Below are positions 1 through 64,000 of a stretch of DNA of 64,000 nucleotides, piece by piece. The position numbers and the translations under genes are program-made. The stretch lies in assembly GCA_051294905.1 (NCBI GenBank), contig CM119372.1, positions 18,230,001-18,294,000 on the forward strand, written 5' to 3'. The notes beneath the pieces were generated by a model that saw only the letters and a program-made list of their open reading frames with translations, had not been told where the DNA came from and made no database searches. Source of the stretch: Botryllus schlosseri (taxonomy: Eukaryota). Numbering within the stretch: position 1 is the stretch's first letter; every line of letters begins with the position of its first letter.

Positions 1-3000
1 ACATGACTACCAACTTCCCCACAGTCCCGTTTCGATATTATACACACATTGATTTGAAACAAGTAATGAAACATCACAACTCTATTCACGGTCTGGCTTT
101 CCGTTTGTCAAAGAGATATTTTTACATCTTACCATACTCAAAAGAATTATTCACAACATTACCAATTGTTAAAAATCTAGTTTTCAATTACTTGATTATA
201 TCACTGCAACTCATGAATTTGAATTAATTCATCCTGGTTGTATTCGTATGCTCGGTCTTTTTTTATTCGATTGTAAAGGTTGTTACTATTCTAAAGACAA
301 AGTATTTACTAATCGGTGCATATACGTTTTGACTTGGACATATTATATTTTGAGTATACGAGATTTGAATGTCTGAACAATAACTGAGAAATAATTTATC
401 ACAATTAAATCCGTATATTACAGCGTAATAGATATTTGAATGTCAGCAACTCGGTAAGATCATAGTTACTACCACATTACCTAATTTATCCGACCAACTC
501 GTCATGAGCATTCCCGAAATCAACACAAACATGACTACTGACTTGAGTTAACCACAAAACAGCATCGAGTTTTAAATCCACTTGTAGCTTACGGCTTATT
601 TGAATGCGGGTTATGTTTTGTTGTAATTGAGTGTACGGAAATAGTATTACATCTCGACATCTTACCATCTTACCATATTCAAAGAGTCAACCACGAAAAC
701 ATTGTCAAGTCAATCCGTTTGTAACTTACCCAACCAACTCAAACAGTATCAGTATGAAAACAACCAAGCATACACGAGTCCATACAATCGCTACAATCTA
801 AAATCCATAGCAAGTTCGGTTTCAGGCATATACCACCAACTCGTCTTTTTTGTTCAACTGTAAAAGTCGTTACTATACCACAAGACAAAGAGATTACTAT
901 GCGATATATTTTGTAAGACAAAAGTAATTACCACTCGGTGCAGGTGATTTGAGATTAACATAATATGTTTGAGTATACGAGATTTGAAAGTCTGATCAAC
1001 GTATAGTTGCGACTTCATTTCTTACAATCGAACGCTGGTGTTATATCGAAAGTTACCATTCTGTAAACATAAGGATTGATACATTGATGTGCCATATGCA
1101 ATAGTTGATCATGGCTTGATTATTACATTATTTGCGTTAATTAGACCCGGCGTTGTGGTAAAGGTTATTATGACAGCAACAAACTTTTCAGTACCGTTGT
1201 TATTAACATATTGAGTTGTAAAACTATGCGTGTCTGAAATGTTCTTGAATGGAAAATTATTCCACCTTGGTACATATCACCCTGCGTATCGCAGATATCA
1301 GAAAATATTTTACAAATGTAATTGTCTCCACTAACCAAGACTAAAGATGAAACAACAATTTCCTTTGTTAAACAATAACCGGTACAATACTTTATCATCG
1401 TAATCAGCAGTGAGAATTGAAACACTTTCGCACATTACCCGATGTCAAGATATCACACTAGGTGAATTGACATACCGCCGCTTGATTAATACCTAATCCA
1501 TTCGCACCATTTCACATACTTTGATCATTACAAAAGTAAATTGGAATATGTTTGCTAGATGCATTCAATTCAGTTAGAAATGTCTGGTACACAACAATCG
1601 TAATATCAAGGAAGTACTTGCTACGCTGTAATCCACTTAACGTGTTTTGTATTGTTGTTCATTTGTAGTATTGATTGTTTTCGAACCCCCAAATAATAAT
1701 TCCCGACATGAAACCAAACCGCTGAAAGTCGTTACCATCACAACGAAACAATTTGTACGATGTTTGTCAAATGCATCCTATAGTTAGGTGTACTAGAATT
1801 ATTTGTGTAACACATACGCCGACAATGCAATCGAAAATTTTTCCGTTGTCATTCGCTAAAATAAATGTCATCACAATACTCATCAAGCTGTCATCTGTAA
1901 ATCAAGATTACATCCAACTTTTAACGGTATCGTTTAACTACCGGGTTGCATCAGTTTGCTATTTTTGTCATTTAGTGACTGCTGAACATACCAAACGATA
2001 CACATTCACTTACGAAATACTGTGTTGGTCGTAATTTCCATCACCGTGATAATCGAAGTACATTTGTTTCGAGTTCATAACAACCGACTACTTTTCTATG
2101 ACCCGATATATTTTTGACAAGTTATGCTTAGAAGATTGGTGCATCTCGCGAAAAATAATATACCACTCATATTGATACTGCTACTCCATCGACCGGTATT
2201 TTCAAACGAGTCGATTTTCAACCGAGCAAAATTTATTACTCGAGTTGTCCTGCTTACTATATTTAAATGTAAACTCACCCGTCTTTCAACAACAAACAAT
2301 GATAAAAAGTACACAAGCAAACACAACAAGTTTTACTTTTGTAGGACACTAATTATTATTCCACGCATCTCATTTCATACTAAGTGTATATGAAAGATGT
2401 TCATGGTACACGAATATATTCGCTCATGCTACGAACATACGCAATGATTGGTGACGCTTTCACACTATTTCGATTTAGTGTAACAAAAACAACAACAACA
2501 ATTTTCACTCTCTTGACTTATGAAAAACAACAGACGAACCTTCATTCAATATTTTGTTTTTTTGTCAACTAGTTACTTTTTCATGAGACCCCCACTACTC
2601 TTACAAAAGTACGAAAGATATTTACATCACACAAAGTAATCAACTTTACTCGATATTCCCATGCTACGAACCTGTACAATGATTGGTGACGCTTTCAAAC
2701 TGTTTCGTTACCTCAAGACCTTTATTGTCTGAATGGTTGTTCATGTATCTTATTAATCAAATAGTTCAACACACAACAATAGTACGAACAGAAACATCAG
2801 AGTTGTTTACACAAAAGTTTGTATGCGTACAGTATGCGAATACCATGTGTAAGTCGAGCGCAATTGTGGTATCCATCCAAGTTTAGTTAACACAAATTCA
2901 TTACAACGGAGCCGCGTAAACTTTCGTGAAAGAAAAGCATACCCACTTCCCGAGGGTTCTGTCAATGTCATAACAATAAACCAGATACTCCAACAACAGA

Positions 3001-5008
3001 GTACATATGTTTTCTAGTCACGATCCTTACATCTTTCACATAGATCAATCTACTTTGCTACCGAAAAGTGCTGAGTCATCATATGGTTGTCCTCACAACT
3101 AACACATACTATCATACAAAATGGTCGTTATAGTTTGCACACCAACGGTACATCGTACAAGTAACAAGTCTCGAGAATCCAGTTATTCAAAAAAAAACGT
3201 GAAAGTATTTCTACACCAAGTCGTTATGTTGACGAAAGCGTATATTGTAATATCATGATCGATTTGCATTCGTTGGCCACAAACTGTCACTACTCTAACT
3301 AATTCTTTTTCACTCAAACACAAACGCATACTTGTCACCATTCGTTTTCATAAAGCACGAGTTCAAGAAACTTACTTACTACGACATGAATTTTTATTTT
3401 TATGTTGTGTAAATAGGTAATAATTAATTCAAGTAACACTATATCAACATCATCGACTTGTGCTAATAGATTTACATGCGGTCTTGTGGTTTTCGTCGGG
3501 ACATACAGCACGAACTAACTGTAGACTCCTCTCTGTTGTACAACTACTCGGTAATCGAAATGCATTAACATGTAAACAACGATCTTGTTTCGTCACACCA
3601 AAAATATGTTCACTGTCGCGATACTCCGCACAAGACGTGCATAGCCTTTTCACACTCGTAATAGTATACCAACGTCAAGCGATAACGTTTAACAAGACCA
3701 ACGACACTGAACCCACGACGTTTACCTATGTAAAATTACCACTTTCACTTGCCAGTCCATCGTTTACCTGACTAAACATATTATTTTCCTTTGGAGATCT
3801 GACGTTTACCCAGAGTAAGAAACCATTTTCACTTGTAAATATATTTTTTCCTTGGCTAACAAACCTTTTTTCACTTGGAAATATATTTTTTCTCTGGTTA
3901 ACAAACCTTTTTCACTTGGAAATATATTTTTTCTCTGGTTAACAAACCTTTTTCACTTGGAAATATATTTTTTCTCTGGTTAACAAACCTTTTTCACTTG
4001 GAAATATATTTTTCCCTGGGTAACAAACCTTTTTTCCCTGAGCAACAAACCATTCTCACTTGGTGGTCTGTCGTTTAGCCGAGTAAAAATATCATTTTCC
4101 TTTGGAGATCCGGCGTTTACCCAGTGTAACAATACATTTTCACCTGGAAAAATACTTTTACCTAGAGTAACTAATCATTTTCTCCTGGGTAACAATCCCT
4201 TTTCGTCTGGAAACTATCATTTAACTGAGTACCAATACCGTTTTCACTTGGAAATACATTTTTTCCCTGGGTAACAATACCATTTTCGTTTTGAAAACTG
4301 ACAACCACACCGGTCAATTTGATATTTTTGTATATTGTTACAACAAACAGTGACGGAAATATACACAGACAACCAGTTTCAGAGTATACCCCATCGGTCG
4401 TATCACATCAATATCATCGGTTAACCACATACAATATGCTCTTGTACACCGAAACGCATGTTTTGGAAACTTGGACAATAGACCTCGATAGTTCTGTGAT
4501 GTCCGGGTTCGTGCTTTGGATTTTCCAGAGTCAAAATGTCTGAATAAAACACCTCCTCGATGACGGTTGGTATGTGGATAACGATGTTCGGAAAACGGTT
4601 GGATTTATGTCACCCATCGCGATAACAATTCCTGGTCGAGTTTTCCTCCGGCATGTTTGCTATATTGTGTCTTTATTGGTCAATGTATGTCTCGACATTC
4701 AGTTTGAAATCGGAAATGATAAAGTATGTAACCGGATCCGGATATCAACTCTGAATCGATAAACCAATGAACAATATTCAAAGTAAACATGTCACACCCT
4801 GTGTTTCCACGAAAAAATACCATCCAGACATACGTCGCGCTTGTTTGCCCACACCAGTATACGCGCAAATGGAGGTGTGTGACATTGCATGCAATGCGTT
4901 GGTATACAAACATCGATCCACAGACATTATCATAGTCGATAGTTTTGATGTAGATCGAATGTCACCAGATAACAATACCAATAAGCCACATTGCAATGAC
5001 TCTGAGTC
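1..5008. repeat. Left arm of giant inverted repeat (continues beyond window start)
   Basis: Reverse complement of 5940-10946. Mirrored ORFs have constant coordinate sums of 10947/10948. Differences noticed by eye: 743/10204, 4967/5981, and A9 (3189-3197) vs T8 (7751-7758). Confidence 0.98.
3715..4292. repeat. Tandem array of ~20-21-bp subunits with a core of near-perfect 41-bp units (mirrored at ~6656-7233)
   Basis: Unit GGTTAACAAACCTTTTTCACTTGGAAATATATTTTTTCTCT is repeated about 4 times at ~3855-4035, with degenerate TTTTCACTTGG/TTTACCCAG variants on either side. Confidence 0.9.
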
Positions 5009-5656
5009 AATCTGAAGCATGACATACAGACACACAAACACGGAACCGTAACATGGGTTATTCGCACGGCGGAGAAAGTGAACTGTACAGTACATACCAA
5101 TATTGTGATCACAGTCAAATGTGCGAACCGTGTACAATCATATACCCAGGTTTTTGCTGGATATGTACAATTCCGATAAATCGATACATTTCTTTTCCCT
5201 GGACATCAATAATACAATCGCCATTCAAATGCATCACTCGAATTTGAGGTTCGTCCGGTGTAAAATCCATATCAAATAACACCAAAGTGTGCCTTCCGTG
5301 TTTTATTATTTCCACCGACGCTTCTTGTCTGTGTCGTAACACTGTGGTGCGGGGAGTTGAAAAACGATGGATTGTGAAACGGATTGACATGACCAACCGA
5401 AACGACGTCAATAGCCTTGTGGTGATGACAGTGTCAAAATGCTACCGATATGACGAGACCAACCCGATCTCTTGTAGCGATGACCGTTTCGAAATGTCGC
5501 CGGACGAATTAGACCCTTACGATGATGTGTTTTATGATTGTGTGTGAAATCGCGAGGTAGTGTTCTATTGTGGTGTACGATTGCAGTCTTCACAGAAACA
5601 TACCTTATTGGATCACAGTATCAGTCCGAGATTTTCAGAATCACTGTTCGCGATAT

Positions 5657-6181
5657 TTATCTGGAGTCGTTATGTGGGAGTAGCGACATCCATGCATCGT
5701 GACTGAAAGACTGATCGCAATCATTTCGAGCACCGTACTTCGATAGTTCACATTGGTCAAACGCTGTAGCCTCAGCGGAAAACTTCGGTCTCGACAACAC
5801 GCTGGATATTGACCGATGTATCCAATTGATCTGGGTGGTCTGTCTGGAGATAGGGTCATGACTATCTTGTAATGTTACAACGCGATAAAACCATCGACTA
5901 AACCAGTGAACGGTGTCGAAATATCGATGTAATAGCGCAGACTCAGAGTCATTGCAATGTGGCTTATTGGTATTGTTATCGGGTGACATTCGATCTACAT
6001 CAAAACTATCGACTATGATAATGTCTGTGGATCGATGTTTGTATACCAACGCATTGCATGCAATGTCACACACCTCCATTTGCGCGTATACTGGTGTGGG
6101 CAAACAAGCGCGACGTATGTCTGGATGGTATTTTTTCGTGGAAACACAGGGTGTGACATGTTTACTTTGAATATTGTTCAT
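5657..6181 (-). CDS. Hypothetical 174-aa ORF starting in the right arm and running into the spacer
   Basis: ATG-initiated and the longest ORF in the palindrome. No recognisable domain. The mirrored left-arm copy (4767-5015) stops just after the junction. Confidence 0.25.
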   Translation of the reverse strand: MNNIQSKHVTPCVSTKKYHPDIRRACLPTPVYAQMEVCDIACNALVYKHRSTDIIIVDSFDVDRMSPDNNTNKPHCNDSESALLHRYFDTVHWFSRWFYRVVTLQDSHDPISRQTTQINWIHRSISSVLSRPKFSAEATAFDQCELSKYGARNDCDQSFSHDAWMSLLPHNDSR

Positions 6182-9100
6182 TGGTTTATCGATTCAGAGT
6201 TGATATCCGGATCCGGTTACATACTTTATCATTTCCGATTTCAAACTGAATGTCGAGACATACATTGACCAATAAAGACACAATATAGCAAACATGCCGG
6301 AGGAAAACTCGACCAGGAATTGTTATCGCGATGGGTGACATAAATCCAACCGTTTTCCGAACATCGTTATCCACATACCAACCGTCATCGAGGAGGTGTT
6401 TTATTCAGACATTTTGACTCTGGAAAATCCAAAGCACGAACCCGGACATCACAGAACTATCGAGGTCTATTGTCCAAGTTTCCAAAACATGCGTTTCGGT
6501 GTACAAGAGCATATTGTATGTGGTTAACCGATGATATTGATGTGATACGACCGATGGGGTATACTCTGAAACTGGTTGTCTGTGTATATTTCCGTCACTG
6601 TTTGTTGTAACAATATACAAAAATATCAAATTGACCGGTGTGGTTGTCAGTTTTCAAAACGAAAATGGTATTGTTACCCAGGGAAAAAATGTATTTCCAA
6701 GTGAAAACGGTATTGGTACTCAGTTAAATGATAGTTTCCAGACGAAAAGGGATTGTTACCCAGGAGAAAATGATTAGTTACTCTAGGTAAAAGTATTTTT
6801 CCAGGTGAAAATGTATTGTTACACTGGGTAAACGCCGGATCTCCAAAGGAAAATGATATTTTTACTCGGCTAAACGACAGACCACCAAGTGAGAATGGTT
6901 TGTTGCTCAGGGAAAAAAGGTTTGTTACCCAGGGAAAAATATATTTCCAAGTGAAAAAGGTTTGTTAACCAGAGAAAAAATATATTTCCAAGTGAAAAAG
7001 GTTTGTTAACCAGAGAAAAAATATATTTCCAAGTGAAAAAGGTTTGTTAACCAGAGAAAAAATATATTTCCAAGTGAAAAAAGGTTTGTTAGCCAAGGAA
7101 AAAATATATTTACAAGTGAAAATGGTTTCTTACTCTGGGTAAACGTCAGATCTCCAAAGGAAAATAATATGTTTAGTCAGGTAAACGATGGACTGGCAAG
7201 TGAAAGTGGTAATTTTACATAGGTAAACGTCGTGGGTTCAGTGTCGTTGGTCTTGTTAAACGTTATCGCTTGACGTTGGTATACTATTACGAGTGTGAAA
7301 AGGCTATGCACGTCTTGTGCGGAGTATCGCGACAGTGAACATATTTTTGGTGTGACGAAACAAGATCGTTGTTTACATGTTAATGCATTTCGATTACCGA
7401 GTAGTTGTACAACAGAGAGGAGTCTACAGTTAGTTCGTGCTGTATGTCCCGACGAAAACCACAAGACCGCATGTAAATCTATTAGCACAAGTCGATGATG
7501 TTGATATAGTGTTACTTGAATTAATTATTACCTATTTACACAACATAAAAATAAAAATTCATGTCGTAGTAAGTAAGTTTCTTGAACTCGTGCTTTATGA
7601 AAACGAATGGTGACAAGTATGCGTTTGTGTTTGAGTGAAAAAGAATTAGTTAGAGTAGTGACAGTTTGTGGCCAACGAATGCAAATCGATCATGATATTA
7701 CAATATACGCTTTCGTCAACATAACGACTTGGTGTAGAAATACTTTCACGTTTTTTTTGAATAACTGGATTCTCGAGACTTGTTACTTGTACGATGTACC
7801 GTTGGTGTGCAAACTATAACGACCATTTTGTATGATAGTATGTGTTAGTTGTGAGGACAACCATATGATGACTCAGCACTTTTCGGTAGCAAAGTAGATT
7901 GATCTATGTGAAAGATGTAAGGATCGTGACTAGAAAACATATGTACTCTGTTGTTGGAGTATCTGGTTTATTGTTATGACATTGACAGAACCCTCGGGAA
8001 GTGGGTATGCTTTTCTTTCACGAAAGTTTACGCGGCTCCGTTGTAATGAATTTGTGTTAACTAAACTTGGATGGATACCACAATTGCGCTCGACTTACAC
8101 ATGGTATTCGCATACTGTACGCATACAAACTTTTGTGTAAACAACTCTGATGTTTCTGTTCGTACTATTGTTGTGTGTTGAACTATTTGATTAATAAGAT
8201 ACATGAACAACCATTCAGACAATAAAGGTCTTGAGGTAACGAAACAGTTTGAAAGCGTCACCAATCATTGTACAGGTTCGTAGCATGGGAATATCGAGTA
8301 AAGTTGATTACTTTGTGTGATGTAAATATCTTTCGTACTTTTGTAAGAGTAGTGGGGGTCTCATGAAAAAGTAACTAGTTGACAAAAAAACAAAATATTG
8401 AATGAAGGTTCGTCTGTTGTTTTTCATAAGTCAAGAGAGTGAAAATTGTTGTTGTTGTTTTTGTTACACTAAATCGAAATAGTGTGAAAGCGTCACCAAT
8501 CATTGCGTATGTTCGTAGCATGAGCGAATATATTCGTGTACCATGAACATCTTTCATATACACTTAGTATGAAATGAGATGCGTGGAATAATAATTAGTG
8601 TCCTACAAAAGTAAAACTTGTTGTGTTTGCTTGTGTACTTTTTATCATTGTTTGTTGTTGAAAGACGGGTGAGTTTACATTTAAATATAGTAAGCAGGAC
8701 AACTCGAGTAATAAATTTTGCTCGGTTGAAAATCGACTCGTTTGAAAATACCGGTCGATGGAGTAGCAGTATCAATATGAGTGGTATATTATTTTTCGCG
8801 AGATGCACCAATCTTCTAAGCATAACTTGTCAAAAATATATCGGGTCATAGAAAAGTAGTCGGTTGTTATGAACTCGAAACAAATGTACTTCGATTATCA
8901 CGGTGATGGAAATTACGACCAACACAGTATTTCGTAAGTGAATGTGTATCGTTTGGTATGTTCAGCAGTCACTAAATGACAAAAATAGCAAACTGATGCA
9001 ACCCGGTAGTTAAACGATACCGTTAAAAGTTGGATGTAATCTTGATTTACAGATGACAGCTTGATGAGTATTGTGATGACATTTATTTTAGCGAATGACA

Positions 9101-10946
9101 ACGGAAAAATTTTCGATTGCATTGTCGGCGTATGTGTTACACAAATAATTCTAGTACACCTAACTATAGGATGCATTTGACAAACATCGTACAAATTGTT
9201 TCGTTGTGATGGTAACGACTTTCAGCGGTTTGGTTTCATGTCGGGAATTATTATTTGGGGGTTCGAAAACAATCAATACTACAAATGAACAACAATACAA
9301 AACACGTTAAGTGGATTACAGCGTAGCAAGTACTTCCTTGATATTACGATTGTTGTGTACCAGACATTTCTAACTGAATTGAATGCATCTAGCAAACATA
9401 TTCCAATTTACTTTTGTAATGATCAAAGTATGTGAAATGGTGCGAATGGATTAGGTATTAATCAAGCGGCGGTATGTCAATTCACCTAGTGTGATATCTT
9501 GACATCGGGTAATGTGCGAAAGTGTTTCAATTCTCACTGCTGATTACGATGATAAAGTATTGTACCGGTTATTGTTTAACAAAGGAAATTGTTGTTTCAT
9601 CTTTAGTCTTGGTTAGTGGAGACAATTACATTTGTAAAATATTTTCTGATATCTGCGATACGCAGGGTGATATGTACCAAGGTGGAATAATTTTCCATTC
9701 AAGAACATTTCAGACACGCATAGTTTTACAACTCAATATGTTAATAACAACGGTACTGAAAAGTTTGTTGCTGTCATAATAACCTTTACCACAACGCCGG
9801 GTCTAATTAACGCAAATAATGTAATAATCAAGCCATGATCAACTATTGCATATGGCACATCAATGTATCAATCCTTATGTTTACAGAATGGTAACTTTCG
9901 ATATAACACCAGCGTTCGATTGTAAGAAATGAAGTCGCAACTATACGTTGATCAGACTTTCAAATCTCGTATACTCAAACATATTATGTTAATCTCAAAT
10001 CACCTGCACCGAGTGGTAATTACTTTTGTCTTACAAAATATATCGCATAGTAATCTCTTTGTCTTGTGGTATAGTAACGACTTTTACAGTTGAACAAAAA
10101 AGACGAGTTGGTGGTATATGCCTGAAACCGAACTTGCTATGGATTTTAGATTGTAGCGATTGTATGGACTCGTGTATGCTTGGTTGTTTTCATACTGATA
10201 CTGCTTGAGTTGGTTGGGTAAGTTACAAACGGATTGACTTGACAATGTTTTCGTGGTTGACTCTTTGAATATGGTAAGATGGTAAGATGTCGAGATGTAA
10301 TACTATTTCCGTACACTCAATTACAACAAAACATAACCCGCATTCAAATAAGCCGTAAGCTACAAGTGGATTTAAAACTCGATGCTGTTTTGTGGTTAAC
10401 TCAAGTCAGTAGTCATGTTTGTGTTGATTTCGGGAATGCTCATGACGAGTTGGTCGGATAAATTAGGTAATGTGGTAGTAACTATGATCTTACCGAGTTG
10501 CTGACATTCAAATATCTATTACGCTGTAATATACGGATTTAATTGTGATAAATTATTTCTCAGTTATTGTTCAGACATTCAAATCTCGTATACTCAAAAT
10601 ATAATATGTCCAAGTCAAAACGTATATGCACCGATTAGTAAATACTTTGTCTTTAGAATAGTAACAACCTTTACAATCGAATAAAAAAAGACCGAGCATA
10701 CGAATACAACCAGGATGAATTAATTCAAATTCATGAGTTGCAGTGATATAATCAAGTAATTGAAAACTAGATTTTTAACAATTGGTAATGTTGTGAATAA
10801 TTCTTTTGAGTATGGTAAGATGTAAAAATATCTCTTTGACAAACGGAAAGCCAGACCGTGAATAGAGTTGTGATGTTTCATTACTTGTTTCAAATCAATG
10901 TGTGTATAATATCGAAACGGGACTGTGGGGAAGTTGGTAGTCATGT
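5940..10946. repeat. Right arm of giant inverted repeat
   Basis: Mirror of 1-5008. Pairing stops at 5008/5940, leaving a unique 931-bp spacer (5009-5939). Confidence 0.98.
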
Positions 10947-11969
10947 TTGTCAATCCTATTTCAATTCACACTATGTCAAAGTCCAAATATTTCATTTTGG
11001 ATTATCTGGATTTAGCTTTAGTACACTCCGCGAATGGATTCCGACACCGTACTATAACGTTTTTGATGATAAGGACTCGAGGATTTTCAATCAACAATAC
11101 TGGAATTTTTTGATAATGTTAGAGCTGGCAAATGATTAGTTGCGTGATTTTGTTAAGAGTTTGATTTCGTGTTGATAAAGACAATAACTGTATAATACAC
11201 ATACTTGTGATTCTTGATTCTTGTAGAGTTATAGTTGTATTGATTCTATAAGTGCGAAAACAGCGGCGCGGAATGTGCGAATAATTCGATGCGGCTGAAA
11301 GTCGGCGTCAGTAATATTCGGTTACGGTCGAATCAAAAGATTTCTCAAAATAATTAGAATTGTACCGAATTAACACATTCAGATACGAATCAACTTGGTT
11401 TGTGCAGTAAGTTTCATTTCAAGTTGACAAATTGACACATTACTTGTATATTCACATGATTCTTATTATACAACTAAAGTCAACCACGTTCCGAAGTGTC
11501 AAAACATATAGCAAGCACCAGAAAGTGTCAAATTGTTGGTTTTCGAATCACCGTCTGCGACGGCTCTGTGACAAACTAATTACCGAAATATTACCTTGTG
11601 AGCGATCGGTATGTCTTTAACACCAAGTCACTAAAATGGTTATGCCCGAGACATTATCTTGTCAGCGATCGCGGGGTTTTGCAAACTATTTCACACATTT
11701 TTGAAGTGTTAGTTTGTGAACGCGGTTATTTGTTGATCGCTTTTCGTGTCGCTGCTGAATACTGAATACTCCTGAATGTAATAGTGCTGACTGGATTAGT
11801 GTAATAATCGATAGTAGCACGCGGCTGGCCGTGAAACAATTCCACACACAGGTCATTCGAAATATAGGTCGCACTGCTTAATCCTCACAACAAGCCACGT
11901 TTCCGTTTGTGCGGTTATTGTTGGTGACTATTCAACACCACGCGAGAGATGGTTGAAAGTGCGAATCAC

Positions 11970-12262
11970 GACCGCACCCATAAGAACACATGGCGAGTCA
12001 CCACAGATCCCGTAAGAATACATGACAGACACATTTATCGTCGTTAGCATGTCGCCGCCGTCTATACCCGAAAAGGCAACCATGTCGCCGCACCCATAAG
12101 ACACAGTGGCACCATGCGACCGCAGCCTATACCCGAAAAGGTAACCATGCCACCCCCGCCATAAGACACAATGGCACCATGCCACCCCCGCCATAAGACA
12201 TAAGGGTCACCATGCCACCCCCGGTTTTCTCGGCACCATGCCACCCCGCCCATAAGAACCCC
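11970..12262. repeat. GC-rich subterminal tandem repeats (GGCACCATGCCACCCCCGCCATAAGACAC-like)
   Basis: Several degenerate copies of CCATGCCACCCCCGCCATAAGA and CCCATAAGA lie immediately before the ACTACT terminus. Confidence 0.85.
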
Positions 12263-12608
12263 AGGCAAATCACGAGCGATCTACTATACTACTCACAGGA
12301 TCGGAGTTAGCGGTAGAGCTGGTCATGGAGGATGATGAGTTCGATAATACAGGGAGCGTAATTGCACATCGTTAAGTCATGTTCATGTCCTACCGATAAG
12401 ATTGTTTATCAGCCTTATGCCGGTGCGCACCACGGAGCTTTATAAACACCCCACATCCAGAGGTTTCCAACCTTTTATGGTCGCGACTCGCGACTCCATC
12501 TCCAATTTGAAAATGTACTGTGGCCCGGATCAAAATGTGACGAGCTGATTACCTAAATAAGTCAGCACCTTTGCCCAGACTGACTCACGGGCTATTTTGG
12601 AAGCTGAT

Positions 12609-13825
12609 TAGGGGATGGTGTGAACCTCTGAAAGGTTCGGATTCGTGTGAACGCGAACCTTTTTGAAAGGTTCTGTGTGAACGCGAACTTGAACGTCATA
12701 TTGCTAATTCCAACCTTACATTTCTCTGAAGTGATATATTAATGTACACGATACCTGGCGAAGACTCGGGCCACAAAATGTGGGGTTATCATACGGGAGG
12801 AGGAGAAGGATAAGTTCTCATTTTTCAGGTTTTTGAAAATGTCCTCCGAGGACGCCTAAATGTCCTCCTTTTAAAGTGTGTAAATCGGGAGTCGAACGAT
12901 AGTGATGACCTTTTTATCAGTCAACTCACCCAATTCCACAGCAAAAATAGCGAAATCGGCTGTTTTCAGTCTGGATCAACTGACTTTTCTGATTTGGTAA
13001 ATGTGTCCTCCTTTCCCTATTCCAAAATATGGTAACCCTAACATAATGCCACAATGCTGAAGTACATTTTGACTTCTGAAACGTCGCCAAATGTATCAAC
13101 TGGGGCAATCAAATGATATAACAATCCCACAAAATCAATATCTTCCGTCGCTTTGCCAACAATTTCGACGAGGACTTGCAAAGGAATATAAGCTGACGCC
13201 TTAACGGTCTCCGTCTAGGCCAGACCGGACAATGTGTTCGGCGTCTGAGCTGAGTGTTGCTAAGTTGATATTGAGCAGAGGGTAAAACGGGTTTCTATAC
13301 TTGCTACAGATATTACCCCTTTAACAAGTTATACAGCAGTAGCCAACACCCCAATCGCACGGTTTTGGTTTTTATGATACAATCGAGATGGGCCCCGTAC
13401 GCTTGCTAGATTTTTTACATCAGACAACGTTATCAATTTCATTGATTGGTTGAATATGCATCATTCGTTGACTACCTACATGTAGCGTACTTCGCTCTTG
13501 ATGTTGTGTGATTGCGGGTCAAGCTCACAGCCGAAAGTCACTAAATATTCCCAAACGGAAAGATGGATATTTCGAGCAAACTTCTGTAACAAAGCAAGTA
13601 AAATTTTTGAGATTTTCAAGGTGCCAGCGCCATGTATAGAGTGGCCCGCAGTTAAAATGCAATAAATTTCAACCAAAGATATTATAATGACGTGAAAATT
13701 GTAATATATGAAAAAGGTTCATAGTGCAGAACCTTTACCGAGGTTCGTTCGTGAACGTGAACCTCTAAATTTCCGAGGTTCACACACAGAACGCGAACGT
13801 GAACCTCACGTTCACACCATCCCTA
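12609..13825. mobile_element. hAT-type MITE (TIR TAGGG(G)ATGGTGTGAAC; internal GTGAACGCGAAC motifs)
   Basis: GGGATGGTGTGAAC...GTTCACACCATCCCTA, with CTGATTA on both flanks. A related fragment lies at ~44270-44340. Confidence 0.75.
12781..13040. mobile_element. Small MITE nested in the 12609-13825 MITE
   Basis: TGGGGTTATCATA...TATGGTAACCCTA; 8-bp TSD ACAAAATG/ACATAATG (7/8 match). Confidence 0.7.
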
Positions 13826-14414
13826 CTGATTACGTTCAACATATTCGCAAACCCCAGAATAAAGGCGAGCGACCCCCCCCGTTTTGAACCACTATCTTTG
13901 AATAAAGCATTTAAACGGCCTTAACGATCTCTAGGAATATACCGTTCTCCTATAATTGCGATTGCAATTAGGCTTATTCCAGTAAATGAAAGTTTTTATA
14001 TTTTATGGCAGTTTTTGCGAGGGTGGTAGTCTCCATATTAAAATCAATAAATGTGATAGTAAATCGCGCGCAGCGTGAAGAAAAATATCATGCATCAGCA
14101 TAAATATTCCCTAAACATATTGTTTTCATGCTGATTTACGAAAAATTTATGAGCCTACGTCAAAATTCCGGACATTTGGCATATTTTAGAAATTCCTCCC
14201 GGATGCTAGTTTCACCAGTGAAATTCCGGAAGTATGGCAACCCTATTCTAGGGCTGCCAAGTGTCCAGCACCGACTCCGTTAAATGGACACTTGGATGAC
14301 CCATGACAATGTATGCTCTATTCTTGTCTGAGCTGGCTGCCGTGAGGACGCAGAAATAAAGCTGTCTGAAAAACTATTGTGCATCTCTTGACATCGGCTA
14401 TATTAGGTCTTCCA

Positions 14415-15135
14415 CATATACATTGGGAGAAAATTGGGTACGAGAAGCTCAAACACGCATGTTCTATTAGTAGACCCAGAATCACCGGGTCAAATTTTTA
14501 TAACAATGCGGTGATGTGATAGATTCGACGCAGAGAAAACATAATTACAGATGGACTAACGCTGGTCGAGTTGTTTTATTGGGGGTTGTCGGAGTGAGGC
14601 AAGCAATATTCGCCCCTCTAGAGACATCAGTGGTGATATTGAAAATGAAAATGGAATATATGGCATTTGAGCAGCTATATAAATACAGCCCACCATTGAT
14701 TGAATCGAATTACTTCCCTGACATATTCAGTTGGTCATTAAATGCGACTATTGTCACATTCGATAAAGCCAGCCCTAACCCTGTGATCCCAGAAAATTAT
14801 TACCATTATATCCCATTCAGAATATACGTTGTGCCTGATTTTGCAATTCCTGTCAGGACGAAAGATGACGGGCGGATGGATAACATTGAACATAATGCGC
14901 GAAAGTCAAGCGATTGCTGTTTGTATCTTAGTCTGTCTTACGTGGACTCCTTTAGGTGATTTTATCATGTGAAATTGTTTCGCGGATTCAAAGATAGTAT
15001 AACACATCATCAAGTATGATGTAATTGCCGCAATTTCCCGATACGCAGTCACTGCAGTCGTTATGGATAAAGTGAGAGGAGGTTCACTAACAAATTCTAC
15101 TTAGCGATGCGCACCATTCTAAGCACCGACATAGG
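14415..15135. repeat. Dispersed ~0.7-kb repeat of unknown class (second copy ~50970-51680)
   Basis: Collinear diverged match from ATTGGGAGAAAATTGGGTAC to GCGATGCGCAC..TTCTAAGCACCGAC. It explains the similar ORFs 14516-14959 and 51138-51438. Confidence 0.85.
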
Positions 15136-16655
15136 TGATCTACCCGTCCTGGCGACAGGTGAGGCACTGCATCACTTGCCTCCCCTGACCGCACGTCATG
15201 GTACCTTCCATGACGTGATCTGCACAAACTCAAGAGTAGGCCTCTGATTGCCGTATGCCATGTGCATTGTGCACTGTGCAGTGAAGTTGCAGTCGTATGC
15301 AGTAATCAATTAAATTACTATGCCCGTCTGATGACACCCACTGAAGCAACAAGTGGCGTTTATATACGGACACATACTGTTGTATTATAAGCAACAGGGG
15401 TGGCCTTATGCCTTCACAGATCCCCAGCTCCACTTTCGCAGCAATGTTCAGGATAACTAAAATCTGTACAAAAAGACTCTGTATTATGTTGATTTATCAA
15501 GTAATTTCAGCTTTTTCCATTTTGAAAACTTAAGTGAAATGTTTTGCAACAAAACATGGTTATAATATGTCGTGTTCGTCAAATCATTTGGCGTGCCATG
15601 AAAAATCATCTTGCGTGCCACAAATGCAACGCGTGCCGGGGTTTGCCGAACCCTGGTGTAGTGGCAGACATACAGTATATCAGCCCTCTGAGCCTGCGAC
15701 AGGCTGAAAAAAAATGACGTCAAATTGACTTTCTGCTTTCTTTCGTTAATCAATCATCATATTTTCGTAATAACTGTTCGATTAGCGCGAGGCACGAGGA
15801 TAGTAATAAATACCATCATTACTGACTCACATTTGCAAGTTACTGTAACGCAAATTTTTACCCCTTGAAGGGTTATTCAAGTATGAACCGCAAAAGGTAT
15901 AATTTTGGGACGACAAGGTGCCAGAGCTATCTGTTAATATGTATGTAATACTTGTTGAAATTTATTGCAAAAAATTCTGCGATAGTTTTTACATATTGTT
16001 GTTGTGTTGGGTACTGTGTAGCCAATAAGCGAGACGAGCAGAAAATAGGGCTTTATCATGAGAATTCATGATAAGATTTGTCCGACTGGTTTTTCTGGAA
16101 AACATGGTCGAAGACCGCTGGGATGAACTAATGTAGGGGTGTGCAACTAGTGAGTTCAGGCCTATAAGACTCATTCATTTCGAGGTCAACCCCTACTGCG
16201 TCGGCCGTCGGGGACATGTAGATATAAAGTTTTGGCCAATAAACCGTTGATAAAATGCTGTGCCCAAAACATAAGAGAAGACAAAACCTCGGCCGAAAAT
16301 GACCGATGCTGGATGACCAAACCTTTCGATGTGGATATGGTCCGTTGTCGGCATCGAATAGTCCCGTTTTTGCAATCACAGTAGCAGGGCTGTGGAGTAG
16401 GAGTCAGAGTTGGGCTACTTATCGCCTAAAGAAGTCGGAGTCGTGAAACCTATGATAGTTGGAGGCGGAGTCGGAGTCGTGGAAAGAATACTGACTGGAG
16501 TCGTTGTCGGAGTTTGCAAAAATGACCCGACTCCGAGTCCGACTCGAACTTCTTCATTTTGAAAACAATTGCTTGCTAAGGTATCTTCATATTGCTAATA
16601 ATAATTAAAATAGGATTTTTATGTACCATCAATCACTGGTATTAGTAACGATATA

Positions 16656-17839
16656 CAGGGGTGGCCAACCATTTTGACCAAAGGGCCACATGAGATTTAC
16701 GAACAATTGCGCGAGCCACTTGAATGTTGATGACCTTTTTTAGTCTTCCGGTAGGAGCGAACCGGATTAGGTAACGGTGAAAACAATTCTTATAATAATA
16801 CGCATCAAAATCAATAGCAATTATGACATGATGACCCGGTGATCAACCACGCTATAGTAGAGCGCAGCGCGAAAATTTTTCAAAGTTATTGAATGAATTC
16901 GGTCAATAATAATGTTACTTGCAAATATTATGGGTCGCCTCATCTGCATACCCCTGGACTCATTTGACAAGGACAGGAGTATTCGGCGCTTGGACTTACA
17001 CATATCGAAGATATCGGCTAATATGCGAAATATTGTACTTACTGGTCATATACGATGGTCTACGAAAAATGCGGCTAGTCCCCTGGCTACGCCTATGCGT
17101 GGGAACTGATATTTTAGTCGTCAAAACCCCAAATTTCACGGACAGGCTAATCAAATTTTGGTTATTTGGTTTTGGTAATTTATTTTCTGGTAATATAAAT
17201 AATTTCTAGAATAACCCCCCGAGCCACTCAAAACCTTATCGCGGCCCACGGGTTGGCCGCAGGGTTGTAACCAAGTCACAAGTCAAACTCACTTTTATAG
17301 TTTTGACTCGAGTCAAGTCGAGTCAATTTCAATTCACCACCGAGTCAAGTCCCGAGTTCAAGTCAGCAATCAGAGGGTCGAGTTCGAGTCATGGTATTAT
17401 GACTCGAGTCCGAGTCTAAGTCATTGTGTTGACTGCTCAGTTTCCAGTTAAAGTCTTGTTAAACCCACTTTTTATAACTCTGTTTGGTGATATCGAATGT
17501 TTCGCATCAATTCCCTCACTATTAGCAGTTTCTGGTCGCATTTTCAAGTACAGGTACCAATAGACGAAATTCCGATAGTGTGGTTACTTTACTATTTTAC
17601 GAAATTACAATGAAATGTCGGTCTTGGCCGTCTGAGTCTCGAGTCATATAACTTGGTTCGAGTGATGCGCAGTGACTCAGGTGCAAGTCGAGTCAATACA
17701 CAGATTGACTCGAGTCGAGTCATTTCCAGATTTTCAGAAAATGACTCGAGTCAAGTCGAGTCTTCCGAAAATCGTGACTCGAGTCGGACTCGAGTCCAGT
17801 CATAACTCGAGTCATTACAACCCTGGTTGGCCGCCCCTG
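16656..17839. mobile_element. hAT-type MITE (CAGGGGTGGCCAACC...GGTTGGCCGCCCCTG) with its right TIR interrupted
   Basis: 15-bp TIR pair; no matching TSD seen. Confidence 0.65.
17260..17825. mobile_element. hAT-type MITE rich in GACTCGAGTC palindromes
   Basis: TIR CAGGGTTGTAA/TTACAACCCTG; perfect 8-bp TSD GTTGGCCG (17252-17259, 17826-17833). Confidence 0.92.
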
Positions 17840-19088
17840 GTCTAGGCTTTCACTTACTTCTCTCACTTGCCACTATTGGCAAACAATTGAGGTGGACAGT
17901 ATTCATTATTTTTAGACATGAAAGTGCAATTATATCGATAATATCTTTGCTATAAGGCAGTGGTCGGGAACCTTCTTCGTCAAAAGAGCCATGTTTACCC
18001 ATATTTTCAATCGTAATTCTGAGAGAGCCATATAAGGATTTCAAGCGACTCTTACGTCAATTGTGACGTCATCGTGATACGAAATCGAAGTTCCCTCCTT
18101 AGGATTCGCCATATGCACCATGTTTTCTGATCTAGAACACTGAGCGATGTTATAACGCCCACAATAATCAAGCCAGTTGCCCGACGTTCGAGCATGCGAC
18201 ACAATGAAAAACGACATAGTTAAGCATGGAATAATTTAGCTTAGCTACAGGGGTCGGGAACCTTTTGCAAGCTTCCTATCCGTCCAACATGCGCGACGGC
18301 AGCCATGACTCCCATGCTGTAATGACAGTCATGCACCGCCAAAACCTGGATAAAAACTTCAGCGATGGAGAATATGTTTACTGATATCATTTGGTTAACA
18401 ATACTTATCAATTATCAAATTCTTCGGCGGTAACATAAAGTTGCGCAACAAGCTCAGATTATAATGGCAATGCGAGCAAGCTACATTATGAACTGCAATG
18501 TGGATGGTTATGTTTGCAAGTAGACTATGTAATTGGTAATGTCACTTCCAATAGAGCTTGTTTCGTGTTGAGGACCAGGAAGACAACGTGGATTTAAAAA
18601 CTGCATGCATATACAATAGGGCTGTTCAAAATTAGCTTTTTTTCCTGAATCTTGATGGTTACGTGATTAAATCGTTAGGTTGCCTTAAAAAACGACGTAC
18701 ACCAAATTTTAATTCATTCCAACCAATAATCGCGGATTTCGTACAGCTTGAAAATTTTGAATTTACCGAAAGATGCAAAAAAATTTTTTTGTCAAATTTT
18801 TCTGTCAACCCCATGAAATTGTTGCGCTGTCTTCAAAGACGATGCAAAACAAATTTGACTCAATTCCAACCCATAGAAGCGGAGTTATTTGAGTTTTTCG
18901 ATGATAATTCTTGGATTATCCACCGATCGCCGCCAATGATTGTGATTGGTAAATGGTGATTTGATTGGCGGCGTGCGAAGGATTATTGCATCGGTCCGCC
19001 ATATCACCTCTCGTACGCACACGTCCCGGAACACTGAATCAAACATATGAGATTCTGATTGACCACGAGGTGTGCTGTCAGTCGAAAT

Positions 19089-20063
19089 TCATACGGCAAC
19101 ATTACTATTGTCAACGGTTAAAGCGTTTTTACGCAGACGGAAACACACACGGCACACTAAGCTTCTGCAATCACCAATTGTATAGATAATAACGAGTTGA
19201 TTAATAAATATATCAAAGTTTGTAAACGTATGTGCCAACAGCACCACATCCGTTAGCCTCCTGGGGATGATGAAAAATATCATATCGGTTATTACAATAA
19301 CAATCGATCCAATCAAAGATCGCTTTATCACCCGGGAAGTGCTCGAATAGTCATCTTGTGGCTCCGCTGTCGACGAGTCTCGCTGTTGCGCCCTTAATTC
19401 TGATTTTACCTTTGCCATTGGGTATATGAACAAAATGAGTAACATCACTTGTGCAGTCACTACAATCGCGAGTAGAACAAATTTTCTTGACGCATTCCAA
19501 TCTCGATACACGTCAGACTGGTTTTGAAATGGTATATATTGACAACCAGTAGGACCGGCACGGTACGTTTCTGGAAACCAGAAGCCAACGAGAAGTGCAA
19601 TGAATGAAACTACAATCCAAACGATGGAATATTTACTTATCATTTGCACCCATCTTGTTGTTAAAGTCTTCACGATGTACGCGGAATGGATTAGTCTTTG
19701 GCGGCACCACAGAAATGTGTAGATGCCCAACATACTGGTTCCAATCAAGCAATGTCCAACATCTGTTATCAGCTCACAGTCTCGTAATGCACGTGGATTG
19801 TATGACACGTGAAAAAGATAAATATACGGAATTAGCCGAAACCATCCCACGCCAATCGCTGCAAAACAAGCCATGAATATCTTTCCCTTTTCGCAGGAGA
19901 AATCCCATCGCCCACGCCTATATCCCAGGACTGCCATGAACGCTAAAATTCCGGTGGTGACAGCGAGAAGGCAGTACGTAGCTACTCCGCAGAATACCAC
20001 CTGCAAGTTCCATGCTCGAGCAGTCTCATTAAAATAACTATCACAGCTGGTAACATGCTCCAT
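19089..20063 (-). CDS. Intronless seven-transmembrane GPCR-like protein (324 aa from ATG 20063)
   Basis: About 7 hydrophobic segments, an N-terminal NET sequon, extracellular-loop Cys residues and a C-terminal Cys cluster. The FLWCRQR motif resembles, from recall, uncharacterised ascidian 7TM proteins. A pyrimidine-rich CAG acceptor lies just upstream at 20076-20078. Confidence 0.8.
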   Translation of the reverse strand: MEHVTSCDSYFNETARAWNLQVVFCGVATYCLLAVTTGILAFMAVLGYRRGRWDFSCEKGKIFMACFAAIGVGWFRLIPYIYLFHVSYNPRALRDCELITDVGHCLIGTSMLGIYTFLWCRQRLIHSAYIVKTLTTRWVQMISKYSIVWIVVSFIALLVGFWFPETYRAGPTGCQYIPFQNQSDVYRDWNASRKFVLLAIVVTAQVMLLILFIYPMAKVKSELRAQQRDSSTAEPQDDYSSTSRVIKRSLIGSIVIVITDMIFFIIPRRLTDVVLLAHTFTNFDIFINQLVIIYTIGDCRSLVCRVCFRLRKNALTVDNSNVAV

Positions 20064-20953
20064 CTCCAAAAATACCTGCGAACAACGAGACAACGAACGA
20101 ATTGTTCTTGAAATATTTTATCAGTCGGAACCACGTATATGTATTATATTCTCTAACCAATGCTAAATAAATGACGTCCTGTTTCGGTTGATGTTTCGGA
20201 CTAATGTCACGGTCGAATCCGGATGCTTTGCCACATTAGTGCAACGAGAATGACTATGGCATTATTACCACGATGATGCTTAGTCGATCGCTGTAAAATT
20301 GAGTAATCATAATCTTTTAACACTTGTAGATAAATTTTCGGCCCATAAATGCACGTACTTATTTCCACCCTGTATTGTTGAACTGCTCAGAATATATTCT
20401 GATCTCGCGTACAATTATCTTGGGACTCAAATGTCATTTGTGGTTTAATCAGGAATGACTTGTTAGTTATTGCTACTGCTGAAATAACGGTAATGTTCGA
20501 GAGAATACGGACGTATAGCATGTTACAGCTTGTATGGCTAATTGAACATACTGTGATTAGCACGGACCTCATCAATTACCTCGTGATCGGTCATTTCATC
20601 CTGGGTTGTTGTTGTTGTTGTTGTTGTTGTATAGTATTATGAAATACAGTGATCGGTTACTATGGCCTTTTACACCAAGTCTAAATTGTCTGGAAATTCG
20701 TTGCGGTTACAATTCTCTACCGACGAGGAGAACAAATTGGATCACAGGCAGTAGAATTCGGAGATAAGTTTGTGATCCAAAAACGAATATAGTTCGCAAT
20801 GAATCAAGTAGTGCTCGACCGTCTCGTCGATATCCCACGCCTCACATCCGATTCTGCGCAGTTGTCAATAGGGTCGGCAGTCGAACTCTGAGTTTAGTGT
20901 GTACTTTTTCGTTCTCGGAATTAGGTGTCAATGGCAGGGACTTGTTGCTAATG

Positions 20954-21891
20954 TAGGATTTCCATACGGCCGGAATTTCCCAGACATGTCCGGAATTTCA
21001 CTGAAAACTGCGTCCGCGGGAGGAAATTCTAAAACATGCCTAAATGTCCGGAATTTTGAAGGCTTAAAGTAGGCTCAAAATTTTTTCGTAAATCAAAATA
21101 AACAATATTATTTTTAAGCAGATTAATGCTATTTCAAATTTTTATTCGAGCCGGGCGCTATTTAGTGCAACTTATATCGATATTTATATGCAGACCACGC
21201 ACCACACACAAAAAATAAAAATAAATAACCATCATTTACTGAAATAAGTCTAATTGTAATCGCAATTATAAGACAACAATTCCTAGAGTTGATTAAGGCC
21301 GTTTGGATGCTTTAGTCAAAGACAGTTGTTCCAAGCCTGGGGGTCGTTTGCCTTTATTCCGCGGATCGAGAAGATGTTGGACGTTATCAGCTTCTAAAAT
21401 AGGCCGTGTGTAAGTTTGAGCAAGCTGACCTTTTTAGTAATCAGCCAATCAACCAGATGCATATAGTAAGCGCCAAGCAGTTGCATCGATTACCATATGG
21501 TGGGCCCAAGATCAGTGCTTTTTGGGAGAAAGGTGGCTGAAAAAATGTTGTTTCGGATCTGGTTACAACACACAATCAGATAACCTCACCGACTTGACAG
21601 TATGGCAGTACTGTCAAACACACAACCAGCGGACCGGTTACGGTCCGCCCAGACGATTTTATCCTGCCCGTGAAGAAATCTGTTGCAGACCTAAGCAATC
21701 GCCAGAGCGCACATTAGAGATGACCCGAATGAGAACCTATGTTCCACTTCACTCCTGTATACAGTCGATAGGCGAAGCTTTGCTAGTGTGACGTCACATT
21801 GACTGACAATGTGGTCAGACCCCATTGTAAAACTCGCTAGTAGGCGCTAACGAGTGTCCGGAATTTGAGCCACAAAAATATGGTAACCCTA
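20954..21891. mobile_element. hAT-type MITE (TAGGGTTACCATA family, CCGGAATTT motifs)
   Basis: TAGGATTTCCATA...TATGGTAACCCTA; perfect 8-bp TSD TGCTAATG. Related copies at 40850-41958 (opposite orientation) and ~12458-14244 (partial, interrupted). Confidence 0.9.
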
Positions 21892-22500
21892 TGCTAATGG
21901 CCATTAGAGTGAAGCCGTAACACCAATGTCGGATTGTTATAATGTGGCCTATGAACATATTCAACATTTTTTGTCCTGGCAGATCACACCATGTAACAAA
22001 ATTTTGTGAAAGTTTCAGTTAACTAAAAAATTTTATATAATGTGTTTTAGTATTCCCAGGGATATATAGAACTCCGGGATGGCTGACTTCATTTTGGCCT
22101 TTACCTAAGTAGGTCCAGAAAGTTACCTGCAATCTGCCTCGAAATATCCACTTTTCTGCAAGCTAGCGATACAGCTTTTTCTAGAATAACGATCCTCAAC
22201 CTTTTGCGGAATAGTTAGTAAGCTAGACGTTCTTCCCTCATCACAACCTTACTGCTGTATAGCCAACCTAGTAGAGTATGACACTGCTGTATAGCCAACC
22301 AAGTAAACTATGACAACTCTGAATTTCAGTAAATCATGAATATGTTTAATTTCTACACATATAATTTGCATCAGGCGATAAATAACAGGGTGAATAACGA
22401 ATAATATCAGTGTCTTCTACCTATTTACAAGCCATTGTCGGAAACCTTGCAGCTGGAAAGGGGGGGGGGTAATATGGTTGATTAAATTAACCGTTTCAAT

Positions 22501-23665
22501 CATAGGCGCCGAACGCTAATTTTCCTTAGGCATGCGAGTTCGATGACGTCACAAAGGAATGACGTCATGATCCGACGAAATTGATAATTAGGGATAATAC
22601 AGCATCAATTCATGAGGGTCAAGTGCCTGCATAAATGCCGATTATGCAATATCTTCGTGTTAACAAACTTGCGCGTATGATAAGCTTGTAAACGAGTCCG
22701 GAAGTGCTGTCAATTAGCGAGTCCCTGCCGCTAGCGAACAATTAAATACGGCGCTTATCAACGCGTATTACGTAACCTCGGCGACGATTTGCGCAAGGCA
22801 AAATGTCAGAGTAGTTATGGAATCTGTTCTATAATGGCACCGATTTCAGGTTGTTCAAACCTTTCTCGTCTTTTACAACCCAAGCCTTGACAGATGACAC
22901 ACATCTTCTGATGATTATGTTTAGGTATTAGCGGAATTCACTTACGCATGCACGGTGCACTCACAATCGCACATGTCTGCGGACATTCGATCTTCGATGT
23001 CATTCAGGCCAGCGATGTCGCTGTTTAATTACAATCGCTAACCAACAAACACCTAACGGCATTGTCACCAAACCATCGAAAGATTGGAGCTAACGAATGC
23101 TAGGCTCGAGAGATGGGAGCCAACGCATGCTCGGCTCTAGACGCGATAGTAGGCCAGCGATGATACCTTTTGTACCAGCCCTGTTGCAGATGCGATTGTG
23201 TAGGCAAGCGATAATATCGTGTGCGCCAATGCAGATGCGATAGTGCAGACAGCGATGTTATTGCTGATGTGATTGTTAATCGTGCTCAAGCGAGTGAAAC
23301 TAGGCCTGTCGGAGACGCGATAAAGCAGGCAAGCGTCCCAAGCGATGATTGTCGAGCGCACGGCAATCAATGACACAATTTCGCGATCATCTCAGCGGGA
23401 GATCGCGTCGCGTTACATTGTGCACAGACAAATCTCGGTAATTGGCAACGCGCTTGTAGCTAATTGGCCGCGCGGAACTGGTTACCTCGCTCACATATGC
23501 AGTAGCAGGTAATGTCGTAAACGGAAATACATTGCGATTCGTTCTAAATAACACAATCGGGGTTTATGCCGATTCATGCCAAACCGAATTCTAGGCATGC
23601 CGCATGCCTAAAAAAATGTCTAGGCATGCCTGGCATGCCTTGCATGCCCAGGTTCGGCGCCTATG
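22501..23665. mobile_element. hAT-type MITE nested in the 22057-27166 element
   Basis: TIR CATAGGCGCCGAAC/GTTCGGCGCCTATG; perfect 8-bp TSD GTTTCAAT. Confidence 0.92.
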
Positions 23666-23700
23666 GTTTCAATTAGCGTTAATCGACAATTACCATGGAG

Positions 23701-24099
23701 TATAGGGTTGCATTTAAAACAAACATGTTTAAAACCAGGCCCTTGTATAAAACATACTTTTTTAAGCCATGACGTCAAGAATATTCAATAGTGACGTCAT
23801 ATTGGATTGACATTGACAATTGGAAATATAGTGTAAATATAGCTCCTTTGACGAAATATCTGTGCTATTGCTGTTGAACCGACTATTTTGAGGGTTCCAG
23901 CCATCCCATATCGATATTAGTCGGCTATATCGGGTGGTAATCGTCCGTAGGCTCATACAACACGTATTTTGGGAAGTATTTAGACAATTATGGCATAATT
24001 TTACAACTTAAAAAGATTTTTTTTCAAAAGGCCTTTGTTTAAAACACTGTTTAAAGCATGTTTTAAACATAGTGTTTGTTTGTTTTAAATGCACCCCTA
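23701..24099. mobile_element. hAT-type MITE nested in the 22057-27166 element
   Basis: TAGGGTTGCATTTAAAACAAACA...TGTTTGTTTTAAATGCACCCCTA; 8-bp TSD CCATGGAG. Confidence 0.88.
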
Positions 24100-24182
24100 C
24101 CATGGAGGCTTTCCAATAACAAAAAGATAGCACGGCCTGTAAGGACTCGAAATTGTGATAGCAGCATTGTCAGCTTCAATTA

Positions 24183-25136
24183 CTTCGTTTCCATGCTCGG
24201 CCGACGGTCGGCCGAAAGGCCATGACGCATGCGTTGTACATGTCGGCCGTGTTTCCATGACTGGGCGTAATCCGACCGTGACTTTGCCGAACTAGGTGGG
24301 CGAAGCGTTCGCGATAAAGTTTTTGGCTTGCTTACTAAGTAATAATTTCATAATAATCACAGGATTGCGATAAAATGCCTCGGGAGGAATGAGCCGAGAT
24401 GACTTGTAGCGGTCATTCAATCAAACAACACGCTTTGACCTTGAACACGTCGGCCTAAATCCATCCAACATGTAAAATGGTCATGATGAACAGAAGATAA
24501 AATAAAATGGAAAAAAGATGAAAATTGGTGGCATATCTTAGTATGTGGGGGATATAGATATTCTATGGGATATCGGGGTCCAATAATTTCGAGCGCAGAA
24601 TAATAACTTGTCCAGTAGTCTACCGGTACTACTGTTTCGTCGTCATGATCCACACATGAACTTCCAGTGTCCTGTTGATGATTTGCTTACAAGGGGAATG
24701 TGAATAAGATCACCTAGTTTGTGGTCAAAATGTACAGTTTGTGTTGTACCCATGCACCAGAACACAAACCCTCGAATTGTGGCAGCAGCGTACGTGATCA
24801 GATCGCGAAGATTTCGGTAGCCTACGGGTAATTCGTAGCAGTACCGGTACTACTTTATTCCATTGCAATCATAATTAAATTCCGGGGTTTTCAACGCGTC
24901 CAAGATCCGTCCGGAGTGCAGCCATAGTTAATTTTATACGAAAAGCGTATTGTAAGTAGCGAATGAATACCAATTCGCTAGTCGAGGACACAGCGCAAGT
25001 ATGGCCGAAGGGCTAAGCCGAAGCTTTCATTCGTCGGCCGACGTGGGTGTGCAATCTGTGAATGCGCAACAAAATTCTCTCGTTCGTCGAGCGAGTCTCT
25101 CGAAAAGAGGCCCATCGGCCGAGCATGGAAACGAAG
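24183..25136. mobile_element. MITE with TA flanks nested in the 22057-27166 element
   Basis: TA|CTTCGTTTCCATGCTCGGCCGA...TCGGCCGAGCATGGAAACGAAG|TA. Confidence 0.8.
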
Positions 25137-27799
25137 TATATGTCACTCAATGAAAGTTGATCAAGAAATCAACACACCATTGATACTTCTCTTCAGGTTC
25201 AAATGTAGCCAGGGTAGCAGTTTGGTACATATCATTATCAATTTAAGAAGCATTCGGTAGACCCAGTTGTTGAATTGAGCTGATATTTTGTTCACCGAGA
25301 AATAGTTTCATGACCACAGTGAAGAAATTACCACTATGGCTTAACGGTACATCACGAATGGGCCTCCTGAAGCATTTCATGCCATTTATCAGTTAAGAAA
25401 TATTCAGTATCATTGTCTTGCAGATTTTCCGATAGAGCGATAGATGATTCCATGTCAAAAAAGCATCTCGGTGAGGAGGCACGAGATCCAGATCGTGGCC
25501 ATCTTTGCCAAGATTTCAATGGAATGTGCCCAGTATAATATATCAGGATATCCACGGTTGACGTGATGCAAATGCTGGAACATCGCGTTTGTTTATCCGG
25601 AATCTGCAACAAAAATGAACAAATGATGTTTTTAGAGACACAAATTAACATTAAGAATACATATAGATGTATGCACATGCAGACTTGGTCAGTAATGAAG
25701 AACTTCTACTTCATTGCAGTACTCAAGTAGGTGTTGCCTATTTTCGAAGATACATCTTGTAATTTTGAAGCAGCCATCTCCAAACTTAAGTACCTTGCAT
25801 GCATTCCACTTTCTACAGCTACTTGAGGAAGTTTAAATACCAGTACGCTCGGGAATACAACTGTTACTTCAGTAGCAATGCAGACTACTTTAACCACATC
25901 AGGATTAATGTAAATCCCTCATTTATAATAACGTATCACTAGAATCAGCCAAACTTACCTTGGGCCGACTGAGGAGAAGTCCATGCGTTACTGCAACGAT
26001 TTGACTAAACCTTGCAAATTGAAAGCAATCTTCAGAGTTTTCTCTTCCTCCATCGTACAGGCCTATAGCCAATAGGCTATGAGTGTTTATATGGTAAAGA
26101 CAGGCCGTATCTCAGGGTCGTATCGTGTCCTGACGATTGTGTTGGCTTATCCATTAAAGGGAGTGGGCATCTTCATGGCTTCAGTAAGAGCAAAAGGTCA
26201 ACAAATGCTGTGGCCATATACTGGGAGTCAGCCATTGGCAGTTCACACTCAGTGCACTTCCGTTGAAGTATAATTCCAGTACTGTAGCATTGAGGGGCCG
26301 TTCATTAACAAACATATGCCTGCCTTGTTTTACCAGACATGTAACTGATGAATAGTATATCTGTAACAAGAGATTGGATTCAACAGTTGTTATGGACACT
26401 TACAACTGCAACGACCTTGACGTGTTGTGTTTGTATTAGATTCAAATGTTAGGTTATCCTTAATTGAAATGCCTCTTGAATCTTGCACACCGGTGGTGTA
26501 CTCAGTGGCTCCAATTCTTACTAGGAATAATCCAGCAATGATCTGGAATAACGGTAAGCCTGCAATAGCAGAACTACCTGCATATTCACACATTAATCTA
26601 TAGTACAAGATCTTAACTGACGAAGTCCCTCCTAACGGTCGCCTTCATAGTTGACACGGCACGGTGTAAATGTACACTTGTACTTGTACAATGTACAGCC
26701 TTGGATGGTGACATACATTCGCATAACATACCGCAAGGCGTAATCAAAATCATACTGCAGATATCAATGTTAACGTTGGAAATTATTCTACATTTTGTTA
26801 TCTTCTCACGATTATCAGCGCAGCAAAACATGTTACATAAGATACTACAGAAGCAGAGATATTCCGATGGCGAGTAAATGACCGTACCGGTATACCGGTA
26901 AATTGCTGCTGAAGGAATAGGGCTAATACCGCAAAGTTTCAGACTACCTGAACATCTCATAACCTAGTTAACCTCTAGCTTTATATAATAACATAAACAT
27001 GGATATTATATGCCTCTACCGCTCTCAAAAACTTAAAATTACACACAGATGAAGCGGCTGAACGGAACGTGCATCAAAACTGAATGCGCGAATCTGGACC
27101 CACTTAGGTAATACCGCGATGACGCAATTGACGCAGTCAGCCATCCCGGAGTTCTATATATCCCTGAGTATTCCAAACTAATTACCAAAATACCAAAAAT
27201 TTTTCTGAAGTGTCCCAAATTTTGAAGAAATACCAATTTCTCTAATTTTCGGTTTTACCCATAATTGCTCCTTATTAATCACAATAATTCTTTATTGGAG
27301 GTAAGAAAACGCTAATGAAAAGATTATTATGAACAAATATAGCTTAGTCACGTAAGTCAAGTAACAATGCAAACACTTTAAAATCGACAGAAGTGGTTTT
27401 GTCTGCGTGACTTTCGCCTGTGAAATGAGATAGCTTCTTTTAACATGGACCACAAATAACACCATGTCACAAAATTTTGCAAAATTTCAGTTGAGTAAAA
27501 ATTTTTATGCATAGTGTTTTGCTATTTCACATCAATCACCAAAATACAAAAATTTCTTCTGAAGTGTCCCTAGTCCTTGAGAAATGTTACTTTTTTGATT
27601 TCTCGTTTTACTCGAAATTGCCCCGTAAGTACGCATAATGCCTTATTGGACGTACAAACACACTAACAAAACGAAGGAATATGCACAAATAGTGACTATT
27701 ATAGATTATGAAACGATGGAAACATTTCCAAAAATTTCCGAAGTGGTTTTGCTCTCGTGATTTGGGTTTATGGATTGAGAAATCTGCTGGAATTATGGA

Positions 27800-30700
27800 C
27801 CGCAAATAGGCTAATCCCCATCATGATGCAATTCCGTCACTCTTAGTATCTTCTTTCCAAATCATATACATATCCTCCTGAAACACCTCACTATGTTTCT
27901 CGCTTACATCACCCATATTCGAACTAATAAAATCAAGGTGAAGGTGCAGGTAATGCGGTTTTAAGGACATGTCCCACTCTATTTTTTCATACATCTCGAT
28001 CATATATATGGTTTACCAGAGGTTTATATTCATTGCTTCGTTTATTTCAAAGAAAATTTTCAACTACATCTCGAAATGCTTTGAATGCTCCTGCTTTTCT
28101 CGCAGTCATTTCATTGTCAAGTGCTTTACATAAGATTGCCAACATTCACGCACAAGCAAAGAGAACCTGCCACAGAAATATACCGTGAAAATCGTTCATG
28201 CCCTTTTCTCGATGAAAAACATCGTTCCCTAGTTTTAACCTTGGAGTCAGAATTTCCGCATTTGATTTAGTGAGTCCCAACTAAATCATCAAGTTCGTAT
28301 TGGTTCGGAATGTGTCGTTCTGGATTTATCTCGGTACGGGAGATGTTGAAGTCGTCATCGTCGGAGTCATTTTCTGTATCTTTAAGCCCTGTCGAGTGTC
28401 GAGTCTTCTGGAGCTTTTTGCTTGGTAGTCTTGGCAGTGAAAACTTACTGCAATACGGAACAGGTGCTTAAGAGGAGATGGCATGGAAGGATATGCAGTG
28501 CCAAGTCATTTTTTAGTTAATCTGAACCTTGGAATGTCATCCATACAGAAATAACAGTCTTCTATAAGGTTTCGAATTTCCCTTCAGATTCTTTAATAGC
28601 AAATGACATTGATGCCGATCTCCCCTTAGGGCAATTCCCTGCACAGACAACCGATGTTCCCACCACTACCTCTTCAAATCTCTTGAAATTTGGTACACGC
28701 ACAGATGAGCTAATTCCAAACAGGATGAACTTTATTTCATAAAAATTGGACTTTGGGGTCAAAAGTTACGTCACTTTGAAAATTGACAATTTTCTGCTCA
28801 TTTCGGGTCTGCACTTTCAGGTTTTATCAATGCAATATTCAAGAAGGTGTAGCTAAATGTTAGACGACAGTTGAGATACGGCACTGGGATTTATTTGAAG
28901 CTTGTCTGATCGTCTATATTTCCAAGTGAAATTTAATGCCCTGTAGGTTAGGGTCAAAGGTTAAATTTAGGGGGAATTTGGTCAATGGTCTAAAATCAGT
29001 CAGGCGTTACACGATTTAGACTGCGGATTGCTCAAAAACATATTAAAATATTTTGGAAAATAGGATCTTAAATGAAAGTTTGCTTCAAGGAGACTTCGTT
29101 CATAGCTGTTTGATTTTGGTTTTTAGACTGCAAAGTGATGAAATTGCAGTTTCAAGAGCACACTTCATTTGCACGTGGAAATGCAGTAGTAGTAGGGTGT
29201 GTTCGGACATCGATTCTGGGGTGCGTGTGGGCATCATGTCTGGGGTGTGTTCCGACATCATGTCTTGGGTCTGTTAGGACTGTGTTGCCATTCGAACATC
29301 GTGTCTGGGGTGAGTTCGGACTGTTTTGTCCCTCGGATATCGTGTCCGAGGGGGGTGTTCAGACACCATGCCTGGCGTGTGTTAGGACTGTGTTGTCACT
29401 CTGACATAGTATCTGGGATATGTTTGTGTTGCGCCAGACATGACTCAGACCTGATATCTGCGCACTAATTTTATCCGGACATGCTCCGGAGCTGATACCT
29501 GCCCACTAAATACCCCCAGGCATGGTCCAAACCGGATATATGCGCGCTTAATGGACACAGATATGCGTCAGACGTGATACCCGCATCCTAAACGACGTGT
29601 TTTTGCTGATATCTGCGATAGCTGGGTATATCCACAGTAGTGGTAGCTGAGTTTATCCACATTCACAGTAGAGATAGCTGAGTACATCCAAAGCTTTCAC
29701 TACTGTGGTTATACTCAGCTATCACTGCTGTAGATATACCCAGCTATCGCAGATACCAGCAAAAAACGCAAATATAGAGGACATATATAGGCCAAATGTC
29801 GTTTAGGACGTGGGTATCACGTTTGACGCATGTATGTGTCCATTAAGCCCGCAAATATCAGGTCCGGACTATGCCTGGGGGTATTTGGTGCGCAGGTATC
29901 AGCTACGACACATGTCCAGATTATAATAGTGGGCAGATATCAGGTCTGAGGCATGTTTGGCGTATCACAAACATATCCCAGACACGATGTCCGAGTAGCA
30001 AACACAGTCCGGACACACCCCAGGCATGATGTTCGAACACCTTCCAGACACGATGTCCGAATGACAACACAGTCCGAGCTCACCCCAGACACGATGTTCG
30101 CCTTGCAAAACAGTCCGACCATACCCGAGACATAATATCTGGGGTGAGCTCGGACTGTGTTGTCATTCGGACATCGTGTCTGGAAGGTGTTCGGACATCA
30201 TGCCTGCGGTGTGTCCGGACTGTGTTGCTACTCGGACATCGTGTCTGGGATATGTTTGTGATACGCCAAACATGCCTCAGACCTGATATCTGCCCACTAT
30301 TTTAATCTGGACATGTGTCGTAACTGATACCTGCGCACCAAATACTCCCAGGCATATAGTCTCGACCTGATATCTGCGGGCTTAATGGACAGTGGACACA
30401 TACATGCGTCAGACGTGTTACCCACGTCCTAAACGACATTTGGCCTATATACGACCTCTATATTTGCGGTTTTTGCTGATATCTGCGATAGCTGGGTATA
30501 TCTACAGCAGTGATAGCTGAGTATAACCACAGTAGTGATAGCTTTGGATGTACTCAGCTATCTCTACTGTGAATGTGGATATACTCAGCTACCACTACTG
30601 TGGATATACCCAGCTATCGCAGATATTAGCAAAAACGCGTCGTTTAGGACGCGGGTATCACGTCTGACGCATATCTGTGTCCATTAAGCGCGCATATATC

Positions 30701-32118
30701 CGGTTTGGACCATGTCTGGGGGTATTTAGTGGGCAGGTATCAGCTCCGGAGCATGTCCGGATAAAATTAGTGCGCAGATATCAGGTCTGAGTCATGTCTG
30801 GCGCAACACAAACATATCCCAGACACTATGTCAGAGTGACAGCACAGTCCTAACACACGCCAGGCATGATGTCTGAACACCCCCCTCAGACACGATGTCC
30901 GAGTGGCAACACAGTCCAAACACACCCCTGACATGATGTCCGAACACGCCCTAGACACGATGTCCGAATGGAAACACATTCCGAACACACCCTCGGCTCG
31001 ATGTCCAAGTTGCAAAACTGTCTGAACGCATCCAAGTATGATGTCCGAATACACCCCAGACACGATGTCCGAGGGGCAAAACAGTCCGAACTCACCCCAG
31101 ACACGATGTTCGAATGGCAACACAGTCCGAACACACCCAAGACATGATGTCGGGACTCACCCCAGACATGATGTTTACACACACCCCAGAATCGATGTCC
31201 GAACAAACCCTACTACTACTGCATTTCCACGTGCAAATGAAGTGTGCTCTTGAAACTGCAATTTCATCACTTTACAGTCTAAAAACCAAAATCAAACAGC
31301 TATGAACGAAGTCTCCTTGAAGCAACCTTTCATTTAAGATCCTATTTTCCAAAATATTTTAATATGTTTTGGAGCAATCCGCAGTCTAAATCGTGTAACG
31401 CCTGACTGATTTTAGACCATTGACCGAATTCCCCCTCAATTTAACCTTTGACCCTAACCTACAGGGCATTAAATTTCACTTGGAAATATGAACGATCAGA
31501 CAAGCTTCAAATATATCCAAGTTCCCTATCTCAACTGTCGTCTAACATCTAGCTACACCTTCTTGAATATTGCATTGATAAAACCTGAAAGTGCAGACCC
31601 GAAATGAGCAGAAAATTGTCAATTTTCAAAGTGACGTAACTTTTGACCCCAAAGTCCAATTTTCATGAAATAAAGTTCATCCTGTTTGGAATTAGCTCAT
31701 CTGTGCGTGTACCAAATTTCAGGAGATTTGAAGAGGTAGTGGTGGAAACATCGGTTGTCTGTGCAGGAAATTGCCCCTTAGCCAACCATCCGTATTTCAT
31801 CGACATGTTTCGAAGATTACATGAAATGCCCAGTTTTTATCTTTGTCTCCAATCTTCATGCCAAAGTAAAGTTCATAAGGATAAAAAACCTTACTTCTAT
31901 CTACAATTTGTACTTAACTTGTTTCAAACTGATATACAGACCATAGATATATCAAAAAACAGCCAGCAGGCAGAATACATTTGTGATGTTGATAATAATG
32001 ACGAGATTATACTCACTAGATCCACAATCAGTGCATTAACAGAACAAAACGATAAGGAATTTGAGATTGCTTGCTGTAGCCAATGCTGACTGAGACTGAA
32101 AAGGTGATTGTTACAGTG
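27800..32118 (-). pseudogene. Degraded CMC/Chapaev3-like transposase, split by the 28629-31776 insertion
   Basis: Frameshifted fragments in order: YELYFGMKIGDKDKNWAFH..WL (31880-31777), SMSFAI..EDCYFC..YPS..PVP (28624-28440), ELDDLV..AEILTPRLK (~28300-28235), VVENFL..MSLKPHYLHLHLDFISSNMGDVSEKHSEVF (~28070-27850). These match recalled family motifs WAPH, DCYFC and KIHFLHSHLDFF. A possible CACTG-type end lies at 32118. The superfamily assignment is from memory. Confidence 0.65.
28629..31776. mobile_element. Palindromic non-autonomous DNA transposon, Sola2-like
   Basis: GGGCAATT...AATTGCCC termini, a 4-bp TSD CTTA (28625-28628, 31777-31780) and long TIRs. Internal ~21-bp repeats TCGGACATCGTGTCTGGGGTG. 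GRG ends, a 4-bp TSD and long TIRs fit Sola2. Confidence 0.8.
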
Positions 32119-32164
32119 TTAACAACCAGGTAGGCCTGCCTATGTATCGGTCATTATCCGCATA

Positions 32165-32490
32165 CCGTGATTCTCAAACTGTGGTACGCGTACCACTAGC
32201 AATACGCGTTTGCTATAGGTGGTACGCGAAGAGTGCTGTGACTGTGAGTAATGTCATACCTCAGATTGGCGAGCTTCTGCAAAAGAAACAGTTGGAATTA
32301 TCTCATTAAATGGCGTTTTCTTTCTATCCATTGGTGTTGCGGCATAGTACTAACAGTAATAACCAATATACACCGGTACTTTAAAGTAAAATAATAAGTA
32401 ATTCAGGTGGTACTCCGTTTAGCGCAAGACAAATTAGTGGTACGCCGTGTGGTAAAAAAACAAATTAGTGGTACACGGTGGGAAACACTG
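32165..32490. mobile_element. Decayed hAT-type MITE (GTGGTACGCG motifs)
   Basis: C.GTGATTCTCAAAC...GGGAAACACTG ends, with repeated GTGGTAC. Confidence 0.5.
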
Positions 32491-34485
32491 GGCCATAGAA
32501 TATACCTTTGTCGATACTTGATTAGATTACCTTCATCCACAGTCCACACGTTCGCTGCGGTGTCGAGCGTGCGAGCGTGACTGGCGTGTTATCAATTGGT
32601 GGAACCGGAAAGGATTGATCCGACGGCGCGACATTAATATCCCATTTCATCTCGAATGTATATAACACGTGTACCGTATAGTGTGAACGAGACCAATATG
32701 TTAAATTGATAGGTCGGTGAAAATACACTGACATTGTACACTTAGTATATGGAGCGCGGGTATGAAGTAGCCTTAGTGCAATGCAATTCAATAGACGAGT
32801 ACGGAATGGATTTGTGAGTGCCGGGATAACAGATTCTTGAGTTGAAACTATTGGCAATGAAAGTTTTGATACTTGAGTATGGCGGGCTCAAAGATTCGAA
32901 TACTGTAACCCAAATCCAGTATCGATTGTAATGATTTAAGGGAAGTAGAAGAGAAGATATATTCTGAGTATGTTAACGCCTTTCGACAAAGAACGGGAAT
33001 TCGCGGGAAATCGTGTTTTGACCCTATCTTCCTCTGCATTGAAGCCTTCAATCTTTGATTGAAACAAACGTAACAGAATATTATCGCAAAATGCGCCTTA
33101 TGCTTAGTAACAATTAAGAAAAAAATGTATATTTTGCCAAGTGTATTATGGAATTATTTTCGTTTCAATCGTATGTAAAGTACATATTTGAACTCTGAAA
33201 CTTGCTCTTGCTATATGTGACGTCATAGTTTGTGGTACTCGAATGCTCCACTTCTTAATGCTCGGCTCGGATTCGAACCAGTCAGGTACTCGATTTTGAC
33301 CAGCCTTACTTATGATGAGAGCGGGATTCGTGACATGCTGCCCATCAGTTCATCAAGTAACCGTGGCAAAAAGGCCGTGGGGAGTTTAGACTCAGTTGTA
33401 CAATGTACATGCGTTCAATATCATATAGAATACTACTGCACCGCAGAAGTTGGATTGGCTATATTTGCTCAGGTTGGCACGCTGTATAAGCCGTGGAAAT
33501 GATTATAAATTGTCGAATTCCTGTGCATTAAGAATTGAATTTCTAAAATTATCGCACTGTCACTCAACCAACACCATAATGGTCACTGAAACCACTACTA
33601 CAGTCCCATTCAGTGGTAGGATTCTGCCGGTCGCACCGGTGCAACAGAATCATCGCACGATATTTTATGAGATCAGAGAACCGCTTGGCATTGCTGGCTA
33701 CTGTCAATCACTTTTGTAACAGAACCGGCTGAAACATTTTACTTTTCTGATAGAATTGGATGACAGAAACTATGAATATTACCATGACTGAACTAGGCCT
33801 ACCTGTTCGAGAAATCAGACATGATTCGTCGTGATCTCGTCCCATAGTGCGTTATCGCACTATTCATCCCAACTATTGCATTTATGTTGCGTAAAAACCG
33901 GTTGATCTTGTTTCACGAAATCCCCATCGGTAGTATAATGTGGAAAATATCACCAACTCAACACGAGTCGCGGGCCACTTTTCTATTTTCGTATAGCGGC
34001 CGCTGGCCGCAGGAGTGCATGATCGAGGCAAAAGAAGTCACTCATCTTTTAACAAAAATGTTTTGAAATCTTTAGGTCAGTACAACGCTGTGCTCTTTAA
34101 CATGAGCAACAGGTAGAAAAGAAGTATAGTAATAGAAATACAAAAAAATATCATATTCACCAATTTCATTTTATGTTCAACTACGGGCGGCGCACGATAC
34201 CTGACAACGCATTTTAGCGATTAAAGAGTCGATATTGGGGCTAGCCAGGCACGGTACTAGCTGAAAGACCGTCTCTTCGTAAAGCTTGATCTTGTGGGGA
34301 AGCTCTATCGTTTTCCAAGCGTCGCGGTCTCGGAAGTGTCTGGGCCATTGCACGTCAACGCAATATGCCCACGCCCATTCATATCAGCTGATTCTCCCTC
34401 GATGAAATGCTGTTGCCAACGTCGAAGCCGTTTCAGCTTGTGAGGAATAGTAATGTTGGGCACAGGAGAATAGCTTATTTTGAAA

Positions 34486-34498
34486 CGACGACAACGCC

Positions 34499-34529
<31 letters not shown>

Positions 34530-34530
34530 T
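34486..34530. repeat. (CAA)n microsatellite
   Basis: Direct read. Other microsatellites: (TGT)n ~20604-20630 and (CA)n ~38306-38334. Confidence 0.9.
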
Positions 34531-34809
34531 TATTTTGAGGCTGAAGCAATTTCAGCATTTCAAAATGCTTTACTTGACGTTCTTCCGAAATCTGAAAACA
34601 GATCACGGGCTGCAAAATACGACCTCGCACTCGCGGGCCGCGTGTTGGTAATCCCTGATCTAGACTTATACGTTTCGTCGATCTCAGTGGATACATAATA
34701 TAATATATCATAATATCATTCTGCCGTAATTAAAACCAACAGCTATTCTATATATACATTCTTGATAACCGTTTCTGGGTTCTGGTTTACCAAAGTCCCA
34801 ATCGCCAGC

Positions 34810-36198
34810 ATGGGGTGGCAAATATTTAGATCTGCATTTCGTCGATGTCAATGGAGACTTTACGCTGCTTCGATTGGATTGACTCTGGTTTTGGCTCCTC
34901 AATATAATTTGATCAGTTTACAGACAAGCATCGGAGTACAAAACGCGCTCGGGTCGACCAGTGTCATGGTGTATGCGATACTATGTGTTGTGACACTGTT
35001 GTTATATGTCCCGTTATTGGCGATATTCGGTCGAAAATATTGTTTGATCGCGGGCGAAATTCCGTCATTAATTTTCACGCTGTCGTTTTTCTATCCTCGA
35101 CCATGGAGCGTTACAATAGCAGGCGCGCTGATAGGAATTGGAGAAAGTATTATCATGCCTGCTTCATCAGTGATCATTGCGTCTTTGAATGAATATGATC
35201 ATCAGGAGAACGAAACGAGAAACGTGAACATGAGAATTCTGTTGGTTATACGGGCAGTCGGCCAAGCCATAGCAAGCATAGTGCCTAACTTCATTCTGAA
35301 AGATAGCGGTGGCCAATTAAAGAATACATCGTCTTCCTCTGGAGCGCATGATTTTGTACGCATTTCCGATTGTGGTGCCAATGATTGCCCCATGGAATAC
35401 GCGTTTCAGCAGAAGTCGAGTATTTTCGGAAAGTTGATACCAACAGCGACGTCGTTGCATATTTACTTGATTGTCATGGCGGTCGCACAGATTCTAGGAA
35501 TTCTCCTGCACATCATTTCAATTCCACAGGATGCAAATCACTTTGGTAGTGACGAGGAAAGACAATCCATGCTATCCCTGACAGAGAATAAAGCATTGAA
35601 AAAGTTAAAAGAAGCTTTTTGGAGATTGACTCAACACATGAAGTCAACGCTGCGTTGGATAACTATTCCGCTCATAATCCATTACGGTTTGATTTCCAGT
35701 TTTATTTGGTCTGAAGTAAGTAGGGCTTACGTATCGTGCATTTTTGGAGTCGAAAATATCGGTGTATTCTTACTGATCACTTACAGCGCGTCAACCGCAG
35801 AAAGTGTTCTCTATAATATTTTCAATTCGTCAATTCCCACACCCATGTTATATATTCTGGCCTTGGTATTCTCGATCGCAAGTTACTGTTTGGGGCTATT
35901 ATGGGAGCCATCGTACACATCCTTGTACGTACCCTACTTGTTTGTTGTATTGGTGGGGATGGGTCATTCGCTATGTAGATTGTCTTCTTACGTGATCGCT
36001 AGCGAATATTTCGAAGACTTGGATTCATCATTCATTGTGCATACAGGATGCGCAGCGATGGGCAATGCCATAATATATATTTGGTCGAACCTCCTATGTG
36101 TTTATGTAAAACTGTACTTACTGCTCGCAATTACATTCTTTTCGACTGCTTTAGCCTTAGTTGCTCATTACTTTTTTGCCTTCCTCCAGCGGTACTGA
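34810..36198 (+). CDS. UNC93-like (MFS-fold) multi-pass membrane protein, intronless, 462 aa
   Basis: About 11-12 hydrophobic helices. Motifs SLQTSI, FGRKYCLI, CGANDCP and SRAYVSCIFGV are typical of UNC93A-like proteins. First ATG at 34810. Confidence 0.85.
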   Translation: MGWQIFRSAFRRCQWRLYAASIGLTLVLAPQYNLISLQTSIGVQNALGSTSVMVYAILCVVTLLLYVPLLAIFGRKYCLIAGEIPSLIFTLSFFYPRPWSVTIAGALIGIGESIIMPASSVIIASLNEYDHQENETRNVNMRILLVIRAVGQAIASIVPNFILKDSGGQLKNTSSSSGAHDFVRISDCGANDCPMEYAFQQKSSIFGKLIPTATSLHIYLIVMAVAQILGILLHIISIPQDANHFGSDEERQSMLSLTENKALKKLKEAFWRLTQHMKSTLRWITIPLIIHYGLISSFIWSEVSRAYVSCIFGVENIGVFLLITYSASTAESVLYNIFNSSIPTPMLYILALVFSIASYCLGLLWEPSYTSLYVPYLFVVLVGMGHSLCRLSSYVIASEYFEDLDSSFIVHTGCAAMGNAIIYIWSNLLCVYVKLYLLLAITFFSTALALVAHYFFAFLQRY

Positions 36199-36999
36199 CG
36201 GAGGCAGGAGCCCCCAACAGTGATTAATGGGCAATATCTGCGCTGCACAGACGGTTTATACACCCATCCCATGCATCTGATTATGTTTATTTCTAAATAT
36301 CGGTATTTTTAGGCTGTAAATGAGAGAGTCTTTCGGCTTCTCTTGATTGTCGGGTTGCTAATGCTATACATCGGATCAGTGCCGACAGCTCAGTGACCCG
36401 CACAATGATCTGGGCGAATTATGATGCTGGATTTCCTTCCTGCCACAATCATATCCATTTACCTGGACTTGGGGTCAAGTGGTTTAGCTCGCTAGTGGCT
36501 ACGGGTTCTTGAGAGGTAACCAGCGTATAGCGAACCAGATACCTATGGCTTGCGGGATCAGTGGCGGCACCACGGAATACAAATTTAAGAAAAAATTCAC
36601 GAGGTCACTAACATGCCTAGGCTGGGACAGTCGTGATTTGTAATCGTAATCGATTATAAAGATTACGGCATTTCCTAGTAATCGTAATCGAATGTTTTTG
36701 TTTTGTTTTCAGTTTGAAATGCATATAAACAGGGTTCTCATTCTCATACCTTACTGATTTCCAGAATTGCCCTTATTTTGTCCTTTTTCGGTATATGTTT
36801 GTCCTTATTTTCGGCGAAGAGGCCGTGATTATTATGCCTTCGCGCTGAAATTTTATGACATCTGAACTGACAGGTACGCATTGTTGCACACGCTCACATT
36901 GCATTGTTGTTGTACTATTGTTCGTTGTATGTGGTGTTCATGTTCTTTTAGATTGCTACAGTCATTTACACCAGGCCGATATTGTATCTGTATAATTCC

Positions 37000-37200
37000 G
37001 TAGCTGCCGACTTGTAGCGCGGCCCACTTCTATACTTTTTAAGATACCGCTTACGCGGATCAGATGGCGAGGGGGAGCCTCATAGTTAAACCTCCAACAC
37101 TTGAGAAGGAATTATATAGTCGACCTCGGACGGACTCGAAACAGCAACCTATTGGCTTTGCCGCTGTGGCGCTGTACTTGTAGATGTAGGCTACCTTGTG
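37000..37200 (-). mobile_element. tRNA-derived SINE, decayed copy
   Basis: Matches 61620-61783 (CTGCCGACTT.TAGC.CGGCCCAC...CGCTTACGCGGAT...GACCTCGG.CGGACTCGAA). Confidence 0.7.
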
Positions 37201-38304
37201 CCGGGCCGTTCACTTTCTCTATGAAGTTTGACTGTCTCGGCGAGCGAGATATGTTATGTTTTGAATAACTTGGTTTACGTTATGGTAGTGCAAACACTTG
37301 ATCCGTGATGTAAGGCATCTAAAGAAATTATAAATGATTGATCGATATTATGAATTACGTATGGCTCATGTGTCTGATACGGATAAATATGTAAATCTAT
37401 TAGCTAATAAGGTGAAAGGAGCAAGGCTAAAAGCTATTCTCGGAACGAGTTGGAGCGATAATTCAGAGGTTTCAAATGTAACTTGAAGGCGAGTGTTTCG
37501 CACAGTGCAATATTTTCAATGGTGACTTTAATCTGTCTGTCACAGGAAAGACCACTATCTCAAATCACATTGATACTCAACGACACGAGAAGGGTGTTAT
37601 AATGATTAATTCAAGCCACTTGGAGGAGTTCTGGAAAAAAGTATGTAATGTGATATGACACGGCTCGTATAAATACGAAGTAGGCCTATATAGATCTTGG
37701 TAAAAATTCTTATGAGGTTGATCTAATTTTTCGATTGTCCTGATTTTTGGGTTCTATTTGGGCAACCATTCACATAAACTGAACAACCAATAGTACGACG
37801 TATGAAGTCTATTTGAATGCCAAATTACTTAGCTCAGTGGTTCTCAAACTTTTTCGATGATGATTGAAAATCTCGTTTGCAATCCCAGCGCATATAGTTT
37901 GATGGCATTCAAGGTTATGACTGTTGCGAGACCTCTCAAATGTGAAATTAGGACATTTTGTGATACGATTGTTGATATACAATGTTCTTTCCAATTCTCT
38001 ACTAGTTGCTGACGCTTACCCTTGACGAGTGTCAGCCAAAAATATTCGAGTTCATTTCAATATCAATATACTATTTAATTGGAACTTAGGACTATACACT
38101 GATCAATATTTAGCTACTGGCAGTAAATAGCGCGGAGCGAGAAAAACTTTCAGTTGAAAAATTTCTTCATAACGTTATGTTGCACAATGTACATACAGTG
38201 ACACAGACCATCAGATGCAGCGATCTTCTTGATCAATCACGCGCGACCCCATCTTACAACCTTTTTCCTATATACAAGTTGAGTATGCTGTTACCGTATA
38301 AAGG

Positions 38305-38336
<32 letters not shown>

Positions 38337-38389
38337 CGGCCACACGCGCACGAAAAAGAGATGTACGGAGAGACAATTATTTCCTCAAT

Positions 38390-38515
38390 TCATATATGCT
38401 ATCGCAACACTGTTGCTATACGCCCCGTTGCTGGCGAAATTCGGCCGGGAAAATTTTTGATCACGGGCGAAAACGTTAGTAGTGTTGACGCTGGCGTTTT
38501 TCTATTCTCGACTTA
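38390..38515 (+). pseudogene. Fragment of the UNC93-like paralog (N-terminal part)
   Basis: ACACTGTTGCTATACGCCCCGTTGCTGGCGAAATTCGG...GATCACGGGCGAAA...ACGCTGGCGTTTTTCTATTCTCGAC aligns to ~34990-35101. Confidence 0.7.
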
Positions 38516-38649
38516 TCGAGTATGACAGGTCAGTAACAGTGGGCAGTAACAGCAAAGCAATTATGTTGCCCCTTTCTTGAAAAAGATGCTAATGTATCCA
38601 ATTCATAGCGTTCATCGTAGGGTTTGCAGGAACGCATAAAGCAGCAGAT

Positions 38650-38998
38650 TTTCCCCTCAATTTAACCTTTGACCCTAACCTACAGGGTATTAAATTTCCC
38701 TTGGAAATATAGACGATCAGATAAGCTTCAGATAAATCTAAGTGCCGTATCTCAACTGTCGTCCAACATCTAGCTACACCTTCTTGAATATTTCATTGAT
38801 AAAACCTGAGACGTGCAGACCCGAAATGAGCAGAAAAATGTCAATTTTCAAAGTGACGTAACTTTTGACCCCAAAGTCCAATTTTCATAAAATAAAGTTC
38901 ATCCTGTTTGGAATAAGCTCATCTCTGCGTGTACCAAATTTCAGGAGATTTGAAGAGGTAGTGATGTGAACATCGTTTGTCTGTGTGTGGAATGGCCC
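38650..38998. mobile_element. Solo terminal fragment of the Sola2-like TIR
   Basis: Collinear with ~31428-31776. Confidence 0.85.
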
Positions 38999-40849
38999 AA
39001 ACATCTGTTGGATAATCCCGGCTGTGCGAAAAATTATCAAGACGACAGATTTTGCATCATCGGGAGGGGCCGCACTTTCCTCTGTGTGTCTTGGAGTCGA
39101 CCTTTATCAAAATACATCAGTCCAAGCTTTTTCAACAAAAGGAGTTCGTGTACCATCTTCAAATATAGTAGATTGAACGCTCTCTTATCTGAGATCTGGT
39201 TTCATGCTGGTGACGTCATATTTCGAGATACGATTGTTGATATTCAATCTTTCCAATTTTCTACTAGTTGCTGATGATTACCCCGACGAGTGTCAGTCGA
39301 AAATATCCGGGTTTATTTCAATATGAATATACTATTCAATTCATACACAGTAAACACTTCATCATCAGTGATATTGACTGGAGAAAGGCTTGCATATTCG
39401 TGGCGCTGTTGTTGCCAGAGCACACCTTACGTCTGGCTCTCAATTGCAGACTTGAATTTGAAAGTGTGGTGCAATGCAGGATGTGAACTGTGAAGTCGTA
39501 AGATTTTGAGAGCATTTTCGATCTTATGCAGCTAACTGAGCCATAGCGGGAGCAAAGTGTTTTGTGTCTTTTATGACCTTTTCATACATCGCAAGGTTCG
39601 ACGCCTTCATATCCGTATGGACTATGGTATATATCGGGCATTATCCGAATAAAAGTTACCGTCGTGGGTTAACTGAATCGGGAATGTCGCGGTGTGGAAC
39701 GTGCGTGATCAATTGGTAAGTAGGTGACGGGAGGTGCCGGAATTTATGTACAACACAGCTCATCGAAATGAATACCCCTTTTTGTAGTTTGAATGGTAAA
39801 TAGAATTGATTTAAATCGATAGGTTGATGACAATCCACTCATACTGCACACTTCGTATGGAACAGAGTTTTGGTACAACGCAATGCGATTTTTGAGGTTG
39901 AGCAGGGGTCACCTACGCGGTGCTCGCGAGAACCAAATGAGTCACCCGCGGTCGAAGTAGCAAATATTCAAATGAGAGTGGGAGATATGAAAGTCGAAGC
40001 GGAGAAGGGTTTCATACGAACAGCAGCTGAGCATGGCTCAGTCAACCCTACGAACGCAGTTCTCGATTGGGGCGTTTCTCGCCTTCGCCTACGCCTACGC
40101 GGATGCTTAACCGGAATCTAGTTAATATACCCTATAGTCTCGACTCGACGCGGAGATATGCACTTCAGCGCGCAGTGCGGCAACGCAACTGAGAAGGGAG
40201 TTACCTATGCATTTAAACGGGCGCTGTATCGATATTTCGCTCACATACACGTTGAACTACTAAAATACGTGTGTAACTGTATACCCTCAGTCTACACCAG
40301 TGCTCTTCAACCTTTTTCGTCGTGGTACACCATTTTAACGTTTACTCAAAACTCGTACTCCGTTAACACAGACTCCGTAGTAAGCCTATTTCTGAGGTGC
40401 TCTGTTCAACCTTTTTTGCAAGTCACGGCCATATTTCGAAAACATATATAGCATAGGAACTCAGCTCAGCGCAGAGTCGTCAGGAATGATCCATCTGGAC
40501 GAAAAATACTCATGTTCAATTGGCTACTGGGAACCTCGCACAGCAGTCAGTCCTCGTGGTGTTCTGTGCCACCACTGATTTCTTGAGATATACCTTGCGT
40601 ATGAAATGTTCTAGTTGTAGGAACAGAGCATCCCCGCAGCCATTTTATATATGTACCAAAATCGCGAGTATTCATGTTAGGAAAAGTAATTTGGACCCAT
40701 CTTCTAGTCGCGCGGAGCGATAGTTTTTTTCAAACCCCCGTGAACGAATTTCGTCGATAATATTAGTAGTTTCACATATTTCTGTAAAATATTTATCATT
40801 GTCAGCCCACCTGATCAGATTAACCGGCAGAGCTGATGGAGTAGGCCAG

Positions 40850-41958
40850 TAGGGTAACCATGTTTTTGTGAATCAGATTCCGGACACTCTTTAGCGCCCA
40901 CTAGCGGATTATACAATGACATATGAACACATTATCAGTCAATATGACGTCACACTAGCAAAGCTTCGGCTATCGACTTCAGACAGGAGTGGAATGGAAC
41001 ATCGGTTTTGAATAGGGCTATCTCCAATGTGACCTCTGCTGATTCCTTGGGTCTGCAACAGATTTCTTCAAGGGCCGGATGAATTCGTTTATGGTGGAAC
41101 TTATCCGGTCCGCCGGTTGTGTGTTAGACAGCCCTGCGATACTGATAGGTCGGTGCGGCTATCTGGTTGTGAGTTGTAACGAGGTCCGAAATAACATTTC
41201 CCCCCCTTCCGCCCAAAAAAGCACTAATCTTTGGCCCACCCTAGGGTAATCGATGGAACTTCTTGTCGGCTTACTATATGCATCTGCTATTTAAAATTTG
41301 TGAATGAATTCTGTCAATAATATTGGTTGTTCCATATATTAATATAAAATACACCAGTAGATTACACATCCAGTGGTTTCCAACCTTTTATGGCCCCAAG
41401 CTCGTTTCCAATTTTTAAATGTTCCGCGGTCCAGCACAAAAAATGATAGGGTGACTACTAAAAAAAAGTCAGATTGCCCAGTCTTACTCACGGTTATTTT
41501 GGAAGCTTATGACGTCCAGTATCTTCGCGATCCACAGAATAAAGGCAAACGACCTCAGGTTTAGAACTACTTTCTCTAACTAAATTAAAGCATCCCAAAA
41601 GCCTTAACCAACTCTAGGCATATAATACCGTTATCTTATAATTGCGATTAATTTATTTCAGTAAATGATCGTGATTTTTATTTATTTTTTATTGCATTTT
41701 TTGCAAGGGCGGTGCTTGGTTCCCATAATAATATCAATATATGTTGCATTGAATCGCGTGCAGCACGAAGAAAAATTTAAAATAGCATAAAACGGAATAA
41801 AAAAATACTATTTATGTTGATTTACGATAAAATTTTGAGCCTACTTCAAGCCACAAAATTCCGGACATTGAGGCATGTTTTAGAATTTCCTCCCGGACGC
41901 AGTTTTTATAGTGAAATTCCGAACATGTCCGGGAATTTCTGGACGTATGACAATCCTA
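40850..41958. mobile_element. hAT-type MITE, same family as 20954-21891 (opposite orientation)
   Basis: TAGGGTAACCAT...TATGACAATCCTA, with a collinear interior. Confidence 0.8.
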
Positions 41959-42912
41959 ATGGAGGGGATGTCATTGAAAATTGCGGGCACAAAATTAGTG
42001 ATGATGCATTTCTCTTTTTATTAAACCTTTGTTGCATGATGTTATTTTTGAACACCAATCAGGATTGTCGGTATAGTCAGATTTTCTTGGAATCGCCTAA
42101 AGATACTAGAAAAACCTTCATTTGTCAGACACAAACTATTTTAACTTGGTATTTCTTCAGGGAGCGGATTGTTTTCCTCTGGGATTCACATTTGTACGGT
42201 GGGTTCAGAATTCAGACTACAAGGACACATCTCAAATATTTGGTACTCAATTCGTTAATTCAAATTGCATATTGACGGCCACTATACTTTGATTATGTGT
42301 AGAAGGTCGCATAATTATTGTTTTACAGCTGCATGCGGCCGTATGTCCGCAGGTTGACTACCACCGACCTAATCAAAATACAGACGAGCAAGGCTGCAAC
42401 GTATACAGGGAATGTTAAATTCTTATCAGGGTTCGACGTCACCGGACCGCGATCTAACGCTAATGATCTGTTGACAGTGATTCTCAAATCGATCCCCGAG
42501 AGTCCCTGGCTTCGTCTCTGCGATTATGTACACTGTGCTATTTATAAGCATCTCGCAAGAAGTACCAATTCAAACTGTGACTTCCTCGAGAATCGTTACA
42601 GACATATATCGGAAGCCTAACATGTTACGTTTACGTTAAATTATGAAAAGCATCTGCTTATATATAACACCTCAAGAGGAATGCAATTTACAATTTGCGT
42701 ACAGCTGATATGAACAACCTGTTCAGAAGCATTTGACAATTTATTGTGATATAACTCGCCATCCGTCCACTGTATTTGTAATGCGGATCTGATACACCCC
42801 AGTACACCCCATCCGAGTGGTACACCCTTTTAATGTTATGGTACACCCTGGGGTGTACGATACACCCGGTTGAATATCCCTGGTGGAATTGTTGTTCAAT
42901 TGTTGACAACGA

Positions 42913-43660
42913 TGCATATTTACCTGATTGTCATGGCGGTTGCACAGATTCTAGGGATTTTCCTTCACCTTTTTAATTCCACGTGATGCAAATCGCTCTT
43001 TTGGTGAAGAAAGGCGATCTTTACTATCCCCGAAAGAGAGTGAAGCAGTGAAAAGTTAAAAGTAGCTTTTTTGAGATGAATGCAACACATAAAATCAGCA
43101 GTGCGCTTTCTCACTATTCCGCTAATAATTTTTTACGGTTTGACTTCAAGTTTTATTTGGTCTGAGGTAAGTAGAGCTTACGCATCGTGTATTTGCGGAG
43201 TAGGAAATATTGGTATATTGTTACTGATTACATACAGCGCGTCAACCGCCGCAAATGTTCTCTATAACAGTTTCAATTCGTCAATTGGCACGTCCATGCT
43301 ATATATTCTGGTATCATATTTTAGACCGCGAGTTACGTTTGGGGCTATTTTGGGAGCCATCGTCCACATCATTGTGCGTATACCCTACTTGTTCGTGGTA
43401 TTGACAGGAAAAGCTCATTCGCTATCCAGACTGTCTTATTCTTACGTTATCGCTAGTGAAAATTTCGAAGACTTGGATTCATCATTCATTGTGCATATTA
43501 TACAGGATGCGCATCGATGGCAATGTCAAAACATATAATTGGTCGAACCTCCTATTTGTTCATGTAAAACTATACTTACTGCTCGTAATTACATTCCTTG
43601 CGACTGCGTTAACCTTCGTTGCCCATTACCTCATATTCAATTCTCCAGCAGCACTGACAG
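42913..43660 (+). pseudogene. UNC93-like paralog, C-terminal half, frameshifted
   Basis: Aligns to ~35456-36198 (TIPLII.YGL.SSFIWSEVSRAY; WSNLL.V.VKLYLLL) but is split across frames by indels. Confidence 0.9.
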
Positions 43661-45130
43661 ACTCCAAAGCCGTAATTCAGACACAAAATTGATCGGCTGG
43701 TAAATATCTGCACCGACTGTGTACCATCCAACACCACGCATATACTTTTATATATTTATAAATAATGGTCATGCCAAGTTAACAGCAACGACCGTCGAGT
43801 GTCTTAAATATTCACGAATGGAGAAGATGAATATTTCAATGAAACTTTTCTAACACGGCAAACATAATTTTTGAAATTGGCAAGGTGCATTTTAGTTGAA
43901 TGCTGTATATCATTCCATGCTGCCAATGATGCTGAAATAACTTTGAAAAGTGTAATAACAGATTCACAGTGTAGGACCTTCCAAGGCTTTATCTGGGCTC
44001 CTCATCGCTAACCTCGTTGCGATTGCAGCGTATGAAAAGCCGAGCCAAACATAGTCGGCAGTAGAGACGAAGACACAAACGCATGAAAAATGAGGGAGAC
44101 CGATGGTAAAAGAGTGCGAGTGTGAGAAGTCGCCCGGAGGATGACGAAAAGCAAAGAAAATGAATATTATACATGCTACTGTCGGTGCGCACATGATCTC
44201 CATAGGCGAGAAGTGCCGCTGTTGCGTCAATAAAACAAACAAACCTACCAAGATTTGTTTGCGAACGCGAACCTCCAAATTTCTGAGTTTCACACACTAA
44301 ACACGAACGTGAACCACATGTTCGCGTTCGCACCCTCCATAACCCCTGGTATAAGCAAGCTTCTCCTCGGCATCATTCGTACCGGTGGCTCACAATCCCT
44401 ATAACGTGGACTTTCGGTGTACACTGTACACACCGTGCAAGTGTTACGTGTGACTTTCGTTACGACAAGCATTATAGTCCTAGCAGAATTCTGTTCTATT
44501 CTCGTATAGGGTTCTATTTCTAGCTGGCCCCTAACCTTGTTCCGATATTATTTATTCATAAGTAAAATCTGTATGACGTCAGTCACACGCTGATCTTAAT
44601 ATGGGTCGTATAGCTAACACGAAGATTAGTGGGAATGACAAATCATCGGTGATAAAGTTGCACAATGGGTATAGTGTGGCAAAACAGTCACAGTTTTAAA
44701 AAGTATGTGTACTACCATGCATGTTATGTTACAGGGGCCGCCAACTAGAGGTCGACCGATATTGATTTTTACAGGCCGATACCGATACCGATATATCGGC
44801 ACACTCACAGGCCGATAACCGATATCTGAAAATATGGTTGGCGGTACTAAACTTGAGTATTGCTTTCACAACTACATTCATTGCAGTAAAGAATTTATTA
44901 ACTCGAAGACTTTTCGTGTGCCCCTTATCGAGAGTTAACGGCACAATAATAAGCATACAGAGAGAGATTCAAACGAAAACCAAAATGGCAAAGTATGACG
45001 TAATAATACAATAATAAAAAATTAACGCTAGGCAAAGTCAGCTGTACCGGTAGTCATAACAAGAGACGAGAGAAAATCAAATTATACTATAATACACGGA
45101 AGACAACACACAGACAAATAGCGGTATATA

Positions 45131-47746
45131 TTAATGGGAAATTTTGAGATTATATAGAAACTCTTTCTGCCGACATAAATCCGGATTGGTCAATTTTATT
45201 ATGGTTGACTCCAAGACAGACAGATGGAAGGCAGATCTGCATTTAGCAATCACAGTGAACATACTGTCATTGTAATGACTGGCACACACCGGGTAGTTCA
45301 TTAAATGTTGACCAATTGCAGAGTTGAACGCTGAGACCTGGTTGTAGGAAGCAGAGTCAACCGCTTCCTTACACCGACGAACAAGTGCAGATCGATCGAC
45401 AGGCTTGTTTACTGACCTAATCGATTTAGGCACATGTTGGTTCACTCGTTCAGCCAACCGCAAAGATGTGCGACCCACATACCGACTATCACAGTGGCAT
45501 TGGAATTTATATACAATATTACTTGTTTGTAAAGCAGGGAGCACATCCTTGCGAGTTTGAGGCATGAGCGGCCTAGTCATGAACACCACTCGGGTATTTA
45601 GCATAAAATAGCACGATTGCACTGCTGACCGGATTTGATTGGAAAAGCCGACCGACACTGACCCAAGCCAAGGGAGATGTATGTATACTGGGCATTTGTC
45701 TGGTCCATGAATTCGTGGCTGTTTGAATTGCGACAGTTTCTTTGTGATGGCAGATTCAATTACGTAGTCTGGATATCCATTGTCAATCAACATGGATTTG
45801 ATTTTATCAATTTCCGCCACGAGCCGAACATCAGAGCATATCATTAGCGCACGGTGAACTAATGACGAAATCAAATTTAATTTCCGTTGTTTAGGGCAAA
45901 ATGAGTCCCAGCGAATATAGTGACCGGTAAACGTTGGTTTCCTATAAACTGAAGTAATGAAACCGAGGTTGCTCTTTTCCACCAATACGTCGAGAAAGGC
46001 GAGTGAGCCGTCAGACTCTTTTTCGATGGTGAAGTTAAGCGACTCGTGCAAGTTGTTTAGAGAAGCTAAGAAAACATTGCAATCGTCTTCACTGTCGAAA
46101 ATTGCGAATGTGTCATCAACATATCTAACATACATGCGCGGTTTGATTGCATTTAAGAAAAGTTTGCTTTCTTGGAAACCAACAAATATATTTGCCAAGC
46201 TAGGCCCAAGAGGTGACCCCATTGCCAAACCATCTATTTGGAGATACATGTTGTTGTTGAAGCTAAATTCAACCGAACGGGTGGCAGTTTCAAGTAGCTC
46301 AATGAAGACATTACGCGGAAAAGGAGGTGGATGTAATGAACTATTATTATACAGCGCATCGGCACAGATATTGAATGTTTCACTCAAGGGGACATTAGTA
46401 AAGAGACTGGTGATATCAAAGGAGCTAAGGAATGAGTTCGAGGTATTTATATCAAAGTTTCTGATGTTGTCAACGAAGGTGAATGAATCAATAACGCAAT
46501 TTGAAGAGTAGAGTTTACGCACATGTTCGATTACCGTATTCAGCCATTTGGCCAAACAATGTTGCGCAGAGCCGACCATCGATAATATCGGGCGAAGCGG
46601 TGCGTTGCTCTTATGAACTTTCGGCAGTCCATACATGCGAGGTCTTTGTGAGCCAGATGGCCTCACCATCTCGTACACTTCTTTCGGTAACGCACCTTCT
46701 TTCTTTAAATCGAGTAATCTTCTCTGTAACTTTTTCTCCAATTTACCGGTTTGGTCATGTGATTCGGCGGAGCCAAGAAATTTAAATTTGTCCTCATCTT
46801 GTAGCAAGTGGTTCATTTTTAAAATGTAATCACACTTATTGAGAATAACGACTCCCGATCCTTTGTCAGGTTTCGTGATGTGGATACTTGAGTTGGAGCG
46901 TAGAGACTTAATTGCACGCCAACATTCATTGGACATGAAAAAGTCTCCAACATCCACTGGTGTTCCACAATATGCATGAGCTAGGTCACTCAATTTAGTT
47001 CGCAACGCTGAGTACTTGTCGGCATCCTGCGCATTATGATGGCGTAGTTGGCCAATAAGGACTTCAAACTCCGCAAAAATCTCTTCTCGTTTAATATTTT
47101 TAGGTGGCAAACAAAAATCCAAGCCATGGGACAGGACGAATTCCTCGGTGCTAGACAATTTATAATCGGATAGATTGAAAATAATTTTCTTGTGTACGTC
47201 CGATTTGCCGAATCGATGTCGAAATAAAAACTTTTGATTGCGGTCATACTTCGCCTGGTTTTCTTTCTCTTTCTTAGCATCAATTATTGCCATGTAACGG
47301 CAAAAGCGAATGAGGTCGAAGAGTGACAAAATTCTACAAACCTCTCGATTGAGAACACTGCGTTTCTTCTTCAGTCGTACAATTGATAGACGAAGTTTCT
47401 CAATTTCATCAAATAGAAACGCTCTTTCAATGTTAGAACTGTGTCGAGCACGAGATTTGTCAATTCTATCTCGGAGGAATCGAGGCAAGGTTCGCAAATT
47501 GATGCACTTCTTCAAAAATTCCATTGATGCACGGGATGCTCTTATTCTTCCACGGCATTTAAGTAACAGATTAAGTTTCTTAATCTGAGATGCATTGTAC
47601 CTTTTCTTCAAATACTTGAAAATATGGTTGGCGGTACTAAACTTGAGTATTGCTTTCACAACTACATTCATTGCAGTAAAGAATTTATTAACTCGAAGAC
47701 TTTTCGTGTGCCCCTTATCGAGAGTTAACGGCACAATAATAAGCAT
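45131..47746 (-). CDS. Penelope/Poseidon-type reverse transcriptase + GIY-YIG endonuclease (intact; likely true ATG at 47671, 846 aa)
   Basis: Motifs PDKGSGVV, MYGLPKVHK, LRPI, SFDITSLFTNVP, GLAMGSPLGPSLAN, RYVDD, FLDV, VYRKPTFTG, and a C-terminal NIVYKFQCHCDSRYVGRT...H...SAIGQHL. Confidence 0.97.
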   Translation of the reverse strand: MLIIVPLTLDKGHTKSLRVNKFFTAMNVVVKAILKFSTANHIFKYLKKRYNASQIKKLNLLLKCRGRIRASRASMEFLKKCINLRTLPRFLRDRIDKSRARHSSNIERAFLFDEIEKLRLSIVRLKKKRSVLNREVCRILSLFDLIRFCRYMAIIDAKKEKENQAKYDRNQKFLFRHRFGKSDVHKKIIFNLSDYKLSSTEEFVLSHGLDFCLPPKNIKREEIFAEFEVLIGQLRHHNAQDADKYSALRTKLSDLAHAYCGTPVDVGDFFMSNECWRAIKSLRSNSSIHITKPDKGSGVVILNKCDYILKMNHLLQDEDKFKFLGSAESHDQTGKLEKKLQRRLLDLKKEGALPKEVYEMVRPSGSQRPRMYGLPKVHKSNAPLRPILSMVGSAQHCLAKWLNTVIEHVRKLYSSNCVIDSFTFVDNIRNFDINTSNSFLSSFDITSLFTNVPLSETFNICADALYNNSSLHPPPFPRNVFIELLETATRSVEFSFNNNMYLQIDGLAMGSPLGPSLANIFVGFQESKLFLNAIKPRMYVRYVDDTFAIFDSEDDCNVFLASLNNLHESLNFTIEKESDGSLAFLDVLVEKSNLGFITSVYRKPTFTGHYIRWDSFCPKQRKLNLISSLVHRALMICSDVRLVAEIDKIKSMLIDNGYPDYVIESAITKKLSQFKQPRIHGPDKCPVYIHLPWLGSVSVGFSNQIRSAVQSCYFMLNTRVVFMTRPLMPQTRKDVLPALQTSNIVYKFQCHCDSRYVGRTSLRLAERVNQHVPKSIRSVNKPVDRSALVRRCKEAVDSASYNQVSAFNSAIGQHLMNYPVCASHYNDSMFTVIAKCRSAFHLSVLESTIIKLTNPDLCRQKEFLYNLKISH
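47688..47735 (-). ncRNA. Variant-core type I hammerhead ribozyme in the Penelope pLTR (copies also at 44898-44945 minus and 49185-49232 plus)
   Basis: UGUGCC G UUAACUC [UCGAUAA] GG GGCACA C [GAAA] AGUCU UC GAGUUAA: 7-bp stem I, minimal stems II and III, 6-bp loop-II pseudoknot. Confidence 0.75.
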
Positions 47747-47920
47747 ACAGAGAGAGATTCAAACGAAAACCAAAATGGCAAAGTATGACGTAATAATACA
47801 ATAATAAAAAATTAACGCTAGGCAAAGTCAGCTGTACCGGTAGTCATAACAAGAGACGAGAGAAAATCAAATTATACTATAATACACGGAAGACAACACA
47901 CAGACAAATAGCGGTATATA

Positions 47921-48940
47921 TTAATGGGAAATTTTGAGATTATATAGAAACTCTTTCTGCCGACATAAATCCGGATTGGTCAATTTTATTATGGTTGACT
48001 CCAAGACAGACAGATGGAAGGCAGATCTGCATTTAGCAATCACAGTGAATATACTGTCATTGTAATGACTGGCACACACCGGGTAGTTCATTAAATGTTG
48101 ACCAATTGCAGAGTTGAACGCTGAGACCTGGTTGTAGGAAGCAGAGTCAACCGCTTCCTTACACCGACGAACAAGTGCAGATCGATCGACAGGCTTGTTT
48201 ACTGACCTAATCGATTTAGGCACATGTTGGTTCACTCGTTCAGCCAACCGCAAAGATGTGCGACCCACATACCGACTATCACAGTGGCATTGGAATTTAT
48301 ATACAATATTACTTGTTTGTAAAGCAGAGAGCACATCCTTGCGAGTTTGAGGCATGAGCGGCCTAGTCATGAACACCACTCGGGTATTTAGCATAAAATA
48401 GCACGATTGCACTGCTGACCGGATTTGATTGGAAAAGCCGACTGACACTGACCCAAGCCAAGGGAGATGTATGTATACAGGGCATTTGTCTGGTCCATGA
48501 ATTCGTGGCTGTTTGAATTGCGACAGTTTCTTTGTGATGGCAGATTCAATTACGTAGTCTGGATATCCATTGTCAATCAACATGGATTTGATTTTATCAA
48601 TTTCCGCCACGAGCCGAACATCAGAGCATATCATTAGCGCACGGTGAACTAATGACGAAATCAAATTTAATTTCCGTTGTTTAGGGCAAAATGAGTCCCA
48701 GCGAATATAGTGACCGGTAAACGTTGGTTTCCTATAAACTGAAGTAATGAAACCGAGGTTGCTCTTTTCCACCAATACGTCGAGAAAGGCGAGTGAGCCG
48801 TCAGACTCTTTTTCGATGGTGAAGTTAAGCGACTCGTGCAAGTTGTTTAGAGAAGCTAAGAAAACATTGCAATCGTCTTCACTGTCGAAAATTGCGAATG
48901 TGTCATCAACATATCTAACATACATGCGCGGTTTGATTGC
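47921..48940 (-). pseudogene. 5'-truncated tandem copy of the Penelope ORF
   Basis: Near-identical to 45131-46150; four substitutions were noticed. Confidence 0.95.
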
Positions 48941-51900
48941 GTTTGATTTCGTCATTAGTTCACCGTGCGCTAATGATATGCTCTGATGTTCGGCTCGTGG
49001 CGGAAATTGATAAAATCAAATCCATGTTGATTGTTGATTATAGTATAATTTGATTTTCTCTCGTCTCTTGTTATGACTACCGGTACAGCTGACTTTGCCT
49101 AGCGTTAATTTTTTATTATTGTATTATTACGTCATACTTTGCCATTTTGGTTTTCGTTTGAATCTCTCTCTGTATGCTTATTATTGTGCCGTTAACTCTC
49201 GATAAGGGGCACACGAAAAGTCTTCGAGTTAATAAATTCTTTACTGCAATGAATGTAGTTGTGAAAGCAATAACCGATATCATAGGCCGATATTATTATG
49301 GAAGGAGTAGAGAACAATTTCACCAAAAATATTATATATTAGGCAAGATGGCACTTGTTCATGCCACAGAAAGCTGAACAACAAACGACAAAGCTGATAT
49401 TGAAAAGAATTATTGCTTAATTGTGCACATTCGTTGAAAGTTGGGATAACCCAAAAAACAAAACATGATACAGAATTGCAGGTCAGTAAAGAAAAGGTAG
49501 ATTGTAATGCAGAAAGCATAGTTTCTCTGCATCCTCACCCAGTTAAATTCGTCCTGCAAGGGTAAATCTGTCATATATCACCCTTTATTTCGTCGATTTC
49601 TTGAGATTGAGAAGACGGAGCATTGAATTTCCAATAGTTTTGAATTTTTTATTAAATATAAAATATCGGCCGCAATATCGGCCTTCATAGGCCGATATCG
49701 ATAATCGGGAAAGCTCTAAATATCGGCCTCGATAATCGGCCATTTCGATAATCGGTCGAGCTCTACCGCCAACCCGTGGCCCGCGAGGCAATTTTAGAAA
49801 TTAGTTATATTATCAAAAATGGATTTCCCAGAATGTGTACTTGCTAGGTCAACCAAAAATTTGATTAGTTCTGAGCGCAACTCTTGGGATGTTGATGACT
49901 AAAATATCAGCTACAGCGCATTGGCAGATCCATCGGCCAGTCACATTTCTGGTAGATCTTCGTAAATTACAATAAAGTAGAATATTTTACGGTAGATTCC
50001 TCTACAGTAAATATTTTCTTCGCGCTTCGCGCAATATATTGTCACTCAATTTCTTGCTTTTAATATTGTTACCCCCTCCTGAAAATGAAAGAACGCCTGT
50101 TTCAGATTGAGTCTAACTATATTCGGAATTACGAGAGAAAGTGTCGTCCAACACGCAACCATGCGTTTGCGCTTGCAGAAAGACCGCCGGCGATAAAACC
50201 TATAGGCATAAAATGATTGACGCATGTTGGCCGAAGCTTTCGATATCGATATGTCCAGGCGCAGAATAGTCCTATCTTTGCAAACTGAGCCCAGCGATAT
50301 AATTGAAAATATTATTGACCGATAAACTTTGAAAAAAAAATTCGCGCTTCGCTTCGTCAGTTGCGTGTGGCCCTTTGGCCGAAAGGTTGGCCCCCTCTGT
50401 TACATTGTCTTCGTATATGTGTTCAGAGATCAAGTTTAAGGAATAAAATTAGGGAAATCATGAATAATAATCCTATTACTTTTCCATATATAATAATCGT
50501 AATCGACTATACTTCGAGATGTTGCCGTGACGGAAATCGTTTTAGTTATCGCGCGTTTCAGAAGTAATCGTAATCGCAAGCGATTATACTAAAGCGGTCA
50601 TCGTCCCACGTCAGATCACTATTACGGTTTTGGCAATTTGATGACGGTATTCACACCGCACCTTTAATGTAAAGCCGCAATTGACAGAGCGCTGTGCACT
50701 ATCTCCACGATCAAACCATGAATTCAAACTTAGTCCGCCAAATTCGTGGTTCACCAATGAATATTTTATTTGCTCAAGTATAGCCTATAATATATTCGGA
50801 TACGACTATAGTTTATGTTACCGGATCAGTCATGTCGTCGTGTGCTATCATTTGTGTATTCCTTTCTCCTGCCATGTTTCAGTTGTTGACGTCGAATCAT
50901 TAATAAGAGATGAAGATTGAAATCCGCTGTTATCGTCTGGAATCAAATGTGCTATAGCGAAACATGTTGTACATATTGGGAGAAAATTGGGTACTAGCAG
51001 CTCCACCACACAGGTTTTATTAGTAGACCCGGAATCACCGGGTCAATTTTTTTATAACAATGGCGTGACGTAACAGATTTATATAGAGTCAAAGAAATCA
51101 TAATTACAGACGAACTAACGCTGGCCGTGTTCTTTTATTGGAGGTTGTGGGAGTGAGGCAAGCAATATTCTCCCGTCTGGAGCCGTCAGTGGTGATATTG
51201 AAAATGAAGATGAAATTTATGGCATTTGAGCAGCTGTATAAATACAGCCCCACCATTGATTGTATCGAATTTATCGATATATTGTATAGTATTCATCAAA
51301 TGCGACTATTGTCACATTCAAAAATTTGACCGTTATGACCCTGTGATCCCAGAAAATTATTATCATTATGACACATTTAGAATATATACATTGTGCCTGA
51401 TTTTGCAAATCCTGCCAGGACTCACGATGACGGGCTGATGGATAACATTGAAGGTAATGAGCGAAAGTCAAACAATTACTGCGTAATGCAGCGCAGTATA
51501 TCGTTTGTCATAGATGATTTTATGTGAAATTGTTTCGTGAATGCAAGTACAGGATATGACATCATTAAGTATGATATAATTGCTCAATTAACCTATACGC
51601 AGTCATGGAAGCTATGGTGAAAGGTTCATCAACAAATCCTCCCTGGCGATGCGCACTATTCTAAGCACCGACAATCTTACATGGGTGATTAACTGATCAG
51701 GTAGTCATGGTTGTGGCTAAAATTGAAGTTACGTAGTGAATATCTAGTCATTTACAAGTAGCAATGTTTCTAGGTGCGAAATTGGAGGGTGCAGTTTCGA
51801 GACTAAAGCGAAAAGACTAATGACACGATAGATTGTTGCAACTTTTAAAAATATTATATTACTCTCATAAAGTACTTATGGTAACCAATACTAAAACTAC

Positions 51901-54546
51901 TTTCTATATATTGATGTCCAAAGTTTAAAATCTAAGTAGCCAAAATACATAACCACTTGAGTAAGTATTGCAAGTAAAGGAAGCAGACTGAGTAATCCGA
52001 CGTAGTAGAAGTAGCTCCTTAGATGTTATTACATATATATATTAGGCCTATATATATATGGGGTGATGCACTTTCATTTTAAACATAATCTCATAGTTGA
52101 AACAATATTATAGATAGGGATCAATCGTATCATCTGATAGCACGATTAGCCACCAAATACCAGTTATAATTTTATTTGTGTTGACCATAGAGACGAAAAA
52201 GCAGTTTGTGATTTTCGTTTCACTAAATATCCCCATATTATAATAACCTTACATGGTCAAACCCATACCAACCAAATCTAACGAACTATTTCCCATATCC
52301 ATGTTGCACATGGGGTAGCCGTAGAGGTGGCAAACACACGAACGACGGTCACTCGCGCAGTGCATACACGGAGGAGATGTGATTCTTTCGTCAATATCTC
52401 ATAGGTAGGGGTTTTTTTACCTAAAAAAAGAAAAAATTTGACCTAACAAATCAAAATTTTGACTTATTTTTGACCTAACCAAACTGAATTTTGACTAAAT
52501 TTTGACCTAACGTATGCAAATTAGGTGTTTTCCCACATAATGTTAAAATTGTACCACTTATCTTCATTTCTGGTTGGAACTGACTGTCCTAACGAAGCAG
52601 TTTAGCCTGAAAAAATTTTACAGTGCAACGAGAGATACTTTTTTACATTATTGGGTATGAAGTGCATGCCCTTACTAAGAAGCCTGCCAAGGACGTTCAA
52701 CAGCAGCAGTTGTTGGCCGACAGCACTCAAGTTGTGCGTACACTGCTGGTGACACACCGTGTTGCTCCATTCTGACAATGTTGTCAACATCACATTTTTT
52801 CATCATGCGATTCTTAATATAAAACGATGCACTGCCCAAGAAGTCTTTTTTCAGTTAGGATATTGTGGTACGTTAACCATAACACCATGTCTACTTATTT
52901 GTTTTATTTGACCGTTTATGATTCACAATAAGCAGACAATTGGCCGCTTACAACGGTAGGCCTATAAAATAGACTACAAGCAGTAAAATATCAAACAATA
53001 AGTTCACCGACAGTGCAAAATCTACGGTACAAACGAAATGCAGACGTCAAAAAATTTTGACTTCATGAAAAATTTTCACAAATTTTGACCTAACGCTACA
53101 ATTTTGGCAAACTTTTGACAAATTTTGACATGTCAAAATAAAACGCCTTACTGGTAGGCATTTGTGAAATCTCGCAGTCATCTGAAGTGTGTAAATGCAT
53201 ATTATGCGCCTCATAAAACTTGAAACCCGCAACTTTAGTCGGGCTGTATGCCCGAGCAAGAACTACGAATCGTATCTTGACGACGGAAGTATACATGGGG
53301 AAAATGCGTAATTACACGTTTTTTCAGTTTCGGTTTATTAGCAATTTTTATCCGTACAATACACCACAAAAATGCGATACAAGGAAAAGATGGAAAGGTG
53401 TCGAAACGACTTGGAGTAGTCTTTGGAATCAGACACCCGCCTAGGCGTAGGGCTAGGCGATATAAAGAGAAGGCATGTACACTGAATTAAAAGTAAAAGA
53501 AGATAGTATAATAAAAGCAAGCGAAAAAAAAGATGGGGTGGCATGCCACGAGAGGCGAGAACGATGGGTCAGGTCGTAGTCAGGTAATTTTGAGGCCGTA
53601 CAAGTATTTATTTAGCAGAAATTGCTTGTATTTCGACCTGAATGTGGACATGCTCGTCGACTGTCGGATGGCCTGAGGGATACTGTTCCACACGTCAGGT
53701 CCGCAATAGAATATTCATCGCAATACATTTCGTTATTCCTTTTATATTCATCTAACTTTTCGATTGACTCTCGTCGGGAATAATCGTCAATACCGCGGTA
53801 AATACAAACGCAGTAGTATGATGGAAATGACAATTTGTACCAAATTTATAGTATTTGTATATACCTTTGTATTGACTATTCTTCCTGTCAAGAGTCAATC
53901 GGAAAGATTTGAAGAATGTAAAGGAATAAAGAAATTTATTGCGATGAACAGTCCATTAAGTGTAATTTTCAAGCTCTGTACCACGAGCCATTTAGCCAAA
54001 ACGCGCAATGCAATATGAAAAATCTTCAAATAGGTAAAACATCGAGATTTCATTCAAACGCAATCTCAGAAACAACTGCGGAATTTGATCGGTCAAGTGC
54101 TATTATGTCAATGCCGAGAGATTGAAAGAACGCGACGCGTGGATATGAATTATTTACCGAGTGGGATTGAAAGGAGGCAAGAACAATCAGTAAATGACAC
54201 TTTGTCCAGAAATACATTCCTGCCTTGTCGCAATACTCGATACGGGAATACCTTAAACGTTGAATTATTTCAAACTCGGACGCAAAACGAATCATTTAGC
54301 GAGACAAGTCAAAGGCGCATAGCGAATATTTTCCACCGAGCGCAGTTTTCTGCGTCATTACGTTCACGCTGATTTCATTATCCTTTGCGGAAATGTCCCC
54401 AGAGGGATTGCCAGTCAATTAATTATTCATTTACGTAGAGAGAAATACTTTTTCGAGACCTTGATAAAGCCGCTCTCTTCGCGATGCCTTTACTTTTGCG
54501 AAAGCACCGGTTCTGGTAACACGTCGTGAGTAATTCGCCCGCTATT

Positions 54547-56473
54547 ATGAGTCCTGGGGAAATGACAAATTTAGAGGAGCCCGATTTAAGACTACGGGAA
54601 TGCAAGCGATTGTTTGATTCGTTCGACATTAACAAAAAAGGTGTCATCGAGCTGCAGGTATTTGCTGCGATTTTGACATGATATCGACATTTTGACTAAT
54701 AATATATCTTTTACATTGAAAGGCACTGGGAGATATGCTCAGAACGATTGGAATTGAAGTAGACATTGAATGCATCGAGTCGTCATGTGGAGCGAATCAA
54801 AAAGTCGACTTTCCAACAGTGCTGGATATAATAAAATCAATCGATTCAATGGTAAGTATTAAATTGCTTGTAATCGCAAGTCGCATAAAGCAGGGTTTAC
54901 ACTCGCGCTCAGAATATAAAAACGGCGTGAAACCGCGGGCCGGTCGACACATTAGACAGACAAATAGTTCTAGAAATATATGATCAGTATCAGTATCACT
55001 TTCACTAACTGACGCAGTCAGAGGCGTAGCCTGGACAATTCATTCGTTTTTGGTGCAAAGCAATAGATATTCATGACGTATAGCGTCTCTTATTTCAAAT
55101 CCCCCCGTTCCATCCTCCCTACGGCTATGGGTACATATTTTGTACCGTACACTTGAGTGACTCATCATGAATAGCGAATCCATAGCTTTTAGGATGTGGA
55201 TTGGTCGTTAAAATCATTGTATGACAAAACGTTTATTTACCATGTGGCTCCTTGCAACTTGATATGGATTTGTAATTGCCCATTTGCACCGGCATGGACG
55301 AAATTAGAAATATATTTCTCGAGACCGCCGTAGGTCGCACATCCCTGGCATAAAGTATCATCTTACCACCTGGAAAAAACTTAAAAATACATTGTAATAA
55401 CATTCCGCAATAATTAAATTTAGGAATCTCCAGAAAAGGACGCTATGAAATGCATTTTCCGGGAATTCGACAACGACGCCGACGGATACATCTCAGCGAG
55501 CGATCTCGAGAGGCTTTTGTTGAAAATCGGTGAACATACATCGGAACATGATTTACAGGTGGGTACTTTATAGTTTATAATGTGGAGCTTATTAAGTACT
55601 AACAACTGACGCAAATTGAGCTGCGTGCCAAGAATCTCCTAGAATTTTTGCTTTCTGTTTTCCAAGTAATGTAGAGAGTAGTTCTATACTTAATGTCGAT
55701 ATGTGAGACTTTCGTGACTTGGATATCATTTTCGGAGAAAATCTGCGTTCACATTTTTTTTACTTTCGGTATAGTGGGATGAAATTTAATAGAAGTGCAT
55801 AAAATTTGGCTAGAAGTATCATGTGTTGTATATGTGTAAATTATAACTACCCAAACGGATAACAGATATCAATCTCTTCGTAGACATTTTAATGACTTCC
55901 TAGCGTAAGTGTTGCAATAAAATCGAAGACGTTTCAAACGCTCAGAGACAATATTTCGGGATCGAATGTTAGTATTCTCCCTCAAACAGAAATACAACTC
56001 GTATTATGAAATCTGTTCGCGAGCTGCTGATTCCAATTAGAAAAAAAATATTGCGATTGACAGCCCTTCATATATTAGTTAGCAAGAATGCGGTAGGAAA
56101 CTCATCGGTGTTCTTTCGACAGGCAATGATAAACGAAGCAGACACTGACGGCGATGGGAAAGTGAGCTTCAACGAATTTATCCAGATCATTTCGTGCCCT
56201 AACGTCCCTTCGAAGGTAATAGGAACAGAACAAAAATCGGACTCGATTAAAGACGAAGGCACATCGAACAATATTTTCCTGGCGCCGCCGTCGCGAACAT
56301 CACCCGATGCGTCGCCGAGGATTTGCAAACGGTCCAACTCTGCAAGAAGGAGCAGAAAATATCCGTCTCCGTCTCGAAGATCTTCATACGTTTCGAAAAT
56401 GCAAGATCGGGCGTCCGAAATCAAATCGTCCATTGTTGCCAAAAGAATAATCAAAAGGAACTCGTGGAAGTAG
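54547..56473 (+). CDS. Calmodulin-like EF-hand protein with a basic Ser/Arg-rich C-terminal tail (241 aa, 4 exons)
   Basis: Exons 54547-54657, 54723-54851, 55424-55558 and 56123-56473. All introns are GT-AG, phase 0, and the joined frame is open. EF loops DINKKGVIELQA, DNDADGYISASD and DTDGDGKVSFNE; EF2 is degenerate. Confidence 0.9.
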
Positions 56474-57064
56474 TGACGGGTGGAAATGATCTTTGATTGA
56501 GATATTTCAAAGCGAAAACGATTTATGTTGGCCGATGGCGAGAAATTCGCACGAATTTCGATGCGACTATGACTCCGATTCAGTTTTGAAGTAAAGCGAA
56601 TCGCTCCTATTCGGACTGAATAGGGACTCCGGCTCTTCCTTATGCAAGCTATACATGAAAATATAATATCCAATTGGGAGTTGAGAAACTGTTGCTGCGA
56701 CTCAGATTCTCAAGCCTTCGTGGACTCCGACATATCGAATTCCGCGACACTGACAAATTGAAGTTACGACTCTGACTCGGACTTCCTGTTTGGCTCAGGA
56801 AGAATGAATGAACACAAACACGGCTCGAGGGACAGGATACCCCAGAATTGGTGGTTCAATAGCACGAAATAGTTATCATAATTTTGATTCAGTGGATGAC
56901 GACAAAAGGAGCGAGAAATATCGCATTTTCGACTTCATTTGAATTGGCGGAAATTATATTGAATATATAGCCTATATATTTTATATATATGATAAATGAA
57001 CAAGAATGCAAAAATGCTATTGTGGTCGATGTCTGAACTATAGCGAGTAGCGACCACTGATTTT

Positions 57065-58025
57065 ATGATGACTCGACTTGACTCGAGTCATTTTCTCAAA
57101 ATACGAAAATGACTCGACTCGACTCGAGTCAATCTGAGTATTGACTCGACTTGGACTCGAGTCATTGAGCATGACTCGAACCAAGTCACATCACTCGAGA
57201 CTCAGACAAAGACGATCAAGACCGACATTTCATTGTAATTTCGAAGAATAGTAGAGTAACCGTACTATTGGGATTTCGTCTTTTGGTAGTGGTACTTGAA
57301 AATGCGACCAGAAACTGTTAAAATTAAGGAAAATTAGTATATTATAAATGCGAAACATTCGATATCACCAAACAGAGTTATAAAAAGTGGGTTAAACAAG
57401 ACTTTAAAACAGGAAACCGAGCAATCAACACAATGACTTGGACTTGGACTCGAGTCATAATACCATGACTCGGACTCGACCCTCTAGCCGCTGACTTGGA
57501 ATCGGACTTGAGTTGGTGGTCAATTGCAAATCACTCGACTGGACTCGAGTCAAAACTATAAAAGTGAGATTGACTTGTGACTCGGAGCCTTGTGACTTGG
57601 TAACAACCCTGGACTCGACCCTCTGCTCGCTGACTTGGACTCGGACTTGACTCGGTGGTGAATTGAAAATGACTCGACTTGACTCGAGTCAAAACTATAA
57701 AAGTGAGATTGACTTGTGACTCGGAGCCTTGCGACTTGGTAACAACCCTGGACTCGACCCTCTGCTCGCTGACTTGGACTCGGACTTGACTCGGTGGTGA
57801 ATTGAAAATGACTCGACTTGACTCGAGTCAAAACTATAAAAGTGAGATTGACTTGTGACTCGGAGCCTTGTGACTTGGTAACAACCCTGGACTCGACCCT
57901 CTGCTCGCTGACTTGGACTCGGACTTGACTCGATGGTGAATTGAAAATGACTCGACTTGACTCGAGTCAAAACTATAAAAGTGAGATTGACTTGTGACTC
58001 GGAGCCTTGTGACCTGATTACAACC
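57065..58025. mobile_element. GACTCGAGTC-family MITE with a tandemly amplified terminal 139-bp unit
   Basis: Reverse-oriented homolog of 17260-17825. ACAACCCTG ends recur with a 139-bp period (~57611, 57750, 57889). Confidence 0.88.
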
Positions 58026-60239
58026 ACACGACACACCACGACGTATGAAGTTTCGACCAACATGAGACTCCGCGAAGTGTACTGCCGAAAACATCGTCGA
58101 CGAGAAAATCTTGGCCGAAAATGATCGCCATCTTGGCCGCAACCTTCGATATATGCACAGTATATATATAGGGATATATTCCTATGTGCTTGGGATAGCC
58201 TACCATATATTCGTGGTCCAAATTCCGGACACCTTTTAGTGTCCTCTATAGGCTAGGGTACCCGTCTAGGTTAAGTACCTACGGAGGAGTCCTGATTTCT
58301 AGTAGGCTAAACAACAAAAAACAGTAGATTATACGGCGCGGGTTTAGATTATATATTGAATTGCATTATATATTTGCATTGACGGCTACTGGCGCGAAAT
58401 TGGTCGTTACAACAGTCATGCTTCTCAATATCCTCAATAGCGATTCTCACCATCTCTAAAATGAACGATCTGGCTTCGATCCGACGCCATATCCGAAAAT
58501 TATGAATCAGGCTCTGGCCAAAAATGAAAATATCCGACCGGATATCCAACCCGGCTCCGGTCCATGTCCTGCTCTATTATCTATGCATGCATCCAACCAA
58601 CCAGAATGGACTACAGCGCTGTATTGTCGTTTATGAGGAAAAAATTAAATCATTCATTACTCGCAACGCAACAACATCTTTTTTAAATACAGTTAGAGCA
58701 ATGCAGTTTTGTGACTGTGTGTTGTTACCACCGGCGAACCAGCAGTTTGTCAGCTCGCCCCCACGAGAAAACGCTGGTTTTGACCCCCCCCCCCCCATAT
58801 GCTGATCAACACAACAGCTTCCCCAAATCCAGTTCTCCTTTTCTCCTACGGTGCATATTATCACCTCATTTAACATAAAACGTTTACAAAAATAGACGTT
58901 TTCAGTAGTGAAACAAGTCTAGCATTTAGCGATTCACAAGCAAGTCAGAATAAAGTGACGGTGAAATTTGTCTATTTATTTTATCCGCTTACTGCAGGCA
59001 TTTGGTTTCTAGTCGCGCAAGGCGCGAATATTTTTAAAGTTCATAAATAAATTCTGTCAATCATATTGGTTATTCCATATATTATACTGGTAAATTTTCA
59101 TCCTCTTTCCGTTCATGTTACCAGAATTATCGGTAGAGCTGGTGAAGGTGACGACTTTGAACATGTAAAACACGTAGTTCTATATCTTATTATCATCAAT
59201 TTTTTTGGAGGGGGGTTGCGGAGCGGCATTTACTGTCTTGATCGTAACGCCTTGTCTACAAACAGTTTGCGCCCTACTTCCACGCCTCGCAGTTTATGAA
59301 ATCCTGAACTAAAATAAGTCAAAACCTATTGTTTCGTAATCAATATCCAACACGTCACTTATACACATTGCAGACTGGTTTAAGTGGCAGCTCTCTCAAA
59401 CATTGGTGCCACGTGCCACTCCTAGTGTTTTTACACTAGATTTAGTGTGTTTGGAGTTGACCTAGTGTTTTAGTGTATTTTTTTAATCAAAATTCTGCAA
59501 ATCTAGTGTCTTTTCATAAAAAAATATATTTAAATTAAGATGTTATTTTGATGTGCTTTATATAATACATAATTCAAGAAATATTAATTATTATGCGTCT
59601 ACGCTCGCTCATTTAACAAAATAACAAACCTCATACGTAAATTGCCTTGGTGTCACCCATTTCTATCACTGGCAGAGTGAAGCTACCATAGCCTGATACA
59701 GGTTTTCAAGTTCAGAAGGAAACCGATGACAGAAGCGAATATGATAACTTGCCCAAATTTCCCGGCCAATTCATGAATGATTGCATATTCTGCGCAGCCC
59801 AGGGATATAATCAGTTATATATCCCGGGTGTTGCCAAGTATGTAAATGTCTTGGGGTACAATATTTGAATTGAAAAATGGTGTGACGTCATAATGCTAAA
59901 GTCGAATTTTGCATGGGCACTGGACAGTCATGATTGCCTATAGTGATTTGGCTTCGATGTTTTTAAGTTAGTAAAATGTCCCGGTGTAGTTTTCTTTGAT
60001 CCTTTTGACTGTGGAAAAGCTGGAAAACCACTTATTGATATGTGATTGTATGACACTCCACCAATTCTTATATCGCTCGATCGGATTCGATCGAATGTAG
60101 TGGATATTATTTATATTCACGAGATTCTGTTTTATAGTTAAGTGCCGAAAAAATTTGGATTTGCTATGGGGATATTAAAAATCATCGATATTGTCTGATA
60201 TGAAAAAAGTTGCATAAATCGTGATGAATTTGTCATTTG

Positions 60240-61250
60240 AACAAGTGATTTGTGGTACAGAACTTCAGAATAACGCGAAACAATAACTGCATATTGTTAA
60301 TTTATTCGCTAAAAGCTTTTCGACTAACTCTCATCAGTAGCGAACGTTAGTGATGGGGTGAATCAATTTCGAAATGTAAGAACTATTTTGTCTGTATGAC
60401 GTAATAATAACAAAAACAAACAACTAGTAGACGGGCAAGATACGGTAGTAACGGCACAAAACAAACGTTAACGAGTACATATTCGGTTATAAATAACCGA
60501 AAACACAACACATAACATTAATGAAATATTCCAAGAGTGTAGAGGCGTTCCTTCTGGCGACAGAGAATCGGCTTTCGCAGCTTTATGATCGTAGATTCCA
60601 GGACCTTTAAATGAAAAAGAGAACGGCCACGAGCAAGTATAGAAAATTGACTGTCATTGTAATGATCAGCACATTCTGGATGGGATAAGAGATGCTGTCC
60701 AATAGCCGAATTACAAGCAGTAACTTGATCATAATCACGCAGTGTGTCAACAGACTGCGATGAAGGAGTTGGAGAAACATTAGTTATTCTAATTTGCCGT
60801 GGGACATGCTGGCGAATTCTTTGCTGCAAGCGCTGAGACGTGCGACCTACATACCGACTGTCACATCGGCACGTGTATTCATATATATGTTGCTTTGATT
60901 TGTCGCAGGTAGCACATCCTTTTGCGTTGCAGGCATCAGAGATTTCGTCATGAAGATTATCTGAGGTTCTACTTGTGAAAAACAATGCCTCACTGACGAT
61001 TTAATTTGTTTTTCAAACCTTTTGGACACTTTCCCAATCCATGGAAGATGCAAATAAACAGGACATTTTCTAGGTCCAAACGGTTCAACTTTTCTGAAAT
61101 CTTTAAGTTTACGATCTATGGTCATTTTAATGATATGATCAGGATAACCATTTGACTGAAAGATTGACCGAATGTTCTCCAATTCAGAATCAAGTATGAC
61201 TTTACTACAAATCATCAGAGCCCTGTGTACCAGAGTACCAGAGTACCAGA
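60240..61250 (-). mobile_element. Second, divergent Penelope-like element, 5'-truncated and frameshifted
   Basis: ORFs 60847-61215 and 60518-60985 encode the RT thumb/linker and GIY-YIG (IYEYTCRCDSRYVGRT..SAIGQHL). The 3' tail carries a hammerhead and the ORF start. 8-bp TSD GTCATTTG (60232-60239, 61251-61258). Confidence 0.93.
60305..60351 (-). ncRNA. Minimal type I hammerhead ribozyme in the Penelope pLTR
   Basis: ACUAAC G UUCGCUA [CUGAUGA] GA GUUAGU C [GAAA] AGCU UU UAGCGAA: canonical core, 7-bp stem I, palindromic stem III, loop-II pseudoknot. Confidence 0.88.
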
Positions 61251-61619
61251 GTCATTTGTTGAGTATTCTCTTAACTTCATTGGTGTTAATCAATGCATCC
61301 CCCTCATATTTTATGATTTATACAATAAATTTGCCCTAAATTTCCAAACTAGTGTATTTTTTGTCGATCTAATGTTCTTTAGTTGGCAAATTTGATGTTT
61401 TTTTTTACGAACGTCGAGTGGTAATATCGGTTTCAACCGCCGGTTCGCATTATTTTTTCTGTCGGTTCGCCAGACATATTAAAATTGTATACCTTAATTT
61501 GAAGATGCGACATGTTGAAGGCTTGCCCATTGATTAAATGAAATAAAACATCAAATTTTAAACTTTTTTTTGTAGTATTCATGGTGTTTGTCGACTACTG
61601 CCGATATTCTTCATTATTT

Positions 61620-61783
61620 TCCATAACTGCCGACTTATAGCACGGCCCACCTCTAGGCTTTTTGTAAGACAACGCTTACGCGGATTGGGTGACGAGCAGG
61701 AATTCTGAAGTTGACCTCGGTCGGACTCGAACCCGCACCCATTGGTGTTGCAGCCGCGGATTATACCACCGCGCTATCTCGCC
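61620..61783 (-). mobile_element. tRNA-derived SINE
   Basis: Head GGCGAGATAGCGCGGTGGTA...CTGCAAC...GGTTCGAGTCC (A box, B box) followed by a non-tRNA body that recurs at ~37000-37200. Confidence 0.8.
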
Positions 61784-63877
61784 ACAAATTTTAAACTGAT
61801 TCGGTACTCCGTGAGGTAACATTAGGCCTGGAAACATGTTCGAGTTGACTTGAAGCTCAAGCCGTTGCCAGTGACGACATGCGAGCGAGAAGTACGAGCT
61901 TACTCTGCAAAGTCTGAACTAATCTGTACAGTTTGCACAATCATTCGTTTTCGTTTCATTCATTTTTTGGATGACCCGGTGTCGCTTTTGTCAGGTGTTT
62001 TCGTGCGCGGCGCATTGTAGGCCTATTCGTAGTACGTCTGGCGGTAGTGCGAGACGAGCAAGGTACTTTTGGTGGCACTCCAAAACGCCTCTTCTGTGGA
62101 TATTGTCGAAGAGAATAATAATATTTGAGGATGCGTAGTAGCTTTATCCAAGGCCGTTGGCGCGACAAATTGTAATCGACTCTCGGCGGTAGCACGGTTA
62201 TATGGGTAAGGCAATTTTACCTCGTCTCAGCAGATTCACTACCGCAAAATTGAATATCATCATGAACATATTTGATTACGAACAAAACCCTCAACATGTC
62301 ACGATCTTGTAGCCTACCATACTTGCAAAAAACGGCCGCATACTTTAAATGTTGGGTTGAAATCAATTTTTGAAGTTCCATCGATCCGCAAAATATATTT
62401 TGAAATTTTAGCGGTCTGCAAAGCCAAAAAGGTTGGGAACCGCTGGTTTGAAGTAGTGGTTCTTAAATTTTTCCTCCAGCGCCCTTTTTCAAAAATTTGC
62501 CCAGGACTTTAGACTACTATTGAAAATATTTCGCGCTTGCATCGCGTGTGAGTACCACTCAACTAATTAACGATATAATAATTGTATGCGCTATATTCGG
62601 GATTGAATCAAGATTGTTATAACAACCATCGGGTACGGGCTCAGACCTATACTATCTGGTTCGAGCCCGATGTACAGTACACATCCCGAATTCACCTCTG
62701 CAATTGGCAATACGTTAGTTAGTTGTATTGCGTTTTATTTTATTGCTTTGTGTGCAGATATGGCCAGTAACGAAGTAGGCCTACTTCTCGTTTTTCGAAG
62801 TACTCAAGTAGTTTTCCGCTACTTACTCAAGTAAAGATAACTTCCCGCTACTTTTACTTCATAATATTTTGTGATCTACTTACTTACTTTTCGCTGTTTT
62901 CACTTTGTCAAGTAGAAGTAGTTTAATCCTCCAATCAGAAAGATAGTCTGAGGAATTTCGGGGCTGTTTTCACGGAGTGCCAACATTTAAATTTCATAAA
63001 AGTTATGTAAAGCCCATAATTTTCGTTGCGCTTCGTGAACAGAAGATATGGAGTGACAAATGTTTTCACAAAAGTATCGGTGACTATAATTAGGCTACGG
63101 GTTGCGTGGCTCCGTTCACACCGCAATGTCGCCCATATGAAATATTTTATCACAGTAAATATGACCCATCATGACATATGAAACTGCCGTTTTGCAATCT
63201 AGCAATTAGACCTACCTATCATATAGTAATCTAGCAACCCGTGGCGTGTCCTAATCTGGAAAAAAAGACTATGACTTTTTTGAGTGTTAGACCTGTTTTA
63301 GGAGATCAACGTTGAAACTTAATGGACAAAAGACCTGAAATATATTTTCCCCATTTGATCATCATACTTTGTGTTCTAATTAATTTTAGTTCTTTTTTCT
63401 GGAGAACATACATGTTGAAGAGTAAAAGCAAGTGCGGTCATGCCTCTATTTTCCGAAAATAAAGCTACACTATATGGCATTTTTACGATCCGCCATATTT
63501 TTTTTTATTAAGATATAGGCCTACTAATCACACATCGTATCCGACACAACTTCTCCGTATTGCTCTTCGAGTAAACTAGCGGCCTTGTAATATGGGGGAG
63601 GGCGCCATGACATGATATTTTCTGAAACGGCGTGCTCAAAAAAACAGAGGATTAGTATCACATTTTCATATCAATGCTATCATTTGCATCCCATGATGCG
63701 GACGAATGCTTATGCTGTCGAAGATTGATACCTCCTGGGATGCATCAATACGAATCAAGCTCTCTGCACCACATATCTCAGTAAGTACTACTTCTACTTG
63801 AGTACATTTTTGCGACGCTTCTTCTAATGAGTAGCTTTCTTGACTACTTTGACCACCTCTGCTTGTGTGACTAGCAT

Positions 63878-64000
63878 ACAGGGCTGTGGAGTCGGTAAAT
63901 TTTACCATCGACTCCGGCTCCGACTCCGACTCCACACATTTTCAATATACCGACTCCGACTTCGACTCCGACTCCTGAGTCTTTAAACGTACCGACTCCG
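63878..64000. mobile_element. Start of a hAT-type MITE (CAGGGCTGTGGAGTCG, GACTCC motifs)
   Basis: Same terminus and motifs as ~16386-16560; runs off the window end. Confidence 0.75.

Follow-up and report, generated by a model that had tools for sequence, protein, structure and literature searches.

A very abundant, almost gene-free giant palindrome of Botryllus schlosseri, probably a copy-back derivative of a Maverick/Polinton element

What is the giant mirror image at the start of this stretch of the Botryllus schlosseri genome, and by what means does it spread? The window, that is the whole 64,000-nucleotide stretch of DNA analysed here, opens within a pair of inverted arms that self-BLAST returned as a single match of 5008 columns with 99.94% identity (Table 1), bearing out the original prediction of arms of at least 5008 bp with three differences around a 931-bp spacer. 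These differences are two substitutions (743/10204 and 4967/5981) and a 1-base homopolymer indel (3189/7759). As had also been claimed, the right arm runs on for about 1.35 kb beyond the visible mirror, into sequence that has no mirror inside the window. Extending the mirror by arithmetic gives a predicted left terminus 1347 bases before position 1, as had been proposed except for the distance (1346), a total of 13,640 bp, and predicted terminal inverted repeats (TIRs) of ~6,355 bp that would make up 93% of the element. The mirrored 5,008 bp of these TIRs are seen directly, and the outer 1,347 bp show arm-like depth in three of three DNA runs. Mini-palindromes like the 11-bp one at the inner end of each arm have a background rate of 41 terminations in 5919 positions. 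A second fold-back element is present in the same window, at 28629-31776.

Table 1 Features of the element and its flank, in window coordinates
Feature	Position	Strand	Basis and remarks
Left arm, visible part	1-5008	+	Self-BLAST; a further 1347 bp predicted upstream of the window
Frame with four in-frame stops	864-1331; mirror 9616-10083 (minus)	+	By-eye likeness to a viral single-stranded-DNA-binding fold; searches negative
Minisatellite, 41-bp unit, degenerate copies, left arm	3738-4299; mirror 6652-7210	+	Tandem-repeat analysis
Mini-palindrome GACTC-T-GAGTC, 11 bp, inner end of each arm	4998-5008; mirror 5940-5950		Arm alignment; candidate template-switch site
Spacer (loop), unique, 931 bp	5009-5939		41-44% GC; high-copy in the species
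Candidate 91-aa all-beta ORF in the spacer	5115-5390	-	ORF and predicted fold, moderate confidence
Right arm, portion mirrored within the window	5940-10946	-	Self-BLAST
Right arm, outer portion	10947-12293	-	Arm-like depth; no mirror inside the window
GC-rich subterminal tandem repeats, units of 32/33/65 bp	12048-12223		Candidate origin or protein-binding sites
ACTACT = (ACT)2 Maverick/Polinton end motif, putative right terminus	12288-12293	+	Sequence; motif per PMC8097293
CACAGG, predicted right copy of a 6-bp target-site duplication	12294-12299	+	Prediction from sequence

Depth was compared in three DNA runs (X1, X4 and X12), excluding the minisatellite bins and the mixed bin 5802-6202. In X1, summed contig depth, which by the tool's own statement is not copy number, averaged 282,000 in the arm and was 96,000 in the spacer and 51 in a unique flank bin; the corresponding values in X4 were 9,600, 11,400 and 4. 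Arm-to-spacer depth was 2.95 in X1, 2.21 in X12 and 0.85, not 2, in X4, while the outer portion of the right arm stood at 2.39, 2.83 and 2.32 times the spacer in X1, X4 and X12, respectively, supporting its assignment to the arm. Among the 361,560 X1 contigs aligned to 5000-17000, a count that takes in the flank repeats, likeness was at least 99% in 74,797 and less than 95% in 168,903. These data show that the arm, the spacer and the unmirrored 1.35 kb are parts of one high-copy, diverse family. Two other copies, P0001 and P0002, are 81% and 85% identical (compared in an arbitrary frame) and run colinear with the window from 4996 into the spacer, crossing the left arm/spacer junction alike; the right spacer/arm junction was observed in the window only. 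As genuine genes (plus-frame ORF 4954-5766) these two records were rejected and read as spurious gene calls, because of W opposite window TGA codons and a mutual frame shift, and they are usable only as independent copies.

Near-perfect arm identity would also be produced by an assembly or library artefact, either a read folded back into a chimera or a single arm entered twice; the window begins within the repeat, and neither a long read nor a contig runs across both arms, nor was an aligned piece covering both found in the run contigs. Such an artefact is nevertheless highly improbable: the arms differ by two clean substitutions, the arm/spacer junction is present in two independent records (P0001 and P0002), the depth ratio is a family-wide one, and a join of random copies would differ by percents, not by 0.06%. 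The locus is a genuine copy of a mobile DNA that is very abundant, carries almost no genes and has the form of a giant mirror image.

How are the arms kept alike in such a diverse family? The best-supported 40 of 1,272 variant sites, a selected set, include 22 inside the mirrored arm, and at all 22 the left and right arm carry the identical letter. The window letter is in the family minority in X1 at 20 of these sites, and below 7% in both X1 and X4 at 10. Since both arms share letters, usually family-minority ones, the arms are copied from, or homogenised against, each other. The element had been inferred to be young, but identical arms by themselves do not establish youth, since the letters they share are rare in the family, a sign that the arms are being homogenised. 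Alternatively, the arms of an ordinary non-autonomous element could have been made or homogenised at the locus, by local fold-back duplication or by gene conversion in a chromosomal palindrome, and not during transposition. This account, which we consider improbable, is consistent with near-private letters common to both arms (e.g. at 6493, 0.2% left in X1 and none in X4 or X12), with the spacer letters 5171 and 5344 at about single-copy depth in X1 (remainders of 22 and 43, versus 51 in the unique bin), and with ~21 arm-arm differences expected at the rate of those spacer letters by hand arithmetic (2.6-78, from two counts) versus the two substitutions seen. By contrast, arm/spacer ratios above 2 in two runs and extension/spacer ratios above 2 in three argue for a family-wide palindromic plan, and most rare arm letters retain a remainder of thousands in X1, indicating a subfamily rather than a single locus.

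To which class of mobile DNA does the element belong? The right end reads ...CTACTATACTACT, with 12293 as its last base, and is followed by CACAGG. Its terminal (ACT)2 is, according to Barreat and Katzourakis (2021, PMC8097293), the commonest end motif of vertebrate Mavericks. For a non-autonomous Maverick/Polinton the ends would be (AGT)2//(ACT)2 or (AG)3//(CT)3, and the right end shows the (ACT)2 of the first pair. The putative terminus falls within bin 12218-12618, where depth goes down to 0.32, 0.62 and 0.16 of that of the extension in X1, X4 and X12, and both the Polinton-type end sequence and the nearby GC-rich repeats of the original prediction were recovered. The putative Maverick link rests here on one 6-bp motif and on size. 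In the contig alignment, none of the best 24 loose ends (of 8,326) fell at 12293, nor did any of the best 15 joints (of 1,162) change strand at the spacer; dispersed insertion at the exact end was therefore not seen among those listed. The terminal 18-mer had no match in viral contigs; its five matches in metagenome contigs were dropped as chance, since none was alike beyond 25 bases. The terminal 21-mer and an internal 26-mer had no match in prokaryote genomes, no phage DNA match to the element was found, and positions 1-14000 contained no Rfam family.

The same end could belong to a giant foldback element mobilised through cut-and-paste by a transposase of the Mutator or P/Galileo type, with ACTACT arising by chance. 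In the foldback plan, TIRs are very long and contain internal tandem repeats, and the arms here hold the 41-bp minisatellite and the 32/33-bp subterminal repeats; another fold-back element lies in the window, and ACTACT is not rare there (23 occurrences on that strand). Yet of the 6.35 kb of each arm, tandem repeats account for no more than about 0.75 kb, the Pfam scan found no transposase remnant, ACTACT is located in the bin where family depth ends, and cut-and-paste alone does not give both arms shared rare alleles, leaving this explanation with little probability. We favour as likely that the element is a non-autonomous copy-back derivative of a Maverick/Polinton: within the window, one end is inverted-duplicated around a short unique centre, as in copy-back genomes. 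The visible Maverick/Polinton-like end suggests that it probably spreads by borrowing the enzymes of Maverick/Polinton elements.

The element had been described as gene-less, with no ORF above 174 aa. Six-frame ORF lengths agree with the latter: the longest stop-to-stop frame (5657-6193, minus) has 178 aa, or 174 aa from its first Met, and ORF lengths did not exceed those in 200 local dinucleotide shuffles (p = 0.055 for the longest ORF and p = 0.09 for the top five). Six-frame scans with stops as X covered 1-3752, 4300-5942 and 10900-12302 (Pfam) and 1-3752 and 4300-5942 (PHROGs), skipping the minisatellite at 3753-4299. Neither polB nor a retroviral-type integrase was matched, nor were ATPase, adenain protease or major and minor capsid genes, in scans that could miss strongly decayed, frameshifted remnants; no protein remnant tying the element to Polintons was found. 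Amino-acid composition scoring gave no coding segment above shuffles, with a method that likewise scored poorly on two of its three control genes, and exact protein look-ups from the window found 0 of 2 and 0 of 4. In one RNA run, neither strand of the element reached a mean depth of 5 in any bin, which speaks neither way on expression, and no splice joint was present among those listed.

The term gene-less is uncertain, because the candidate 91-aa ORF of the spacer, given a moderately confident predicted fold, may be a small gene. This ORF had no relative in Pfam, in the Atlas (recognition 1191) or in viral contigs, and its predicted fold had no Foldseek match at E 0.001. The best fold match was to HSP20/CS sandwiches (Z 5.4, rmsd 4.1, 65 aligned), below the tool's informative level. 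Another candidate, the arm frame with four in-frame stops, resembles, by eye, a gp2.5-type fold. As a single-stranded-DNA-binding protein it was unsupported: no match was found among 5.8 billion proteins or 1.84 billion representatives, the best hit among PDB sequences was unrelated (E 0.075), and the model (mean pLDDT 38.7) had no fold match.

How could such a palindrome arise as a copy-back derivative? While a linear Maverick-type DNA was being replicated by strand displacement, the polymerase would have changed template, perhaps at the 11-bp mini-palindrome, and copied back along one end, so that this end region took the place of the opposite end and of every core gene. The resulting two terminal origins would be used in trans by the protein-primed polymerase and integrase of a helper. 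The displaced single strand would fold back on itself, its 6.35-kb stem closed by a loop of 0.93 kb, rebuilding a double-stranded origin, and repair or refill within the stem would copy arm from arm, yielding identical arms in family members that drift several percent apart. The integrase would then insert this DNA, duplicating 6 bp. At a predicted 13.6 kb the element falls within the size range of intact Mavericks, which would permit packaging. A stronger version, which we regard as rather doubtful, is a true polintovirus satellite: germline, helper-sized hairpin genomes whose arms rebuild each other in each round of protein-primed replication, packaged in the helper capsid, outnumbering and restraining the helper like defective interfering genomes, and keeping in the loop one small beta-sandwich protein, HSP20/CS-like at best.

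Vertebrate Mavericks measure 12,723-24,620 bp, with TIRs of 46-1,447 bp and 7-8 core genes (Barreat and Katzourakis 2021, PMC8097293). The element resembles them in the (ACT)2 of its visible end, in a predicted size within this range and in its long, putatively terminal inverted repeats. The anole Polinton has a TIR of 584 bp and apparently no non-autonomous copies (PMC3014272). Unlike both, the element has predicted TIRs of ~6,355 bp and no core gene found, and its gene-poor form is, unlike in the anole, highly abundant in Botryllus schlosseri. TIRs of butterfly polintons have grown to ~2 kb and encode hexon and adenain, and polB-less derivatives are still mobile (bioRxiv 10.1101/2025.02.07.637071). 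The element shares with them TIR growth into the element body and, as proposed here, mobility that survives polymerase loss; by contrast, their TIRs are a third as long and most genes are kept. Non-autonomous Polintons, e.g. Polinton-1N1, are reportedly known from Kapitonov and Jurka (2006) and from Repbase as helper-dependent elements with Polinton ends, features that are also proposed here. Unlike this element, Polinton-N1A_NV still encodes a capsid protein.

Gene-free adenovirus genomes form between inverted repeats. With copy-back and snap-back defective viral genomes (PMC6140465), as with these adenovirus genomes, the element shares one end inverted-duplicated around a short unique centre and, as proposed here, helper-dependent replication. 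Those genomes are transient and non-integrated, whereas the element belongs to a high-copy family in the chromosomes of the germline. Foldback transposons (Drosophila FB, Galileo, sea-urchin TU, Ciona foldback) make 7-11-bp duplications and have arms composed mostly of tandem modules. The element is like them in that its TIRs are very long, contain tandem repeats and code for little or nothing, and differs in that most of the arm sequence is unique and a Maverick motif stands at its end. No description of such an architecture was found in the literature search, which lay outside the supplements, where palindromic non-autonomous elements might be listed.

To our knowledge, Maverick/Polinton replication in animals is still a model, with a racket-shaped single strand and protein priming, for which direct proof is lacking. 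A family that is several percent diverse, while the 6-kb arms of each copy are identical, would be a natural record of a replication intermediate, and the shared-allele pattern along the arms over many copies can reveal where and how arm copies arm. The element would mark cis sequences sufficient for replication and integration, and copy-back defective viral genomes would have in it a counterpart that resides in chromosomes. The presence of many perfect 13-kb palindromes in a single animal genome is also relevant to genome stability and to assembly quality.

Comparison of the window with itself returned a single inverted match pairing the left arm (1-5008) with the right arm (10946-5940), 99.94% identical over 5,008 columns. 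The arms differ by two substitutions (743/10204 and 4967/5981) and one homopolymer base (3189/7759), bearing out the original observation of near-identical arms with three differences over 5008 bp. The approximately 1.35 kb said to run beyond the visible mirror and to end in GC-rich repeats was likewise seen, as an extension of the right arm (10947-12293) whose GC content rises outward; no mirror of it was found within the window. If the mirror continues upstream, simple arithmetic places the left end 1,347 bases before position 1 and predicts an element of 13,640 bp, 93% of it palindrome, with arms of about 6,355 bp. Each arm contains a 41-bp minisatellite and is capped at its inner end by an 11-bp mini-palindrome, a kind of repeat that ends at 41 of 5,919 positions. 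Direct repeats and a 48-bp repeat pair within the arm suggest old internal duplications. The window as a whole is repeat-rich animal DNA. It carries an intronless host gene at 34810-36195 whose best named relative, Ciona UNC-93A at 27%, is no more than a hint of an ascidian.

Features of the palindrome and of the rest of the window (window coordinates)
Feature	Position	Strand	Remarks
Short direct repeats, 28 and 32 bp	115-999 (mirror 9948-10832)		in arm; spaced about 540-620 bp
48-bp repeat pair	2425/2660		in arm
Spacer	5009-5939		between arms; from self-comparison
Candidate ORF, 91 aa	5115-5390	minus	in spacer
32/33/65-bp repeats	12048-12223		within extension
ACTACT end	12288-12293		followed by CACAGG
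1.2-kb high-copy element	12612-13825		short terminal inverted repeats, TA at each side; inserted in a different repeat (12603 joined to 13826); sequencing run X1 shows 283 and 492 loose ends
342-aa intronless frame	19089-20117	minus	look of a multi-pass membrane protein; no Pfam match
Second fold-back element, about 3.15 kb	28629-31776		older than giant palindrome; outer arms match at 94%, and inner part is self-complementary at 93%; internal tandem repeats of 24 and 41 bp
UNC-93-like gene	34714-36198		intronless; best named relative Ciona UNC-93A, 27%
Truncated relative of the second fold-back's end	38647-39001
Decayed second UNC-93-like copy	42910-43661		81% alike
Reverse transcriptase region	45131-47758 (minus) and 47617-49272		open 875-aa frame, Pfam RVT_1; partial tandem duplicate, 1,328 bp at 99.6%; further inverted piece, 236 bp
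139-bp unit, four copies	57472-58025		96% alike; related to dispersed repeat 17271-17773
Decayed relative of reverse transcriptase frame	60518-61251

The palindrome belongs to a large family, of which it is a single copy. Part of 4400-12700 was present in 20 of the 24 listed sequencing runs, from 9 studies, and contigs of four runs were placed on 5000-17000 for depth and variants. Mean summed contig depth over the arm reached 282,000 in run X1 and 9,600 in run X4, the least repeated flank bin having 51 and 4, respectively. Summed depth is no copy number, as short contigs can inflate it, by our reckoning up to about 30-fold; allowing for this, roughly a hundred copies, or more, would remain. 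Depth was high throughout the spacer, the mirrored arm and the unmirrored extension. With the minisatellite bins and one mixed bin set aside, the arm/spacer ratio was 2.95 in X1, 2.21 in a third run, X12, and 0.85 in X4, a run with a highly irregular profile, against the 2 expected from two arms per spacer; the extension/spacer ratio was 2.39, 2.32 and 2.83, respectively. In bin 12218-12618 depth fell to 0.32 (X1), 0.16 (X12) and 0.62 (X4) of that of the extension, placing a family boundary, at bin resolution, inside the bin that contains 12293; none of the 24 listed loose ends, out of 8,326, lay at 12293 itself. Two database protein records, P0001 and P0002, were rejected as real proteins, being spurious gene calls on other family copies. 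Both begin 13 bases inside the arm and cross into the spacer in the same way as the window, and the left junction is therefore not confined to one assembly. The right junction was observed nowhere but in the window. That the palindrome is an artefact seems very improbable.

The family is diverse: 74,797 of 361,560 X1 contigs, flank repeats included, were at least 99% alike to the stretch on which they were placed, and in an arbitrary frame P0001 shows 81% identity and P0002 85%. Against this diversity, the arms differ from each other by 0.06%. Among the 40 best supported of 1,272 variant rows, 22 fell in the mirrored arm, and at all 22 sites both arms carry the same letter. In these best-supported rows, the window's letter is the minority one in X1 at 20 of the 22 sites; at 10 of them it stays below 7% in X1 and X4 alike. 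The arms are thus copied from each other and, as the rare letters are common to both, new letters spread to both arms of a lineage. If a linear molecule were simply copied faithfully, they would not spread in this way; stem repair or refill when folded, fresh copy-back or gene conversion would spread them. Most rare arm letters left a remainder of thousands in X1 and hardly any in X4, a pattern consistent with expansion of a subfamily in a single lineage. In X1 the depth of spacer letters 5171 and 5344 is roughly that of a single copy; at their rate about 21 arm-arm differences (2.6-78) would be expected, and 2 substitutions were observed. This hints weakly that the arms were homogenised after these spacer changes arose, or that homogenisation is ongoing in place. 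An account in which the arms were homogenised locally appears unlikely.

The element can safely be called gene-poor. Its longest frame is, as first observed, 174 aa from Met, no longer than shuffled sequence gives. Neither Pfam (1-3752, 4300-5942 and 10900-12302) nor PHROGs (1-3752 and 4300-5942) returned a family for ORFs or for six frames with X at stops. The earlier description as gene-less is less secure, as the spacer carries a candidate 91-aa ORF. Its model, made without an alignment, is eight-stranded and all-beta (mean pLDDT 60; four other models, 34-49), with a best Z of 5.4, to HSP20/CS sandwiches, under the informative level. Inside the ORF, wobble changes made up 3 of 12 assignable changes relative to P0001 and 3 of 7 relative to P0002, records that are related, with 8% expected. 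Codons differing from P0002 numbered 8/90 inside the ORF and 7/40 outside; P0001 showed no such drop (15/90 and 7/40). With the frame read by hand, three of the four displayed read variants within the ORF fell on first or second positions. Separately, a candidate SSB gene in the broken frame 864-1331 gained no support, with negative results in five of five tests (protein databases, PDB sequences, fold model).

An autonomous Maverick was rejected: core genes were looked for in Pfam and PHROGs, and none was found. In vertebrate Mavericks, (AGT)2//(ACT)2 are the commonest ends, lengths are 12,723-24,620 bp, TIRs 46-1,447 bp and duplications 6 bp (PMC8097293); the ACTACT right end and predicted 13,640 bp resemble these. 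Other sources give TIRs of up to about 2 kb for butterfly polintons, which keep mobility without polB (10.1101/2025.02.07.637071), 744 bp for C. elegans (10.1101/2024.01.15.575659), and general features (PMC6431247, PMC3014272, PMC11296320, PMC5499653). Judged by end motif and size, the element appears to work like a non-autonomous Maverick, and a foldback transposon is a doubtful alternative. A tunicate genome paper describes large gene-containing palindromes, a different thing from this gene-poor element, and 46% of the genome as unclassified repeats (PMC12448946). Integrated fungal protein-primed linear plasmids are described as flanked by long inverted repeats, for which panhandle intermediates are suggested as a possible source (PMC1864894), and may serve by analogy as a precedent for protein-primed replicons producing long palindromes.

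We found no description of a whole-element palindromic Maverick among the openly available papers searched. Non-autonomous Polintons in themselves are not new. Kapitonov and Jurka reportedly put forward a racket model of Polinton replication in 2006; a figure legend repeats it (bioRxiv 10.64898/2026.07.28.741278). Taken together, the architecture, the family, the alleles common to both arms, the end motif at the family boundary and the absence of core genes, all directly seen, suggest that this real, family-level giant palindrome probably derives from a Maverick/Polinton by copy-back and depends on a helper. Copy-back of one end would have given rise to the palindromic element, which would use the protein-primed polymerase and integrase of a putative gene-carrying helper, pass through a hairpin intermediate during replication and make a 6-bp duplication on insertion.

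What the first reader, a model, noticed from the sequence alone, without database searches (positions are those of the whole stretch)
47688..47735. Non-canonical hammerhead core (U3-C4...A8) in an intact, young Penelope element
Seen: where the second Penelope has CUGAUGA, this element has UCGAUAA at the same position between a 7-bp stem I and a 9-nt stem-loop II/GAAA, with a predicted UUC cleavage site. It is present in three copies (44898-44945, 47688-47735, 49185-49232). Known: C3-G8 is a Watson-Crick pair in the active hammerhead fold, and minimal type I hammerheads occur in PLE pLTRs. Inference: C3U plus G8A is a compensatory change, and the added U4C makes a triple-variant core that CUGANGA-based searches would miss. 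It may be an active or attenuated ribozyme, possibly working as a dimer through the quasi-palindromic stem III (AAGUCUU) of tandem pLTRs.
Basis: partly seen in the sequence, partly recalled or inferred. Interest (0 to 1): 0.8.

Follow-up and report, generated by a model that had tools for sequence, protein, structure and literature searches.

The report
Variant hammerhead in Penelope retroelement
The repeat ends of a recently active Penelope-like jumping gene carry a real relative of the hammerhead self-cutting RNA whose core has one known paired change and one rarer change, and whose second stem is replaced by a pseudoknot; whether it still cuts is untested.

Summary
UCGAUAA sits where sister elements have CUGAUGA, in three identical copies in the window. 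The genome holds 93 exact copies of the 27-nt centre and 277 within 3 mismatches.

- U3-A8 is a true covariation of the C3-G8 pair. Genome counts are C-G 1184, U-A 1100, U.G 151 and C.A 140. It was already published, also for Penelope-like elements (PMC3088659, PMC4209133).
- U4C is the unusual part. None of the 56 published Penelope hammerheads has it. Here it is derived: 10 older U4 copies against 93 C4 copies.
- The "9-nt stem-loop II" is wrong. It is a 1-bp stem II whose loop forms a 6-bp pseudoknot with the 6 nt just 5' of stem I. This covaries across 31 distinct motifs: 91% of cells paired, against 73% when shuffled and 27-40% when slid.

Activity could not be tested, because the RNA reads were too few. 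U4 changes cut activity in model hammerheads. Most likely this is a structurally maintained ribozyme that cleaves weakly, if at all.

Verdict: a new variant of a known kind, of moderate interest.

The parts
47688..47735 (-). Hammerhead-type motif, copy 2 (the finding). PK strand X 47735-47730; G 47729; stem I 5' strand 47728-47722; core UCGAUAA 47721-47715; G10.1 47714; PK strand X' 47712-47707; C11.1 47706; GAAA 47705-47702; stem III AGUCUU 47701-47696; C17 47695. The predicted cut lies between 47695 and 47694. Stem I 3' strand 47694-47688.
   Evidence: Sequence read; descriptor scan; fixed-register parse.
44898..44945 (-). Copy 1 of the same motif, in the downstream pLTR of the full-length unit. 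It lies 2790 nt from copy 2.
49185..49232 (+). Copy 3 of the same motif, inside the inverted 236-nt pLTR fragment. X 49185-49190; core 49199-49205; X' 49208-49213; GAAA 49215-49218; C17 49225; G1.1 49226.
45131..47671 (-). The element's ORF, read from the conserved AUG (47671-47669, 23 nt 3' of the predicted cut) to the stop. It encodes a reverse transcriptase plus a C-terminal GIY-YIG-like endonuclease. The stop-to-stop frame runs on upstream to 47758, through the motif.
   Evidence: RVT_1 E 1.4e-09. GIY-YIG E 0.002, 18.8 bits, below the 22.6 cut-off. Sister families align only from residues 24-29 onward.
47617..48944 (-). Upstream 5'-truncated tandem copy (C-terminal ORF part plus pLTR), 99.6% identical to 44827-46154. 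Together they give the pseudo-LTR arrangement.
49037..49272 (+). Inverted pLTR fragment, 100% identical to 44858-45093 and 47648-47883. With 48942-49033 it forms the inverted 5'-truncated copy that is usual at the upstream end of Penelope-like insertions.
   Evidence: The arrangement is as described in PMC8557442 (passages).
47684..47689 (-). AAUAAA overlapping the last two nucleotides of the stem I 3' strand. It is kept at the same place in families A, B1, B2 and D and may be a poly(A) signal. That reading is inference.
60305..60351 (-). Comparator: the canonical-core hammerhead of the second, decayed Penelope-like element. X 60351-60346; core CUGAUGA 60337-60331; X' 60328-60323; GAAA 60321-60318; U17 60312.
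   Evidence: Weak Rfam hit to RF03152: 22.6 bits, E 0.043, below the gathering score of 56.3.

Best explanation
This is the pseudo-LTR hammerhead of a young, autonomous Penelope-like element family. It descends from the canonical motif of sister families.

Proposed fold:
- a 7-8-bp stem I;
- a core in which C3-G8 has become U3-A8 and U4 has become C;
- a stem II reduced to the single G10.1-C11.1 pair, whose loop pairs over 6 bp with the 6 nt immediately 5' of stem I (a pseudoknot that would hold stems I and II side by side);
- a 2-bp stem III that could lengthen by pairing two copies through AAGUCUU.

The predicted cut follows C17 (47695|47694), 23 nt before the ORF's conserved AUG.

Shown here: the homology, the covariation of the 3-8 pair, of the pseudoknot and of stem I, and that C4 is derived and was carried through the family's latest burst.

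Inferred: selection keeps the fold, cleavage is weakened by C4 but not abolished, and it needs help from the element's protein and/or a second copy. Full-speed cleavage is not needed for this element to spread.
For: Homology and register. Six related families in the same genome carry the same layout with different letters: X, 1 nt, 7-nt stem I strand, 7-nt core, G, N, X', C, GAAA, palindrome, H, stem I strand.

The 3-8 pair. Genome counts (matches / reversed control) are:
- C3U4G8 1184/1
- U3U4A8 1100/3
- U3U4G8 151/2
- C3U4A8 140/11
- C3C4G8 141/2
- U3C4A8 124/13
- U3C4G8 7/1
- C3C4A8 4/1
One family shows CUGAAGA, UUGAAGA and UUGAAAA with the same loop.

The pseudoknot, on 31 distinct motifs:
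- 91.1% of 248 cells are paired, against 73.1% in shuffles (0 of 500 reach the observed value) and 27-40% when slid.
- 5 of 6 pseudoknot pairs change on both sides.
- Of 186 pseudoknot cells, 153 are Watson-Crick, 14 G.U, 3 A.C and 16 other. The excess of G.U over A.C points to pairing in the sense RNA.

C4 is derived and was carried along:
- Of 103 otherwise identical 27-mers, 93 have C4 and 10 have U4.
- The 10 U4 copies average 87.3% identity to the window's pLTR and share variants absent from the C4 loci.
- The 30 C4 loci average 98.1%, though they were chosen as the best hits.
- The ORF is intact here and at one other locus.

Literature:
- U3-A8 variants are active in vitro and occur in nature; a U4C viroid hammerhead cleaves poorly in vitro yet supports infection; pseudoknots between stems I and II raise activity, and one natural hammerhead has a 1-bp stem II with a 6-bp pseudoknot (PMC3088659, sections 7 and 8 and discussion passages).
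- The Anolis Poseidon hammerhead cleaves only with its protein present (PMC11167929, passages).
Against: - No cleavage evidence. 107 reads of bulk RNA run X23 lay on the element, depth over the motif was about 1-2, and no pile-up of ends was seen.
- In a comprehensive mutational scan of a type III hammerhead, all single and double mutants in the CUGA turn had low activity except the C:G to G:C swap (PMC9901934, passages). U4C, and in that context perhaps also U3-A8, may therefore be strongly damaging.
- Spread is no proof of catalysis. Hammerhead-dead mutants of the Poseidon element still insert in vitro, and Naiad elements thrive without hammerheads (PMC8557442, passages).
- A non-coding tandem family in this genome carries a C3.A8 mismatch in about 100 copies, so mispaired cores also persist.
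- The predicted stem III self-duplex is weak, -2.9 kcal/mol.
- No Rfam hammerhead model matches at E up to 10.
- The motifs used for the covariation counts were picked by me from pattern lists and are related by descent.
Confidence: 0.5

Rival explanations
1. The motif no longer cleaves. The hammerhead-derived fold (stem I, pseudoknot, 3-8 pair) is kept for another role in the element's RNA, such as a binding or positioning site for the RT/endonuclease protein, or a 5'-UTR or poly(A)-proximal structure.
For: - U4 is invariant in all 56 published Penelope-like hammerheads.
- CUGA-turn mutants have low activity.
- Hammerhead mutants do not affect insertion in vitro, and no reads end at the cut site in Anolis.
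- C4 and C3.A8 cores both persist in multi-copy families here.
- AAUAAA overlaps stem I.
- No ends pile up at the site in the few RNA reads.
Against: - G5, A6, A9, G12-A14, A15.1-U16.1 and H17 all remain intact in 93 identical copies.
- The 3-8 pair is kept Watson-Crick in 265 of 276 C4-type motifs. This is expected if the catalytic pocket still matters, and it is hard to explain for a mere protein-binding hairpin.
- A U4C hammerhead works in vivo in a viroid.
Confidence: 0.35
2. The motif is fully active. In this pseudoknot-braced architecture C4 is neutral, for example because a protonated C or another contact replaces the U4 N3-H bond, so the variant cleaves about as well as its canonical sisters.
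For: - C4 arose in the master lineage just before the family's largest and youngest burst.
- A second lineage (CCGANGA, 141 matches) also carries C4, including in a 199-nt tandem repeat of the retrozyme type.
- The pseudoknot helix of this family is predicted to be strong, -8.5 kcal/mol.
- Tertiary contacts are said to offset core defects (PMC3088659, discussion).
Against: - Published mutational data make U4 changes damaging.
- The second C4 lineage showed no coding capacity at the loci examined, and its copy number may reflect hitch-hiking.
- No RNA evidence.
Confidence: 0.13
3. The resemblance is chance, and this is not a hammerhead relative at all.
For: No Rfam hammerhead hit. Three of the seven CUGANGA positions differ from the consensus.
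Against: - It has the same position, register and flanks as canonical-core motifs of sister elements that are 57-64% identical in protein.
- Intermediates link the cores step by step.
- Chance matches to the linear pattern in metagenomes show none of the pairings: 0 of 118 have 6 pseudoknot pairs.
Confidence: 0.02

Closest known systems
Minimal type I hammerheads in the pLTRs of Penelope-like elements (Cervera and De la Pena 2014, PMC4209133; main text and supplementary Fig. S3 read)
   Same: It lies in both pseudo-LTRs of an RT plus GIY-YIG element. It is type I, open at stem I. Helix III is very short and (quasi-)palindromic, which suggests dimers. AU-rich flanks. The U3-A8 covariation was already reported there for Schistosoma Cercyon elements (about 1300 hits).
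   Different: The 56 published motifs all have a hairpin helix II of 3-8 bp, a short helix I (2-6 nt per strand) and U at position 4, and most have an extra nucleotide after A9. Here helix I is 7-8 bp, helix II is one pair plus a pseudoknot with the 5' flank, there is no extra nucleotide after A9, and position 4 is C.
Natural core variants of hammerheads (Perreault et al. 2011, PMC3088659; sections 7 and 8 and discussion passages read). The U4C viroid case is cited there from Ambros and Flores 1998, which I could not read.
   Same: U3-A8 replaces C3-G8. U4C occurs in a biologically working hammerhead, with reduced activity in vitro.
   Different: Those are single deviations in hammerheads with full stems. 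Here both deviations occur together, in a minimal retroelement motif, and no activity has been measured.
[quoted passage not shown] 2011, Fig. 4 legend and section 7), and Rfam RF03152 RAGATH-1-hammerhead
   Same: Stem II is reduced to one pair with a 7-nt loop, and a 6-bp pseudoknot links the stem I side with the stem II side. The canonical sister motif gives a weak hit to RF03152, whose consensus line shows the 1-bp stem II.
   Different: The published example is type II (open at stem II), with the 3' tail pairing to loop I, and has a long stem III. Here the motif is type I, the 5' tail pairs with loop II, and stem III is minimal. The RF03152 hit is far below the gathering score, and the variant itself gives no hit.
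Poseidon (PAc) hammerhead of Anolis carolinensis (Frangieh et al. 2024, PMC11167929; passages read)
   Same: A pLTR hammerhead next to the start of the ORF. Cleavage is seen only with the element's protein present and is dispensable for insertion in vitro.
   Different: PAc has a canonical C3-G8 core, and its start codon lies upstream of the cut site. Here the conserved AUG lies 23 nt downstream of the predicted cut.

Membership tests
Hammerhead ribozyme (core consensus) | C3-G8 Watson-Crick pair in the core | tested here: met
   U3-A8 in the window. Across 31 distinct motifs the pair is C-G 18, U-A 9, U.G 1 and other 3.
Hammerhead ribozyme (core consensus) | U4 of the CUGA uridine turn | tested here: not met
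   Position 4 is C in all three window copies and in 93 of 103 otherwise identical 27-mers.
Hammerhead ribozyme (core consensus) | Invariant G5, A6, A9, G12, A13, A14, the A15.1-U16.1 pair, and H (not G) at 17 | tested here: met
   UCGAUAA ... GAAA A..U C, read directly.
Hammerhead ribozyme (core consensus) | Three helices around the core | tested here: inconclusive
   Stem I is 7-8 bp: 22 distinct strand pairs average 5.68 of 7 paired, against 4.56 for cross-family pairings. Stem II is only G10.1-C11.1 plus the pseudoknot. Stem III is 2 bp as a monomer, or 6 bp with a U.U mismatch as a dimer.
Hammerhead ribozyme (core consensus) | Site-specific self-cleavage | not testable with these tools
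   The RNA reads were too few to show ends. No bench assay was possible.
Hammerhead ribozyme (core consensus) | Match to a curated Rfam hammerhead model | tested here: not met
   No hit at the gathering score or at E up to 10, either in the whole window or in 101 nt around the motif.
Penelope-like minimal hammerhead (published descriptor) | Located in the pseudo-LTRs flanking an RT/EN ORF | tested here: met
   Copies lie 2790 nt apart and flank the ORF.
Penelope-like minimal hammerhead (published descriptor) | Hairpin helix II (GNNNNN ... NNNNNC) after CUGANGAH | tested here: not met
   Only 9 nt lie between A9 and G12, and there is no extra nucleotide after A9.
Penelope-like minimal hammerhead (published descriptor) | Short palindromic helix III | tested here: inconclusive
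   AAGUCUU is a palindrome interrupted by a central U. Its predicted self-duplex is -2.9 kcal/mol, against -6.7 for AAGCUU.
Pseudoknot-stabilised hammerheads | Covarying base pairing that links the stem I side with the stem II loop | tested here: met
   6 bp in a fixed register. 5 of 6 pairs change on both sides, and 0 of 500 shuffles reach the observed pairing. G.U 14 against A.C 3.
Penelope-like element | Reverse transcriptase domain | tested here: met
   RVT_1 E 1.4e-09, 38.4 bits, above the 29.6 cut-off.
Penelope-like element | C-terminal GIY-YIG endonuclease | tested here: inconclusive
   PF01541 E 0.002, 18.8 bits, below the 22.6 cut-off.
Penelope-like element | Partial tandem (pLTR) with an inverted 5'-truncated copy upstream | tested here: met
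   The arrangement is as described in PMC8557442.

The most novel reading that the evidence does not exclude
The UCGAUAA motif may be a working ribozyme in which C is accepted at the normally invariant position 4, because a covalently tethered 6-bp pseudoknot (5' flank with loop II) replaces helix II and pre-organises the core. The Penelope-like elements of this genome would then carry a hammerhead architecture that I did not find described in the texts I could read: a long stem I, a 1-bp stem II and a pseudoknot. That contrasts with the published view that these minimal motifs lack tertiary contacts.
Probability: 0.3. Interest if true: 0.55.

Novelty: new variant of a known kind. Interest (0 to 1): 0.4.

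Why it matters
- Hammerhead searches in animal genomes use CUGANGA-type cores and a hairpin helix II. Both assumptions fail for these families. The relaxed patterns used here matched about 2850 motifs in this genome, and Rfam found none of those in the window.
- The pseudoknot gives a concrete, testable reason why some 'minimal' Penelope hammerheads might fold without a normal helix II.
- The U4-to-C4 switch, followed by a burst of copies, is a natural experiment on whether ribozyme speed matters for Penelope-like retrotransposition.
- If C4 proves inactive, that supports the view that these motifs serve a structural role or are passengers.

Tried and rejected
- RNA evidence. The look-up of sequencing runs listed no RNA holder. 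Laying bulk RNA run X23, single-cell run X21 and contig sets X1 and X2 on 45125-47915 gave 107, 29, 52 and 22 records. Depth over the motif was about 1-3, and no place showed many molecules beginning or ending. This is too thin to say anything about cleavage. The 'goes back 2790' joint in the X1 and X2 contigs only shows the tandem arrangement, and those runs may be DNA.
- Rfam. No hammerhead hit for the variant at any setting. Only a sub-threshold RF03152 hit for the canonical sister motif.
- Metagenome scan. The 118 parsed matches were chance hits: 6 had 4 or more stem I pairs, and none had 6 pseudoknot pairs (parsed nothing because of my own regex). It served only as a chance baseline. It says nothing about where the motif occurs outside this genome.
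- Second C4 lineage (E) and the C3.A8 family (F). I asked whether they are autonomous elements. The three loci fetched have no ORF of 200 aa or more and no tblastn match to the window's protein, so they cannot be counted as independently active Penelope-like elements.
- Alternative register (C3-U4 taken from the end of stem I, with an inserted C). Rejected, because sister families align base for base with U3-U4 at these positions and stem I would lose its closing pair.
- Plain MFE folding. It predicts either X:X' or stem I but never both, because it cannot model pseudoknots. The z-scores are unremarkable, -0.85 and -1.27.
- Papers not held: Lunse et al. 2017 (PMC5785218), Ambros and Flores 1998 (PMC147498) and Przybilski and Hammann 2007 (PMC1986816). 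A description of this pseudoknot in Lunse et al. cannot be excluded.
- Earlier notes of this scan held nothing on this place or sequence.
Full report
**What is there.**
The window lies in a 495-Mb eukaryotic assembly. Between 44822 and 49272 sits a Penelope-like element on the minus strand.

- The stop-to-stop frame is 875 codons, 47758-45131. It has an RVT_1 domain (E 1.4e-09) and a weak C-terminal GIY-YIG match (E 0.002, 18.8 bits, below the 22.6 cut-off).
- It is preceded by a 5'-truncated tandem copy: 47617-48944 matches 44827-46154 at 99.6% over 1328 nt.
- Upstream of that lies an inverted fragment: 49037-49272 is 100% complementary to 44858-45093 and 47648-47883.
- This is the partial-tandem plus inverted-copy arrangement described for Penelope-like elements (PMC8557442, passages).

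**The motif.**
All three copies read, in RNA sense, UGUGCC G UUAACUC UCGAUAA GGGGCACAC GAAA AGUCUU C GAGUUAA. The decayed second element has ACUAAC G UUCGCUA CUGAUGA GAGUUAGUC GAAA AGCUU U UAGCGAA in the same register.

It is not a local oddity:
- The 27-nt centre has 277 matches within 3 mismatches in the genome, against 0 for the reversed control, and 93 are exact.
- A 309-nt pLTR query gave 44 matches at 90-100% identity, from 40 scored candidates out of 1840 first-look candidates.

**Relatives and the core.**
A protein search of the genome returned 52 matches out of 8442 first-look candidates. Among them are families with open frames at 64%, 58% and 57% identity. I fetched 20 such loci and 20 short loci chosen from pattern lists.

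Their pLTR motifs share the layout but differ in letters:
- UUGAAAA and UUGAUAA in the two 64% families
- UUGAGAA/UUGAAAA in the 58% family
- CUGAUGA in the 57% family
- CCGACGA in a further lineage

Whole-genome counts for the pattern (core plus G, 8-9 N, GAAAAG, 0-2 N, CTT), given as matches / reversed control:

| core | matches / control |
|---|---|
| C3U4G8 | 1184/1 |
| U3U4A8 | 1100/3 |
| U3U4G8 | 151/2 |
| C3U4A8 | 140/11 |
| C3C4G8 | 141/2 |
| U3C4A8 | 124/13 |
| U3C4G8 | 7/1 |
| C3C4A8 | 4/1 |

These are copy counts, not independent events.

One family carries CUGAAGA, UUGAAGA and UUGAAAA with the same loop II. That is the classical C-G > U.G > U-A path.
- Natural U3-A8 covariation, and its activity in vitro, are in PMC3088659 (section 8).
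- U3-A8 in Schistosoma Cercyon hammerheads (about 1300 hits) is in PMC4209133 (main text).

**Position 4.**
- In the 56 representative Penelope-type hammerheads of PMC4209133 (supplementary Fig. S3), position 4 is always U.
- Here, of 103 otherwise identical 27-mers, 93 have C and 10 have U.
- The 10 U4 copies average 87.3% identity to the window's pLTR and share variants that are absent from 30 C4 loci. Those 30 loci average 98.1%, but they were picked as the best hits, so their identity is biased upward.
- C4 is therefore derived, and it was carried through the youngest burst.
- A second lineage (CCGANGA, 141 matches) also has C4 and occurs in a 199-nt tandem repeat. The loci I examined have no long ORF and no similarity to the element's protein.

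Published data make U4 changes harmful:
- A U4C viroid hammerhead is much less active in vitro, yet infectious (PMC3088659, discussion).
- In a full single- and double-mutant scan, CUGA-turn mutants had low activity apart from the C:G to G:C swap (PMC9901934, passages).

**Stem II is a pseudoknot.**
The 9 nt between A9 and G12 cannot form a hairpin beyond G10.1-C11.1. Instead, nucleotides 3-8 of this stretch are complementary to the 6 nt that end 8 nt before the core.

- Examples: UGUGCC/GGCACA here, ACUAAC/GUUAGU in the second element, and CGUGCC/GGCACG, GCUGAC/GUCAGC, GCCGAC/GUUGGC, ACUGGC/GCCAGU, UCUGGC/GCCAGA elsewhere.
- On an ungapped alignment of 31 distinct motifs, with the pseudoknot, the 3-8 pair and G10.1-C11.1 as the structure, 91.1% of 248 cells pair. 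Shuffles give 73.1% (0 of 500 reach the observed value) and slid registers give 27-40%. Five of the six pseudoknot pairs change on both sides.
- The 186 pseudoknot cells are Watson-Crick 153, G.U 14, A.C 3 and other 16. The excess of G.U over A.C points to pairing in the sense RNA.
- Stem I is also supported, more weakly: 5.68 of 7 pairs on average, against 4.56 for cross-family pairings.
- Caveats: I chose the motifs from pattern lists, they are related by descent, and the shuffle control does not correct for that.

How this compares with the literature:
- Pseudoknots between stems I and II are common in other hammerheads, and one natural example has a 1-bp stem II with a 6-bp pseudoknot (PMC3088659, section 7).
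- The Rfam RF03152 consensus also shows a 1-bp stem II with a 7-nt loop, and it weakly matches the canonical sister motif (22.6 bits, E 0.043, gathering score 56.3).
- A search for hammerhead + pseudoknot + Penelope found 14 papers. I read passages of PMC6765202 and PMC7761336 for this point, and neither describes such a pseudoknot. PMC10085705, also on that list, concerns permuted hammerheads not linked to these elements.
- Lunse et al. 2017 is not held, so priority cannot be settled.

**Context of the cut.**
- The predicted cut follows C17 (47695|47694).
- An in-frame AUG lies 23 nt downstream (47671-47669). It is the start that sister families share, since their matches begin at residues 24-29 and their frames close just upstream.
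- In this family the frame happens to stay open through the motif to an AUG at 47746-47744.
- AAUAAA overlaps the end of stem I in four families.

**Function.**
Not shown. The RNA reads were too few. Three points bear on it:
- The stem III self-duplex is predicted to be weaker than the canonical palindrome, -2.9 against -6.7 kcal/mol. The pseudoknot helix is strong, -8.5 kcal/mol.
- The Anolis Poseidon hammerhead cleaves only with its protein present and is dispensable for insertion in vitro (PMC11167929).
- A non-coding tandem family here keeps a C3.A8 mismatch.

My odds:
- 0.5: the fold is maintained and cleavage is weak and assisted.
- 0.35: cleavage is lost and the fold serves another role.
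- 0.13: the motif is fully active.
- 0.02: the resemblance is chance.

**Verdict.**
A genuine hammerhead descendant with a non-consensus core. It is a new variant of a known kind. Its interest lies in C4 and in the pseudoknot architecture. The U3-A8 change is already known.

Noticed in passing
window 46440-47102 (+ strand): Bulk RNA run X23 shows a spliced joint that skips 661 nt with GT..AG ends on the + strand, antisense to the element's ORF (24 reads, 14 start places). The reads carry 46433 T>C, 47172 A>G and 47189 C>G, so they come from another copy of the family.
   Followed up: no
L066 66-658 (G000:C7:13550865-13551457): A 199-nt tandem repeat (3.0 copies, 96% matches) carries a CCGACGA/CCGAUGA hammerhead with the same pseudoknot layout in every unit. 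It looks like a retrozyme-type non-autonomous element, and it has no similarity to the window's RT protein.
   Followed up: partly
L191 (G000:C8:25840700-25846400): Tandem 2522-nt units, 99.97% identical, have no ORF of 200 aa or more. Each carries a CUGACAA core, a C3.A8 mismatch. About 100 of the 140 C3U4A8 matches belong to this loop type, judged by eye from the 100 rows listed.
   Followed up: partly
window 47684-47689 (-), 60301-60306 (-), and loci L031, L034, L042: AAUAAA directly overlaps or follows the 3' strand of stem I in four families. This may be a conserved poly(A) signal a few nucleotides after the predicted cut.
   Followed up: no
window 39283-39302 (+): CCGACGA GUGUCAGUC GAAA, preceded by CUGAU but without a palindromic stem III or a stem I partner. 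It is probably a decayed remnant of the C4-type lineage.
   Followed up: no
window 30070-30157 (-): A long, nearly perfect hairpin with a weak match to mir-2329: 32.9 bits, E 0.01, far below the gathering score of 90.
   Followed up: no
G000, ten loci L193-L202: An older subfamily of the same element keeps U at position 4. It shares diagnostic pLTR variants (for example, at positions 127, 173 and 181 of the 309-nt reference) that are absent from 30 young C4 loci.
   Followed up: yes

Follow-up and report, generated by a model that had tools for sequence, protein, structure and literature searches.

We propose that the pseudo-LTRs of one endonuclease-bearing clade of Penelope-like retrotransposons probably carry a type I hammerhead ribozyme in which stem II is the single pair G10.1-C11.1 and is accompanied by a 6-bp pseudoknot, which is the explanation that best fits our data. 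The DNA analysed (the window, 64 kb in length) has the appearance of animal genomic DNA with several Penelope-like retrotransposons. We label the families carrying the motif E1-E4 and F4-F7, E1 being element 1 and E2 being element 2. The first-pass annotation, working from these two elements, had suggested a pseudoknotted minimal hammerhead as the architecture used by this Penelope clade, and six more families, two of them decayed copies in the window (E3 and E4) and four from a set of 104 external loci, keep the pairing with other letters. Judging from the sequences, it is very likely that the pseudoknotted structure is real and under selection. Absent from that annotation were the one-pair stem II, the palindromic stem III and the core UCGAUAA of element 1.

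The element 2 hammerhead is a minimal type I motif lying whole at 60351-60305 on the minus strand, in the pseudo-LTR of a truncated Penelope-like element. Read 5' to 3' as RNA, it begins with the pseudoknot 5' strand ACUAAC (60346-60351), which is complementary to 60323-60328 and covaries over eight families. The linker G (60345) and the stem I 5' strand UUCGCUA (60344-60338; together 60338-60345) come next, then the catalytic core CUGAUGA (C3-A9, 60331-60337) and the one-pair stem II of G10.1 (60330) and C11.1 (60322), which at 60322-60330 closes a 7-nt loop II made of A and GUUAGU (60329-60323). GUUAGU, six of the seven loop II bases, is the pseudoknot 3' strand (60328-60323). GAAA (60321-60318) and AGCUUU (60317-60312; together 60312-60321) hold the palindromic stem III AAGCUU (60318-60313) and U17 (60312), and the stem I 3' strand UAGCGAA (60305-60311) ends the motif with seven Watson-Crick pairs to 60338-60344. 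The first-pass annotation had read ACUAAC-G-stem I with loop II GUUAGU here, and our direct reading agrees. Element 2 fits the type I hammerhead core consensus (C3-U4-G5-A6-N7-G8-A9, G12-A13-A14, A15.1-U16.1, H17) everywhere. Positions follow the standard hammerhead numbering, as in the papers cited here, and this numbering places the predicted cut between 60312 and 60311. On folding, stem III of element 2 has 1 bp as a monomer and forms a 6-bp self-duplex at -4.3 kcal/mol.

Directly 3' of stem I, element 2 has UAAAUU and then an ATG at 60292, which begins a 19-codon ORF-start remnant at the end of the pseudo-LTR (60236-60292, minus strand) that is 95% identical to residues 1-19 of P0003, an intact member of the element 2 family that is itself 56% identical to the element 1 protein P0001. 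A frameshifted, 5'-truncated C-terminal ORF fragment (60521-61239, minus strand) covers the reverse transcriptase (RT) thumb and a GIY-YIG-like endonuclease region; it is 97-99% identical to P0003 and 52-57% to P0001, and its match to Pfam GIY-YIG is weak (E 0.0009, under the curated cut-off). Element 2 is a frameshifted, 5'-truncated relic spanning 61239-60236 on the minus strand.

Element 1 spans 44822-49272 and carries three pseudo-LTRs, two in direct orientation at a distance of 2,790 nt and a third that is inverted. Its intact ORF, P0001 (846 aa, 45131-47671, minus strand), encodes an RT with an identified RVT_1 domain and, at the C terminus, a GIY-YIG-like endonuclease whose residues C725, C727, H746 and H789 are invariant in an alignment of 25 sequences. 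A partial tandem copy of the ORF lies upstream (47921-48943, minus strand; residues 507-846, 99% identical). P0001 has no CX2-5CxxC linker pattern, which is present in Neptune and Nematis (PMC8557442). The missing linker, together with the RT, the endonuclease residues and the repeat layout, points to the Penelope/Poseidon group, a placement by features.

Each pseudo-LTR of element 1 carries a hammerhead, and the three copies are identical, with the motif UGUGCC-G-UUAACUC, loop G+GGCACA and GAGUUAA: one in the upstream pseudo-LTR (47688-47735, minus strand, core start 47721), which precedes the ATG of the intact ORF by 23 nt, one in the downstream pseudo-LTR (44898-44945, minus strand, core start 44931; 2,790 nt from the upstream copy) and one in the inverted pseudo-LTR (49185-49232, plus strand, core start 49199). 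The core is UCGAUAA, stem III reads AAGUCUU and the triplet is UUC; in the upstream copy the predicted cut lies after 47695 on the minus strand. Here too the reported UGUGCC-G-stem I with loop II GGCACA is what the sequence contains, now in three copies. The two elements had been described as identically spaced, and both have an 8-nt spacer and a 7-nt loop; as had been noted, they differ at four of the six pseudoknot pairs and at three of the seven in stem I, and all are Watson-Crick on direct reading. From GAAA to stem I, element 1 has a stretch of 7 nt where element 2 has 6 nt. A further claim, that UAAAUU and then the ORF start follow both motifs, stands for elements 1 and 2, with the qualification that the element 2 'ORF start' is the 19-codon remnant; the other six families have no UAAAUU at this place. 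We rejected UAAAUU as a signal of the clade, since it lies directly after stem I only in the element 1 and element 2 families among the eight.

The element 1 core combines C4 with the U3-A8 covariant, which is known from hammerhead cores (PMC4209133; PMC3088659). C occupies core position 4 in all three window copies (44930, 47720 and 49200). Sequencing-run reads, from which we read the copy-level variation of this family, have 44930 G>A in 37 of 41 reads of run X21 and in 5 of 5 of X23; C4 is a minority allele in the element 1 family, and most copies in four sequencing runs have U, as listed for 44930 and 49200. Since element 1 is nearly undiverged and its ORF intact, a ribozyme possibly weakened by C4 appears to have been no bar to recent insertion. 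In the same run X21, 16 reads cease matching at the first pseudoknot base (44945) and 12 where stem I ends (44900); we read these edges as a related subfamily having only the motif in common. A separate observation is that, in run X23, 24 reads (14 starts) skip 661 nt at 46440-47102; the skipped stretch has GT..AG borders when read on the plus strand, the antisense strand of the element, and the reads are probably a host transcript using parts of some copy of the family as exons.

Two decayed families complete the set within the window. Family E3 is represented by copy a (39270-39314, plus strand), which lies about 105 nt after a Penelope C-terminal fragment (38999-39165) and has a changed U16.1, one lost base and a pseudoknot with two G-U pairs, and by copy b (38008-38054, plus strand), whose pseudoknot GCUGAC/GUCAGC is intact and whose G12 is changed. 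Family E4 forms an inverted pair. Copy a (53745-53791, minus strand) has the pseudoknot AUUGAC/GUCAAU; copy b (53871-53917, plus strand) has a decayed core with the pseudoknot and a 7-bp stem I intact, and a Penelope-like ORF start follows at 53944, whose likeness to the other families was judged by eye, tblastn giving no match. All E3 and E4 cores are broken, and the element 1 copies in the window carry C4.

Outside the window, an alignment of 25 proteins led to 104 loci: 77 from metagenomes (best 80 of 539 confirmed) and 27 from assemblies of prokaryotes, where they are presumably stray eukaryotic contigs. Pattern searches with no pseudoknot requirement found the one-pair stem II design in E3 and in four further families: F4 (L001, L003 and L005), F5 (L004, L006, L008, L013, L019, L027, L040 and L054), F6 (L002) and F7 (L029). 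The published long-stem-II motif occurs instead in 22 loci. Ten of the motifs served to build a covariance model whose helix is the pseudoknot; applied to the window and to 99 of the 104 loci (L001-L099), it gave 25 matches below E 0.01, 17 in 15 loci and 8 in the window. New among them were L058, a 5'-cut copy in L059, E3 copy b and the inverted E4 pair, so that E3 copy b and E4 were found by a model that scores the pseudoknot helix itself. The other six matches had E values of 0.42-3.7, and one of them is a deleted remnant in L020. Rfam cmscan of the whole window to E 1 returned no hammerhead family and only a mir-2329 match under the gathering score; we read the missing hammerhead match as reflecting models that do not cover this variant. 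Protein-guided scans of viral contigs found no relatives, a stricter pattern for the same design had 0 matches in viral contigs, and a search for protein relatives of solved structure found none.

The pairing is held by compensatory change. In the larger alignment that had been suggested as a check for covariation, the best copies of the eight families (the copy having been picked in two families and the register set by hand in four) have 47 of 48 pseudoknot cells Watson-Crick, with 2-4 pair types per column and two-sided changes in all six columns. When the first E3 copy is used, seven families give 41 of 42 paired cells, 39 of them Watson-Crick, and among 5,040 whole-strand permutations only the true matching attains 41/42. 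The five families outside the first-pass annotation have 29 of 30 cells paired, a value attained by 1 of 120 permutations. Because the register was set by hand in four families, a register-free test matters: cognate strands form helices of 6, 6, 4, 6, 6, 6 and 5 bp, swapped strands 2-5 bp, with null rates of 0.002-0.14. When 10 rows were aligned blind with MAFFT, which leaves F4 and F7 partly out of register, all six pairs again had two-sided changes and the stem II G-C pair was invariant (10/10 rows). There, counting pseudoknot and stem II (stem I is out of register), 92.8% of cells are paired against 19-42% for slid partners, and 0 of 500 shuffles attain the covariation score, a count that is not a probability because the alignment rows are related. 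The 8-nt spacer is found in six of the eight families (9 and 11 nt in the other two), and the linker G in seven of the eight family representatives and also in the other copy (E4a) of the eighth. Within F5, 6 of 11 copies keep all six pairs and 5 of 11 have one pair broken (61 of 66 cells paired), as expected of decaying copies and no proof of selection.

Such evidence also bears on the reading that the helix is due to chance, or is a short inverted repeat at the DNA level that has no role in RNA. A DNA inverted repeat would give pairs that are nearly all Watson-Crick with few G-U, as seen here, and short helices do arise by chance: among 82 viral pattern matches listed, one paired 6/6 with G-U allowed. 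The chance rate of a 6-bp Watson-Crick helix with these loops is 0.28% and 0.35% over 20,000 random 17-nt windows. However, eight families place different letters at the same site in loop II, the permutation and slide controls separate the true partners from the others, and none of the at least 162 distinct viral core-pattern matches listed (82 + 80) has both a pseudoknot of at least five pairs and a stem I of at least five. We regard chance or a DNA repeat as largely refuted and its probability as very small. The long-stem-II motifs, tried as a control for loop pairing with the upstream flank, gave helices of 2-4 bp in 20 motifs from 19 loci; this control is weak because just 6 of the 20 loops reach five bases.

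The distribution over RT trees ties the motif to one lineage. In a FastTree of 103 translated loci, all pseudoknot-type loci fall in one clade (local support 1.0), and in the trees sampled such motifs occur only beside closely related reverse transcriptases. A second tree, with 121 proteins added (150 rows), places elements 1, 2, F4, F5 and F6 in a core clade (support 0.998) of 38 protein clusters, one of which has members from a jellyfish (Rhopilema esculentum). F7 (L029) lies outside it, at a joining node with support of 0.19 that has 0 of 17 long-stem loci inside, and with such support F7 may either have branched off earlier or have gained the motif separately. Both trees use pairwise projections onto P0001 and contain no named reference elements. 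L059 is the sole long-stem locus within the pseudoknot clade, and we rejected it as an exception because its long-stem motif lies in an insertion interrupting the ORF: the RT of this pseudoknot-clade element is broken at L059:2880-3150 by two long-stem-II hammerheads in inverted orientation, which belong to another Penelope family. Nine loci in the clade have no motif; seven of these stop short of the ORF end, in L025 the pseudo-LTR breaks off after about 90 nt, and L037 covers the ORF end but has no motif in the 330 nt beyond it.

From the sequences, their pairing potential and covariation, the palindromes and the link to one RT clade, we can outline a model of stacking geometry, dimer formation, cleavage, a gain in rate and a role in the processing of multimeric transcripts. 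Of the 7-nt loop II, the six bases at the 3' side would pair with the six immediately 5' of stem I, and the resulting helix most likely stacks on G10.1-C11.1, replacing stem II. The first loop base would cross the deep groove of the 6-bp helix, a crossing by one unpaired base as is usual in pseudoknots with a helix of this length. The linker G would tie the pseudoknot to the far end of stem I, with the two helices, of 7 bp and 6-7 bp, held alongside each other, and a 7-bp column beside a 6-7-bp stem I joined by one G would account for the 8-nt spacer of six of the eight families. Holding helices side by side is the job that loop-loop contacts do in extended hammerheads. Since the pseudoknot lies wholly within the enzyme strand, it could pre-fold that strand.

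Around the core, stem I has 7 bp, stem II 1 bp and stem III 1-2 bp as a monomer or 6 bp as a dimer. Stem III has 1-3 pairs within one copy and forms a palindromic duplex between two; in all six motifs folded it is palindromic, perfectly in E2, F5 and L005 and near-perfectly in E1, L001 and L029. A palindromic stem III that is unstable in one copy suggests that cleavage probably needs a dimer, and such a dimer would require two pseudo-LTR copies, as in the layout of element 1. The two pseudo-LTR copies of a tandem transcript would swap stem III strands and cut each other, from a few to about 23 nt 5' of the start codon (predicted 19 nt in element 2 and 23 nt in element 1). In L004 (F5) and L005 (F4) the start codon lies inside the stem I 3' strand, 3 nt after the predicted cut, so that folding and translation initiation would compete there. 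Two-copy folding did not recover the double hammerhead, with a program that cannot represent pseudoknots. No pile-ups of RNA read ends were seen among the 171 and 207 reads from two standard RNA runs, each sampled to 3-6%, a depth at which such pile-ups could easily be missed.

Two further readings accept the helix and differ on what it does. It could be inhibitory or regulatory, a plain hairpin around the core that competes with stem I and leaves a lone copy uncut until a partner copy or the protein of the element refolds it. The lowest-energy fold of element 1 indeed has the pseudoknot helix in place of stem I, with no coexistence of the two, unconstrained two-copy folds of E1, F4 (L001) and F5 keep it as a hairpin, and the title of one paper describes an alternative structure that attenuates a satellite RNA hammerhead. 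However, folding programs cannot represent pseudoknots and are forced to choose one helix. Moreover, the helix stops exactly at C11.1, leaving G10.1-C11.1 free, and is set by the 8-nt spacer in six of eight families, which fits a docked geometry and would be unneeded for an inhibitor; and with a one-pair stem II, the active fold requires a substitute helix. We consider an inhibitory hairpin unlikely. Rather improbable too, in our estimate, is that the folded motif is kept mainly as a signal to the element's own protein or for cap-independent translation of the ORF, with cleavage rate secondary. In its favour, an in-frame start lies from a few to about 30 nt downstream in the families translated, another Penelope hammerhead is protein-assisted in vitro (PMC11167929), and, in the 5' UTRs of fungal viruses, type I hammerheads whose helix II has 0-2 bp support the initiation of translation (PMC13725137). 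Yet the pseudoknot letters vary freely while the catalytic positions and the stem III palindrome stay, which is the pattern of a ribozyme scaffold and not of a sequence-specific site. A signalling or translational role is compatible with the pseudoknotted hammerhead, and both may hold.

The pseudoknotted hammerhead shares much with described motifs. The minimal hammerheads of metazoan Penelope-like elements (Cervera and De la Pena 2014) have the same type I topology, the same place in the pseudo-LTR by the ORF start and G10.1-C11.1 (PMC4209133; PMC6155905), and likewise a short palindromic stem III implying dimers, U3-A8 and U3-G8 variants, and U or C at position 17 (PMC4209133). Their helix II has 3-8 bp (in Fig. 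S3, none of 56 rows falls below 3) and an extra base follows A9 (PMC4209133), whereas the present motif has a 1-bp stem II, no extra base, a stem I of mostly 6-7 bp and the 6-bp pseudoknot. They cleave as dimers with low activity (PMC4209133) and usually have no tertiary interactions (PMC6155905). For another Penelope element, cleavage depended on the protein, and insertion in vitro did not require cleavage (PMC11167929).

Other hammerheads have been described in which stem II is one pair and a six-pair pseudoknot makes the contact between stem I and stem II (Perreault 2011, PMC3088659, Fig. 4). Pseudoknots were found there in all three hammerhead types, in about 40% of representatives; the natural hammerhead of this design cleaved at more than 1.2 per min, and shortening its pseudoknot cost 20- to 100-fold, with rescue by compensatory change (PMC3088659). 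A Watson-Crick helix of at least four pairs joining the stem I and stem II regions, which marks the Perreault-type pseudoknot, is present in our motif with six pairs. The example tested there is a metagenomic type II hammerhead, whereas the present motif is type I and in a retrotransposon, takes its partner strand from the 5' flank, at one base from stem I, and would have to obtain stem III from a second copy. The crystal structure PDB 8YDC (Zhan et al. 2024, PMC11300833) likewise has a 6-bp pseudoknot for helix II above G10.1-C11.1, with a sheared A9-G12 pair and helix I parallel to the pseudoknot. In that structure an additional hairpin (helix IV), joined by an A-rich linker to helix I, supplies the partner strand with its loop (PMC11300833); the linker of one base in most of our families leaves no room for such an arrangement.

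Closest in setting may be the hammerheads of Lunse, Weinberg and Breaker 2017, which are reportedly also Penelope-associated, have a short stem III and cleave as dimers. That study reportedly covers about 150,000 variants, and is said to mention pseudoknots between bases before stem I and loop II in earlier hammerheads. There is a real chance, somewhat short of even, that it already contains this class. No report of a pseudoknot in Penelope hammerheads was found in the accessible parts of the literature searched, subscription papers being mostly outside reach; the literature covered includes PMC6765202, PMC6466107, PMC10085705, PMC11167929, PMC10761166, PMC13725137 and bioRxiv 10.64898/2026.07.22.740005. 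The hammerheads of PMC8557442, in the parts available, list no such design. Each part of the motif is known; in the literature covered we found no dimer-type Penelope hammerhead that combines them.

The described lack of tertiary contacts and the slow in vitro rate of Penelope hammerheads leave their role in transposition in question. A Watson-Crick tertiary helix under compensatory change, in families as far apart as 56% in RT sequence, indicates selection on the fold, and six pairs that can be broken and restored offer an unusually clean test of cleavage and transposition. The motif would also be one of the smallest natural extended-hammerhead designs, and provides a search pattern that Rfam missed here. 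More tentatively, and with some doubt on our part, a previously undescribed clade of animal Penelope elements may have swapped stem II for a pseudoknot with its 5' flank, giving a dimer hammerhead of about 47 nt that would be fast at cellular magnesium and protein-free, unlike the slow minimal hammerheads reported. If such a fast clade exists, the class escapes Rfam models and probably helix II descriptors, and the census of retroelement hammerheads is incomplete.

Several other observations deserve mention. Naiads have been described as free of canonical hammerheads (PMC8557442). That the unexplained hammerhead cores of the Naiads in that paper share the present design gained no support from the 29 places returned for four core spellings. 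Five places in the Naiad consensus of File S5 of that paper appear by eye to be complete, non-circularly permuted hammerheads, with core, cleavage site and GAAA. Read this way, they correspond to type CSG of PMC10085705, of which two examples were reported. The five places have stems I-III and a long extra helix, which differ in letters; two of the places, named from the next header, are Naiad-2_Nbra and Naiad-3_Nbra. Titles and abstract beginnings yielded no paper linking Naiads with type CSG hammerheads.

Within the window, 47783-47798 and 60394-60409 (both minus strand) share 16 identical bases around an ACGTCA core in otherwise unalike pseudo-LTRs, 47 nt (element 1) and 42 nt (element 2) 5' of the pseudoknot strand; the shared 16-mer is possibly a promoter element. 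A similar core also lies upstream of the E3 motif. Arms of about 5 kb, with 41-nt tandem units inside, form a perfect inverted repeat (1-5008 and 5940-10946) that may be a foldback element or an assembly artefact. A second foldback structure (28629-31776), the source of the sub-threshold mir-2329 match, has internal 24-, 41- and 65-nt repeats, and its ends recur at 38647-39001, directly before the E3 Penelope fragment. Finally, host-like frames with UNC-93/MFS and EF-hand matches and a 139-nt tandem array lie at 34714-36198 (plus strand), 55973-56473 (plus strand) and 57472-58025.
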